Shown here in pieces: positions 1 to 64,000 of a stretch of 64,000 nt of DNA (its first letter is position 1; every line of letters begins with the position of its first letter). The notes under the pieces are model-generated. The model searched no databases, was not told the DNA's origin, and worked only from the letters and a program-made list of their open reading frames with translations. A program made the translations under genes and the position numbers. The DNA lies in the NCBI GenBank assembly GCA_002269645.1, contig NIVC01002063.1, positions 62,001 to 126,000 of the forward strand. The letters run 5' to 3'. Source of the DNA: Macrostomum lignano. Taxonomy: Eukaryota.

Positions 1-178
1 CCTGTTTATCTGATCCATATGTTTATCTAATCCATATGTTTATCTGATCCCTGTTTATCTGATCCCTGTTTATCTGATCCCTGTTTATCTGATCCATATG
101 TTTATCTAATCCATATGTTTATCTGATCCCTGTTTATCTGATCCCTGTTTATCTGATCCCTGTTTATCTGATCCCTCT
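1..178. repeat. Minisatellite, 15-17 bp unit (CTGTTTATCTGATCC)
   Basis: Directly visible tandem copies. Confidence 0.9.
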
Positions 179-919
179 TTTCATACTCCCCGATCTTCTC
201 ATCCCTTCAAACCCCATGCTTTTAAACTCTTCCATATCGATTTTCTGTCTTCGAAAAAACCACATTGGAAAAAAACTTTTGTCAAAGATTTCAAAACTGC
301 CACTTTCCTATAGAAGTAAAGTGTGTAGAAAGCATTCCTATAGAGCTCTTAACAGTGTTGCTTTTTACACAAAAAAATTATAAAAGGAAAAAATTCTACT
401 GAACAAAGGAAAAAGTATGTTTCTCCATAGTGAGAACAATAAGAGTAGCGCTTTCGGTTCGACTAAAAAGTTTTCCGTTGTTTCTTAGAATTCCGTCATT
501 CATCTCTGACGGTCTCTTAGATTCCCGAAAAAGTTTTACCTGCAACTCCACCGCCATTGTTGTCTGCTAGAGTTTCGGTTTTAACGGACTAGGGTGGATC
601 TTATTGGGGAATCCAGAAAGCAGTATAAAAGAATGATTGCTTTACATCTTTAGCGCGCTGCTTTTGTTCCTCGGGTTGAACTTGTAGATGGATCTGGTCT
701 TGTGGCTGTCTTCACTCTCCCGATCCTTCCAGCTTTTCTTCTTCCCGTCACTTTCCTGAGCTCTTTCTTGTCATCATCCGAGGCCCAGACTTTCCTTTTC
801 CCGTCTGTCTGCTGAGCCGGCTTCTTTTCACTGATTGCCGTCTCCTGCTTCTCCTGGTGTCTTTCTGCCTACGCTGCATGCTACTAACCTCCTCTGCATT
901 GCCTCTCAGAGCTCTTTCA

Positions 920-1110
920 CCCCCTCTTTTCCCTCTCCCTCTCCCTCTCCCTCTTCCTCTCCCTCTCCCTCTCCCTCTCCCTCTCCCTCTCCCTCTCCCT
1001 CTCCCTCTCCCTCTCCCTCTCCCTCTCTCTCTCCCTCTCCCTCTCCCTCTCCCTCTCTCTCCCTCTCCCTCTCCCTCTCCCTCTCCCTCTCCCTCTCTCT
1101 TTCTCCCTTT
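920..1110. repeat. (CCCTCT)n microsatellite
   Basis: Directly visible. Confidence 0.95.
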
Positions 1111-1867
1111 CCCTCCTTCTCTTCCTCTCCCCCATCTCTCTTCCTCCCTCGCTTACCCTCTTTCTCCCACTCTACCTTTCCCTCTCTCTACTCCTGACCT
1201 GCCTCACCCTCTCTCCCCAGTCGCAACCGCACACAGAAATAGACATGAGTATCGCAGACACAGGAAAATCAAATATCAAGTCAGTAACGAGACAGTGTAA
1301 ATGAAATCAACAAGTACTACATGCTCGTTTTAGTCATCCAGGTCTTCTCCTTATTACCCTTAATCCACAAGTCCTTAATCCCGTCTATAATTCCCCTGGG
1401 CATCTAATAGTTATTTAACCAACCACATAGTAACCGGGCTTAACCAAGCGAACACATCCGTATATTCGTATCAACAGCAAGCAGTTATCGGGTGAGCAAA
1501 ATTCTCCCAATCATGCAACCTGAGGTGCTTACTCCAGCATTTCTCCACTTACTCAGTTAGTTGGGATGAAGAAAAACTATTTTTCCTTTATTTCCCCGCG
1601 GTTTCCCTAACCGAAATGGTATTACTTGTTTTAATAAAGGAACTTTTCTGGCACTATATAGCATTATTTGTCACGCATGACCACACAGTCATATACTGTC
1701 CTTATAATACCGCATTTTCCCGGCAATATTTCTTCTATAAACTGTTTCATAAACGGAATTGAGGAACTTTCTTAAAGTAAGAAAATAGAAACAGTTGTGA
1801 GACTAAACGCAGCCCGCATCTCATTTGCATAGAAGCTTTGTAAAGTTTTTTAAACCGAATAACCCGA

Positions 1868-2232
1868 ATCTCACTTCATGAATCTCAGTTCATGAGTCTC
1901 AGTTCATGAATCTCAGTTCATGAATCTTACTTCATGAATCTCAGTTCATGGATCTTACTTCATGAATCTCAGTTCATGAATCTCGCTTCATGAATCTCAG
2001 TTCATGAGTCTCAGTTCATGAATCTCAGTTCATGGATCTTACTTCATGAATCTCAGTTCATGAATCTCAGTTCATGAATCTCAGTTCATGAATCATACTT
2101 CGTGAATCTCAGTTCATGAATCATACTTCGTGAATCTCAGTTCATGAATCATACTTCGTGAATCTCAGTTCATGAATCATACTTCGTGAATCTCAGTTCA
2201 TGAATCTCAGTTGATGAATCATACTTCATGAA
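1868..2232. repeat. Minisatellite, 14-bp unit (CATGAATCTCAGTT)
   Basis: Directly visible. Confidence 0.92.
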
Positions 2233-2425
2233 TGTCGTGAATCCCCTGAATCTCATACCCGCAATCTCATATCCTGAATTTCGTGCACTAATTTCATAAC
2301 CTGAATCTCACACCTGGATCTCATATCCTGAATCTCACACCCTAAATGTTGGGTTGCTGGGGCAATAAAGAGCTTTTTTATCTGTTACTAATATCTCGAA
2401 GCCCAACTGTTGCCCAACCCCTCAG

Positions 2426-5400
2426 ACTGACTGTGACGGCAATGTGCCCCATGGACCTGACCTATTTTCCTATGGACGCTCAGATCTGCTCAGTGGAAAT
2501 TGAAAGCTGTGAGTAGTCGATTGTGGTAAATGGTTTTGAGTTGCTATTTAAATTTACCTGTTCTCATGTGGTAGGGAAGATTATTGCCAGAGTAAGATTC
2601 ATGGTATAATACTCCGGGTTTTACACTCAGGGTGTGAGATTCAGGGCTTTAGACTCAGGGTGTGAGATTCAGAGTGTGAGATTCAGCATGTGAGATTCAG
2701 GGTGTGAGATTCAGGGTGTGAGATACAGGGTGTGAGATTCAGGGCTTTAGACTCAGGGTGTGAGATTCAGGGTGTGAGATACAGGGTGTGAGATTCAGGG
2801 TGTGAGATTCAGGGTGTGAGATTCAGGGTGTGAGATTCAGGGTGTGAGATTCAGGGTGTGAGTTTCAGTGTATGAGATTCAAGGTGTGAGATTCAGGGTG
2901 TGAGATTCAGGGTGTGAGATTCAGGGTGTGAGATTCAGGGTATGAGATTCATGCCGAGAGATTAACGGCATGGTTATCTAAGTTGGGATTCAGAATGCGA
3001 GTTTCTTATTGTTATTTAGGAACTGAAGTTAAGGTCTCAGATTCATTCACCTATATCAAGCCTATTAACCAACAATTAACCACGAGCAACATCCTGTCAC
3101 AAACCAGTTGGCTACACCACCAAAGACATTCGATACAGCTGGGACGCGAACCGACCGCTGGAGGTGTCCGAAGATGTCCGCCTGCCTCAGTACATTGTCC
3201 GGGGCAAACGGAAACGCATTCGAGAAGTGGAACTTTCCACGGGTAAGTTGAAGGGGGCCGATTTTTGCTAATCCTAATTTTACCTCACAAAATGCAGATG
3301 AAATTTATTCGAAATTACAGGAAACTATTCCAGACTTGCAGCGGAGTTCTACTTTGCCAGGAGTATGGGCTATTACCTCATCCAAATCTACATTCCCAGC
3401 ACTCTGATTGTGGTGCTTAGCTGGGTTAGTTTCTGGCTATCTAGATCTGCCGTACCTGCGCGAGTGGCTCTGGGTTTGTAAAGTTTCCATCAACTACTTC
3501 TTGCTGCTAGGATTGAGGGAGTGAAATAGCAGTAGCTGGTTCATTGGCTGGGAGGAGTCAAGGAGGGAGGTGGGTATCGTCGTTTCATTGGCTGGGGAGT
3601 TAAGGAGTGAGGTGGGTGTCGCCGTTTCATTGGCTAGGGGAAGTCAAGGAGTGAGGTGGGTGTCGTCGTTTCATTGGCTTGGAGGAGTCAAGGAGTGAGG
3701 TGGGTGTCGCCGTTTCATTGGCTGGGAGGAGTCAAGGAGTGAGGTGGGTGTCTCCGCTTCATTGGCTGGGAGGAGTCAAGGAGTAAGGTCGCTACCAATC
3801 AGTTTTACTTAGAAACAAAATTATTGTAAATCAGCGTAGTAATAAAATTTCTCTTCTAAAATTCTCGAAGGCATCACCACCGTGCTCACCATGACAACTT
3901 TGATCTCGTCAACTAATGCCGCACTGCCAAAGATCAGCTATCTAAAATCCATAGACGTGTACCTGGTCACGTGCTTCTTTATGGTGTTCGCTTCGTTATT
4001 GGAATACGCGGCGGTGTGCTATTTAGAGAAGTGCTCAAACAGGTTGACGAAAGCGGCAGCTGCTTTGGAGTCCTCGAGCGGCCCTCAAACCGGATTTGGC
4101 GAATCTAGGTGTCGGCAACAGGTGAAAAGAGGAAACAGGCGGTGCTTCTTGAACTCGTCTGGAAGGCAAGCCGGTTGGCTGACCCAATCGGGGGGCACCG
4201 TTCGTGAGCTGGTGAGACCATTTACCTTCATATACCTGAGTAATGTCATTGTCAAGTTACTTTGAACAAAACAATCAGAAATTCAAATACCAGAACAGAA
4301 TCTGCATATGCTTAATTTCTTTTGAGTAACAATTTTGCGTCATTTGATTTGGCGCCAATTTTACAGTAATTTCTTCTTAGATTTTGGCGCTTTTTATCGA
4401 CTTCTTGGTGCTACAGTTAGTTAGCGATTCTGTCAAATTTTTGTCCCGGTTTTACACCCAAAAATCCAAAATCTGTCTTTAGGAACCTGAGGCCACTTGG
4501 ACTGTTTAAAAGCCCTCAATTACGAGCTATCTGCCTGCAAGGAAATACCTGGCACTGGCAGTTAATCACCTGGCTAACTGATCCAGCAGGACAAACTATT
4601 AGTTGCTCAACTTGTCTTGTTTATATTTTTTATAAAAAGCGTCTTTTGAGCAAAGATCCTTGGGGATTATGGAGAGTCTTCTGTAAATCCAGTTGAGTCC
4701 AAGATTAACAGTCCCCGATGCCCTATACTCGTACTAAGATCAGGTGGGTAAATTCAGGTAGGTAAATACGGTTGAAAATTACTTATGTTCGATTTACCTC
4801 AACTGGCAGGTAAAAATGACCAAAGTTAGTGAAGTCCTTCTGACAGTTTGAGCGTCGAAAAAACATGTCAAACGTCCAGATACCTGTTTCTTTACTACAC
4901 AGGTATGCATTTCTTAGTGTCAAGAAATGAACCAAATTTAAAAGGTGACATGACTCACAGGTCCAACTCACAGATTGGACTGACGCACTGACTCACAGAT
5001 TGGACTGACGCACTGACTCACAGATTGGACTGACTCACAGATTGGACTGACGCACTGACTCACAGATTGGACTGCCTCACAGATTGGACTGCCTCACAGA
5101 TTGGACTGACTCACAGATTGGACTGACTCACAGATTGGACTGACTCACTGACTCACAGATTGGACTGACGCACTGACTCAGATTGGACTGACGCACTGAC
5201 TCAGATTGGACTGACGCACTGACTCAGATTGGACTGACGCACAGACTCAGATTGGACTGACGCACTGACTCACAGATTGGACTGACGCACTGACTCACAG
5301 ATTGGACTGACGCACTGACTCACAGATTGGACTGACGCACTGACTCACAGATTGGACTGACTCACAGATTGGACTGACTCACAGATTGGACTGACGCACT

Positions 5401-8400
5401 GACTCACAGATTGGACTGACTCACAGATTGGACTGACTCACAGATTGGACTGACTCACAGATTGGACTGACTCACAGATTGGACTGACTCACAGATTGGA
5501 CTGACGCACTGACTCACAGATTGGACTGACGCACTGACTCACAGATTGGACTGACGCACTGACTCACAGATTGGACTGACGCACTGACTCACAGATTGGA
5601 CTGACTCACAGATTGGACTGACTCACAGATTGGACTGACGCACTGACTCACAGATTGGACTGACTCACAGATTGGACTGACTCACAGATTGGACTGACTC
5701 ACAGATTGGACTGACTCACAGATTGGACTGACTCACAGATTGGACTGACGCACTGACTCACAGATTGGACTGACGCACTGACTCACAGATTGGACTGACT
5801 CACAGATTGGACTGACGCACTGACTCAGATTGGACTGACGCACTGACTCAGATTGGACTGACGCACAGATTGGACTGACTCACAGATTGGACTGACTCAC
5901 AGATTGGACTGACACACTGACTCACAGATTGGACTGACTCACAGATTGGACTGACTCACAGATTGGACTGACTCACAGATTGGACTGACTCACAGATTGG
6001 ACTGACGCACTGACTCACAGATTGGACTGACTCACAGATTGGACTGACGCACTGACTCACAGATTGGACTGACTCACAGATTGGACTGACTCACAGATTG
6101 GACTGACTCACAGATTGGACTGACTCACAGATTGGACTGACTCACAGATTGGACTGACTCACAGATTGGACTGACTCACAGATTGGACTGACGCACTGAC
6201 TCACAGATTGGACTGACGCACTGACTCACAGATCCAACCAAAGGTTTGACTAAAATTCCGAAGATCAGCATCATGGGGCTGTTGTGCACCCTGGCGCATT
6301 GCATTTTAAGCGACATTGTCACACAACCGGCCAGAGGCATTGCTGCCCATTCCGCCGACTTCCCCTGAGCAGGCAGGCACACAGGCGCGCGGAAACGTAC
6401 GCAGTCATACGCACAGGCACACACTCACACAGGCAGGAGTGTGCAGCAGCCCTAACGTTTTTATCGTTGGGCATGTACACTTCACTGTGCCTTGGGGGTT
6501 AGCCCTCAAGGCCGTTAATTGGACAAGCAGAGCCAAGCCGAGATTCCAATTTAGTTCCAAATTAGTGTGACTGCACTTGGAATCGAGCCTGGGCACTCCA
6601 TAACCTCAGAGCGCCGAGCCAGACCACTAGGCTATTGCCCCCAGTATCATGGATACTTGTTCGTAAAATAGGCAGGAAATATATTTATTTATAATTTCGT
6701 TTAAAAAAGCTGCAATAAAAAGTTACTTTGACATAATTTGGTTTGTAAATTAACTATTATTGCATACACAGTCAGGTGTGATAATTATGTTTAGGTGTCA
6801 TAGAGCTATAATTAGATTATCTTATCAGCTAACGCCGCGTCTTAAATGTTCAAAGGCGCCGTCGGAGATGAAAGAGACAAGATAAGACAAGAGCCATTCT
6901 CATCTGTGCACACCACACCTCTCTAACCGTAAATTTTAATTGCTCCACGGTAAAAAATGCACAAAACGCGCTCGCAGGACAGCCGCCGGTTAAAGGTGCT
7001 CTATCCCAGGTTCAGAGCGGCGGGCTCGAGTCAGCTCACGCACCGCCTTCGGGGCTGCTCCCACAGCTCGCCTCTGTTCCAGACTCGAACCCGGCACCAG
7101 CCCCATCATCAAGCTGAGCAGCCAGCTGCGGACGCACATAACAGCGTTAGGCTAATAATTGTCTCATTATTATTTATATTGAAGTTTTTCTTTTCGATCG
7201 AGTCATTATTCTTTTGGTATTTTTTGTGTTTGCTATATTTTACTTACTTTCTGCATGCCTGCGGTAATTACGCCTGCAATTGATTTATTAGAGGTTTCAT
7301 TTTTTAGTTGTAGCCTGAGTTTCAGCCTGTCGCTTCAGTTCTAGTTAGTCGCTTCAGTTCCAGTCGCTTCAGTTCCAGTCGCTTCAGTTCCAGTTAGTCG
7401 CTTCAGTTCCAGTCGCTTCAGTTCCAGTCGCTTCAGTTCCAGTTAGTCGCTTCAGTTCCAGTCGCTTCAGTTCCAGTCGCTTCAGTTCCAGTTAGTCGCT
7501 TCAGTTCCAGTCGCTTCAGTTCCAGTTAGTCGCTTCAGTTCCAGTCGCTTCAGTTCCAGTTAGTCACTTCAGTTCTAGTCGCTTCAGTTCCAGTCGCTTC
7601 AGTTCCAGTTAGTCGCTTCAGTTCCAGTCGCTTCAGTTCCAGTTAGTCGCTTCAGTTCCAGTCGCTTCAGTTCCATTTAGTCACTTCAGTTCCAGTTAGT
7701 CGCTTAAGTTCCAGTTAGTCGCTTCAGTTCCAGTTAGTCGCTTCAGTTCAAGTTAGTCGCTTCAGTTCCAGTCGCTTCAGTTCAAGTTAGTCGCTTCAGT
7801 TCCAGTTAGTCGCTTCAGTTCCAGTTAGTCGCTTCAGTTCCAGTTAGTCGCTTCAGTTCAAGTTAGTCACTTCAGTTCCAGTCGCTTCAGTTCCAGTCGC
7901 TTCAGTTCCAGTCGCTTCAGTTCCAGTCGCTTCAGTTCCAGTTAGTCGCTTCAGTTCAAGTTAGTCACTTCAGTTCCAGTTAGTCGCTTCAGTTCAAGTT
8001 AGTCGCTTCAGTTCCAGTTAGTCGCTTCAGTTCCAGTTAGTCGCTTCAGTTCCAGTTAGTCGCTTCAGTTCCAGTTAGTCGCTTCAGTTCAAGTTAGTCA
8101 CTTCAGTTCCAGTCGCTTCAGTTCCAGTCGCTTCAGTTCCAGTCGCTTCAGTTCCAGTCGCTTCAGTTCCAGTCGCTTCAGTTCCAGTCGCTTCAGCTCC
8201 AGTCGCCTCAGCTCCAGTCGCTTCAGTTCCAGTCGCTTCAGTTCCAGACGCTTCAGTTCCAGTTAGTCGCTTCAGTTCCAGTCACTTCAGTTCCAGTCGC
8301 TTCAGTTCCAGTCGCTTCAGTTCCAGTTAGTCGCTTCAGTTCCAGTCGCTTCAGTTCCAGTCGCTTCAGCTTCATTTAGTCAATTCAGTTCCAGTTAGTC

Positions 8401-11400
8401 GCTTAAGTTCCAGTTAGTCGCTTCAGTTCAAGTTAGTCGCTTCAGTTCAAGTTAGTCGCTTCAGTTCAAGTTAGTCGCTTCAGTTCAAGTTAGTCGCTTC
8501 AGTTCAAGTTAGTCGCTTCAGTTCAAGTTAGTCGCTTCAGTTCCAGTTAGTCGCTTCAGTTCCAGTTAGTCGCTTCAGTTCCAGTTAGTCGCTTCAGTTC
8601 CAGTTAGTCGCTTCAGTTCAAGTTAGTCACTTCAGTTCCAGTCGCTTCAGTTCCAGTCGCTTCAGTTCCAGTCGCTTCAGTTCCAGTCGCTTCAGTTCCA
8701 GTCGCTTCAGTTCCAGTCGCTTCAGCTCCAGTCGCTTCAGTTCCAGTCGCTTCAGTTCCAGTCGCTTCAGTTCCAGTCGCTTCAGTTCCAGTCGCTTCAG
8801 TTCCAGTCGCTTCAGTTCCAGTCGCTTCAGTTCCAGTTAGTCGCTTCAGTTCAAGTTAGTCACTTCAGTTCCAGTCGCTTCAGTTCCAGTCGCTTCAGTT
8901 CCAGTTAGTCGCTTCAGTTCAAGTTAGTCACTTCAGTTCCAGTCGCTTCAGTTCCAGTCGCTTAAGTTCCAGTTAGTCGCTTCAGTTCCAGTCGCTTCAG
9001 TTCCAGTCGCTTCAGCTTCATTTAGTCAATTCAGTTCCAGTCGCTTAAGTTCCAGTTAGTCGCTTCAGTTCCAGTCGCTTCAGTTCCAGTCGCTTCAGCT
9101 TCATTTAGTCAATTCAGTTCCAGTTAGTGGCTTAAGTTCCAGTTAGTCGCTTCAGTTCAAGTTAGTCGCTTCAGTTCCAGTTAGTCGCTTCAGTTCCAGT
9201 TAGTCGCTTCAGTTCCAGTTAGTCGCTTCAGTTCCAGTTAGTCGCTTCAGTTCAAGTTAGTCACTTCAGTTCCAGTCGCTTCAGTTCCAGTCGCTTCAGT
9301 TCCAGCCGCTTCAGTTCCAGTCGCTTCAGTTCCAGTCGCTTCAGTTCCAGTCGCTTCAGTTCCAGTCGCTTCAGTTCCAGTCGCTTCAGTTCCAGTCGCT
9401 TCAGTTCCAGTCGCTTCAGTTCCAGTCGCTTCAGTTCCAGTCGCTTCAGTTCCAGTCGCTTCAGTTCCAGTCGCTTCAGTTCCAGTCGCTTCAGTTCCAG
9501 TCGCTTCAGTTCCAGTCGCTTCAGTTCCAGTCGCTTCAGTTCCATTTAGTCACTTCAGTTCCAGTTAGTCGCTTAAGTTCCAGTTAGTCGCTTCAGTTCC
9601 AGTTAGTCGCTTCAGTTCAAGTTAGTCGCTTCAGTTCCAGTCGCTTCAGTTCAAGTTAGTCGCTTCAGTTCCAGTTAGTCGCTTCAGTTCAAGTTAGTCG
9701 CTTCAGTTCAAGTTAGTCGCTTCAGTTCAAGTTAGTCGCTTCAGTTCCAGTTAGTCGCTTCAGTTCAAGTTAGTCGCTTCAGTTCCAGTCGCTTCAGTTC
9801 AAGTTAGTCGCTTCAGTTCCAGTTAGTCGCTTCAGTTCAAGTTAGTCGCTTCAGTTCCAGTTAGTCGCTTCAGTTCAAGTTAGTCGCTTCAGTTCCAGTT
9901 AGTCGCTTCACTTCCAGTCGCTTCAGTTCAAGTTAGTCGCTTCAGTTCCAGTTAGTCGCTTCAGTTCAAGTTAGTCGCTTCAGTTCCAGTTAGTCGCTTC
10001 AGTTCCAGTCGCTTCAGTTCCATTTAGTCACTTCAGTTCAAGTTAGTCGCTTTAGTTCCAGTCGCTTCAGTTCCAGTCGCTTCAGTTCAAGTTAGTCGCT
10101 TCAGTTCCAGTTAGTCGCTTCAGTTCCAGTTAGTCGCTTCAGTTCCAGTCGCTTCAGTTCAATTTAGTCGCTTCAGTTCCAGTCGCTTCAGCTCCAGTCG
10201 CTTCAGTTCCAGTCGCTTCAGTTCCAGTCGCTTCAGTTCCAGTCGCTTCAGTTCCAGTCGCTTCAGTTCCAGTCGCTTCAGTTCCAGTCGCTTCAGTTCC
10301 AGTCGCTTCAGTTCCAGTCGCTTCAGTTCCAGTCGCTTCAGTTCCAGTCGCTTCAGTTCCAGTCGCTTCAGTTCCAGTCGCTTCAGTTCCAGTCGCTTCA
10401 GTTCCAGTTAGTCGCTTCAGTTCCAGTCGCTTCAGTTCCAGTCGCTTCAGTTCCAGTCGCTTCAGTTCCAGTCGCTTCAGTTCCAGTTAGTCGCTTCAGT
10501 TCCAGTTAGTCGCTTCAGTTCCAGTCGCTTCAGTTCCAGTCGCTTCAGTTCCAGTTAGTCGCTTCAGTTCCAGTCGCTTCAGTTCCAGTTAGTCGCTTCA
10601 GTTCCAGTTAGTCGCTTCAGTTCCAGTTAGTCGCTTCAGTTCTAGTTAGTCGCTTCAGTTCCAGTTAGTCGCTTCAGTTCCAGTTAGTCGCTTCAGTTCC
10701 AGTCGCTTCAGTTCCAGTCGCTTCAGTTCTAGAAAATCGCGTCTAATTTTATAGTTTGGTCGCTGAACTATCATATTTATCAGTGATAACCACTTTATAA
10801 ATATTTATTTTCTTTAATTTAATTGTCTCAATTTAAAACGCAGTGAAGCATGATTAATCTGTCGTCAATTTTTATGGTTATTAACTCTTTTTTATCACAA
10901 AAAAGCTACTAAATATTGTGAAAGTTTCTGTAAAAAAACAACAATCACTAAAATCGACACTCGGCTCTAACTGAATTACGTAGCAACGCCAGAACGAAAA
11001 GCGTACAACTACAGATAAAAATGGTAGAAAGCGGTTGAATTTCTTTCAACAAAATTTGCATACTCCAATCTAAATTTAAAATGAGACGCGCTCTTCGCTT
11101 ATCGAGCAAGAGATGTGTGCCAAGGTCCAACTGAAATCTCGGTAATTTGAGTCTAGAAAATTTCAACCAGACAGGCAGTCGGTGAGCAAAATTTCTTAGA
11201 CAGCTAGAAAGAAAATTACGCATTAAATTTTCACCGCAGGAGCTGCAACGCTTCCTGCATGGCCGGGTGGTCTGCAATCCCAGCACCAATGCCGAGTCAT
11301 CGACGGTAGGCGCCTCAGGAGTTGACGCCGCTCCGGAGACCATCGCGGAGGTTGTCGAGACAAACGCGGAAACTTCCACTGCGGCTGCAGCAGCCGCTCT

Positions 11401-11632
11401 GCTGGGCAATTGTCAGAGCAGCGACCCGCTTTGCGAGGCAGGCGGTAACAGACCGGCTTCTTGCAGGTACTGCGTATCAAAGTCTGCACCATCCAGGGTG
11501 GACATGAACTCCCGGCTGGTGTTTCCGCTGGCTTTTACCTGCTTCAACATCATCTACTGGCTGGCGTACATGCGACTGTCTGACGACACGGAGACTCTGT
11601 TCAACGAGTTCGATATTATTGGCGGCAATTGA
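2426..11632 (+). CDS. Rdl: GABA-gated chloride channel subunit, RDL-like Cys-loop receptor (5' exons lie before the window)
   Basis: Phase-compatible GT-AG exons: 2426-2508 ([28 protein letters not shown], Cys loop), 3108-3242 ([12 protein letters not shown]...LPQY...LSTG), 3321-3473 (NYSRL...[14 protein letters not shown]...WVSFWL...PARVALG), 3871-4121 ([31 protein letters not shown]...LLEYAAV), a possible loop exon 6978-7145, and 11240-11632 (M4: [23 protein letters not shown], stop). Motifs match RDL as recalled from memory. The 83-bp and 153-bp exon sizes are typical of GABA-A/GlyR genes. Confidence 0.93.
2625..2952. repeat. Minisatellite, 14-bp unit (TCAGGGTGTGAGAT)
   Basis: Directly visible; inverted copies at about 2245-2345. 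Confidence 0.92.
3535..3790. repeat. Minisatellite, ~45-bp unit (GTTTCATTGGCTGGGAGGAGTCAAGGAGTGAGGTGGGTGTC..)
   Basis: About six visible copies. Confidence 0.88.
4965..6232. repeat. Minisatellite, 17/25-bp units (GACTCACAGATTGGACT +/- GACGCACT)
   Basis: Directly visible. Confidence 0.95.
6272..6642 (-). mobile_element. tRNA-derived SINE, family A (full length)
   Basis: The reverse complement starts with an A box (TAGCCTAGTGG) and a B-box-like GGCTCGATTCC. The body aligns by eye with 45953-46315. Confidence 0.8.
7326..10732. repeat. 3.4-kb minisatellite, 15/19-bp units (AGTCGCTTCAGTTCC +/- AGTT)
   Basis: Directly visible; source of the LELKR ORF. Confidence 0.97.
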
Positions 11633-11776
11633 CGGGTTGCTCTATAGTGGATCAACTCATAATGTGCAACGCATGACTTTTATTTAGCCATAAGGTTCCT
11701 GTCCTGCAGAAACATTTAACCTGACCCAATTTCTAGCTAGCAAAAACATGCACTCAAGTTTAAGTACTATCCGCTC

Positions 11777-11890
11777 TCCCAGATCCTCAGTTGCTGGGCC
11801 AGCCTCCCAGATCCTCAGTTGCGGGGCCAGCCTCCCAGATCCTCAGTTGCTTGGCCAGCCTCCCAGATCCTCAGTTGCGGGACCAGCCGC
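11777..11890. repeat. ~29-bp unit array (CCCAGATCCTCAGTTGCTGGGCCAGCCT)
   Basis: The same unit recurs at 16294-16560 and, inverted, at 17038-17250. Confidence 0.88.
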
Positions 11891-13437
11891 CCTTACGTTA
11901 ACCCAGCTGAAGCCATCCATCAAAAAATAACTCGAATGCTCATTTTACTTTTTTAAGTTAACTCAGAGCCGCACAAAAACTGCTTGTCACGCTATAGTAT
12001 CGAGTATGAATCAATTGAAAATATGAAACTTGTTTGTTGGAAAAAACATCACTAGCTGTTTTCTCAATATTTTGCTATGGGTACAATGTAGCAATTTACT
12101 TTGATGAATATTTCTGTATTTGTATCTGTATTCTCGTGCGATAGTCTATAGTTAAAGGCATCCCTTCATCACTCTCTATGAAAAGCAGATTGCACGACTC
12201 TACCCACTTAGACTACTGTTCAGTATGCCATCACTATCAGTAGTGTTAGTTGCGCAGTTTCATCCAATTTAATTTAAGGAACATTAAAAATAATTTAGCT
12301 AGTAAACTTCATGCTTATAATACCATATATACTCGTACGTTTAAGAGTCTTCTTTCCTGGTTTAATGACAATCAATGAAAAAACTGCAAAGCAGTTTTGC
12401 CTGTATACTTGAGTTTTGCATTGTTTTATCTGCAATATCTGCAATCCCAATTCATGCATTCAGTACCTAGCATTCATTATTATAGAAAACTATTCTATAC
12501 AGAACTTTAGAACCTCAACTTAACGCTTAAAAAATTCAATTTAACTCCATATCGTGGCTGCATAGGACTCAAGGAATTAATTAACAATTTAAGAAGCCTC
12601 TCCCGTCGCGACATCAGACGGGAAAGTCAGCACTGAAGTAAATGCAGTACCGCCTTAACACATGTTTGCTAGAACTGCCAACAACTGAGCATACAAGAAA
12701 TTCAATTAAACAAGCTGCGCTTCCGTGTCTATGCAGCTCAATTTTGAGTCTACTCACTCTCGCCTGCACTTCAAGTCAATTTTGCTTCCGGTTACCTCCC
12801 TCCTCAAGAGCTCACCTCACTATGCCTTGCACTATATCGCCTAGCTGCTTTGGGGTTCGTCGCCCTTAGCAACAGAAACTGATTGAAGGGATGAGACTTG
12901 CATAGAGAGAGAGAGAGAGAGAGGTAGAGAGAGGTTGAACAGGGAAAGGGATTTGAAGAGAAGAAACAGGGGACAGAGAGAGGGGGGGAGCAACGGTGGC
13001 GTGAGAGAGATGTACACTAAAGGTAGGCATGTGTCTGTCTGCTGAGCTACCGTGTGCACTCCCATCATTCCCTCTATCCTAGCTATGCTCAGCTTCTGCC
13101 CCCAACTCACCCGCCACCACCCAATAATCTGACACACACAAAAGAGAAACGCCCCGTGCTCTTCCCCTCCGCCAACAAAAAATTGCTGTTGTCGCAGGCA
13201 AGGGAACGACAGACAGAATTGCGGATCTACCCAGGCAGTGCTCAGCTCAAAACTCCCCTTCCTATTTTTCCAGTCTAAGCTGAGCTGTCGCAACAAAATA
13301 ATCGCAGCTTGTATATATATAGCTATAGAGAATCGGCCGCACCCAAAAAACTCATTTCACCCAGTGGGGGATTAAGCAGGCTACAGTCTAACTAAACTAA
13401 ACTACAAGCTGAAACAGTACGCTCGTACTGAGCAACC

Positions 13438-16400
13438 ATGGAAGCTGAAAGCGAGTACAAGACCAGGCACACCTACACGAAGAGCAATCGAGTTGTTGAG
13501 CACTCGGCATCAGTCAGGTGGCCTCAAACTACAGCGCCGTCGCTGAGCCGAGGAACCCCAGCCTCAGCCGCAGTCAGCCCAGCCTGCACGTGGCCGGCGG
13601 TGGCCGCTCATCGACCTCGATGTCGGTGACGCGAAGTCGACGCGGCTCCCTGGAGGCCGAAATTCCCGAAAACATTCGACAGGTTGTGGAGAATCGCAGT
13701 CGAAGTAAAAAAGAGATGCAAGGACTGAACGAGAGGCTGGCTGGGTTCATTGAGAAGGTTTGAATGTTTTACCTGTGTACCGGTATGATTTCTAAATATA
13801 TATTTTTTAATGGCTAGAAATTGCCACCGCACCCTGTGTGAGCGTGTTTGAGTGCGTGCCTGCGTACAGTATTGGCGCGATTGTGTATGCTCAGGAGTCA
13901 GCGGAATGGGCAGCATTGCCGTCAGCGCTGATTGCGTTGGACGATGTCGCCGAAAGGCTCTGTGTCGGGGAGCCACGGCCCTCCTAAACCCAGAAATGTT
14001 AGAAAGGCCTCATGCTGCATTGGCTCAAAAACTCTCGCCAACGCCCCCGCAGACGCGCTACCTCCAAGCGCAGAACAAAAAGCAGCGCGAAGAGCTCGAC
14101 TATCTGAAGTCACGCTGGGGCAAGGAGACCGAGAAGATCCGGCAGGCCTACGAGACTGAGCTGGCTCAAATGCGCCGGCTTCTCGATGAGGCCGAGAGGC
14201 TGAAGGGAGAGAAGGAGGCGAAGCTGGTCTCCGTGGACACGCAGCTGCGAGATCTGCGCGATCTGTGAGAGCCTTATTGGCTATTGGCTAAGCATAACTT
14301 TCATGAATCGTACAAATAACTCGTCAAACTTATGCAAAGAAAAATGCACATTGAAAGCGCATCAGATAGCGACGGCTCATATTTCTTAATGCGAACGTAA
14401 AAAGATTAGCTTAGAAAAGTAGATCCTGAAAGCCATTTCTGCGTTCCAAGAATAGATCATGACGTCATTTGTGTTAAAAAAATAGATCATAACATCAGTA
14501 TTGTAAAGTTCTAAATATAGATCATGACGTCATTAATGTAAGATCCTGAAAATAGATCAAACTGAGCCTTGTACACTTTATTCAGAAACAAGAAGCAGCT
14601 TAATGAAATACATAAAAACCAAAATCCCCCCCAGGTACAACAACTTGAACAGCCAGTTCGAGCACTGCGGCGAGAAAATGGACCGGATGCACCACGAATT
14701 GGCCGACCGGGACGGTGAAATCTCGCTACTTCGCCGCCGCCTGGGTCAGCTCGAAGACGAGAAGTCGCGTGTGAAGCAAGTGATGACGAAGATGAAGGAC
14801 GACATGGCCAGGATGCACACGGATCTGGAGTCCGAGACTGCCGGTCGAATTGCCGCCCAGACTGAGAATCAGACATTGCGCGAGGAGCTGCTGTTCCTGA
14901 AGCAGGTGCACGAGCAGGTGAGTGTCCTAGCTTTATTCATTCAGTCCCTGAAGTTTTCAGAGTCATTCAGCCCCTGAAGTTTTGAGATTCATTCAGCCCC
15001 TAAAGTTTCGAGATTCATTCAGCCCCTGAAGTTTTTAGATATTTATTTAGCTCCTAAAGTTTCGACATTCTTTCAGCCCCTGAAGTTTTAAAATTCATTC
15101 AGCCCCTGAAGTTTTCAGATTAATTTAGCCCATGAAGTTTCGAGATTCATTCAGCCCCTCAAGTTTTGAGATTCATTCAGCCCCTCAAGTTTTGAGATTC
15201 ATTCAGCCCCTCAAGTTTTGAGATTCATTCAGCCCCTGAAGTTTCGAGATTCATTCAGCCCCTGAATTTTCGACATTCTTTCAGCCCCTGAAGTTTTGAG
15301 ATTCATTCAACACCCGAAATTTCACTGCCCTCAGCCCTAAGTCACAGTTTGCATACCTTAAAAATCCTTCAGGAAATCATGGAACTCAAGGCGCTAATCA
15401 AGGTGAATGCAGACGACAGTCGAGAGTTCTGGAAGTCCGAACTCAGTCAAGCCATTCACGACATTCAGAAGGAATACGACGACAAGATTGATTCTGTGCG
15501 AGTTGAGCTGGAGGCGATCTACATGACCAAGGTTTGTGCGGACTATTCTGGAATTTTCAAGCCTGTATCACTAGTTCAATACAGTTTTATACTTTCTAAT
15601 ATATTCAGGTTATAGTCTAGTGGTCCAGAGCGTCGTAATTATGACTTGAAGGTCGGGGGTTCGATTCCCGATCCCACTCGGAACAATTTGTGTCCTTGAG
15701 CAAGACACTCAACTAACTGCATTGCGTCAGTTCACCCAGCTGTAAAATGGGTGCCAGCCTTAGCTGGGGGTAATGGAGGGTGCGTGTGGTGACCCCCCCC
15801 CCCCAGTCCTTGGACTGAACAGCCGTATGCAGCCTTCAGATGCGAAGGGGTGAGAAGAGACGAAGAGACTTAGATGAAGATGATATGAAAATGAAAATGA
15901 GCTAATAGAGAGAGTGAGATGAGACGTAGTATGAGATAAGAGCCGCTGAGCCGTAAAACCCAGGGAGAGATTAGAGACATGGTGAGAGAACAGCCCTAAG
16001 TCAGAAAGGCGACGCTGGTTGGACAGTGAATAAGTAAATAGGATCTCATAATATGCCTTCTAAAAAGGTTTCTGGGGCAGCTCGTAAAATCAGATATTGC
16101 CGGACCAATGCGAAACTTTCAGCTGCGAGAGATGGCCAAGAACCAGGCCCACGGGTCCACCGAGTCCACCTACCTAAAGGAGGAAAACAAGAAGCTGAAA
16201 GACAGCATCGCCGACCTCAGGAATCGGATTGCTGAGCTTCAGGCTCGGGTGAGCTGCATGGCTAACTTCATCTCTGATTCTCGGGTTAACCCTTGCCAGA
16301 TCCTCAGTTGCTGCCCCAGCCTGCCAGATCCTCAGTTGCTGGCCCAGCCTGCCAGATCCTCAGTCGCTGGGCCAGCCTCCTAGATTCTCAGTTGCTGGGC

Positions 16401-17589
16401 CAGCCTCCCCGATCCCCAGTCGCTGGGCCAGCCTCCCAGATTCTCAGTTGCTGGGCCAGCCTCCCCGATCCCCAGTTGCTGGGCCAGTCTCCCAGATCCC
16501 CAGTTGCTGGGCCAGCCTCCCAGATCCTCAGTTGCTGGCCCAGCCTCCCAGATCCTCAGTTCTCCTCCCAAACCTCCCAGATTATCAATTTAAATAAGAG
16601 CCATATCCAGACTCAAGAACACAACTCACCATCAACTGCCCCCCCCCAAACTTCGCCTCCAGAACGACCAGCTGGAGCGCCAGATTGAAGACGTTCGCCG
16701 AGACGCCGAGTCGGAGCGGCGCCGCTACGAGGAGGAGCTGGACCAGATGGACGCCGTGCGGCGGGCCATCGAGGACGACCTTCGCAGGGTGCTGCAGGAG
16801 ATGCAAGGCCTGATGGACGCGAAGATCAGCCTGGAGCTGGAGATCGCCGCCTACAGGAAGCTGCTGGACGCCGAGGGCAGCGCAATTGAAAGTCGGGAGG
16901 GCAGCTTTCGCAGCCAGGAAAAGCCCAGCGTGGTGATGGAGCAGCGAGTTGAGAGGCGCACCGAGGTTCACAGCAGCAGTGAGTTGTTGGGGTTTGATAA
17001 ACACTGCTGAAATCCCTGAGGGCCGCCCTCGGGGAGGATTTGGGAGGCTGGCCCAGCAACTGAGGATTTGGGAGGCTGGCCTAGCAACTGAGGATTTGGG
17101 AGGCTGGCCTAGCAACTGACACTCTGGGAGGCTGGTCCAGCAACTGGGGATCTGGGAGGCTGGCCCAGCAACTGGGGATCTGGGAGGCTGGCACAACAAA
17201 CTAAGGAACTGGGAGGCTGGCCCAACAAACTGAGGATCTGGGAGGCTGGCCGAGCCAGTACCAAGGCATCGCAGTCCTACCCCGAGACCACTGTCCCCAT
17301 GACACTCCCAGGAGGCGCGCACAGCGGTCACAGCGGCCCAGGCCTGCAGTCCAGCAGCCGCACTGTGACCTACAGCTCCAACACGAGCGTCGGGGGCGGC
17401 GGCAGCGGCGCGGTGACCTACGAAGCGAGGCCGGTCAGCACAGCGGATCCACAGCAGCAGCCACCACCGCTGCCTCCAGCGCAGACTCGTTCGCGGGCCA
17501 CTCCGGCCGCCGGACTTCCTGGAGGCGGCGGCGGTGGCGCCGGCGGAGGCGGAGGCGGAATTCTCAGGCAGCACGTGGCGAATGCTTGA
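13438..17589 (+). CDS. Cytoplasmic intermediate filament protein, protostome type with long coil 1B
   Basis: Exons: ~13438/13500-13757 (EMQGLNERLAGFIEK, coil 1A), 14053-14264 (TRYLQAQN...RWGKETEK), 14635-14917, 15373-15531 (EFWKSELSQAIHDIQ), 16123-16248, 16663-16978 (KISLELEIAAYRKLLDAE, IF rod-end signature), and a tail exon ~17255-17589 whose acceptor is uncertain. The head region contains an apparent frameshift near 13500. Confidence 0.92.
13828..13965 (+). mobile_element. Headless fragment of the SINE family A central domain (IF intron 1)
   Basis: GTACAGTATTGGCGCG..TGCTCAGGAGTC.GCGGAATGGGCAG is shared with the 46140-46260 segment. Confidence 0.65.
14938..15305. repeat. Minisatellite, ~26-27 bp unit (TTCATTCAGCCCCTGAAGTTTTGAGA)
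   Basis: Directly visible, immediately after a donor site. Confidence 0.9.
15608..15850 (+). mobile_element. tRNA-derived CORE(MIR)-like SINE, family B
   Basis: A box TAGTCTAGTGG and B box GGTTCGATTCC, then TGTGTCCTTGAGCAAGACACTCAAC...CAGTTCACCCAGCTGTAAAATGGG, resembling the MIR core GTGACCTTGGGCAAGTCACTTAACC...CAGTTTCCTCATCTGTAAAATGGG. Confidence 0.8.
16294..16560. repeat. ~29-bp unit array (forward)
   Basis: CCAGATCCTCAGTTGCTGGGCCAGCCT copies. Confidence 0.9.
17038..17250. repeat. ~29-bp unit array (inverted relative to 16294-16560)
   Basis: GGGAGGCTGGCCCAGCAACTGAGGATCTG copies. Confidence 0.9.
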
Positions 17590-17837
17590 GTTAGAAGTTA
17601 AAAAAGTCAAATGTAAACTTCGACCACGCTATAAGCAGGCTTGCCCAATGGATTACAATTAACTACATGTACCTGGAACTGTCTGATATAAATTTATTAA
17701 AATGTTTTTTAAGAAAAAGCAGGTCTTTTAATTTGCCGTTTGTTTTTTTGACTTTTTCTCGACATTCCCGCACGGTTTGTAGTTGGTTATCATTACGTCG
17801 TTTTGTGAAACTTTTTTTGTTTTAAAAAGGCTTCTTT

Positions 17838-19560
17838 CTAGGGTGTTTATATCATATTGTTTAGGGTGTTTATATCATCCTGTTTAGGGTGATTATGTCG
17901 TCCTGTTTAGGGTGTTTATATCATCCTGTTTAGGGTGTTTATATCATCCTGTCTAAGGTGTTTATATCCGTCTGTTTAAGCTGTTTATATCATCCTATTT
18001 AGGCTGTTGATATCATCCTATTTAGGTTGTTGATATCATCCTATTTAGGTTGTTGATATCACACTGTTTAGGCTGTTGATATCATCCTATTTAGGTTGTT
18101 GATATCATCCTGTTTAGGCTGTTTATATCATCCTATTTAGGCTGTTTATATCATCCTATTTAGGTTGTTGATATCATCCTGCTTAGGCTGTTGATATCAT
18201 CCTATTTAGGTTGTTGATATCACACTGTTTAGGCTGTTGATATCATCCTATTTAGGTTGTTGATATCATCCTGCTTAGGCTGTTGATTTCATCCTGTTTA
18301 GGCTGTTGATATCATTCTGTTTAGGGTGTTTATATCATCCTATTTAGGTGGTTGATATCATACTGTTTAGGCTATTGATATCATCCTATTTAGGTTGTTG
18401 ATATCATCCTGTTTAGGCTGTTGATATCACACTGTTTAGGCTGTTGATATCATCCTATTTAGGTTGTTGATATCATCCTGCTTAGGCTGTTGATATCATC
18501 CTATTTAGGTTGTTGATATCATCCTATTTAGGTTGTTGATATCACACTGTTTAGGCTGTTGATATCATCCTATTTAGGTTGTTGATATCATCCTGCTTAG
18601 GCTGTTGATATTATCCTGTTTAGGCTGTTGATATCATTCTGTTTAGGGTGTTTATATCATCCTATTTAGGGTGTTTATATCATCCTATTTAGGTTGTTGA
18701 TATCATACTGTTTAGGCTATTGATATCATCCTATTTAGGTTGTTGATATCATCCTGTTTAGGCTGTTGATATCATTCTATTTAGGTTGTTGATATCACCC
18801 TGTTTAGGCTGTTGATATCATCCTGTTTAGGCTGTTGATATCAATTCTGTTTAGGCTGTTGATATCATTCTGTTTAGGCTGTTGATATCATCCTATTTAG
18901 GCTGTTGATATCATCATGTTTAGGCTGTTGATATCATCCTGTTTATGGTGTTTATATCATCCTGTTAAGGCTGTTGATATCATCCTATTTAGGGTGTTTA
19001 TATCATCCTATTTAGGTTGTTGATATCATACTGTTTAGGCTATTGATATCATCCTATTTAGGTTGTTGATATCATCCTGTTTAGGCTGTTGATATCATTC
19101 TATTTAGGTTGTTGATATCATCCTGTTTAGGCTGTTGATATCATCCTGTTTAGGCTGTTGATATCAATTCTGTTTAGGCTGTTGATATCATTCTGTTTAG
19201 GCTGTTGATATCATCCTATTTAGGGTGTTTATATCATCCTGTTTAGGCTGTTGATATCATTCTATTTAGGTTGTTGATATCATCCTGTTTAGGCTGTTGA
19301 TATCATCCTGTTTAGGCTGTTGATATCAATTCTGTTTAGGCTGTTGATATCATCCTGTTTAGGCTGTTGATATCAATTCTGTTTAGGCTGTTGATATCAA
19401 TTCTGTTTAGGCTGTTGATATCATTCTGTTTAGGCTGTTGATATCATCCTATTTAGGCTGTTGATATCATCATGTTTAGGCTGTTGATATCATCCTGTTT
19501 ATGGTGTTTATATCATCCTGTTAAGGCTGTTGATATCATCCTATTTAGGGTGTTTATATC
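17838..19560. repeat. Minisatellite, 23-bp unit (GTTGATATCATCCTGTTTAGGCT)
   Basis: Directly visible. Confidence 0.95.
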
Positions 19561-20518
19561 ATCTACTTTAAATCCAATTTTCGAAGATTAGTTTTACTTC
19601 TCATGAAACAAACAAAGGAGTCGCTGTTGAGCTGCTCCTTAACAATTTTAACCGCTGCACTAAAAGGCGGGATCAAGTGTTCGTTTGTTTATCTTTTTCG
19701 CTTTATTTGATAGCTGTCAGAAAAATTCATTTCATTTGGCCTGCCTTAACCTCGAAACACAGAACGCACAAGACTTTGTCGCTACTTACTTAGTAGTTCC
19801 GATTGTTTAAATTTAAACCAATTTTGTAACTTTGTGTCCATTTTTAAGACCATAGCGTTTTTACTTTTCTATAGTTGTTTTAATAGTCTCATATATTCAT
19901 GTAAGAACGTCTTCAAATTTTGTTCAAATTGTGTTTATCTCCACAAAAAATGACTCACTCTATCCAGGTGTAAAACTTTTGCCTTATCATGCCAATTTTT
20001 GAAAGCAACAAAAATAGCTTTAATATAGCGCCTGTTTTATTTACCAGAAAATTTAGAGCACTTAGCAAATGTTTAAATGCACGCGCAACCGCTTCTCCTG
20101 CTCTACTTATAGTAGTCTGTGTCAGACTCATTAGCACCAAATAATTATATTTTATGCTCGAAATATTAAACGATTTCTTGGAATAAAACTAATAAAAAAC
20201 AACTATTACAGAAGGAATGCTTGACGCATTCTAAAATGATTATTGTTAGCGATATCAATAACCTGGCCGGCATTTGTCTCCTTGTCATTATTTTAGTCTA
20301 TATGATTATTTTTATAAAACTAATTTCAAAGAGTGAAACAGGTTGCCAGTAGTAGTAGTATGTAGGGAATTTTGTGAAGTTTTTTGTATTAAAAAAGCTT
20401 ATTTCTGGGTCGTTTATATGTTTAGTTTATGCTGTTTATATCATCCTGTTAAGTGTGTTTACATCGTCCAGTTTAGGGTGTTCATATCATCCAGCTTAGA
20501 GTCCAGATTTACTGGATA

Positions 20519-20790
20519 AGTAGTAATGGCAGTAGTAGTAGTAGTAGTAGTGGCAGTAGTAGCAGTAGTAGTAGTAGTGGCAGTAGTAGCAGTAGTAGTA
20601 GTAGTGGCAGTAGTAGTGGCAGTAGTAGTAGTAGTAGTAGTGGCAGTAGTAGTGGCAGTAGTAGCAGTAGTAGTAGTAGTAGTGGCAGTAGTAGCAGTAG
20701 TAGTAGTAGTAGTGGCAGTAGTAGCAGTAGTAGTAGTAGTAGTAGTAGAAGTAGTACGAGCTAGTAGTAGTACTAGTGGTAGTACTAGTT
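20519..20790. repeat. (GTA)n/(GCA) trinucleotide repeat
   Basis: Directly visible. Confidence 0.95.
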
Positions 20791-21204
20791 TTAGCAGCAG
20801 CAGTAGTATCTCAAGCCAATAAAAAGTAAGAGTAAACCGCACGTGTAAACGACCGTCTTCCTCAATTTCTCTCATTGAACCGCTGCCTGTTAACACAACA
20901 CAGCCGTCTTCAGTTCCATAGTTTACGATTAAAAGTATACAAACTTGCAATTATATTTGACCTAACAATTTACAAACTTAAACATAATCAACTAATTTTA
21001 GAATCGAAAAAAGATATTTTTTTCCTTAAAGCCAACAGCATATCGATGGGTTACAAAAGCAGTAAAAATGCATTAGAAAGTGGATTGCAAGCTTGTAATC
21101 ATAGGCTCGCGAAACGCAATTTATTAAAATATTTTCACTGACCCAATGCTTCTACAGATCTGACCCCAATCAATATACTTACTCTATAGATCTGACCCCA
21201 AAAC

Positions 21205-21612
21205 CCCTACAGACATGACCTCAAAACCCCTACAGACCTGACCCCAAAACCCCTACAGACCTGACCCCAAAACCCCTACAGACCTGACCCCAAAACCCCT
21301 ACAGACCTGACCCCAAAACCCTACAGACCTGACCCCAAAACCCCTACAGACCTGACCCCAAAACCCCTACAGACCTGACCCCAAAACCCCTACAGACCTG
21401 ACCTCAAAACCCCTACAGACCTGACCCCAAAACCCCTACAGACCTGACCCCAAAACCCCTACAGACCTGACCCCAAAACCCCTACAGACCTGACCCCAAA
21501 ACCCCTACAGACCTGACCCCAAAACCCCTACAGACCGGACCCCAAAACCCCTACAGACCTAACCCCAAAACCCCTACAGACCTGACCCCAAACCCCTGCA
21601 GACCTGACCCCA
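21205..21612. repeat. Minisatellite, 23-bp unit (CTGACCCCAAAACCCCTACAGAC)
   Basis: Directly visible, just past the SNAPC3 stop. Confidence 0.95.
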
Positions 21613-21642
21613 AACCTCAAGCTGATCACACAGCACTACAAT

Positions 21643-24600
21643 TCAAATGCAAAAAGCGCAGAAAGGCACCCGCTTGCTGCCGTCAGCACTCAGCAGAGCC
21701 ACTCTGCAACAGTCAATACAAGCGCACATGGTCTCGTCAAACAGCTCGTCGCAATCTGAAATCAAAAGTTCAGCCCGAGCCGAGCGGCACAGCTGGCAGT
21801 CTCGGTAGGCGAAAGTCAACGAGGAGAAGCCGTGACTGAATCTGGCTAACGGCAGATGCTCGGGATCGGTCGCTGGATGCTTCAAGCTGACGTCAGAGAA
21901 CACTATTATGTGCTCGCAGTTGGCCGCGTGCTGGTACAGGTAAAGCTCTCCTAGTCTCAAGGTTAGCGACGAGATTCTAGTTGACTCCATCGTGTGAGCA
22001 GTTAGTGATTCGCCAAATTCTTGTCTGGCTTTGGAGTTTTCCGACAGCCACTTCAACACCGTGGCGCTGAGTCGGCGGTTAAACGGTAATCGACAATCGT
22101 CATAGAGACCAAGGCCAATGTGAAACATTGACGAGGTGTACACGTCGCGACTGCGGGAACAGCGCTCCGACATGGCCTGTCGAGGGTTGTCGCTGGACAG
22201 CTGGCGGTGGGGTTGCAAGGTGAGGCGATTCTTAGAGTTAAGAGTGGTCTAAAGGCGATTGCTAAAGTCATTTAGAGGCGATTCTTAGGGTGGTCTAAAA
22301 GCGATTGCCAAAGACATTTAGGGGCGATTCTTAAAGTGGTCTAAAAGCGATTGCCAAAGACATTTAGGGGCGATTCTTAAAGTGGTCTAAAAGCGATTGC
22401 CAAAGACATTTAGGGGCGATTCTTAAAGTGGTCTAAAAGCGATTGCCAAAGACATTTAGGGGCGATTCTTAAAGTGGTCTAAAAGCGATTGCCAAAGACA
22501 TTTAGGGGCGATTCTTAAAGTGGTCTAAAAGCGATTGCCAGAGACATTTAGGGGCGATTCTTGAAGTGGTCTAAAAGCGATTGCCAGACATTTAGGGGCG
22601 ATTCTTAAAGTGGTCTAAAAGCGATTGCCAGACATTTAGGGGCGATTCTTAAAGTGGTCTAAAAGCGATTGCCAGAGACATTTAGAGGCGATTCTTAAAG
22701 TGGTCTAAAAGCGATTGCCAAAGACATTTAGGGGCGATTCTTAAAGTGGTCTAAAAGCGATTGCCAGAGACATTTAGGGGCGATTCTTGAAGTGGTCTAA
22801 AAGCGATTGCCAGACATTTAGGGGCGATTCTTAAAGTGGTCTAAAAGCGATTGCCAGACATTTAGGGGCGATTCTTAAAGTGGTCTAAAAGCGATTGCCA
22901 GAGACATTTAGAGGCGATTCTTAAAGTGGTCTAAAAGCGATTGCCAAAGACATTTAGGGGCGATTCTTAAAGTGGTCTAAAAGCGATTGCCAGACATTTA
23001 GGGGCGATTCTTGAAGTGGTCTAAAAGCGATTGCCAGACATTTAGGGGCGATTCTTAAAGTGGTCTAAAAGCGATTGCCAGAGACATTTAGGGGCGATTC
23101 TTAAAGTGGTCTAAAAGCGATTGCCAGACATTTAGGGGCGATTCTTAAAGTGGTCTAAAAGCGATTGCCAGAGACATTTAGGGGCGATTCTTGAAGTGGT
23201 CTAAAAGCGATTGCCAGACATTTAGGGGCGATTCTTAAAGTGGTCTAAAAGCGATTGCCAGACATTTAGGGGCGATTCTTAAAGTGGTCTAAAAGCGATT
23301 GCCAGAGACATTTAGGGGCGATTCTTAAAGTGGTCTAAAAGCGATTGCCAAAGAAATTTAGGGGCGATTCTTAAAGTGGTCTAAAAGCGATTGCCAGAGA
23401 CATTTAGGGGCGATTCTTAAAGTGGTCTAAAAGCGATTGCCAAAGACATTTAGGGGCGATTCTTAAAGTGGTCTAAAAGCGATTGCCAGACATTTAGGGG
23501 CGATTCTTAAAGTGGTCTAAAAGCGATTGCCAGAGACATTTAGGGGCGATTCTTGAAGTGGTCTAAAGGCGATTCCTAAAGCCAGTTTGAGGCGATTCTT
23601 TAAGTGGTCTAAAGGCGATTGCCAAAGACATTTAGGGACGATTCTTAGAGTGGTCTAAAGGCGATTCTTAATGCAATTTAGAGGCGATTCTTAGAGTGGT
23701 CTAAAGGCGATTCCTAATGCAATTTAGAGGCGATTCTTAGAGTGGTCTAAAGGCGATTCCTAATGCAATTTAGAGGCGATTCTTAGAGTGGTCTAAAGGC
23801 GATTCCTAATGCAATTTAGAGGCGATTCTTAGAGTGGTCTAAAGGCGATTCCTAATGCAATTTAGAGGCGATTCTTAGAGTGGTCTAAAGGCGATCTCTA
23901 AGCTATTCAGAGGCGATTCTTAGGGTGGTCTAAAGGCGATTGTTAAAAACATTTAGGGGCGATTCTTAGGGTGGTCTAAAGGCGATTCCTAAAGCCATTC
24001 ATAGGCGATTCTTAGAGTGGTCTAAAGGCGATCGCCAAAGGCATTTAGAGGCGATTCTTAGGGTGATCTAAAGGCGATTGCTAAAAACATTTAGGGGCAA
24101 TTCTTAGGGTATTCAGGAGCGATTTCTAAAAAGTATACTACTAGTAGGTATTTTGCCTTTGGCATAAAAGGAAGCAATAAGGCCAGTGTTTTCCGATTCG
24201 AGATTAAATAATCCGTGCAGTTGTCCAGCTAAATTCTAAATAGCGCATTCCTGCTAAATTTACTCATGGGTTAATAATTTCATAGCTAAGTTTTTGCAGT
24301 GCCCTATCTTGACCCTTTGTCAGTAGATGACTGCTGTACAATAAGGTTGAATACATATAATGTAGCTGATGTAGAAGGCTTCGTACGGCTGTTAGGTCCA
24401 AGGACTGGGGGAGGGGGGTCTCCACACACAACCTCAATTACCCCAGCTAATGCTGGCACCCATTTTACAGCTGGGTGAACTGAAGCAATGCAGAGTTAAG
24501 TGTCTTGCTCAAGGACACTAATTGTTCCGAGTGGGATCGGGAATCGAACCCCCGACCTTTAAGTCGTGAGTTCGACGCTCTGACCACTAGGCTACAAACC

Positions 24601-27600
24601 CTCTGCTTCCCAGCATGGCCAATAGATACAGTCCCAGCACTGTCCCTTAAAATGGGTAATGGCTTCAAGTTTTACATCTAAATTACACTATGCTAGATGC
24701 TCCGAGCCCCCCGATAACCAAAGGCTAAAAGGCCGGATTTTATTAAACGAAGACTGAACAAAGAAAATTGCATGCAAGCTGCAGCCGGTAGAACTTGAAT
24801 TCGAATGAAAAACGTTCTTTATTAATATTCGTTTAGACCGTTAGACTTCTTGTATTGAAGTTATCATAAGTTTGTTGTCGTGTCTGGAGTCTCACTGCAG
24901 CACAAACTTCACCCAGTCGTCGCTGTTCTCGATCTGCTGCTCAACCTGGGCGTCACTGAACTGCAGCAGTCGGCACTGGCCGAGGGCTTTGTTGTACAGC
25001 ACGCTCCTGGTGTTCGGGACTTTGCCCAGTGCAGCTATGAGGCATTCAAGCACTTTGGTGACTTTATGCAGGTCGGTGTAACAGTACTGAGTGTTGTAGA
25101 GCGAAACTAGAGAAATCCGCGTCAGCGAGGTCGGTCACTCCGAGCCACAGTTGATTACCGCTGTCCATACTCGGCATGCTGCTGAGCAGTTTCAGAGTTT
25201 CGTACGAGTTGATGAGCTCACCTCCGATCGCTGCGCACTGCCGGTTGACCTCGCACCAGGTGAAATCTTTAGAATTGTTCACGAAGATGCACTTGCCGGC
25301 TTCGGTGTAAAACGGCGAAGGGCACGCGGCCTGCTGTTGGGATGAGCCAACTTGCATAAGCAGTAGCACTGCCATGCTAACAGTCAGAGTCAGCTCAGCA
25401 ATCATCATGGTGACTGGGGTGGCAATGCAGGTGCGCATTGGATATGCAGCATTCAAGCAAGCATTAAATAGTATTTTTCTTCTGCTCATTTCAATAATCG
25501 AGATCTTTTGTTTTGCGTCGGGCCAACAAAAAAACTGCCATATCCCAATGCCACTGCCTGGCATAACAGACAGAATTTCATTAGCTGAAAATCAACGAAG
25601 CTCTTTTCATCTTTGCCGACAGTGAATTATATCTACCGGTGGCTATTTATGTTTACATTTAGAATGAAAGAACCCTTGGCTTTTACTGATCAGTCAAGAC
25701 TGAGGAGTCATTTAGGGCTCCAATTGTTCGGCTTTCCTTTTTGACTATGCTGAGATGAAAAGAAAAAAAAACTCGTAATGGAATGCAGTTTTCCCTGAAA
25801 ATATGTTTTCGAAAGAAGACATTGTTTCTAAGACAAAAAATTTTGGTTGCCATGGCAACTAAAATTCCATTTTTATTACGTTTTCTCCCAAAATTGAATC
25901 GTAAAAATAAGTATTCATTATATCTGGACGTTAAATTATTAGTTATTAAGCTGATTCTCAATGTGGTTTAGGGGCGATTCTCAAGGTGGTTTAGGGGCGA
26001 TTCTCAAGGTGGTTTAGGGGCGATTCTCAAGGTGGTTTAGGGGCGATTCTCAAGGTGGTTTAGGGGCGATTCTCAAGGTGGTTTAGGGGCGATTCTCAAG
26101 GTGGTTTAGGGGCGATTCTCAAGGTGGTTTAGGGGCGATTCTCAAAGTAGTTTAGGGGCGATTCTCACGGTGGTTTAGGGGCGATTCTCAAGGTGGTTTA
26201 GGGGCGATTCTCAAGGTGGTTTGAAGGTGATTCTCAGGATGGTTGAAAGGCGATTCTCAGGATGGTTTGAAGGCGATTCTCAGGATGGTTTGGGGGCGAT
26301 TCTCAAGGTGGTTTAGGGGCGATTCTCAAGGTGGTTTGAAGGCGATTCTCAGGATCGTTGAAGGCGATTCTCAGGATGGTTTGGGGGCGATTCTCAAAGT
26401 GGTTTAGGGGCGATTCTCAGGATGGTTTGAAACGATTCTCAAGGTGGTTTGAAGGCGATTCTCAGGATGGTTTGAAGGCGATTCTCAGGATGGTTTGAAG
26501 GCGATTCTCAGGATGGTTTGAAGGCGATTCTCAGGATAGTTTGGGGGCGATTCTCAAGGTGGTTTAGGGGCGACTCTCAAGGTGGTTTGAAACGATTCTC
26601 AAGGTGGTTTAGGGGCGATTCTCAAGGTGGTTTAGGGGCGATTCTCAAGGTGGTATAGGGGCGATTCTCAAGGTGGTTTAGGGGCGATTCTCAAGGTGGT
26701 TTGAAGGTGATTCTCAGGATGGTTGAAAGGCGATTCTCAGGATGGGTTAAAGGCGATTCTCAGGATGGTTTGGGGGCGATTCTCAAGGTGGTTTAGGGGC
26801 GACTCTCAAGGTGGTTTGGGGGCGATTCTCAAGGTGGTTTGAAGGCGATTCTCAGGATCGTTGAAGGCGATTCTCAGGATGGTTTGGGGGCGATTCTCAA
26901 AGTGGTTTAGGGGCGATTCTCAGGATGGTTTGAAGGCGATTCTCAGGATGGTTTGAAGGTGATTCTCAGGATGGTTGAAAGGCGATTCTCAGGATGGTTT
27001 GAAGGCGATTATCAGGATGGTTTGAAGGCGATTATCAGGATGGTTTGAAGGCGATTCTCAGGATAGTTTGGGGGCGATTCTCAAGGTGGTTTAGGGGCGA
27101 CTCTCAAGGTGGTTTGAAACGATTCTCAAGGTGGTTTAGGGGCGATTCTCAAGGTGGTTTAGGGGCGATTCTCAAGGTGGTTTAGGGGCGATTCTCAAGG
27201 TGGTTTAGGGGCGATTCTCAAAGTAGTTTAGGGGCGATTCTCACGGTGGTTTAGGGGCGATTCTCAAGGTGGTTTAGGGGCGATTCTCAAGGTGGTTTGA
27301 AGGTGATTCTCAGGATGGTTGAAAGGCGATTCTCAGGATGGTTTGAAGGCGATTCTCAGGATGGTTTGGGGGCGATTCTCAAGGTGGTTTAGGGGCGATT
27401 CTCAAGGTGGTTTGAAGGCGAGTCTCAGGATCGTTGAAGGCGATTCTCAGGATGGTTTGGGGGCGATTCTCAAAGTGGTTTAGGGGCGATTCTCAGGATG
27501 GTTTGAAGGCGATTCTCAAAGTGGTTTAGGGGCGATTCTCTAGGTGGTTTGAAACGATTCTCAAGGTGGTTTGAAGGCGATTCTCAGGATGGTTTGAAGG

Positions 27601-30600
27601 CGATTATCAGGATGGTTTGAAGGCGATTCTCAGGATGGTTTGAAGGCGATTCTCAGGATAGTTTGGGGGCGATTCTCAAGGTGGTTTAGGGGCGACTCTC
27701 AAGGTGGTTTGAAACGATTCTCAAGGTGGTTTAGGGGCGATTCTCAAGGTGGTTTAGGGGCGATTCTCAAGGTGGTTTAGGGGCGATTCTCAAGGTGGTT
27801 TAGGGGCGATTCTCAAGGTGGTTTGAAGGTGATTCTCAGGATGGTTGAAAGGCGATTCTCAGGATGGGTTAAAGGCGATTCTCAGAATGGTTTTTAGGCG
27901 ATTCTCAGGATGGTTTTAAGGCGATTCTCAGGATGGTTTGGGGGCGATTCTCAAGGTGGTTTAGGGGCGATTCTCAGGATGGTTTGAAGGTGATTCTCAG
28001 GATGGTTTGAAGGCGATTATCAGGATGGTTTGAAGGTGATTCTCAGGATGGTTTGAAGGTGATTCTCAGGATGGTTGAAAGGCGATTCTCAGGATGGGTT
28101 AAAGGCGATTCTCAGAATGGTTTTTAGGCGATTCTCAGGATGGTTTGAAGGCGATTCTCAGGATGGTTTGAAGGCGATTCTCAGGATGGTTTGAAGGCGA
28201 TTCTCAGGATAGTTTGGGGGCGATTCTCAAGGTGGTTTAGGGGCGACTCTCAAGGTGGTTTGAAACGATTCTCAAGGTGGTTTAGGGGCGATTCTCAAGG
28301 TGGTTTAGGGGCGATTCTCAAGGTGGTTTAGGGGCGATTCTCAAGGTGGTTTAGGGGCGATTCTCAAGGTGGTTTGAAGGTGATTCTCAGGATGGTTGAA
28401 AGGCGATTCTCAGGATGGGTTAAAGGCGATTCTCAGGATGGTTTGAAGGCGATTATCAGGATGGTTTGAAGGCGATTCTCAGGATGGTTTTAAGGCGATT
28501 CTCAGGATGGGTTGAAGGCGATTCTCAGGATGGTTTGAAGGCGATTCTCAGGATGGTTTTAAGGCGATTCTCAGGATGGGTTGAAGGCGATTCTCAGGAT
28601 GGGTTGAAGGCGATTCTCAGGATGGTTTTAAGGCGATTCTCAGGATGGGTTGAAGGCGATTCTCAGGATGGTTTGAAGGCGATTATCAGGATGGTTTGAA
28701 GGCGATTATCAGGATGGTTTGAAGGCGATTATCAGGATGGCTGGCTTAAAGGAAGACAAGAAGCAACATGACTGCAAGAAACCCACCAGTTCAGACACGT
28801 CGCCAACAATGACATCGTCCTGGCGGCAGCAGATCTGATCCTTCAGATCAGCCAGAGTGTGCCGGGCTCGCAGCAGAATGAGCTGGCTGCAGCGCAGGTA
28901 GTTAGCAAAGGACCTGGCCACACCGCGCCCTCCAACATCTGGCAGGGGAACGTACACCCGAACAGTCACTAGAAGGTCGTCCATCTCGCTAGGCGACAGA
29001 GGCTTAGCGAACTGCTTGACTGGCAGACTGGCTCTGTCGTGAGCGCACAGCAGTTCTATAGCGGGAAGCCGATCCCTGTTGTTGAGGAATCCTGACGCTG
29101 CTTTGGACAGCGGCTCCGAGTTTTGGCGCAACCTTCTCAGCGTTGCCAATGTTGAAATTTGATGGCGCGGATTGCGCAGAGAATTTGGGCTGAGGAAGCT
29201 GCACAGACCTGTGGGATTCGGGATGGCGCTGTGGGATTAAATATGAGGGATTTTGAAAGGCTTCAGATACAATGGGATTTGGGAAGAAATAGGATTTTAC
29301 AATAGGATTTGAAAAAGATGGATTTTTACAATGGGATTAGGGAAGAAATGGGATTTTACAATGGGATTTTACAATGGGATTTGTGAAGAAATGGGATTTT
29401 ACAATGGGATTTGGGAAGAAATGGGATTGTACAATGGAATTTGGGAAGAAATGGGATTTTACAATGGGATTTGGGAAGAAATGGGATTTTACAATGGGAT
29501 TTGGGAAGAAATGGGATTTTACAATGGGATTTGGGAAGAAATGGGATTTTACAATGGGATTTGGGAGAAATGGGATTGTACAATGGAATTTGGGAAGAAA
29601 TGGGATTTTACAATGGGATTTGGGAAGAAATGGGATTGTACAATGGAATTTGGGAAGAAATGGGATTTTACAATGCGATTTGGGAAGAAATGGGATTTTA
29701 CAATGGAATTTGGGAAGAAATGGGATTTTACAATGGGATTTGGGAAGAAATGGGACTCTACAATGGGATTTGGGAAGAAAATGGGATTTGGGAAGAAATG
29801 GGATTTTACAATAGGATTTGGGAAGAAATGGGATTTTATAATGGAATTTGGAAAGAAATGGGATTTTACAATGGAATTTGGGAAGAAATGGGATTTGGGA
29901 AGAAATGGGACTCTACAATGGGATTTGGGAAGAAATGGGACTTTACAATGGGATTTGGGAAGAAATGGGACTCTAAAATGGGATTTGGGAAGAAATGGGA
30001 CTTTACAATACAATGGAATTTGGGAAGAAATGGGATTTTACAATAGGATTTGGGAAGAAATGGGACTTTATAATGGGATTTGAGAAACGGGATTCGACAT
30101 GGAAAGGGATTTTATTCTACAATGGGATTGAGGATGAGATGGGATTTTTACGGTGGGACGAGAAATGGGAAGAAATTATGGCTCTTCACCCAATAATACA
30201 TGTACATGCAATATTTGCGAGCACCCTGGAGCAAAGCCTTTGGCGACCTCGTCACACAACCAGCTAGCGGTGAGGCAGTTCTGCCCATTCCACAGACTCC
30301 TTAGCACATACAAGCGCCCCAATACTGTACGCAGGCACGAGCTCACACCGGGTGTAGTTTAATTTGGGAAGTAGAGACTTTAGGCTGAGCAGAGACGGAA
30401 ACAGTGATGAAGCATAGATCCAGTCTCACCCGTCAGGGCGGCATGGTTACTAGCGTCATCAGCCTCGGCAGCGGCATCGAGCAGGTCCCGCCTGACGGCA
30501 TCCGGGTTGCACTCGGAAGCCAGGGCAGTCACGTCAACGTCGGGAAATTCTCGAGTCAGCTCCGAGAGCAGCTGAGATTGCACAGCCGCTTCAGCTGTCG

Positions 30601-30751
30601 CCGTTGCAGTCTCCGTCGCCGTAGACGAAGTGGTTGAATCTGGAAACACCTCAGAGGCGGCATTCTGCATAGCCAATAGTAGTTGACGAAGGTTCAACCA
30701 ATCGGAATGAGGATGAATTGAGGTTTCGTCCTGAGGCTTAGTGTCAGACAT
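21643..30751 (-). CDS. SNAPC3: snRNA-activating protein complex subunit 3 (SNAP50/PBP49)
   Basis: Exons 30751-30430, 29208-28787 and 22200-21643 join in frame (phases 1, 0) to about 433 aa. Exon 2 has LLVTVRVY...SQLILLRARHTLADLKDQICCRQD. Exon 3 has YDDCR..LSATVLKW...LRLGELYLYQHAANCEHIIVFSDVSL...CQLC...CIDC, matching the SNAP50 C-terminal zinc-binding domain (human [24 protein letters not shown]). Confidence 0.9.
22222..24110. repeat. Higher-order minisatellite, ~44-46 bp dimer of two GCGATT-containing ~23-mers
   Basis: GCGATTCTTAAAGTGGTCTAAAA alternates with GCGATTGCCAAAGACATTTAGGG. Confidence 0.95.
24375..24602 (-). mobile_element. tRNA-derived CORE(MIR)-like SINE, family B, second copy
   Basis: The reverse complement aligns end to end with 15608-15850. 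Confidence 0.8.
24892..25408 (-). pseudogene. Intronless secreted C-type lectin domain plus PAN/Apple-like domain gene, internally deleted and frameshifted; nested in SNAPC3 intron 2
   Basis: From ATG 25408: a signal-peptide-like MMIAELTLTVSMAVLLLMQVGSS, then CPSPFYTEAGKCIFV...TWCEVNRQCAAIGGEL...LWLGVTDL (first half of a CTLD). After a +1 shift near 25110-25130 the frame reads YNTQYCYTDLHKVTKVLECLIA...SVLYNKALGQCRLL...DWVKFVLQ-stop (PAN-like). The second half of the CTLD is missing. Confidence 0.65.
25962..28740. repeat. Minisatellite, 23-bp unit (GGCGATTCTCAAGGTGGTTTAGG and variants) with block duplications
   Basis: Directly visible; related to the 22222-24110 array. Confidence 0.95.
29270..30175. 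repeat. Minisatellite, 30-bp unit (TGGGATTTGGGAAGAAATGGGATTTTACAA)
   Basis: Directly visible. Confidence 0.93.
30220..30360 (-). mobile_element. Headless fragment of the SINE family A central domain (SNAPC3 intron 1)
   Basis: CTGCCCATTCC...CAAGCGCCCCAATACTGTACGCAGGCAC is the reverse complement of the same core. Confidence 0.6.
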
Positions 30752-30879
30752 TGTTGCGTTGAGATTGATACAGTTCTTCTTTGCATAAAATATTGTAAAT
30801 GCAAAATAAATATTGAACATATTTAGGAATTACAAAGACAAATTACTGTTGCGCATTCTTTGGGACTTCTTAGAATGGT

Positions 30880-31706
30880 TTGGTTCGTATGTACATTTGG
30901 GTTGGGTTGGGTATTATATGTACATAGGAGTAGAGATAGAATTGGCCTTAAGTGTATACATTGGGGTAGGGATAGGGTTGGCCTCGAGTGTACATCGGGG
31001 TAGGGATGGGGTTGGCCTCGACTGTACATTAGGTAGCGATGGATGAGTGTACATCGGGGTAGGGATAGGGCTTGCCTCGAGTGTACATTCGGGTAGCGAT
31101 GGGGTGGATGTACATCGGGGTAGGGATGGGGTTGGCCACAACTGTACATTAGGTAGCGATGGGTGAGTGTACATCGGGGTGAGGATAGGGCTTGCCTCGA
31201 GTGTACATTCAGGTAGCGATGGGGTGGGTGTACATTGGGGTAGGGATAGGGCTTGCCTCGAGTGTACATTCAGGTAGCGATGGGGTGGGTGTACATTGGG
31301 GTAGGGATAGGGCTTGCCTCGAGTGTACATTCAGGTAGCGATGGGTGAGTGTCCATCGAAGTAGGGATGAGGTTGGCCACAACTGTACATTAGGTAGCGA
31401 TGGGTAAGTGTACATCGGGGTAGGGATGGGGTTGGCCACAACTGTACATTAGGTAGCGATGGATGAGTGTACATCGGGGTAAGGATGGGGTTGGCCTCGA
31501 CTGTACATTAGGTAGCGATGGATGAGTGTACATCGGGGTAAGGATGGGGTTGGCCTCGACTGTACATTAGGTAGCGATGGATGAGTGTACATCGGGGTAA
31601 GGATGGGGTTGGCTTCGACTGTTCATTAGGTAGCGATGGATGAGTGTATATTGGGGTAGGGATAGGGCTTGCCTCGAGTGTACATTCGGGTAGCGATGGG
31701 GTGGGT
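30880..31706. repeat. Composite minisatellite (GTGTACATTGGGGTAGGGATAGG.. / GTACATTAGGTAGCGATGG) in the SNAPC4-SNAPC3 spacer
   Basis: Directly visible. Confidence 0.9.
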
Positions 31707-32411
31707 CTTGGGTCTTTTGGGCCTGTTTTATGACAAATAATTCAATCAGTAATAAAATTTACGATTGCTATATTATATAAAAAATTATGACTGTGACTGC
31801 ATCTCAGATTAATTTGTGCTTGTGATCAAACACACTGAATACAGATGGAGATTGTTAAAATGCCTTTATTATATGGGAGAAACAATGCAAGGTAAAAAAT
31901 AAATTTTTTTGAGAGGAAAACAGCGACGCCACGATAGAAAACAAATTACAACACGAACAAATATTATTAGCGCTGGCATAAACTACGCATTTAATAATAT
32001 TACGCTAATAGTAAATAGAAAATTAACTTGCAATTTAATGAATTTGGACAGAAACTGTTAGTCTGCTATGCCTTATCTTAAAATTTACACTGTTGGAAGT
32101 CGCTAGGAAAAACTTGAAACCTCCTTACTAGAATGTACTTTTAGAAAACCCAATAGAAAACACTTGCAGCTTTTATCTAATATGTACTTTTCTAATAATT
32201 GGTAGATCGCAACCTTCTTTTAATTAAAATTTTCCATTTGAAGAAACCCAGAACATACTTGCAAGCACATTTAAATGAGAATGTACTTTTTAAGGTAATA
32301 AACAAGATTAAATATAAGTGTCTTGAGGCATGAAATACTTTGCAATGTCCCTGCCCCCAGTATACAAAGAATTGTTTTCAATATCCATTAAATTCACTTT
32401 AACAGTCAGAG

Positions 32412-33958
32412 TTAGGAGTCAATAGCAGCTTCATCTTTTTGATCAGCATCATGTCCAGCGGCAGCAGCCTCAGACTGTGGCAGCAGGCAAGACTGAGGCC
32501 GATAGCCCATAGCAACCAGTTGCAACAGTTCGCTAGGCACAGTAATCCATTCACCGTTGCCAAGAGCAACGTTAACTAATGAATCTAATCGATAATCTCC
32601 AACAACGCATTCGGTTTTGAATTGTTGCAGGTCTTTAGCTGTTAATCGTTTGCGGTTCGAATGATTTGGGCTCAGCTCCTTCTGTTGCTGCTGCAGTTGA
32701 TTCTTCTTTTCTCTTTGAAGTCGCCGTTCGCTCATTTTGCCGACGCAACGCGCGTGAGACGAGTTGGCCGGCACCAAGTGTTTGGGTTTGGGCAGCAGGA
32801 AATGCCGCGGATCAAGTAGGGAGCGCATGCTGCTGACCGCGACGCCGCGGGAGGCGTTGCCGCCGCCGCCGCGGTTCAACTCGGACCGGTCGGCTCGGGC
32901 AGTCAAATGCGACGCAGGCCGATGTTCAACCAGCTGTTGTTGTCGAGTTTCGCTAGCCGCGACATCGTCGTCAAACGATTCTAATTGCAGCTCCTCTTGG
33001 CTGAGAAAGTCCGGAGCTCGAGCCCGACAATCGGCGAAGCTCATGCCGGACAGCACAGCTGGCCAAGCGAATAGCCGGTGAAACTTGTCGCCTAATTCTT
33101 GCCAGCCCCTGTCAACATCGTTGTCGTCGTCGTCACCTGCGTCCATCGACTGTCGGAGCAGCCGCTCGCGACTGCTCAACAGGCGCAGAAACGCCGACGC
33201 TGTTGACATATTTAACGGCATCGGCGGCGCGTCGGTGTCGGCCAGGTAGACGCGGAAGAATTCCGACACTCGCTGGGCGCAGTTGCGTCGCAGTTTCAGC
33301 AGGTCGCCGCCCGACGAATCGCCGAGAATGCGACAGACAGGCGGCAGGCGGTAGCGACGAACTGGCAGGTCGAGTAGGCGAGTTTTTGTTGCCAGGCGGC
33401 TGGCTATTCGATTGGCCAGAGCTCGCTTGGCGACAGCGTCAGGCGTGTCGTCCTTCGGAGCATCGATCAATTCTGCGGCGGTGACGTCACCGTCTTCTTC
33501 GACATCGTCGTCGTCGTCTACCAGCATGGTGACGTCATCCGTCTCTTTTTCAACAAACGCGCTATCAGAAACGTCATCGTCGGCGTCCAAATCGACGTTT
33601 GGCTCGACGGCGGGGTCAGGTCGGTGTCGCTTCTTCGGTCGAGTCGATTCGTCGCCCTCGAAAGTCGCTGAGGCCGTTGCTGCCGTTAAGCGCCGTTTTT
33701 TAGCGGCCTGCGCCGATTTTAAAGACGCTGGCAAGGTCGGCGGCGGCTCCTTTGGCGCTGCTGTGGACGTCGAGGCCACATCGGGATGGGCGGCGTTGGT
33801 TGCGGCCCCGGACGACTGCTTGGATGGCGATGAGGCGAGCGACTGCAAAGGAAGCAGATTATGATAGGGTGCACGTTTTTTCCACTGATTGCTTACCTAA
33901 GGCAGACAAAGCAGTGCGGGCCTGACACTAAGACAGACACTGAGACAGACAGACACTA

Positions 33959-34011
<53 letters not shown>

Positions 34012-34014
34012 CTA

Positions 34015-34063
<49 letters not shown>

Positions 34064-37000
34064 CTAAGACAGACACTAAGACAGACAGACACACAGACAG
34101 ACAGACAGACACAGACAGACAGACAGAGAGACAGACAGAGAGACAGACAGACAGACAGCTAATGTAACAGAAGAGCCTCACCAGAATGGACTGAACAATC
34201 TGTGGCACCATAGCCCTGTACTGGCGCACGGTTTTGCACCGATCGAAGCGAGTTTTCAGCTGCGGCGCCTCCATAGCCGTCTGCAAAGTGAGCCACAGTC
34301 GGTCCTCAGACTCCGGCAGCAGTAGTTCGCGCAAGCGCAGTCGAGTTGCCTCGTCGAAATTTTGCCGATTTACCGACTGCGTCAAAGCGGAAACAATCGG
34401 CCGCCACAGGGCCGCCTTCGCAGTGGCATCTCGTCGGAGTTTTTCAAGTTTGAAACGACTGTTGGTGACCTTGCCGGGCAGAGGGCGCGGCAGGAGAAAG
34501 CCTTCGTCAGCGTCCATTAGAAGCTGCGGGTGTTGTTCAGAACAGTCAGTAAAGAATGTGCAGTGTTTTTCTTCCTAGGTGTACACTATTTAGGGTTGTA
34601 GTGGTAAGGTACTGCCTGATAACTCTCTGCCCCAGATGTGCATTATCGGGGGTTGTGGGGGAAAGGGGTCTGCCTGATAACTCTGTGCCCCAGATGTGCA
34701 TTATCGGGGGTTGTGGGGGAAAGGGGTCTGCCTGATAACTCTCTGCCCAGATGTGCATTATCGGGGGTTGTGGGGGAAAGGGGTCTGGCTGATAACTCTC
34801 TGCCCCAGATGTGCATTATCGGGGGTTGTGGGGGAAAGGGGTCTGACTGATAACTCTCTGCCCCAGATGTGCATTATCGGGGGTTGTGGGGGAAAGGGGT
34901 CTGGCTGATAACTCTCTGCCCAGATGTGCATTATCGGGGGTTGTGGGGGAAAGGGGTCTGGCTGATAACTCTCTGCCCCAGATGTGCATTATCGGGGGTT
35001 GTGGGGGAAAGGGGTCTGGCTGATAACTCTCTGCCCCAGATGTGCATTATCGGGGGTTGTGGGGGAAAGGGGTCTGGCTGATAACTCTCTGCCCCAGATG
35101 TGCATTATCGGGGGTTGTGGGGGAAAGGGGTCTGGCTGATAACTCTCTGCCCCAGATTTGCAGGAGGATAGGAGACGGCTGGCTGAAAATTCCCAGCCCC
35201 CCTCCAAATAACAGACAAACCTGCGACAGCTCCTCCTTTGACGCAGCAGTTGGCTCCTGTTTTAATGTAGCTGCCACCTGCTGCTGCTGTTGGTCCCCTC
35301 CACTTCCGCCAGTTGAGTTGCAGTCGAGAAAGCCGCCACTAGCCAGCAGTTTAGCCATCAACGGCGTCCTTAGCAACAATCGCCGAGTGTCATCGCCAAC
35401 TCCAACAGAGGCTTTGACGCGTTCCCACACTAGGCTAGACAGCACCAGCTGGCGCCAACGCCAGGCTAAACCGGGCGCGCTTCTACCGGGAAACATTGAC
35501 AATAAATCAGTCCAGCAGATATTATAAACTTGAAGATCGATAAATTTTTGTACCGCCAATCGTATCGATTTCTGACTATGACCCTGGGCGATGTTCCGCT
35601 TGACGAGGTCTTGCAGACTGGTTGGCTGCGGCACCAGCAGGAAGAGGCGGCGGTCGTCTGCGTAGCTCCAAGGCGGCTGGTCTCGGGTGAGCAAGTGGTC
35701 CACGGCTTTGCGGCAGGCCAGGTCGGTGCTGCGCAGTGTCAGAAGGGGGGGGGGTAATGAGAGGCTTGGCGTGCGGGTCAGGGGAGAGGGAGATGGGGAA
35801 GAGCGAGATGGGGAGGAATAGGGAGAGGGAGAAGGAGAGGGGTGTTGATGGGGAGAGGGAGAGTAGGGAGAGAGACAAGGGAGAGGGAGACAAGAAAGAT
35901 GAAGAGAAGGGAGAGGGATAGAAGGAGGGATAAAGGAGGAGAGATAGAAGGAGAGATAGAAGGAGGGATAAAGGAGGGATAGGAGGAGGGATAAAGGAGG
36001 AGGGATAGGAGGAGGGATAAAGGAGGAGGGATAGGAGGGATAAAGGAGGAGGGATATGAGGGATAAAGGAGGGATAGGAGGAGGGATAAAGGAGGAGGGA
36101 TAGGAGGGATAGAAGGAGGGATATGAGGGATAAAGGAGGGATAGGAGGAGGGATAAAGGAGGAGGGATATGAGGGATAAAGGAGGGATAGGAGGAGGGAT
36201 AAAGGAGGAGGGATAGGAGGGATAGAAGGAGGGATAAAGGAGGAGAGATAGAAGGAGGGATAAAGGAGGGATAGGAGGAGGGATAAAGGAGGAGGGATAG
36301 GAGGGATAAAGGAGGAGGGATATGAGGGATAAAGGAGGGATAGGAGGAGGGATAAAGGAGGAGGGATAGGAGGGATAAAGGAGGAGGGATATGAGGGATA
36401 AAGGAGGGATAGGAGGAGGGATAAAGGAGGAGGGATAGGAGGGATAAAGGAGGAGGGATATGAGGGATAAAGGAGGGATAGGAGGAGGGATAAAGGAGGA
36501 GGGATAGGAGGGATAAAGGAGGAGGGATAGGAGGGATAAAGGAGGAGGGATATGAGGGATAAAGGAGGAGAGATAAAGGAGGAGGGATTGGAAGAGGAGA
36601 AATAGATGGAGGAGGAGGGAGACAAGGGAGAGGGAGAGGAGAGGGAGACGGAGGGAGATGGGGGAGGGAAGAGTGTAAATCGGGGATATGGTACAAAGAG
36701 AGAAGTGACAGGTGATGGAGTACAATTGCGGGCACATTAACAAACGATAAGTTATAAACAGAGCCTCAGAATAGAAAATGCAGTCAAACGATCTGGCGCA
36801 ATTAAAGAGTAAAAATTCAATTTAAGAAACACCCATAACCATGCCCAGCCGACTCACCGAGTGCCGACGTATTGAGCAATTCGAAAAAACCGAAACGGCC
36901 CGAACTGGTCAACTGCCATCAGCAGTCGCAGCCGATCGCTAGCAGGCCAATCATAACCCAAATCTGGAGCCAATGAGCGCCACAGCTCTGATGCAGCTCG

Positions 37001-40000
37001 ATGCGATTTCGGGTACAGCTTGAGTTGCATCGACACCTGACGCCAGTCAATTCTGCCGGTGGCCTGGATGAATGGAAGCAGAATCTTTCTACACTGAGTG
37101 ACCTAAGTCTGTTATTTGGAGGGTTCTATTGCGGGGGCGCCAGAGGCGCCAGCACCAGAATCGCCAGCACCAGAGGCGCCAGCACCAGAGGCGCCAGCAC
37201 CAGAGGCGCCAGCACCAGAGGCGCCAGCACCAGAGGCGCCAGCACCAGAGGCGCCAGCACCAGAGGCGCCAGCACCAGAGGCGCCAGCACCAGAGGCGCC
37301 AGCACCAGAGGCGCCAGCACCAGAGGCGCCAGCACCAGAGGCGCCAGCACCAGAGGCGCCAGCACCAGAGGCGCCAGCACCAGAGGCGCCAGCACCAGAG
37401 GCGCCAGCACCAGAGGCGCCAGCACCAGAGGCGCCAGCACCAGAGGCGCCAGCACCAGAGGCGCCAGCACCAGAGGCGCCAGCACCATGGACTTCCCATC
37501 TTGTCCCGCACTGCACACAAAACCGCACCTGAGTAGCAATGGACTCGTTAACAGCGGACACCACAGACGCCGCGGCCACCGTCTCACTGCTGGCTTCGGC
37601 CGGCGCTGGCAACTGCTGCTCCTGACTGCGCGACCTGCGATGCCGGGACAGCCAGCGTTGGGCGCAGGCCAGCGGAGGTCGCACCTTGCCCTGGGATGAG
37701 CTCAGTGCCGCTGACACGGGGCCCCAGTTGCGTTCGCCAAGCTCATCAACCAGAGCGATTAGACGAGCGTCCTCTGCAGGTTTCCATGCCGACCTGGTTG
37801 GTGGGTGGATTGAGTTATTAGCAGCGATTTTTGACGGATTTTAAGGATTTTTAATTGGACATTGGTGACTTAGGACTAGGGATTAGCAATCAGGGACTAC
37901 AGATTAGCGATTAGGGACAATGGATTAGTGACTAGGGACAATGGATTAGCGACTAAGGACAATTTATTAGCGATTAGGAACTAGGGATTAGTGGTTAGGG
38001 ACAAGGGATTAGTGATTAGTGACTAGAGATTAGTGATAAGGGTGTAGTGATTAGTGATTAGGCAGTCAGTCAAATGAATCGCTCACGAGTCAATGCCAGG
38101 CCTGAGCACATTGGCGTACGCCAGTCTCAAACTCCGAGCGGTGAGCTGCACAATGCCGGTGCTTGGTCTCTGCCCTTCTAAGTCCGACAATACCGCGTCG
38201 AAATTGATGAGGCCAGCACCGCCATTTGGTCCTTCGGCAGCCAGTCTGCCCAGCAACTGATCCGTGCTAGAATTTTGCAATCGTTTAATCTCCGAGTCCA
38301 GCTCGGCCGCGGCTATTCGAGTGGACTTAATGGCCGACGATAAAGCGGCCGAGCTGCGCATCCGTTCGGCCAGTCCGGCCTGACGGGACAGCAGAGGCCG
38401 GAGTCGAGTCTCCCGATAAAATTCTGCCACTAATTGCAGAAGTTTTTTCAGACATCCCTGCCTGTTTGACAGACTGGAAACTTTGCCGGTGTACAGCGCC
38501 GAGCTGCCAGCAAAGGTGGCCAGATTGGCCAGACACAGCTCCGCCCGGTTGCGCTTTTGAAGGCCGTCAGCGTTTGGCGGGCAAACAATTCTGGGTGTGC
38601 GGTGGCGAGCGGGGAGGCCAAGTGTACATTGGGAAAGGGGTAAGATTTTTTAAAGCTAGTGTACATTGGGGGTAGAGATTTATTGAAGCTAGTGTACATT
38701 CAGAGTAGAGATTTTTTGAAGCTAGTGTACATTCAGGGTAGAGATTTTTTGAAGCTAGTGTACATTGGGGGTAAGAGATTTTTTAAGCTAGTGTACATTG
38801 GGGGTAGAGATCTTTAAAGCTAGTGTACGTTGGGGGTAGAGATTTTTCAGCTAACGTACATTGAGGGTAGAGATTGTTTGAAGCTAGTGTACATTGAGGG
38901 TAGAGATTGTTTGAAGCTAGTGTACATTGGGGGTAGAGATTTTTAAAGCTAGTGCACATAGGAGGCGTAGAGATTTTTTAAAGCTAGTATACATTGGGGG
39001 TGATTTTTAAAAGCTAGTGCACATTGGAGGGGTAGAGATTTTTTAAAGCTAGTGTACATTGGGGGTAGAGATTTTTTAAGGCTAGTGTACACTGATAGTG
39101 TACATTAGGGATAGAGATTCTTTAAGGTTCACCAACCTTGAGTTTCCTGAATCGTAGACGGAGAAAAACGGCGACCTAATCAGACCCCGTCTGGCCAGTC
39201 GCAGCTGCGGCAGCCGGCCGCCACCCAGCAGCATCGAAGCTGAGGCCGCCCCGGCAGCAGCTTCGTGATCGTCGCTAGCGGCTACACCCGGTGCTCCAGC
39301 ACCATAGCCCAGCGACAGCATCAACTGACAGCTGGTGCCAACGTCCCCGAGTTTCTCGGCGTCGCCTTCCAACGCCGACTTGCTTGCGGCCACTTCGCTG
39401 ATGCGAGATTCTACTCGGCGAAGGCACTCGGCAACGAGCTCCTAGGAGGTTGAAAATATGGAAGATATGGAGGATACTATCGCGGGATATTAATTCCCCC
39501 TACAATGGGATAAAAGTTCCCTCTACAATGGGATAGTGATTCCCCCTACAGTGGGATAATAATTCCCCTACGATGGGATAATGATTCACTCTACCATGGG
39601 ATAGTGATTTCCCCTACTATCAGATAAGAATTCACCCCTCTAATGGGATAATGAAATGATCCCCCTATAATAGTATAATGATTCCCCTCTACAATGGGAC
39701 AATGATCCACCACAATGGAATAATGATTCCCCCTACAATGAAATGATTCTCTACAATTGGAGAATGATTCCCCTTACAATGGGATGATGATTCCCCCTAA
39801 AATTGGATAATGATTCCCCTACAATGGGATAATAATTGCTCCAGAATGGAATAATAATTTCCCCCTATAATGGGATAATGACCCACCTACAAAGGGATGA
39901 TGATTCCCCCTATAATGGGATGACAATTCCCCCTATAATGGGATGACAATTCCCCCTATAATGGGATAATGATTCCTCCTACAATGAGATAATAATTATG

Positions 40001-40309
40001 CTACACTGGGGCAATGATTCTCCCACAAAGAGCTAATGTCTTCGCACCATCTAACACTAATTGCTGTCATACACATACCTGCAGAGTCTGATTGATAACC
40101 AGCACAGTCTCAGCATCGCAGGGAATTTCCCCATCCTCAGCATTGCGCAAAGCAATCAACAGGCTGGAGGCTTTGAAGTCAACCTCATCTTCTGGATTGT
40201 CAAAATATTCCTCTGGATTTTGATTGCCACTGTCTATGGCATTATTGCCTTCTATTGGTGCAGCCTTCTCACACTTGGCTATGACCAAGGGATTTTCAGG
40301 GTTGATGTC
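32412..40309 (-). CDS. SNAPC4: snRNA-activating protein complex subunit 4 (SNAP190, multi-Myb repeat); first exon not located
   Basis: Exons 40309-40079, 39441-39137, 38590-38087, 37793-37529, 37102-36858, 35728-35221, 34574-34182 and 33842-32412 all join in phase (3882 nt). IPCDAETVLVINQTLQ/ELVAE resembles human LPEDPETCLQLNMVYQEVIQE; RSPFF and VCPPNAD resemble MKPYF and GPPANED. Myb repeats: PGIDSSAWKPAEDARLIALVDELGERNWGPVSAAL; APDLGYDWPASDRLRLLMAVDQFGPFRFFRIAQYVGTRTDLACR; WSYADDRRL...WTDLLSMFPGRSAPGLAWRW. Confidence 0.85.
33925..34158. repeat. (GACA)n microsatellite
   Basis: Directly visible. Confidence 0.95.
34610..35158. repeat. Minisatellite, ~58-bp G-rich unit
   Basis: GCCCCAGATGTGCATTATCGGGGGTTGTGGGGGAAAGGGGTCTGGCTGATAACTCTCT, about 9-10 copies. 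Confidence 0.93.
35760..36670. repeat. Polypurine array (GGAGGAGGGATA/GGGATAAA)
   Basis: Directly visible. Confidence 0.9.
37135..37487. repeat. Near-perfect 15-bp array (CAGAGGCGCCAGCAC), intronic
   Basis: Lies between the donor at 37528 and the acceptor at 37103 of SNAPC4. Confidence 0.95.
37850..38065. repeat. Degenerate GATTAG-rich tandem repeat
   Basis: GATTAGTGACTAGGGA-like units. Confidence 0.75.
38620..39085. repeat. Minisatellite, ~32-34 bp unit (GCTAGTGTACATTGGGGGTAGAGATTTTTTAAA)
   Basis: Directly visible. Confidence 0.9.
39490..40020. repeat. Degenerate 23-bp minisatellite (GGGATAATGATTCCCCCTACAAT)
   Basis: Directly visible. Confidence 0.85.
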
Positions 40310-41866
40310 CTGCAGTTATTTTTGATACATATTGGATCATTTAGTTTCTAATTAGGGCATACAGAGACATTTTTCTGCCTATAAAACTACATTGACAATG
40401 TTTTGCTACACCAGAATAGAGCAATGCAGATACATAACATTTAAGAACATAAGCTAACTTTTTGACGCAAACCTTCTTAAACAAGAAACAAGTCACCAGA
40501 CCCCCAGAGTGTCAACAATTCTACCAAAAGAACAGATTTTTTCTATAAGTGCTAGTGTATTTACAATGTATCCCTCTGTGCCAATTAGCAGTGTCTTAGT
40601 ATAGCCTCAAGATACCCAACTGCAAAATTTTTTCTAATATCACTAAATAAGCATCAATGATTGGAAAACCTAAATTATTGGAAATATTTAGTTAGTCTCT
40701 TAAGCATTCATTCATCAGATGGCAGAATTATGGACATCCAAAAAAGATTTTATCATTAAACTCATATATACATAATAGTTTTATAACTATATAATAGAAG
40801 CTACTATATAATACTTAAATGCTAATATATAGAGATAGGACAAAAAGAAACAAAAAGTCTATTAGTCAAAAGCTAAGCAATAAATATTAGAAAATTTAAA
40901 TAAATTGATATAAGGATAAAAATATTCATTTAAATTAAATATACAATATATCTAGTCTATATATTTCTATAAAACAAGCCTATTAATACCATTTCTATTA
41001 GTATCAATATAATTATCATACAAATAGGAAGTCCAAAAAAAAATTTTATTAGGAACTCAAAATTTAATATAAATATTATTGTCAAGTAAAGTCCCAACTT
41101 ATTAGACCTAATATTATAAGTGAGTGATCATTCAGTTTTCATAGTTAATGATGATAGCATAAAAAACATGTTGCCAATTATGAGATAGATAGGTCACTTT
41201 AAAAATTATAAATATAAGGTTTAAACTTTTAAATGTTGGCTTGTAAAACATTTTTTTTAGAACCAAATAAAATTCAAATCATAGGACATAGCTACAACCT
41301 GCAAGCTCAGATAAAAAGAAGAGAATGAATAAGCCTAAAGAGAAAGGGAAAATAAGTATTAAGAGATAATAAAAGAAAAAAATATGTAGAAAATAGGGGT
41401 TAGACAATATAATTTTTTTAGATTTATGCTTTTAAGGTAATTGAGATTTAAGATTAAGCCAAATTAGTATCTAGTAGGCCTATTCTGTCTATTTACACTA
41501 TTCTATCTATCAATGCTAATATTAGGCCTATTATTTGTTAAGTATATATACCTATCTATAATGATAATAATAAAAAGAAAATCAACTTATATAATATTGA
41601 GCTTGTTGCTATGTTAATAACTTGGTATATATCAAATATAAATAAAATAATATTGCAGTCACTAATAGTCATATAGTCATAACCATAAATCTTGACTTTT
41701 TAAGATCTTAAAACTGAGATCAATATTGAAAAAGTGCTTAAATCTTGACAATCAAGGTCAATATCTTGTTTGAACTTTAGTAAGAAAAGAGACATGGTCA
41801 TAAGAGGATTTATAAATTATAATAAAAGAATAAGATCTAGGTTTTCTGCTGGCACTAAGATGCAAA

Positions 41867-43124
41867 AGGCTATAGGTCAAAAGACAATTGATCAAAAAGG
41901 TGATCCTAGTCAAAAGGGCAATAGTCACAAGGATGATAGTCAAAAGGGCAATAAGCATAGTTTATTTATTTAAATTATAAGTTCCATGCATTAGAAGCTT
42001 ATATTGGTTAAAATTTACAAGTAGTAAATTGTTAAAATTTATTTGTTATATTTGTTGAAGCATTTATTAAAATGTATAAGCAGTTAAAATGTATTAGACT
42101 TGTATTTGTTGTAATGTATTTGTTAAAATGTGGTTTAGTGAGGTCTATTTATTTTACTAACTGCCTTCAGTAGATCATCCACTGAGTATAAAGAGTAACT
42201 TTCTTTAATTTAGATGTAGCAAGCATTTAGCACTTGTATAGTCTTATGACTATAAGCCTAATGAATGAAATAAATAAAATTGAACTGAACCATGTTTTAA
42301 TGTACATTAATGAATAATGTATATATATATATATAATATACAGAAGGGTACTAGTCATTTTGGTGACAAGTTGCTTTTGTGATAGACACACTTCATTTTT
42401 TATGAAAAATTAAAGACACAATAAGTATTGTCATTTTGGTGATAAGAGGCACTTTATAATGTTAGCTTGTAGTTATTTTGTTAAGATTTATGCTTTATAC
42501 ATATATATTTAATAATTTTTGTTGAAAGATTAATATACTTAGAAAAACAAATAAAATTATAATTATGTTGTTTTTTTCCTATACAGCTCGTTTTGTATTG
42601 TCCCAGAGTTTTCAGACACCTAAACCATAAACCTATATAGAGAATCGTCATGAAATGCCGACCACAAGAAAAGCAAAAATTGACGCTGGAACACATTTGG
42701 ATTGAAAAACAATTCAAAAGACGCAACTCTTTAGTTGTAAATAAACAAAATTAAATAAAACAGAACTTAACCTTTTCAAATAATTAGGCCCCTATAAAAC
42801 TTTAGGTTCAATATCCTTTAAGATTTTGCAAGCTAATTTTGTTTAAAAACAGAATGGCTATCACTTAAAAAGGTATTTTTCATGTCACCAAAATGACTTT
42901 TGCTTGTCACCGAAAGGACTGTCACTGAAATGTTGTCACCGAAACAACTGTAATCCATACAGAATACCAACATATACAATTCTAATATATCAAACTATTG
43001 TAGGCCTATATTTTAACAAATACACATATAAGTACAAATACATTAAACAAATCATACAAGTCTAATACCCTGTTGCCCTTTTGATCTATCACCCTTTTAA
43101 TATGTTGCCTTTTGACCACTTCCT
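41867..43124. mobile_element. Non-autonomous TIR DNA transposon (MITE), outer element
   Basis: Imperfect TIRs built of GGTCAAAAG/CAAAAGGGCAA motifs (41867-41955, inverted at 43072-43124). TSD GATGCAAA at 41859-41866 and 43125-43132. Confidence 0.7.
42346..42956. mobile_element. Non-autonomous TIR DNA transposon (MITE), nested inside the previous element
   Basis: Termini GGGTACTAGTCATTTTGGTGACA ... TGTCACCAAAATGAC ... TGTAATCC. The 8-bp TSD ATACAGAA is at 42338-42345 and 42957-42964. Confidence 0.78.
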
Positions 43125-44895
43125 GATGCAAAATTGCATCCAAGACCATAAGGTCCAATTTCAGGATTTGATTTAGAAAGTCAGGATATTATAGGGCCTA
43201 TAGCATTCTTATTGCATAAAAAATAAGCCTGGTTTTTTTTTTTGCTGGAGCCTGGTACTAAGATGCAAAATCACATCCAAGGTCTAATTTTAGAATGCGA
43301 TTTTGAAAGTCAGGATGCTATAGCCATGAACTAATAATAGCATCATAGCTATCATAGCTATCATAGCTAGCATCATAGCTATAGCATCAAGCATCATAGC
43401 TATGATGCTATAAACCTATAATTATAAAGAAAAAGATAAAAGGACAGACAAGAGTAAAGGAGATGAGATAAGAGGAGAGAGGAGAGCGAAGAGAAATGAG
43501 CTGAGAGGAGACAAAAACTTGAACCAGCAACCAGGCTGAATTGCAAGGCCTATTGTTAAATTGTAAACTTTTAAATGATTCGAGGGTCGCAGCGGATAGA
43601 GATTTTGCGGGCTGGCTGCTGACCCGCTGGTGACTGGCGTTGGCGAGTGTTTTCAGCTTTCCAAAGCTCTTACCCCTTACCCATAGGCATAGCTTAATCT
43701 GACTGAAACTCAACCAAGAAGCGAGGCTTCTTTAGTACGTAAGTAGTAGAACAACCCCGGTTAAAACAGAACTGTTCTTAGAAACATGGCAGGTTAAGGG
43801 TCACTTAAGTTTTCTATAAAGTTTTAACAAATAGACTAAAGAAAACAACTTTCTTAGGTTTTAAAGTTAATTTTAACTGCAAGGTGTTTTTTCGAAAGTG
43901 CTATTAGTTGCATAAATATCATTTATAAGATTTTTTGAAGACTGCGAAAAGTCTTAGGTACCGTTTTAGTTTTCCTCGCATTCCAAGAACAGGTTGACTG
44001 GTCTATAAACATTGTGTGGGATTTACCCTATTGATTCTTACACTGTGCTATTCAGTTAGCGGCTACTTTTGTATTGAACCAGTAAACACTAGTTACTTTT
44101 TTAAATTTAAAGGGTTTAGTTGTGTCTAATTGTATTTGAAGTAATTTCTACTTACCCAGCTATTTTTTACTTGATATATACGAGTATTATGCATGTATCA
44201 AACTCGAGACTAGAGAGCAGATGGCTCCGTCAAGACTTCAGACTCAGAGCCTAGAAACAGAATATTTAGTGTAGTCATTTACTGTATGTTATAAAATTCC
44301 TGCCAAATTTCATCATTATGTTATGCTTCATAAAAAAATGTCATGTGATTTGACTATAGCTTAGTTTTTAGTTGATTTTTAAAATTATACCTAAATTTAG
44401 AAAGAAAAAAACTAAATTGGCAATATCACAATTTTCTGACCAAATAAGTAAACCATATATTTTTTGCTGGTTTAGTCCAATCAACCATTCTGGTTTCTTT
44501 TCAACAACATAAATAGTTTAAATTTATTTGTGTCACACCCACTTCACATGGCATTAAATATTTTCTTTTGTATATTAGCCATGCTTTAAAACTTCTTAGA
44601 CTTTTGGTTCCATTAAGATGGTTTGTGCATTAGGGCGTAAATGATAAAATTTTTTAACTATTATACACTTTAAAACAAAAGCTCCATAAAAGATATGCTA
44701 AGGCCAAACAGATCCAAAATATGAGTACAAAAGGTTCCTATGAAAAGACAGAGCTACTATTTAAAAAGTATTTAAAATGCACTGCATGTCATCCCTAGTC
44801 ATCTAACAAATAAGGAAAATTCAAAGTTCAAATGAGGTTTCTAAATGAAAAATCAATTTGAATTAGTTTAAATTCAATGTGCTCAGACTTAGTTG

Positions 44896-46998
44896 TCAGA
44901 TATTATACCAGTCGAGTTGAGTCATGTCGTATGACCACTGATTGGTGCGCATTATGTCTCCAAGCAGTCGGCACAGGTGTCCATAGTCTGGCTCGTCCAT
45001 GTAGCGCAGGTTCAAAGTGTAGTCAAGGAACTGCACCTGAACGATTGTATTAGGAGCCTGTATTATTGTATTTAGCTGCACTCAGTCACTCGCTAACTCG
45101 CTCACTGAGCTTGATGACAAAATTGTTCATGAACTAGCTATGCCCATTCTGCTGGCACCTGAGCATGCACAAGCACGCAGACACTTACGCTGAGCTGTTT
45201 ACTGACTGAGCTACTCTGCTTACTCACCATCTGATGACAGAGATCTTTGCGCAGTTCAGCAGCCTTCTGTCCCGACGTGTAATCAGTTTTGACCTGTCTA
45301 ACCGCTTCGTCCAAGCTCAGCCCCATCTCTTTGTACTTTAAGCCCTGCCAGGGTAGGTGACCCTTGATAAAGTAGATGAGTATGTAAGCCAAGGAGATGA
45401 GGTCATCTCGGCGTGACAAAGACAGCTTGTTGTGCGCGTTCAAACTGCAGTAGCGAGGCGTGCCGACCAAACTGCGCTCCTTCAGCATGGGGTTGTGCTG
45501 GCCATTCGGCATCCGATAGGTGATGGCCAGGCCAAAGTCGATGATGTACAGCGTGTTGGACGTTTTACCAACGCCCATTAGGAAATTGTCTGGTTTGATG
45601 TCTCTGCCAAGGGAATGCAACACATATAATCAGATAGTTAGACAACATTGGCAAGTAGGTAGATAGTTAGGTAGGTATAAGGCAGGGAGGTAAGTTAATT
45701 TGCAAATCGATATGTAGGTAAACAGGTGTCCCACACCAGAGCTAACGGCAATTCTGCCCATTCCGCGGACTTCTGAGCAGGCACACAAGCGCGCCAATAC
45801 TGCACGCATGGGCATGCACGCACTCATACACTCGCTCACACAGGGTGTACAACGGCACTGACTTTCTAATCGTCAGGCAGTCTCCAGGTAGGTAGGCACA
45901 TGTAGGCAATCAGTTAGACAGACAGCTTGTTCTAAAGCTAGGCCTAATAAGAAGGGGGGCCGTAGCCCAGCGGTAGCGCAGCTGCTCTGGTGTGCCAGCG
46001 ACCCAGGCTCGATTCCAAGCGCAGTCACATTAATTTGGGGCTGAATTGGAATCTCGGCTTGGCTCTGCTCGTGCAATTAACGGCCTTGAGAGCCAACCCC
46101 CCAAGGCGCAGTGAAGTGTACATGACTAACGATAAATAAAGTTAGGGCCGCTGTACACCCCTGTGCGAGTGTGTGCCTGCGTACGTATCCGCGCGCTTGT
46201 GTGCCTGCTCAGGGGAGTCGGCGGAATGGGCAGTAATGCCTCTTGCCGGTTGTGTGCCAATGTCGCTCAAAGTGCGCCAGGGTGCACACAACCCCCCTGC
46301 CTCTAATAAAAAATTGGCCTAATAAGATCTCTTAAGTATCGTTTAATCAGCACAGTACACGCTGTCTCACCTATGCAGGCACAGCTGCGAGTGTAGCGCT
46401 CTTAGTCGCACAATCATCTGCAGTCCCAGAATGCAGGCCGTTCTCAAGCAGAATCTGCCGCCGCAATAAGATTTGAGCTCTTCCAGATCCGGGCCGAGCA
46501 GATCCATCACCAGCAGGGTGTAGGTGTTCAGCTTAGTGTAGAAATGCACGGCCGGAATACCTGTGACACTGCGAAGTTTCAACAGGTAGCCCTTCTCTCT
46601 GGACAGAGTTCTCTCTTTGCCGTGACTGTGGGTCTCCCGCTTCACCGCCACCGACTGCGTCTCGCACTTGATGTCGACAGCTCTGTAGACGTCGCCAAAA
46701 GTTCCGGAGCCGAGTCGCTCAATAATTCGCCATCTGTCGTTGACCATCTCTTTGAGCATGCAGTTTTGCTGCTGATGCTGCTGCTGCTGATGCTGCTGTT
46801 GCATCTGCAGCTGCTGTTGCTGCTCATGGATATTGTCAACTGCGATCGACATTCCAACAGCTGCTGGGCTATTATTAGCCAAAATATTTTTGCCGCCGCC
46901 GCTATTAGAAGGAAGATTTGTTGCGTATCGATGTTGCTTCTGCTTTTGTTGGCTTTCAAAATTTCTTCTTTTGCCGGCGGCGCTTTTAGCGGAGCGCA
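44896..46998 (-). CDS. Casein kinase 1 family serine/threonine kinase (divergent), with a polyQ-rich N-terminus
   Basis: Exons ~46998(ATG 46852)-46371, 45603-45228, a putative micro-exon 45158-45144, and 45036-44896. Motifs: [81 protein letters not shown]. Confidence 0.9.
45730..45860 (-). mobile_element. Headless fragment of the SINE family A central domain (CK1 intron 1)
   Basis: CTGCCCATTCCGCGGACTTCTGAGCAGGCACACAAGCGCGCCAATACTG is inverted relative to the adjacent full copy. Confidence 0.7.
45953..46315 (+). mobile_element. tRNA-derived SINE, family A, with 12-bp TSD
   Basis: A box TAGCCCAGCGG, B box GGCTCGATTCC and an A-rich 3' end. Flanked by the direct repeat GGCCTAATAAGA at 45941-45952 and 46316-46327. 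Confidence 0.85.
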
Positions 46999-47419
46999 CT
47001 GGGAGTAGACTTATTTTCCCTATTTGAGCTGGGCTGACTTTTAATTCCCTAAATCTATGGTGGCAATAGAAAACTAATCTACAGTAAGCTTACAGATAAC
47101 TTATTTTGGCAAGACTTTCTTGCTTCGTTTGGAATATAATATAAAATATAAGCTGAATTTTGCCTACTGCAGAAGCTGCTACTGCGTTAGTCAGTTGGAC
47201 TCAACTTAAATAAAGTCTTTGCCAATTAGTCAGTGCGTTCAATGGGAATCGCTTGCCTAGGGGAAAAACTTAGTATGATATTATATTATGCTTTTGTCTA
47301 TGGCCGAATGGTGCGAATGTCTCACACATCTTGATATTTTAAATTAATTTGCATTTCAAAAGTAAAAGTACATGAGAATATTCTAGAACTATATTACAGT
47401 ATATATTTTGTAACTAATG

Positions 47420-48235
<816 letters not shown>

Positions 48236-48325
48236 GCCTCCCTGTCACCTATCAATACTTCACCCTATATTCCCACTAAAAGCCGATTTGCAGACCCCAG
48301 CACCGCAGCCAGCACACCAACTCGC

Positions 48326-51300
48326 ATGGGCGGTCGCTACTCGCACCTGCCAGCAGCTCCGGCCTGCCTGCAGAGCCGCTACTTCTGTCTGACATTCCGA
48401 GCGCCAGACAGGATCAGCCTGATCGCCAGCAGCCAGGACACTCTGGAACTGATTCGGTCAGCCATTGCTGAAGCCTACAAACCCGGCATCCGGTTTGAAT
48501 ACGACGACCACGGCTCGTGGAGCATCATCCTGGCCGGCTGTCCGTTCAAAATTGGTTCCAGTCGAAGCGAGGCAATCGCTGGCAAACTGGCTGGCATTGC
48601 AATTCTGCGCAGGTTGCTCAGCAGAGGCTGGCGAGCCGTTGTGAGCTCCGATCTCTGCCGGTCAAATGATTTAGGCACCTGGTTCTTTTCCCGAACTGAA
48701 CCAGGTGTAGACTTTGCCGATGAGAGCGACAGAACCAGCTCCATCTGCTGCTTGGCCTTGTCAAGCAGCGATCGACTCCAGCTGATCGGTTTCCCGGCCA
48801 GTTTAACACCCAGAGTAGTCGATCGCATCCGTCAGGAGTGGAGCTGCGGTGTGCAGCGCGGACCCGAGGCTGTGTGCAATGGACAGGCTGTGGAATTGAA
48901 ATTGCACGGAAATCCATGGTTAGCAACTAACTTATTGTGGAGCTGCTGTGTCCGATTTCAGCTTAGATAAAGTACAGATGAATTAGGGCAGCAGTATGAG
49001 ATGAGGGTTCTAGCTGTGTGACACTAGAGAGTCTCAGCTGTGTGACACTAGAGAGTCCCAGCTGTGTGACACTAGAGAGTCCCAGCTGTGTGACACTAGA
49101 GAGTCCCAGATGTGTGACACTAGAGAGTCCTAGCTGTGTGACACTAGAGAGTCTCAGCTGCGTGACACTAGAGAGTCCCAGATGTGTGACACTAGAGAGT
49201 CCCAGCTGTGTGACAGTTGAGAGTCCCAGCTGTGTGACATTTGAGAGAGTTCCAGCTGTGTGACAGTGGAGAGTCCCAGCTGTGTGACACTAGAGAGTCT
49301 CAGCTGTGTGACACTAGAGAGTCCCAGCTGTGTGACACTAGAGAGTCCCAGCTGTGTGACACTAGAGAGTCCCAGATGTGTGACACTAGAGAGTCCTAGC
49401 TGTGTGACACTAGAGAGTCTCAGCTGCGTGACACTAGAGAGTCCCAGCTGTGTGACAGTTGAGAGTCCCAGCTGTGTGACATTTGAGAGAGTTCCAGCTG
49501 TGTGACAGTGGAGAGTCCCAGCTGTGTGACACTAGAGAGTCTCAGCTGTGTGACACTAGAGAGTCCCAGATGTGTGACACTAGAGAGTCCCAGCTGTGTG
49601 ACACTAGAGAGTCCCAGCTGTGTGACACTAGTGAGTCCCAGCTGTGTGACACTAGAGAGTCCCAGATGTGTGACACTAGAGAGTCCCAGATGTGTGGCAC
49701 TAGAGAGTCCCAGATGTGTGACACTAGAGAGTCCCAGCTGTGTGACACTAGAGTCCCAGATGTGTGACACTAGAGAGTCCCAGATGTGTGACACTAGAGA
49801 GTCCCAGCTGTGTGACACTAGTGAGTCCCAGCTGTGTGACACTAGAGAGTCCCAGATGTGTGACACTAGAGAGTCCCAGATGTGTGACACTAGAGAGTCC
49901 CAGATGTGTGACACTAGAGAGTCCCAGATGTGTGACACTAGAGAGTCCCAGCTGTGTGACACTAGAGAGTCCCAGCTGTGTGACACTAGAGAGTCCCAGC
50001 TGTGTGACACTAGAGAGTCCCAGCTGTGTGACACTAGAGAGTCCCAGCTGTGTGACACTAGAGAGTCCCAGCTGTGTGACACTAGAGAGTCCCAGCTGTG
50101 TGACACTAGAGAGTCCCAGCTGTGTGACACTAGAGAGTCCCAGATGTGTGACACTAGAGAGTCCCAGCTGTGTGACAGTGGAGAGTCCCAGCTGTGTGAC
50201 ACTAGAGAGTCCCAGATGTGTGACACTAGAGAGTCCCAGATGTGTGACACTAGAGAGTCCCAGATGTGTGACACTAGAGAGTCCCAGATGTGTGACACTA
50301 GAGAGTCCCAGATGTGTGACACTAGAGAGTCCCAGCTGTGTGACACTAGAGAGTCCCAGCTGTGTGACACTAGAGAGTCCCAGCTGTGTGACACTAGAGA
50401 GTCTCAGCTGTGTGACACTAGAGAGTCCCAGCTGTGTGACACTAGAGAGTCCCAGCTGTGTGACACTAGAGAGTCCCAGATGTGTGACACTAGAGAGTCC
50501 CAGATGTGTGACACTAGAGAGTCCCAGATGTGTGACACTAGAGAGTCCCAGCTGTGTGACACTAGAGAGTCCCAGATGTGTGACATTTGAGAGAGTCCCA
50601 GATGTGTGACACTAGAGAGTCCCAGCTGTGTGACACTAGAGAGTCCCAGCTGTGTGACACTAGAGAGTCCCAGCTGTGTGACACTAGAGAGTCCCAGCTG
50701 TGTGACACTAGAGAGTCCCAGCTGTGTGACACTAGAGAGTCCCAGCTGTGTGACACTAGAGAGTCCCAGCTGTGTGACACTAGAGAGTCCCAGCTGTGTG
50801 ACACTAGAGAGTCCCAGCTGTGTGACACTAGAGAGTCCCAGCTGTGTGACACTAGAGAGTCCCAGCTGTGTGACACTAGAGAGTCCCAGCTGTGTGACAC
50901 TAGAGAGTCCCAGCTGTGTGACACTAGAGAGTCCCAGCTGTGTGACACTAGAGAGTCCCAGCTGTGTGACACTAGAGAGTCCCAGCTGTGTGACACTAGA
51001 GAGTCCCAGCTGTGTGACACTAGAGAGTCCCAGATGTGTGACACTAAAGAGTCCCAGCTGTGTGACACTAGAGAGTCCCAGCTGTGTGACACTAGAGAGT
51101 CCCAGCTGTGTGACACTAGAGAGTCCCAGCTGTGTGACACTAGAGAGTCCCAGCTGTGTGACACTAGAGAGTCCCAGATGTGTGACACTAAAGAGTCCCA
51201 GCTGTGTGACACTAGAGAGTCCCAGCTGTGTGACACTAGAGAGTCCCAGCTGTGTGACACTAGAGAGTCCCAGCTGTGTGACACTAGAGAGTCCCAGCTG

Positions 51301-53482
51301 TGTGACACTAGAGAGTCCCAGATGTGTGACACTAAAGAGTCCCAGCTGTGTGACACTAGAGAGTCCCAGCTGTGTGACACTAGAGAGTCCCAGCTGTGTG
51401 ACACTAGAGAGTCCTAGCTGTGTGACACTAGAGAGTCCCAGCTGTGTGACACTAGAGAGTCCCAGCTGTGTGACGCTAGAGAGTCCTAGCTGTGTGACTA
51501 TATAGCCAGCCATCTTACTCAGAGCCTCAACCTGACCACTAAATTTCAAGGCTGGCTTCCGAGCAGGAAGCGGTGGATGCCCGGCAAATGCTTCTTGCCA
51601 TTGTTCGCGAGATGCACAGGTGGGGTTGCCGGCTGTACCTGTCTAGCAGTCTGAAGGATACAACCGACAGTTTGTTCTTTCTGTGCCCACGGCGACTCAA
51701 GCCGCCAGTTGAGCAGCTGCTGGCTACCGAGATGTTCGTGCTCAGCCTCAACAGGCGTGATCGGTTGAGACTGATGGGCACTTCGGAGCAGTCAGAGGTT
51801 GAAGACAAAGACTGCAACCAACTGATGGACGTCATTAGAGAGTGTGTGCTGAACTACTGGCCTAAGGGTGAGTCTACGATCGATATTGATTGGGATATTT
51901 ATGTAATTCTTTTCTTTAAATACTTTGTCTAGAAGATCAGATTTTAATTGGCTGAAAATCTTATGTGAATTTTAGGAAGATTAATTGGGTTGGGCGATAT
52001 TCTCATAAGCGATCTTATAGATCATCTCATAGGAGATTTCAGATCTCATAGTTAATCTTATAGCCAACCTGATTGGAAATCTTACAGGTGATCTCATAGC
52101 AAATCTCACAGGTGGTCTCATAGAAAATCTCATAACAAATCTCACAGGTGGTCTCATAGCAAATCTCATAGCAAATCTCACAGGTGGTCTCATAGCAAAT
52201 CTCACAGGTGGTCTCATAGCAAATCTCACAGGTGGTCTCATAGCAAATCTCACAGGTGGTCTCATAGCAAATCTCACAGGTGGTCTCATAGCAAATCTCA
52301 CAGGTGGTCTCATAGCAAATCTCACAGGTGGTCTCATAGCAAATCTCATAGCAAATCTCATAGCAAATCTAACGCACTAACACCGCAGGGCTCCGTCAAG
52401 AGCGCGACTGGTACGGAGCTCGAGAACTGCACCTGACCGGCTCGCCCTGGTGGACCGAAGGCTCCGACTCGGTGCACAGCCGCCTTCTGATCACCCTGCT
52501 GCTGCAGCGACTTCGCCAAATCGGCTGGCGAGTTGTCGAAACTGTCGACGTTTGTCGCCGACTGAGCGACAAGTCGATTCTGCTGTTCGAGAGGTCGCCG
52601 CCCAGATCGACGCTGCACTGCTGCATATCATTGAACGGCACCTCCTTGTTGCGGTTCATCAACGCTCCGGAGGACGTCGTATCGACGATGCAGCAGGTTG
52701 TGTCCGACAACTATGCCAGGGGAATTAAAAGCGAGAAGATTTACGCCGGCTATCATCAGGTAACCGTTTCTGTAACTGTCTGTATTGGTTTCTGTAATTG
52801 TCTATCATTTTTCTGTAATTGTCTGTCATGGTTTCTGTATTTGTCTGTAATGGTTTCTGTAATTGCCTGTTATAGTTTCTGTAATTGTCTGTAATGGTTT
52901 CTGTAATTGTCTGTATTGGTTTCTGTAATTGTCTGTATTGGTTTCTGTAACTGTCTGTCATGGTTTCTGTAATTGTCTGTCATGGTTTCTGTAACTGTCT
53001 GTATTGGTTTCTGTAATTTTCTGTAATGGTTTCTGTAATTGTCTGTAAACGTTTCTGTAATTTTTCGTAATCCTGTCTGTAAATGTCTTCAATCGCCTCT
53101 GTAATTGTCTGTAAACGTTTCTGTAATTTTTCGTAATCCTGTCTGTAAATGTCTTCAATCGCCTCTGTAATCGTCTGTTACCATGTCTGCAATTGTCTGT
53201 AATATTCTGTAACCGTCACTTCACCTCTCTCACTCGCTTCTCACCACCCGGCAGATTCACCTCCGAGGGCAGCCCTGGTCGGCCTTCAGCGGCAACGATC
53301 ACATGCACGGCCGACACCTCATGCTGGCCGTGCTCAGCGCCATGCGCCAGGACCTCGGCTGGTCTCTGGTCTGCTCTGCCGATGTGTCCGCGAAGTACCA
53401 CCACTCGGACAGCGGGCAGGACTATCCACTGGACGTTCACAGCTGGTGGTTTTGCTGCACCCGCGGCCAGCTTAGGGAATAA
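48326..53482 (+). CDS. Uncharacterised protein made of four tandem ~130-aa repeats
   Basis: Phase-compatible exons 48326-48918, 51551-51867, 52389-52759 and 53255-53482 (TAA). The recurrent motif is (L/I)SLxxxDRLRL...W..G...ELxLxGxPW...GWxxVxSxD...FF. No family was recognised with certainty. Confidence 0.8.
49012..51498. repeat. 2.5-kb minisatellite, 24-bp unit (TGTGTGACACTAGAGAGTCCCAGC)
   Basis: Directly visible; source of the [16 protein letters not shown] ORFs. Confidence 0.97.
52000..52370. repeat. Minisatellite, 24-bp unit (ATCTCACAGGTGGTCTCATAGCAA)
   Basis: Directly visible. Confidence 0.9.
52765..53205. repeat. Degenerate TCTGTAA-rich minisatellite
   Basis: TTGTCTGTAATGGTTTCTGTAA-like units. 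Confidence 0.85.
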
Positions 53483-53559
53483 CTGCGTTGGTTAGGGTCG
53501 GATTTTGGCGAGTTAGAGTTGGTCCCGAATTCCCACGGATGAGCTGGGATCAAGACACT

Positions 53560-54557
53560 TTTACCTGGTCACTGATCATTTCTGAAGATATTTTACCTGG
53601 TCACTGATCATTTCTGAAGATTTTACCTGGTCACTGATCATTTCTGAAGATTCTACCTGGTCACTGATCATTTCTGGAGATTCTACCTGGTCACTGATCA
53701 TTTCTGAAGATTCTACCTGGTCACTGATCATTTCTGGAGATTCTACCTGGTCACTGATTATGTCTGGAGGTCACTGATCATTTCTGGAGATTCTACCTGG
53801 TCACTGATTATGTCTGGAGGTCACTGATCATTTCTGGAGATTCTACCTGGTCACTGATCATTTCTGGAGATTCTACCTGGTCACTGATCATTTCTGGAGA
53901 TTCTACCTGGTCACTGATCATTTCTGAAGATTCTACCTGGTCACTGATCATTTCTTGAGATTTTACCTGTTCACTGATCATTTCTGGAGATTTTACCTGG
54001 TCACTGATCATTTCTGAAGATTCTACCTGGTCACTGATCATTTCTGAAGATTCTACCTGGTCACTGATCATTTCTGGAGATTCTACCTGGTCACTGATTA
54101 TGTCTGGAGGTCACTGATCATTTCTGGAGATTCTACCTGGTCACTGATTATGTCTGGAGGTCACTGATCATTTCTGGAGATTCTACCTGGTCACTGATCA
54201 TTTCTGGAGATTCTACCTGGTCACTGATCATTTCTGGAGATTCTACCTGGTCACTGATCATTTCTTGAGATTTTACCTGTTCACTGATCATTTCTGGAGA
54301 TTTTACCTGTTCACTGATCATTTCTGAAGATTCTACCTGGTCACTGATTATGTCTGGAGGTCACTGATCATTTCTGGAGATTCTACCTGGTCACTGATCA
54401 TTTCTTGAGATTCTACCTGGTCACTGATCATTTCTGGAGATTCTACCTGGTCACTGATCATTTCTTGAGATTCTACCTGGTCACTGATCATTTCTGGAGA
54501 TTCTACCTGGTCACTGATCATTTCTGGAGATTCTACCTGGTCACTGATCATTTCTGA
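53560..54557. repeat. Minisatellite, 30-bp unit (TTCTACCTGGTCACTGATCATTTCTGGAGA)
   Basis: Directly visible. Confidence 0.95.
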
Positions 54558-55196
54558 TTAAGTCTTACTCTAAACGATATAGTCACTTTGTCGTTTTTAC
54601 GTGAGTAAAGCCTTTTTAATGGCGCAGGTAATTATTAATATTAAAATGTTTAAAGAGATTATTTTAGTAACAAGTATTGATAATATGTATTGATGTAAAA
54701 TCATTTTTGCTTGAACCAATATTTTATTCAAATTTGAGGCTTTTTTCTTTCGCTTTAGCAAAACAAATCGAGAACGGATTATTATTTTTACTATTTTCAC
54801 TTCAGAATTTCCACCCTTATTCCGAATGGCATATAGATGCAAGGTTTTGTTTTAAAACAATTTTTATAATTTTGTTCTGACATAATAAAATGTTGTTTTC
54901 TTTTATCAGTTTGCTTTCTTCTGGATTTTTCAATTTTTAACAATATTTTTTTCTGCTTTTATGGCAACCGTATTTATGCTTTATTAGCTTTTGCTGCTCT
55001 GCACTGCACTTTAAAATATATAATCAACGCAATTTCAATCTTAGCTAGCATAGCGTTATAACAAAATGTATTTAGTGGCTGAAATTTTGGTTAATATATT
55101 TTAAATTGCTTTTTTCTTCATCGCAAACCCGAGTGTTTTTTCTTGTTTATTTATTTACTTGGTTTAATAGGTATTTACGCGTTGTTATGACAATGT

Positions 55197-55580
55197 GAAA
55201 CTCACTCAAAAACTCACTCATGAACTCACTCATGAACTCACTCATAAACTCACTCACGAACTCACTAAAAAACTCACTCATGAACTCACTCATGAACTCA
55301 CTCATGAGCTCACTCATGAACTCACTCATAAACTCACTCATGAACTCACTCATAAACTCACTCATGAACTCACTTAAAAACTCACTCATGAACTCACTCA
55401 TAAACTCACTCATAAACTCACTCATGAGCTCACTCATAAACTCACTCATAAAATCACTCATAAAATCACTCATAAACTCACTCATGAACTCACCCATAAA
55501 CTCACTCATAAACTTAACTCATGAACTCACTCATGAACTCATAAACTCACTCATAAACTCACCCATGAACTCAGTCATGA
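55197..55580. repeat. Minisatellite, 12-bp unit (ACTCACTCATGA)
   Basis: Directly visible. Confidence 0.92.
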
Positions 55581-55732
55581 ATTGAGTTTAGCGCAACAAT
55601 ACTAGCAGGATAAATCTAACAATTATTGAATACTACAGATTCATAGTTTATTATCCTGATTCTCCTCCGCATTTCCTAGAAAGCACTGCCCGCAACGCCG
55701 TACTGATCGTACAAGCATCTCAGTCGACGTAC

Positions 55733-58700
55733 ATGGCGTCAGCGGAGGCCGGCAGTCCTCGGTCGCCAATTCGCCTGGGCCTATGCGCCATGGCCAAGAA
55801 GGCCAAGTCGAAACCCATGACTGCCATTCTCACTCGATTGAGCAGGAAATTTGGACATATTCGAATACTGGTATTCGAAGAGCGCGATATTCTTGAGCAA
55901 CCGGTTGAGGCTTGGCCAGTTGTGGATGCCCTGATATCGTTCTATTCTCACGGCTTCCCGCTGGAGAAGGTGGCTCAGTATGCGGAACTGAGAAAACCAT
56001 TTCTGGTCAACGATTTGATATCGCAGCGACTGCTCATGAATAGGCAGAAGGTATGATTGTTGTCAATTGAGGGTCTAATCGATTGATTGTTTGATTGATT
56101 GATTGATTGACTGATGACTGACTGACTGACTGATTGATTGACTTTTGATTGGTTGATTGACTGACTGACTGACTGACTGATTGATTGATTGATTGATTGA
56201 TTGTTTAACTGACTGACAGACTGATTGATTGATTGATTGATTGATTGGTTGTTTGATTTACTGATTGATTGATTAGTTGATTTGGATTATCAATTGGTTA
56301 GAATTATCGATCGGTTGAATTATCGATTGGTTGAATTATCGATTGGTTGAATTATCGATTGTTTGAATTATCGATTGGTTGAATAAATTACTGATTGGTT
56401 TCAGTTATCGATTAGTTGAATTATTGATTGGTTCGTTAGATGGTTAATTGATTGATTTATTGATTGGTTGATACCCCAAACTCCACTCACAGCGACAGAA
56501 ACCCCGAGACCGCAGATTAGCAATCCTATCATGTAAAAGTACCTCAAAAATTCCCTTCAACAGGTGTACGAACGACTTCGCGAACGGGAAATCCCAGTCG
56601 TTCGCTACGCCGTCTGTCATCGAGGCGACGCCGGCGACGATGACGCTCTATTGGAAGCCGAAGATCACATCGTACTAAACGGCGTCACCTTCAACAAGCC
56701 GTTTGTTGAGAAGCCGCTGGACGCGGACGATCACAATATTCGAATTTATTTTCCCAGCACGGCTGGCGGCGGCTCCGTCCGGCTGTTCCGCAAGGTGGGC
56801 AACTGCAGCAGCGTCTACCATCAGCAGGAGAGCCGCGTGCGGCGGCTGGGCAGCTTCGTGTATGAGGAGTTCATGGCTACGGATGGCGCTGACATCAAGG
56901 TAATGCGTCTGTGTGCCTGTCTGTGTGTCCGGCTGTGTGTCTTCCTGTGTGTCTGCGTGTCTGGCTGTGTGTCCGGCTGTGTCTGTGTGTCTTCCTGTGT
57001 GTCTGTGTGTCTTCCTGTGCGTCTGTGTGCCTGTCTGTGTGTCCGGCTGTGTCTGTGTGTCTGTGTGTCTTCCTGTGTGTCCGTGTGTCCGACTGTGTGT
57101 CTGTGTGTCTTCCTGTGTGTCTGTGTGTCTTCCTGTGTGTCTGTGTGTCTGCCTGTGTGTCTGTGTGTTTGCCTGTGTGACTGTCTGTGTCTGGCTGTGT
57201 GTCTGTGTGTCTTCCTGTGTGTCTGTGTGTCTTCCTGTGTGTCTGTGTGTCTTCCTGTGTGTCTGTGTGTCTGACTGTGTGTCTGTGTGTCTGGCTGTGT
57301 GTCTGTGTGTCTTCCTGTGTGTCTGTGTGTCTGCCTGTGTGACTGTATGTGTGATTCTGTGTGCCTGTCTGTGGGTCTGCCTGTATGTCTGTGTGTCTGG
57401 CTGTGTGTCTGTGTGTCTTCCTGTGTGTCTGTGTGTCTGGCTGTGTTGTCTGTGTGTTTGCCTGTGTGACTGTCTGTGTCTTCCTGTGTGACTGTCTATG
57501 TGTGATTCTGTGTGCCTGAGTGTCTGGCTGTGTCTGTGAATCTGTGTGTCCTTTTGTCTGCCTGTCTGTGTCTGTATTTGTGCCTGTAATTGTGTCTCTG
57601 TGTCTGTGTACGTGCCAAATCCGTTGGTCTATCTTAAGTATCTGTCTCTCTGTCGATCTGTACCAGCTTATTAAGGCAGCAATTTGGAGTTACGCTAATG
57701 CTAGCATTTCGCGTCTGGAAAAGTCTCGGCTATTGACGCAAAGCATATAGCATACATGGAGTGGTTTCCGGTTCTTTGCAACTATATAGGCATGTATCGA
57801 CTTTGAATAACATCAGTTACTACTGCAGTGTGTATAGAACTATGAATTATATGCATATAATTTTGTTTAGGAGTGTTCGCCTGATTTTATTGACCCACCT
57901 GACAGTAGTGCTTAGGAGGGGTGTTTAAGCTCTTCTGGATAAGCCCCACCTCAGGTAAATAAAAGCACCACTTGCAGTTAAAACCTAAATCCGCTAGGTA
58001 ATTGCGAGCCAAGATAAACAATTGCCACTCAACGATTTTTGAACTAGAAAACGGTTCCCATGTAGAAAATTCGAAGGTTAATTGTCCCCAAACCCCAAAC
58101 CCAGGTGAGAGAGTCAAGATAATTACCGTTCCCCAAATCCCAACTCCAGGTGAGAGAGTCAAGATAATTACCGTTCCCCAAATCCCAACTCCAGGTGAGA
58201 GAGTCAAGATAATTACAACACCCAAACTCCAGGTGAGATAGTCAAGATAATTACCAGCTCCCCAAACCCCAGCGCCAGGTGAGAGAGTCAAGATACCGTT
58301 CCCTAAACCCCAAACCCAGGTGAGAAAGTCAAGATAATTACGGCACCACAAACCCCAACTCCAGGTGAGAGAGTCAAGATAATTACCGTTCCCCAAACCC
58401 CAACTCCAGGTGAGAAAGTCAAGATAATTATCAGCTCCCCAAACCTAAATCCAGGTAAGAGAGTCAAGATAATTACGGCACCACAAACCCCAACTCCAGG
58501 TGAGAGAGTCAAGATAATTACCAGCTCCCCGAACCCCAACTCCAGGTGAGAGAGTCAAGAAAATTACCAGCTCCCCGAACCCCAACTCCAGGTGAGAGAG
58601 TCAAGATAATTACCAGCTCCCCGAACCCCAACGCCAGGTGAGAGAGTCAAGATAATTACGGCTCCCCGAACCCCAACTCCAGGTGAGAAAGCTGAGATAA

Positions 58701-61700
58701 TTACCGCATTCAAAACTAAGTAACAGAGCCAAGGCAGCTGACGTATAAAACACGTAGGTTTAAAAGTAAAACACCCTCTCCTAAACGCTGCCCCATCCCT
58801 CCTAAAAATCTGCAGGTATACGCAATCGGAGGTGACTATGCTCATGCCGAAGCTCGGAAGTCGCCCGCCCTGGACGGCAAGGTGGAGCGCGACCCGGAGG
58901 GCAAGGAGATGCGCTGCCCGGTGATTCTCACCGCTCGAGAAAAAATCATCGCCAAAAAAGTTGTGGAAGCCTTCAACCAGACTGTGTGCGGCTTCGACCT
59001 GCTCCGCGCCAATGGAGTCTCGTACGTCTGCGACGTTAACGGCTTCAGCTTCGTGAAGAGCTCGGAGAAGTACTACGACGACTGCGCCTTCATCTTGGCC
59101 ACCCTGCTCACCCAGGCCATTGCGCCGTCTCTGTCCCTGTCAGTCAGCTGTCCCAGCATGGACCGGCCTCCGCTGGTTCGAACCACCTTCGGCACCGTGA
59201 TGGAGCTGCGCTGTCTAATTGCCGTCATTAGGCACAGCGACCGGACTTCCAAGCAGAAGCTGAAAATGCCTGTCTATGGCAAAGAGTTTTATCGACTGTT
59301 CAACCGGCACAGAGGCGACGGAGGTCGCCGATTTGAGGCCAAGCTGAAGAAGCCAGCGGCTCTGCAGGAACTGCTCAATGCTGCCAGGAGCATCCTGATG
59401 CAGGCTGGCCACGATGGCGACGGGTTCAAGGAGTCGCCGAAGGAGGACAGATCTAGTATTGAGCAGGTGAGCAACCGAAGGGTGAGGGCCAGTCTCGAAG
59501 GTGCGCACCTAAAGAAAAGAAAGTCAAAGAGCCATTGTACACCCTGTGTGAGCGTATGCGTGCAGATCAGCCAAGCAGACACCTGTAACCGGGGGAGAAC
59601 CCATTAGCTAATCAGACACCTGTAACCGGGGAAAACCCATTAGCTAATCAGACACCTGTAACCGGGGAAAACCCATTAGCTAATCAGACACCTGTAACCG
59701 GGGGAGAACCCATTAGCTAATCAGACACCTGTAACCGGGGAGAACCCAGTAGCTAATCAGACACCTGTAACCGGTAAAAACCCAAGTAGCTAATCAGACA
59801 CCTGTAACCGGGGAAAACCCAGGTAGCTAATCAGACACCTGTAACCGGGGAAAACCCAGGTAGCTAATCAGACACCTGTAACCGGGGGAAAACCCAGGTA
59901 GCTAATCAGACACCTGTAACCGGGGAATTCCCAGTAGCTAAGCAGTCACCTGCAACCGGGGAAAACCCATTAGCTAAACAGTCACCTGTAACCGGGGAAA
60001 TGAAAGTAGCTAAGCAGTCACCTGTAACCGGGGAAAACCCAGTAGCTAATCAGACACCTGTAACCGGGGGAAAACCCAGTAGCTAATCAGACACCTGTTA
60101 ACCGGGTGAACCGAGTAATCACCCCAGAAGCCTAAATCCCACCATTCCCACCTGTCAGGTTCGCCAGGTGCTGGAAATGCACGGCAGATTTCGGGGCATC
60201 AATCGCAAAGCGCAACTAAAATTCGCTCCGCGAGGCGGTCAAGGCGCCGCTTTGGCGCCGGGCGCCGAGGTTGGCGCCGAAGACGGCGACCTGCTGCTTG
60301 TGCTCAAGTGGGGCGGCGCCCTGACAGAGGAGGGCCGCGCGCAGGCCGAGAAGCTGGGGAGAGCGTTCAGGTGAGTGGCTTAACTCTAATCTCACCTAAT
60401 CTAATCTCACCTAATCTAGTCTCACCAATCTAATCTCACCCAGCCTAATCTCACAAATTCTAATCTCACCCGATCTGATCTCAATCAATCTAATCTCAAA
60501 CATTCTAATATCAAACATTCTAATCTCACCCATTCTAATCTCACACATTATAATCTCACGCATTCTAATCCCACCCAATTTAATCTCACTCAATCTAATC
60601 TTACCCCATCTAATCTCAAACATTCTAATCTCACCCATTCTAATCTCACCCAGTCTAATCTCACAAATTATAATCTCACCCGATCTGATCTCAATCAATC
60701 TAATCTCACCTAATCTAGTCTCACCCATTCTAATCTCACCCCATTCCAATCTCACCCCATTCTAATCTCACAAATTCCTATCTTATGTAATCTTTATCTC
60801 TTCTAATCCGTTCTCGTCGAATCTATTCATCTAATATCTTCTCCCTTATTTACTTGTTATCGTTTTCCATCCAAAAAACTATATTTTTACAACTCTTCTT
60901 TTGTCAATACGTGGCTTAGCTGATCAAAGCAATGTCGTTCTGCTTGCAGAACACGGCTGCGACTCTTTCACTAAGAAAGCGTCAAGTATTTTAGTTTCCC
61001 TTACAAAAGTACAAAATCCCGCTGTAGATTATAAGATGCTATATAAATACAGACATATTGAAGTAACAGTAGGTAGGTAGGGCTTAGGGAATTCAGTCTT
61101 ATCCTAAAGCCCAAAAAGCCCTTGGCCTTAATCAAGAACGCTTCTAATCTCTTTCTCCCCCTTGAATTATAGGGGGATGAGAAAGAAGTGACTTATAGCC
61201 ATCAGATCCTGGCTCGATCTGAGTCAGTCCACTTGGGATTCTATTTCCTGAGAATCCGATTGCTACAGCAACGTGATATATCTTGAAGTATATCTTCAAG
61301 TGTGATGAATATTTCTATATGGAATTCACAATTAGATTCCCAGTTCAAATTTAAAGAACTCAACGTTAAAAATCCCAAATCTTGAGTTCTCAATTCTCAA
61401 ACACTGAGAAATCCCAAATCTTGAGTTCTCAATTCTCAAACACTGAGAAATCCCAAATCTTGAGTTCTCTATTCTCAAACACTGAGAAATCCCAAATCTT
61501 GAGTTCTCAATTCTCAAACACTGAGAAATCCCAAATCTTGAGTTCTCAACTCTAAAACGCTGAGAAATCCCAAATCTTGATATCTCAACTCTAAAACACT
61601 GAGAAATCCCAAATCTTGATATCTCAACTCTAAAACACTGAGAAATCCCAAATCTTGAGTTCTCAACTCTAAAACACTGAAAAATCCCAAATCTTGATAT

Positions 61701-62475
61701 CTCAACTCTAAAACACTGAGAAATCCCAAATCTTGATATCTCAACTCTAAAACACTGAGAAATCCCAAATCTTGATATCTCAACTCTAAAACACTGAGAA
61801 ATCCCAAATCTTGATATCTCAATTCCCTCAGACACAAAGAAATCCCAAATCTTGAGATCTCAGCTCTGCAACCTCTGTTTATGACATCTCAGAGATCCCA
61901 ACCATCGCTCCCGCAGAGGCATTTACCCTGGCGGCGAGAGCTGCCCCCGCAGCGACGGACTGGGCCCTCTCCGCCTGCATTCGACCTACCGACACGACTT
62001 GAAAATCTATGCTAGCGACGAGGGCCGCGTCCAAACCACGGCGGCCGCATTTGCCAAGGGTTTCCTAGACCTCGAAGGCCCTTTAACTCCAATCCTAGTC
62101 CAGATGGTACAGTCTGGCAATACCAGCGGCCTGTTGGACTCGGACAACACTGCCCGGAAGTGCATGTCGGCGGTGAAATGTCGGATTCAGGAGAGCATGA
62201 GCCTGGATCGAGACTTCACTGAAGCGGATGTCCAGCAGATCGCTCCGGATGGTTCTGCAGCTCTGATCAGAGCAATGTGCAATCTGGGCAATCCCAAGGC
62301 TGCCTGCAGGGGCATGCGGGACGGCATCGAGGCTCTGATTGCTCAGTTAGAACAGATGGAGCTTCAGCCAGCGACGCAGCTGTATCACGGCGAGACTGTT
62401 GAGCTGGCGCTGGGTCGGTGGCAGAAGCTCTTGAAAGATTTTCAACTCGATAATGATCAGTTTCAATTGGCTAAG
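55733..62475 (+). CDS. PPIP5K: Inositol hexakisphosphate/diphosphoinositol-pentakisphosphate kinase (PPIP5K/VIP1), partial; 3' exons not found in the window
   Basis: Exons 55733-56050 ([15 protein letters not shown]...[14 protein letters not shown]), 56564-56899 ([31 protein letters not shown]...YEEFM), 58816-59466 ([19 protein letters not shown]...[23 protein letters not shown]...VIRHSDRT), 60159-60370 ([14 protein letters not shown]), 61917-62475 ([21 protein letters not shown]). Confidence 0.96.
56080..56470. repeat. (GATT)n/(GACT)n simple repeats
   Basis: Directly visible. Confidence 0.88.
56905..57600. repeat. TG-rich low-complexity repeat (GTGTGTCT)
   Basis: Directly visible, starting at the donor of PPIP5K exon 2. 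Confidence 0.9.
58080..58705. repeat. Minisatellite, ~45-bp unit (CCAGGTGAGAGAGTCAAGATAATTACC..CCCCAAACCCCAACT)
   Basis: About 14 copies visible. Confidence 0.92.
59570..60105. repeat. Minisatellite, ~35-bp unit (CAGACACCTGTAACCGGGGAAAACCCATTAGCTAAT)
   Basis: Directly visible. Confidence 0.92.
60385..60775. repeat. Degenerate ~15-bp repeat (TCTAATCTCAC..)
   Basis: Directly visible. Confidence 0.88.
61365..61860. repeat. Minisatellite, 39-bp unit (GAGAAATCCCAAATCTTGATATCTCAACTCTAAAACACT)
   Basis: Directly visible. Confidence 0.93.
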
Positions 62476-62556
62476 GTTGGCGCTGTCTCTGTTGTCCTGT
62501 TTGCACCCTTGGTTCTCATGCTCTTGGCGCCACTTGATTCTGAGTACTGGCGCTGC

Positions 62557-63810
62557 TAATCCTCTAATCTCGACGATACTAATCCTCTAATCTTGACGAT
62601 ACTAATCCTCTAATCTTGACGAAACTAATCCTCTAATCTTGACGACACTAATCCTCTAATCTTGACGACACTAATCCTCTAATCTTGACGATACTAATCC
62701 TCAAATCTTGACGACACTAATCCTCTAATCTTGACGATACTAATCCTCAAATCTTGACGACACTAATCCTCTAATCTTGACGATACTAATCCTCAAATCT
62801 TGACGATACTAATCCTCTAATCATGAAGATACTAATCCTCTAATCATGACGATACTAATCCTCTAATCATGACGATACTAATCCTCTAATCTTGACGATA
62901 CTAATCCTCTAATCTTGACGATACTAATCCTCTAATCTTGACGATACTAATCCTCTAATCTTGACGATACTAATCCTCTAATCATGACGATACCAATCCT
63001 CTAATCTTGACGATACTAATCCTCTAATCATGACGATACTAATCCTCTAATCATGACGATACTAATCCTCTAATCATGACGATACTAATCCTCAAATCTT
63101 GACGACACTAATCCTCAAATCTTGATGCCACTAATCCTCTAATCATGACGATACTAATCCTCAAATCTTGACGATACTAATCCTCTAATCTTGACGATAC
63201 TAATCCTCAAATCTTGACGATACTAATCCTCTAATCATGACGATACTAATCCTCTAATCTTGACGACACTAATCCTCAAATCTTGATGCCACTAATCCTC
63301 TAATTATGACGATACTAATCCTCTAATTATGACGATACTAATCCTCTAATCTTGACGATACTAATCCTCAAATCTTGACGATACTAATCCTCTAATCATG
63401 ACGATACTAATCCTCTAATCTTGACGATACTAATCCTCTAATCATGACGATACTAATCCTCAAATCTTGACGACACTAATCCTCAAATCTTGATGCCACT
63501 AATCATCTAATCATGACGATACTAATCCTCAAATCTTGACGATACTAATCCTCTAATCTTGACGATACTAATCCTCAAATCTTGACGATACTAATCCTCT
63601 AATCTTGACGATACTAATCCTCTAATCTTGACGATACTAATCCTCAAATCTTGACGATACTAATCCTCAAATCTTGACGATACTAATCCTCTAATCTTGA
63701 CGATACTAATCCTCTAATCTTGACGATACTAATCCTCAAATCTTGACGATACTAATCCTCTAATCTTGACGATACTAATCCTCTAATCTTGATGCCACTA
63801 ATCCTCTAAT
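62557..63810. repeat. Minisatellite, 23-bp unit (ACTAATCCTCTAATCTTGACGAT)
   Basis: Directly visible. Confidence 0.95.
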
Positions 63811-64000
63811 ACATGTATTACCGTTACAAGTCATTTAATCTTAGCGCCACTAATCTTTAAATCTCGACGTCACTAATCCTCTAATCTTGGTTTGAAACCA
63901 TACTTTTCCTTTTTCTGACGACGCCCTGCACTTTAGATGGCAGTTAGTTAGGACCTACCTGCATTACCAACAGAAATCCCCAATCTAGCCGCTAATAAAC

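What the first reader, a model, noticed from the sequence alone, without database searches (positions are those of the whole stretch)
21643..40309. SNAPC4 (SNAP190) and SNAPC3 (SNAP50) sit head-to-tail on the same strand: a candidate operon for the snRNA/SL-RNA transcription factor
Seen: two spliceable genes on the minus strand. The SNAPC4 stop is at 32412 and the SNAPC3 ATG at 30751 (1.66 kb apart, about half of it one minisatellite). Known: SNAP190 and SNAP50 are obligate core subunits of SNAPc, which binds the PSE of snRNA genes and drives SL RNA transcription in trans-splicing organisms. In human the two genes are far apart (9q34 and 9p22). Inference: this is a functional cluster or dicistronic operon that keeps the subunits stoichiometric. 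If the downstream cistron needs SL trans-splicing, SNAPc output (SL RNA) would control production of its own subunit, forming a positive feedback loop.
Basis: partly seen in the sequence, partly recalled or inferred. Interest (0 to 1): 0.85.

Follow-up and report, generated by a model that had tools for sequence, protein, structure and literature searches.

The report
Adjacent SNAPC4 and SNAPC3 genes in Macrostomum
In the flatworm Macrostomum lignano the genes for two core subunits of the snRNA/spliced-leader transcription factor SNAPc sit next to each other on one strand; they fit the spacing and layout this species' published operon rule asks for, but nothing here shows they are transcribed together, and the pairing is absent from the other flatworms checked.

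Summary
The window is Macrostomum lignano DV1, contig NIVC01002063.1: 29,139 bases match it exactly. On the minus strand, an 8-exon Myb gene (40309..32412) lies directly upstream of a 3-exon SNAPC3 gene (ATG 30751, stop 21643). SNAPC3 identity is solid. The SNAPC4 assignment is good but rests on weaker scores.

Stop and ATG are 1660 nt apart, and 782 nt of that is one minisatellite. All three M. lignano copies of the locus, on three contigs, keep the pair, so it is not an assembly join.

SNAPC4 exon 1 starts right after a CTGCAG acceptor and has no genomic ATG. The spliced leader's terminal ATG is in frame. So the best evidence for spliced-leader dependence concerns SNAPC4, not SNAPC3.

The pair meets the spacing and layout conditions of the published M. 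lignano operon rule. Whether SNAPC3 is trans-spliced or co-transcribed could not be tested, because no reads were available. I put the operon reading at about 0.5.

The adjacency is absent in Echinococcus, Taenia, Cichlidogyrus, Lineus and Gordionus; Paragonimus shows no gene in about 10 kb upstream. In cestodes SNAPC3 is followed closely by MOZART1 instead.

About 15% of this species' genes are predicted to be in operons, so this is a new, functionally neat member of a known kind.

The parts
32412..40309 (-). SNAPC4 (SNAP190) orthologue. Eight exons: 40309-40079, 39441-39137, 38461-38087, 37793-37529, 37102-36858, 35728-35221, 34523-34182 (alternative acceptor at 34574), 33842-32412. The model is 1233 aa plus an SL-derived Met.
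   Evidence: Hand-built model with GT..AG introns, in frame. Its range equals the NCBI CDS range of the 1263-aa Myb gene. Junctions 6/7 and 7/8 are the same as in UniRef models P0181 and P0182. Pfam Myb_DNA-binding E=4.8e-12. The best PDB sequence hit is human SNAPC4, 7xur_A.
40310..40318 (-). SNAPC4 trans-splice acceptor, TAA CTG CAG|GAC. An in-frame stop lies two codons upstream of the acceptor, and the acceptor matches the species' SL acceptor motif [T/C]TNCAG.
   Evidence: Sequence read; motif from PMC8629364. The annotated CDS starts exactly at 40309 in copy g1 and 3 nt downstream in g2. Exon 1 has 77 codons without an ATG, and the first genomic Met is at about codon 125. The SL ends in ...TTGCATG, so ATG|GAC ATC is in frame.
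35440..38215 (-). Myb domain of SNAPC4 (half repeat Rh, then Ra, Rb, Rc, Rd), spread over exons 3-6.
   Evidence: Pfam Myb hits. HMMER alignments to human SNAPC4 are in register for Rh-end/Ra (query 287-357 to human 293-359) and for Rb-end/Rc/Rd-start (to human 410-482).
30782..32411 (-). Intercistronic region, from the SNAPC4 stop to the annotated SNAPC3 5' end: 1630 nt, of which 848 nt are non-repeat.
   Evidence: It is 98-99% identical among the three copies outside the minisatellite.
31865..31870 (-). AATAAA, the only canonical poly(A) signal after the SNAPC4 stop (545 nt downstream). ATTAAA variants are at 32224, 32039 and 31995.
   Evidence: Pattern scan. Actual use as a poly(A) signal is inferred, not shown.
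30919..31700 (-). Minisatellite (34/59-nt units) filling 47% of the gap. It is much shorter in copy g2.
   Evidence: TRF; three-copy alignment.
30775..30783 (-). Annotated 5' ends of SNAPC3 and candidate trans-splice acceptors, GCAAAG|AAG|AAC. The SL ATG would be in frame with the ORF at either AG.
   Evidence: The 5'-partial NCBI CDSs start at 30781 (g1, g3) and at the equivalent of 30775 (g2). Sequence read. No SL reads were available.
21643..30781 (-). SNAPC3 (SNAP50) orthologue. Exons 30781-30430 (ATG at 30751), 29208-28787, 22200-21643.
   Evidence: Exact reconstruction of P0180. Pfam PF12251 E=3.7e-30, against a cutoff of 23.8 bits. The only PDB hit is human SNAPC3, E=9.8e-17. 477 homologues at E<=1e-3, of which the clusters that were looked up and carry a source name include SNAPC3-named members.

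Best explanation
Two real genes, the M. lignano orthologues of SNAPC4 and SNAPC3, lie in tandem on one strand and most likely form a two-gene transcription unit resolved by the spliced leader (SL). Shown or nearly shown: SNAPC4 pre-mRNA is trans-spliced at CTGCAG|GAC (40310/40309), and the SL's 3'-terminal AUG supplies its start codon. Inferred: transcription runs past the SNAPC4 poly(A) signal (AATAAA at 31870) and through the minisatellite. Also inferred: SNAPC3 is released by SL addition at AAAG|AAG|AAC (about 30778 or 30775), which gives it a cap and a short 5' UTR, and it is then translated from its own ATG at 30751 or from the in-frame SL AUG. The arrangement is kept in all three copies in M. 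lignano but is not ancestral to flatworms.
For: Identity: SNAPC3; SNAPC4. Same adjacency and orientation on three contigs, with CDS gaps of 1630, 1121 and 1571 nt and no annotated gene between. SNAPC4 evidence: its annotated CDS starts exactly at a YTNCAG acceptor; an in-frame stop lies two codons upstream; there is no genomic ATG before the conserved N-terminal motif; and the SL ATG is in frame. Distance: 848 nt of non-repeat DNA between the stop and the SNAPC3 5' end, or about 290 nt if AATAAA at 31870 is used. Both are under the 1 kb repeat-adjusted threshold of PMC8629364. The flanking gaps are much larger: 4.6 kb upstream, and downstream no sizeable minus-strand ORF for about 1.5 kb, with the nearest recognisable gene (filament-like, plus strand) at least 4 kb away. 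The SNAPC3 5' ends in all three copies lie within 30 nt of the ATG and within 3 nt of AG dinucleotides. Two older gene models (P0181, P0182) fuse the two ORFs at the same junction. PMC12582326 treats such chimeric models as a sign of polycistronic pre-mRNA.
Against: No SL-containing or bridging reads could be examined. The SNAPC3 5' end lacks the YTNCAG motif, which is present at 44% of known SL sites. The g1 and g3 CDS start at 30781 is not directly preceded by AG. An AT-rich, TATA-like stretch (TATTTAT) about 28 nt upstream of 30782 would also fit an independent promoter. The raw gap of about 1.1-1.6 kb is long compared with the roughly 100 nt mode. The fused models need a non-canonical GT..TG junction, so they may be artefacts. 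The pairing is not conserved outside Macrostomum.
Confidence: 0.5

Rival explanations
1. The two genes are simply neighbours with separate promoters. SNAPC4 ends at one of its poly(A) signals, and SNAPC3 starts from its own promoter in the 137 nt (or more) between the minisatellite and position 30781. The adjacency arose by a lineage-specific rearrangement, and it persists in three copies only because those copies are recent duplicates.
For: The three copies are 97-99% identical even in introns and intergenic DNA, so retention says little about selection. There is a TATA-like AT-rich sequence about 28 nt upstream of the annotated start and no YTNCAG motif. SNAPC3 has its own ATG. The adjacency is absent in cestodes, a monogenean, a nemertean and a nematomorph, and no neighbour is seen in Paragonimus.
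Against: The repeat-adjusted distance falls in the operon mode for this species. The 5' ends are sharp and lie next to AG dinucleotides in all copies. Chimeric models exist.
Confidence: 0.4
2. SNAPC3 is SL trans-spliced but from its own promoter and outron (monocistronic trans-splicing), so it is not an operon despite the proximity.
For: About 60% of trans-spliced M. lignano genes are not in predicted operons. The minisatellite or the unique DNA on either side of it could hold a promoter.
Against: There is no positive evidence for a promoter there. The published rule would class the pair as an operon.
Confidence: 0.1

Closest known systems
[quoted passage not shown] 2017, PMC5730564)
   Same: Same species, same strand, immediately adjacent, and a repeat-rich intercistronic region that drops below 1 kb once repeats are subtracted. 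Two-gene operons are 75% of those predicted.
   Different: SL trans-splicing of the downstream gene, which is the defining criterion, was not verified here. The raw distance is far above the roughly 100 nt mode. The two products belong to the same protein complex.
Flatworm SL 3'-terminal AUG used as the initiator methionine (Cheng et al. 2006, J Biol Chem 281:733, as cited in PMC12582326 and PMC9851317)
   Same: SNAPC4 exon 1 has no genomic ATG, the SL ATG is in frame, and the acceptor is canonical. In S. mansoni more than 40 cDNAs need the SL AUG in this way.
   Different: Here it is inferred from genome sequence and annotation only. It was not shown by cDNA or by translation assays.
C. elegans and Schistosoma polycistrons (C. 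elegans operons; S. mansoni cytochrome b-c1 subunit 7-enolase; candidate operons of parasitic flatworms, PMC12582326)
   Same: The downstream cistron is capped by SL addition. Chimeric gene models are used as a sign of an operon.
   Different: Intercistronic distances there are typically 100-300 nt. M. lignano has a single SL with no SL2-type specialisation.
SNAPc as the SL RNA gene transcription factor (trypanosomatids, e.g. PMC5829719; C. elegans SNPC-4 at SL RNA genes, from my own knowledge)
   Same: These systems provide the logic for a loop running SNAPc to SL RNA to SNAPc mRNA maturation.
   Different: Nothing is known about SL RNA gene promoters or SNAPc binding in flatworms. No SL RNA or snRNA gene lies in this window.
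SNAPC3-MOZART1 tandem pair in Neodermata (seen here)
   Same: SNAPC3 sits in a tight same-strand pair: 213-216 nt to MOZART1 in Echinococcus and Taenia, and a chimeric gene model in Paragonimus.
   Different: The partner is a different gene, and SNAPC3 is the upstream member. No MOZART1 is present in this window.

Membership tests
SNAPC3 / SNAP50 (Pfam PF12251) | Match to the family HMM above the curated cutoff | tested here: met
   The last exon alone scores 105.5 bits against a cutoff of 23.8, E=3.7e-30.
SNAPC3 / SNAP50 (Pfam PF12251) | Best match among solved structures is SNAPC3, and the conserved Cys/His and acidic positions are present | tested here: met
   The only PDB hit is human SNAPC3, E=9.8e-17, covering residues 226-441. 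In the alignment of 128 homologues, invariant D293, H349 and H355 and near-invariant C353, C393 and C396 are all present in the M. lignano protein.
SNAPC4 / SNAP190 | Four and a half Myb repeats (Rh, Ra-Rd) in the middle of a protein of more than 1000 aa | tested here: met
   The model is 1234 aa. Pfam Myb E=4.8e-12 with two significant stretches. HMMER alignments to human SNAPC4 are in register for Rh/Ra and for Rb-end/Rc/Rd-start. Assigning all five units also relies on reading the repeats by eye against the fragments printed by HMMER.
SNAPC4 / SNAP190 | Closer to SNAPC4 than to other Myb proteins | tested here: inconclusive
   Human SNAPC4 is the top PDB hit, but the margin is small: 4.7e-5 against 2.1e-3 for c-Myb with the N-terminal 620 aa of the model, and 3.3e-5 against 5.6e-5 with Rb-Rd. 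The database search found no homologues. The AlphaFold model was too poor to use (pLDDT 44).
SNAPC4 / SNAP190 | N-terminal helix upstream of the Myb domain (in human, the region that binds SNAPC1 and SNAPC5; that role is from my own knowledge) | tested here: met
   Model residues 58-85 align with human residues 92-118. Smith-Waterman score 51 against 24.6 +/- 4.1 for shuffles; 0 of 2000 shuffles reach it. Binding itself was not tested.
M. lignano SL-resolved operon (PMC8629364 criteria) | Adjacent, same orientation, no opposite-strand gene between | tested here: met
   NCBI gene calls on three contigs.
M. lignano SL-resolved operon (PMC8629364 criteria) | Repeat-subtracted intergenic distance below 1000 bp | tested here: met
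   1630 nt minus 782 nt of tandem repeat leaves 848 nt from the stop codon; less once the 3' UTR is removed.
M. lignano SL-resolved operon (PMC8629364 criteria) | Downstream gene is SL trans-spliced | not testable with these tools
   No RNA reads were available. Indirect evidence only: the 5'-partial CDS starts flank AG dinucleotides. Supplement searches for the gene found nothing.
M. lignano SL-resolved operon (PMC8629364 criteria) | A single primary transcript spans both genes | not testable with these tools
   The only hints are the fused gene models P0181 and P0182, and their junction is non-canonical.
mRNAs initiated at the SL AUG (slORF) | Acceptor at the 5' end of the ORF, SL AUG in frame, and no usable genomic AUG | tested here: met
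   This applies to SNAPC4: CTGCAG|GAC, a TAA two codons upstream, and 124 codons without Met. SL-joined cDNA was not examined.

The most novel reading that the evidence does not exclude
SNAPc and the spliced leader form a closed loop in this worm. SNAPc transcribes the SL RNA gene. The SL then supplies the cap and the only start codon for SNAPC4, and it releases SNAPC3 from the same polycistron. Output of the two largest core subunits would therefore be matched to each other and gated by SL supply.
Probability: 0.15. Interest if true: 0.6.

Novelty: new member of a known kind. Interest (0 to 1): 0.4.

Why it matters
If the pair is co-transcribed, it would be a clear case of an animal operon holding two subunits of one complex. 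The complex in question is the one expected to make the SL RNA that operon processing depends on. M. lignano can be made transgenic and RNA-seq, SL-read and poly(A)-end data already exist, so the idea can be tested cheaply. If the genes are transcribed independently, this is an ordinary lineage-specific neighbour pair. The lasting results would then be the corrected gene models and the SL-AUG start of SNAPC4.

Tried and rejected
- Database search with the SNAPC4 Myb region found nothing.
- A profile search with 128 SNAPC3 homologues returned only 3 proteins, because of the candidate cap. Other flatworm orthologues had to be taken from the representative search and the cluster look-ups.
- AlphaFold on the Myb region without an alignment gave pLDDT 44, so no fold search was run.
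- The N-terminal 306 aa alone gave no PDB hit.
- Supplement searches for Mlig020528 or SNAPC in four papers, and for SNAPC or MOZART in PMC12582326, found nothing.
- No SL sequence and no Rfam family is present in the window.
- No MOZART1 is present in the window.
- An assembly join is rejected, because three contigs show the same arrangement.
- An upstream cis exon supplying the SNAPC4 ATG was considered. The annotation has none, no coding-looking ORF lies in 40310-44895, and that 4.6 kb is AT-rich.
- A three-gene operon with the upstream kinase is unlikely, given that 4.6 kb gap.
- Conservation among the three copies is uninformative, because they are 97-99% identical everywhere.
Full report
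**Where the window comes from.** A search with a draft SNAPC3 protein returned Macrostomum lignano proteins at near identity. Window 11643-40781, read on the minus strand, is 100% identical over 29,139 bases to NIVC01002063.1:73643-102781 of assembly GCA_002269645.1 (Mlig_3_7, line DV1). The window is full of minisatellites, with 93 TRF rows, and has no tRNA, Rfam family or SL RNA sequence.

**SNAPC3.**
- Three exons (30781-30430, 29208-28787, 22200-21643) with GT..AG introns reproduce NCBI protein PAA61181.1 (Mlig020528g1) residue for residue.
- The ATG is at 30751 and the stop at 21645-21643.
- The last exon alone hits Pfam PF12251 at E=3.7e-30.
- The only PDB sequence match is human SNAPC3, at 9.8e-17.
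- An exhaustive HMMER search found 477 homologues at E<=1e-3. The clusters that were looked up and carry a source name include SNAPC3-named members.
- The invariant Asp, His and Cys positions of a 128-sequence alignment are all present.
- Orthology is secure.

**SNAPC4 gene model.** I built an eight-exon model by hand, from 40309 to 32412, giving 1233 aa. Its limits equal the NCBI CDS range of a 1263-aa Myb gene. Two of its junctions are the same as in independent UniRef models.

**SNAPC4 identity.**
- Pfam gives Myb_DNA-binding at 4.8e-12.
- Human SNAPC4 is the top PDB match, at 4.7e-5 for the N-terminal 620 aa and 3.3e-5 for Rb-Rd. c-Myb is close behind, at 2.1e-3 and 5.6e-5.
- The alignments are in register for the half repeat plus Ra, and for the end of Rb through Rc into Rd.
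- A motif upstream of the Myb domain (model residues 58-85) aligns with human residues 92-118 at a Smith-Waterman score of 51. Shuffles give 24.6 +/- 4.1, and 0 of 2000 reach the observed score.
- I accept the gene as SNAPC4, with the caveat that score separation from other Myb proteins is small. A database search and a structure prediction added nothing.

**Geometry of the pair.** The SNAPC4 stop and the SNAPC3 ATG are 1660 nt apart. The minisatellite at 30919-31700 accounts for 782 nt of this. All three copies of the locus in the assembly (g1, g2, g3, on three contigs) have the Myb gene directly upstream of SNAPC3 on the same strand. The CDS gaps are 1630, 1121 and 1571 nt, and no gene is annotated between them. 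The differences in gap length come from minisatellite copy number. This excludes an assembly join. The copies are 97-99% identical throughout, so their agreement is weak evidence for selection.

**Spliced-leader dependence of SNAPC4.** The M. lignano SL ends in ...TTGCATG, and SL acceptors are enriched for [T/C]TNCAG (PMC8629364). SNAPC4 exon 1 begins right after TAA CTG CAG|GAC. The annotated CDS of g1 starts at exactly that base. There is an in-frame stop two codons upstream and no ATG for 124 codons, a stretch that includes the conserved N-terminal motif. The SL ATG is in frame. Use of the flatworm SL AUG as an initiator is established in Schistosoma (Cheng et al. 2006, as summarised in PMC9851317 and PMC12582326). 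So the sequence argues strongly that SNAPC4 is trans-spliced and starts at the SL AUG. Upstream of the acceptor lies 4.6 kb of AT-rich DNA with no coding-looking ORF, reaching back to the stop of a protein kinase gene.

**Is SNAPC3 trans-spliced, and is the pair an operon?** The published rule for M. lignano has four parts: immediately adjacent, same strand, downstream gene SL-spliced, and repeat-subtracted distance under 1 kb with a mode near 100 nt. By this rule 15% of genes are in operons.
- Distance: 848 nt of non-repeat DNA separate the stop from the annotated SNAPC3 5' end. This falls to about 290 nt if the only AATAAA (31870) is the SNAPC4 poly(A) signal. The spacing and layout criteria are therefore met.
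- 5' ends: the 5'-partial CDSs begin at 30781 (g1, g3) and at the equivalent of 30775 (g2). They flank GCAAAG|AAG|AAC, and the SL ATG would be in frame at either AG. The SNAPC4 starts show the same jitter of about 3 nt around a clear acceptor.
- Points against: there is no YTNCAG motif, 30781 does not follow an AG, and an AT-rich TATA-like stretch about 28 nt upstream would also suit a promoter.
- Fused models: two gene models from the older ML2 annotation (P0181, P0182) join the ORFs at the same point...VALGN|AKKNC.... PMC12582326 treats chimeric models as footprints of polycistronic pre-mRNA. However, the junction here would be a non-canonical GT..TG intron, so I give it little weight.
- No reads could be reached.
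- My estimates: about 0.5 for a true operon, about 0.4 for independent promoters, and about 0.1 for monocistronic trans-splicing.

**Synteny.**
- Within 10 kb of SNAPC3 there is no Myb gene, annotated or detectable by tblastn, in Echinococcus multilocularis, Taenia solium, Cichlidogyrus, Paragonimus, Lineus or Gordionus.
- In Paragonimus the roughly 10 kb upstream simply holds no called gene, which is a weak negative given how large trematode genes are.
- In both cestodes a 74-aa MOZART1 gene follows SNAPC3 by 213-216 nt on the same strand. The Paragonimus SNAPC3 model carries a MOZART1 domain as well.
- SNAPC3 therefore seems to sit in tight same-strand pairs with different partners in different flatworm lineages.
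- The SNAPC4-SNAPC3 pairing looks specific to Macrostomum, as far as it has been sampled.

**Assessment.** The operon is plausible under this species' own criteria but unproven. The proposed feedback is better grounded for SNAPC4 (start codon from the SL) than for SNAPC3. Operons and SL-AUG starts are both well known in flatworms, and 30-39% of M. lignano genes are trans-spliced. This is therefore a new member of a known kind. What sets it apart is that its two products are partners in the complex expected to make the SL RNA.

Noticed in passing
L004 10001-12745; L009 10001-12792; L002 9947-25782: In Echinococcus multilocularis and Taenia solium a 74-aa MOZART1 gene lies 213-216 nt downstream of SNAPC3 on the same strand. 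The Paragonimus SNAPC3 gene model carries both the SNAPC3 and the MOZART1 Pfam domains. This is a candidate conserved SNAPC3-MZT1 operon in parasitic flatworms. It is not listed in the supplements of PMC12582326 that are held as text.
   Followed up: partly
window 32553 and 30784 (junction of fused models P0181 and P0182): Two UniRef/ML2 gene models, from different copies of the locus, fuse the SNAPC4 C-terminal part to SNAPC3 at the same junction (VALGN|AKKNC). In this assembly that would be a GT..TG 'intron', whose position is ambiguous by a single shared G. The origin is unexplained: transcript evidence, an artefact, or a sequence difference in ML2.
   Followed up: partly
window 37140-37487: A 15-nt minisatellite (CCAGAGGCGCCAGCA, 23 copies, 98% identical) lies in SNAPC4 intron 4. 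It is open in all three frames and in frame with exon 4, where it would read (GAGAS)n. Copy g3 has about three times as many units. I treated it as intronic.
   Followed up: partly
window 25067-25591, minus strand: A 175-codon open frame inside SNAPC3 intron 2 has a C-type-lectin-like look by eye (CPSPF...WCEVNRQCAAIGGEL...LWLGVTD). It has no Pfam hit and is not annotated in the NCBI record. It could be a relic exon or an unannotated nested gene.
   Followed up: partly
window 44896-47089, minus strand: A protein kinase gene (Pfam Pkinase; CK1/TTBK-like by eye) lies upstream of SNAPC4 on the same strand. It is separated from the SNAPC4 acceptor by 4.6 kb of 29-32% GC DNA without coding-looking ORFs.
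   Followed up: partly
window 55592-62556, plus strand: A PPIP5K/VIP1-type gene: PPIP5K2_N at E=2e-36, RimK-like ATP-grasp, and histidine phosphatase branch 2.
   Followed up: no
window 13500-17007 (plus strand) and 3846-11629 (plus strand): An intermediate-filament/lamin-like coiled-coil gene converges on the SNAPC3 3' end (weak Pfam Filament hit). Further along is a Cys-loop ligand-gated channel-like gene, judged by eye from its transmembrane segments.
   Followed up: no
whole window: Introns and intergenic DNA are dominated by long, highly regular minisatellites. Examples are 22238-24106, 25973-28740, 29360-30086, 34612-35162 and 49012-51498. Their copy numbers differ between the three copies of the locus.
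   Followed up: no
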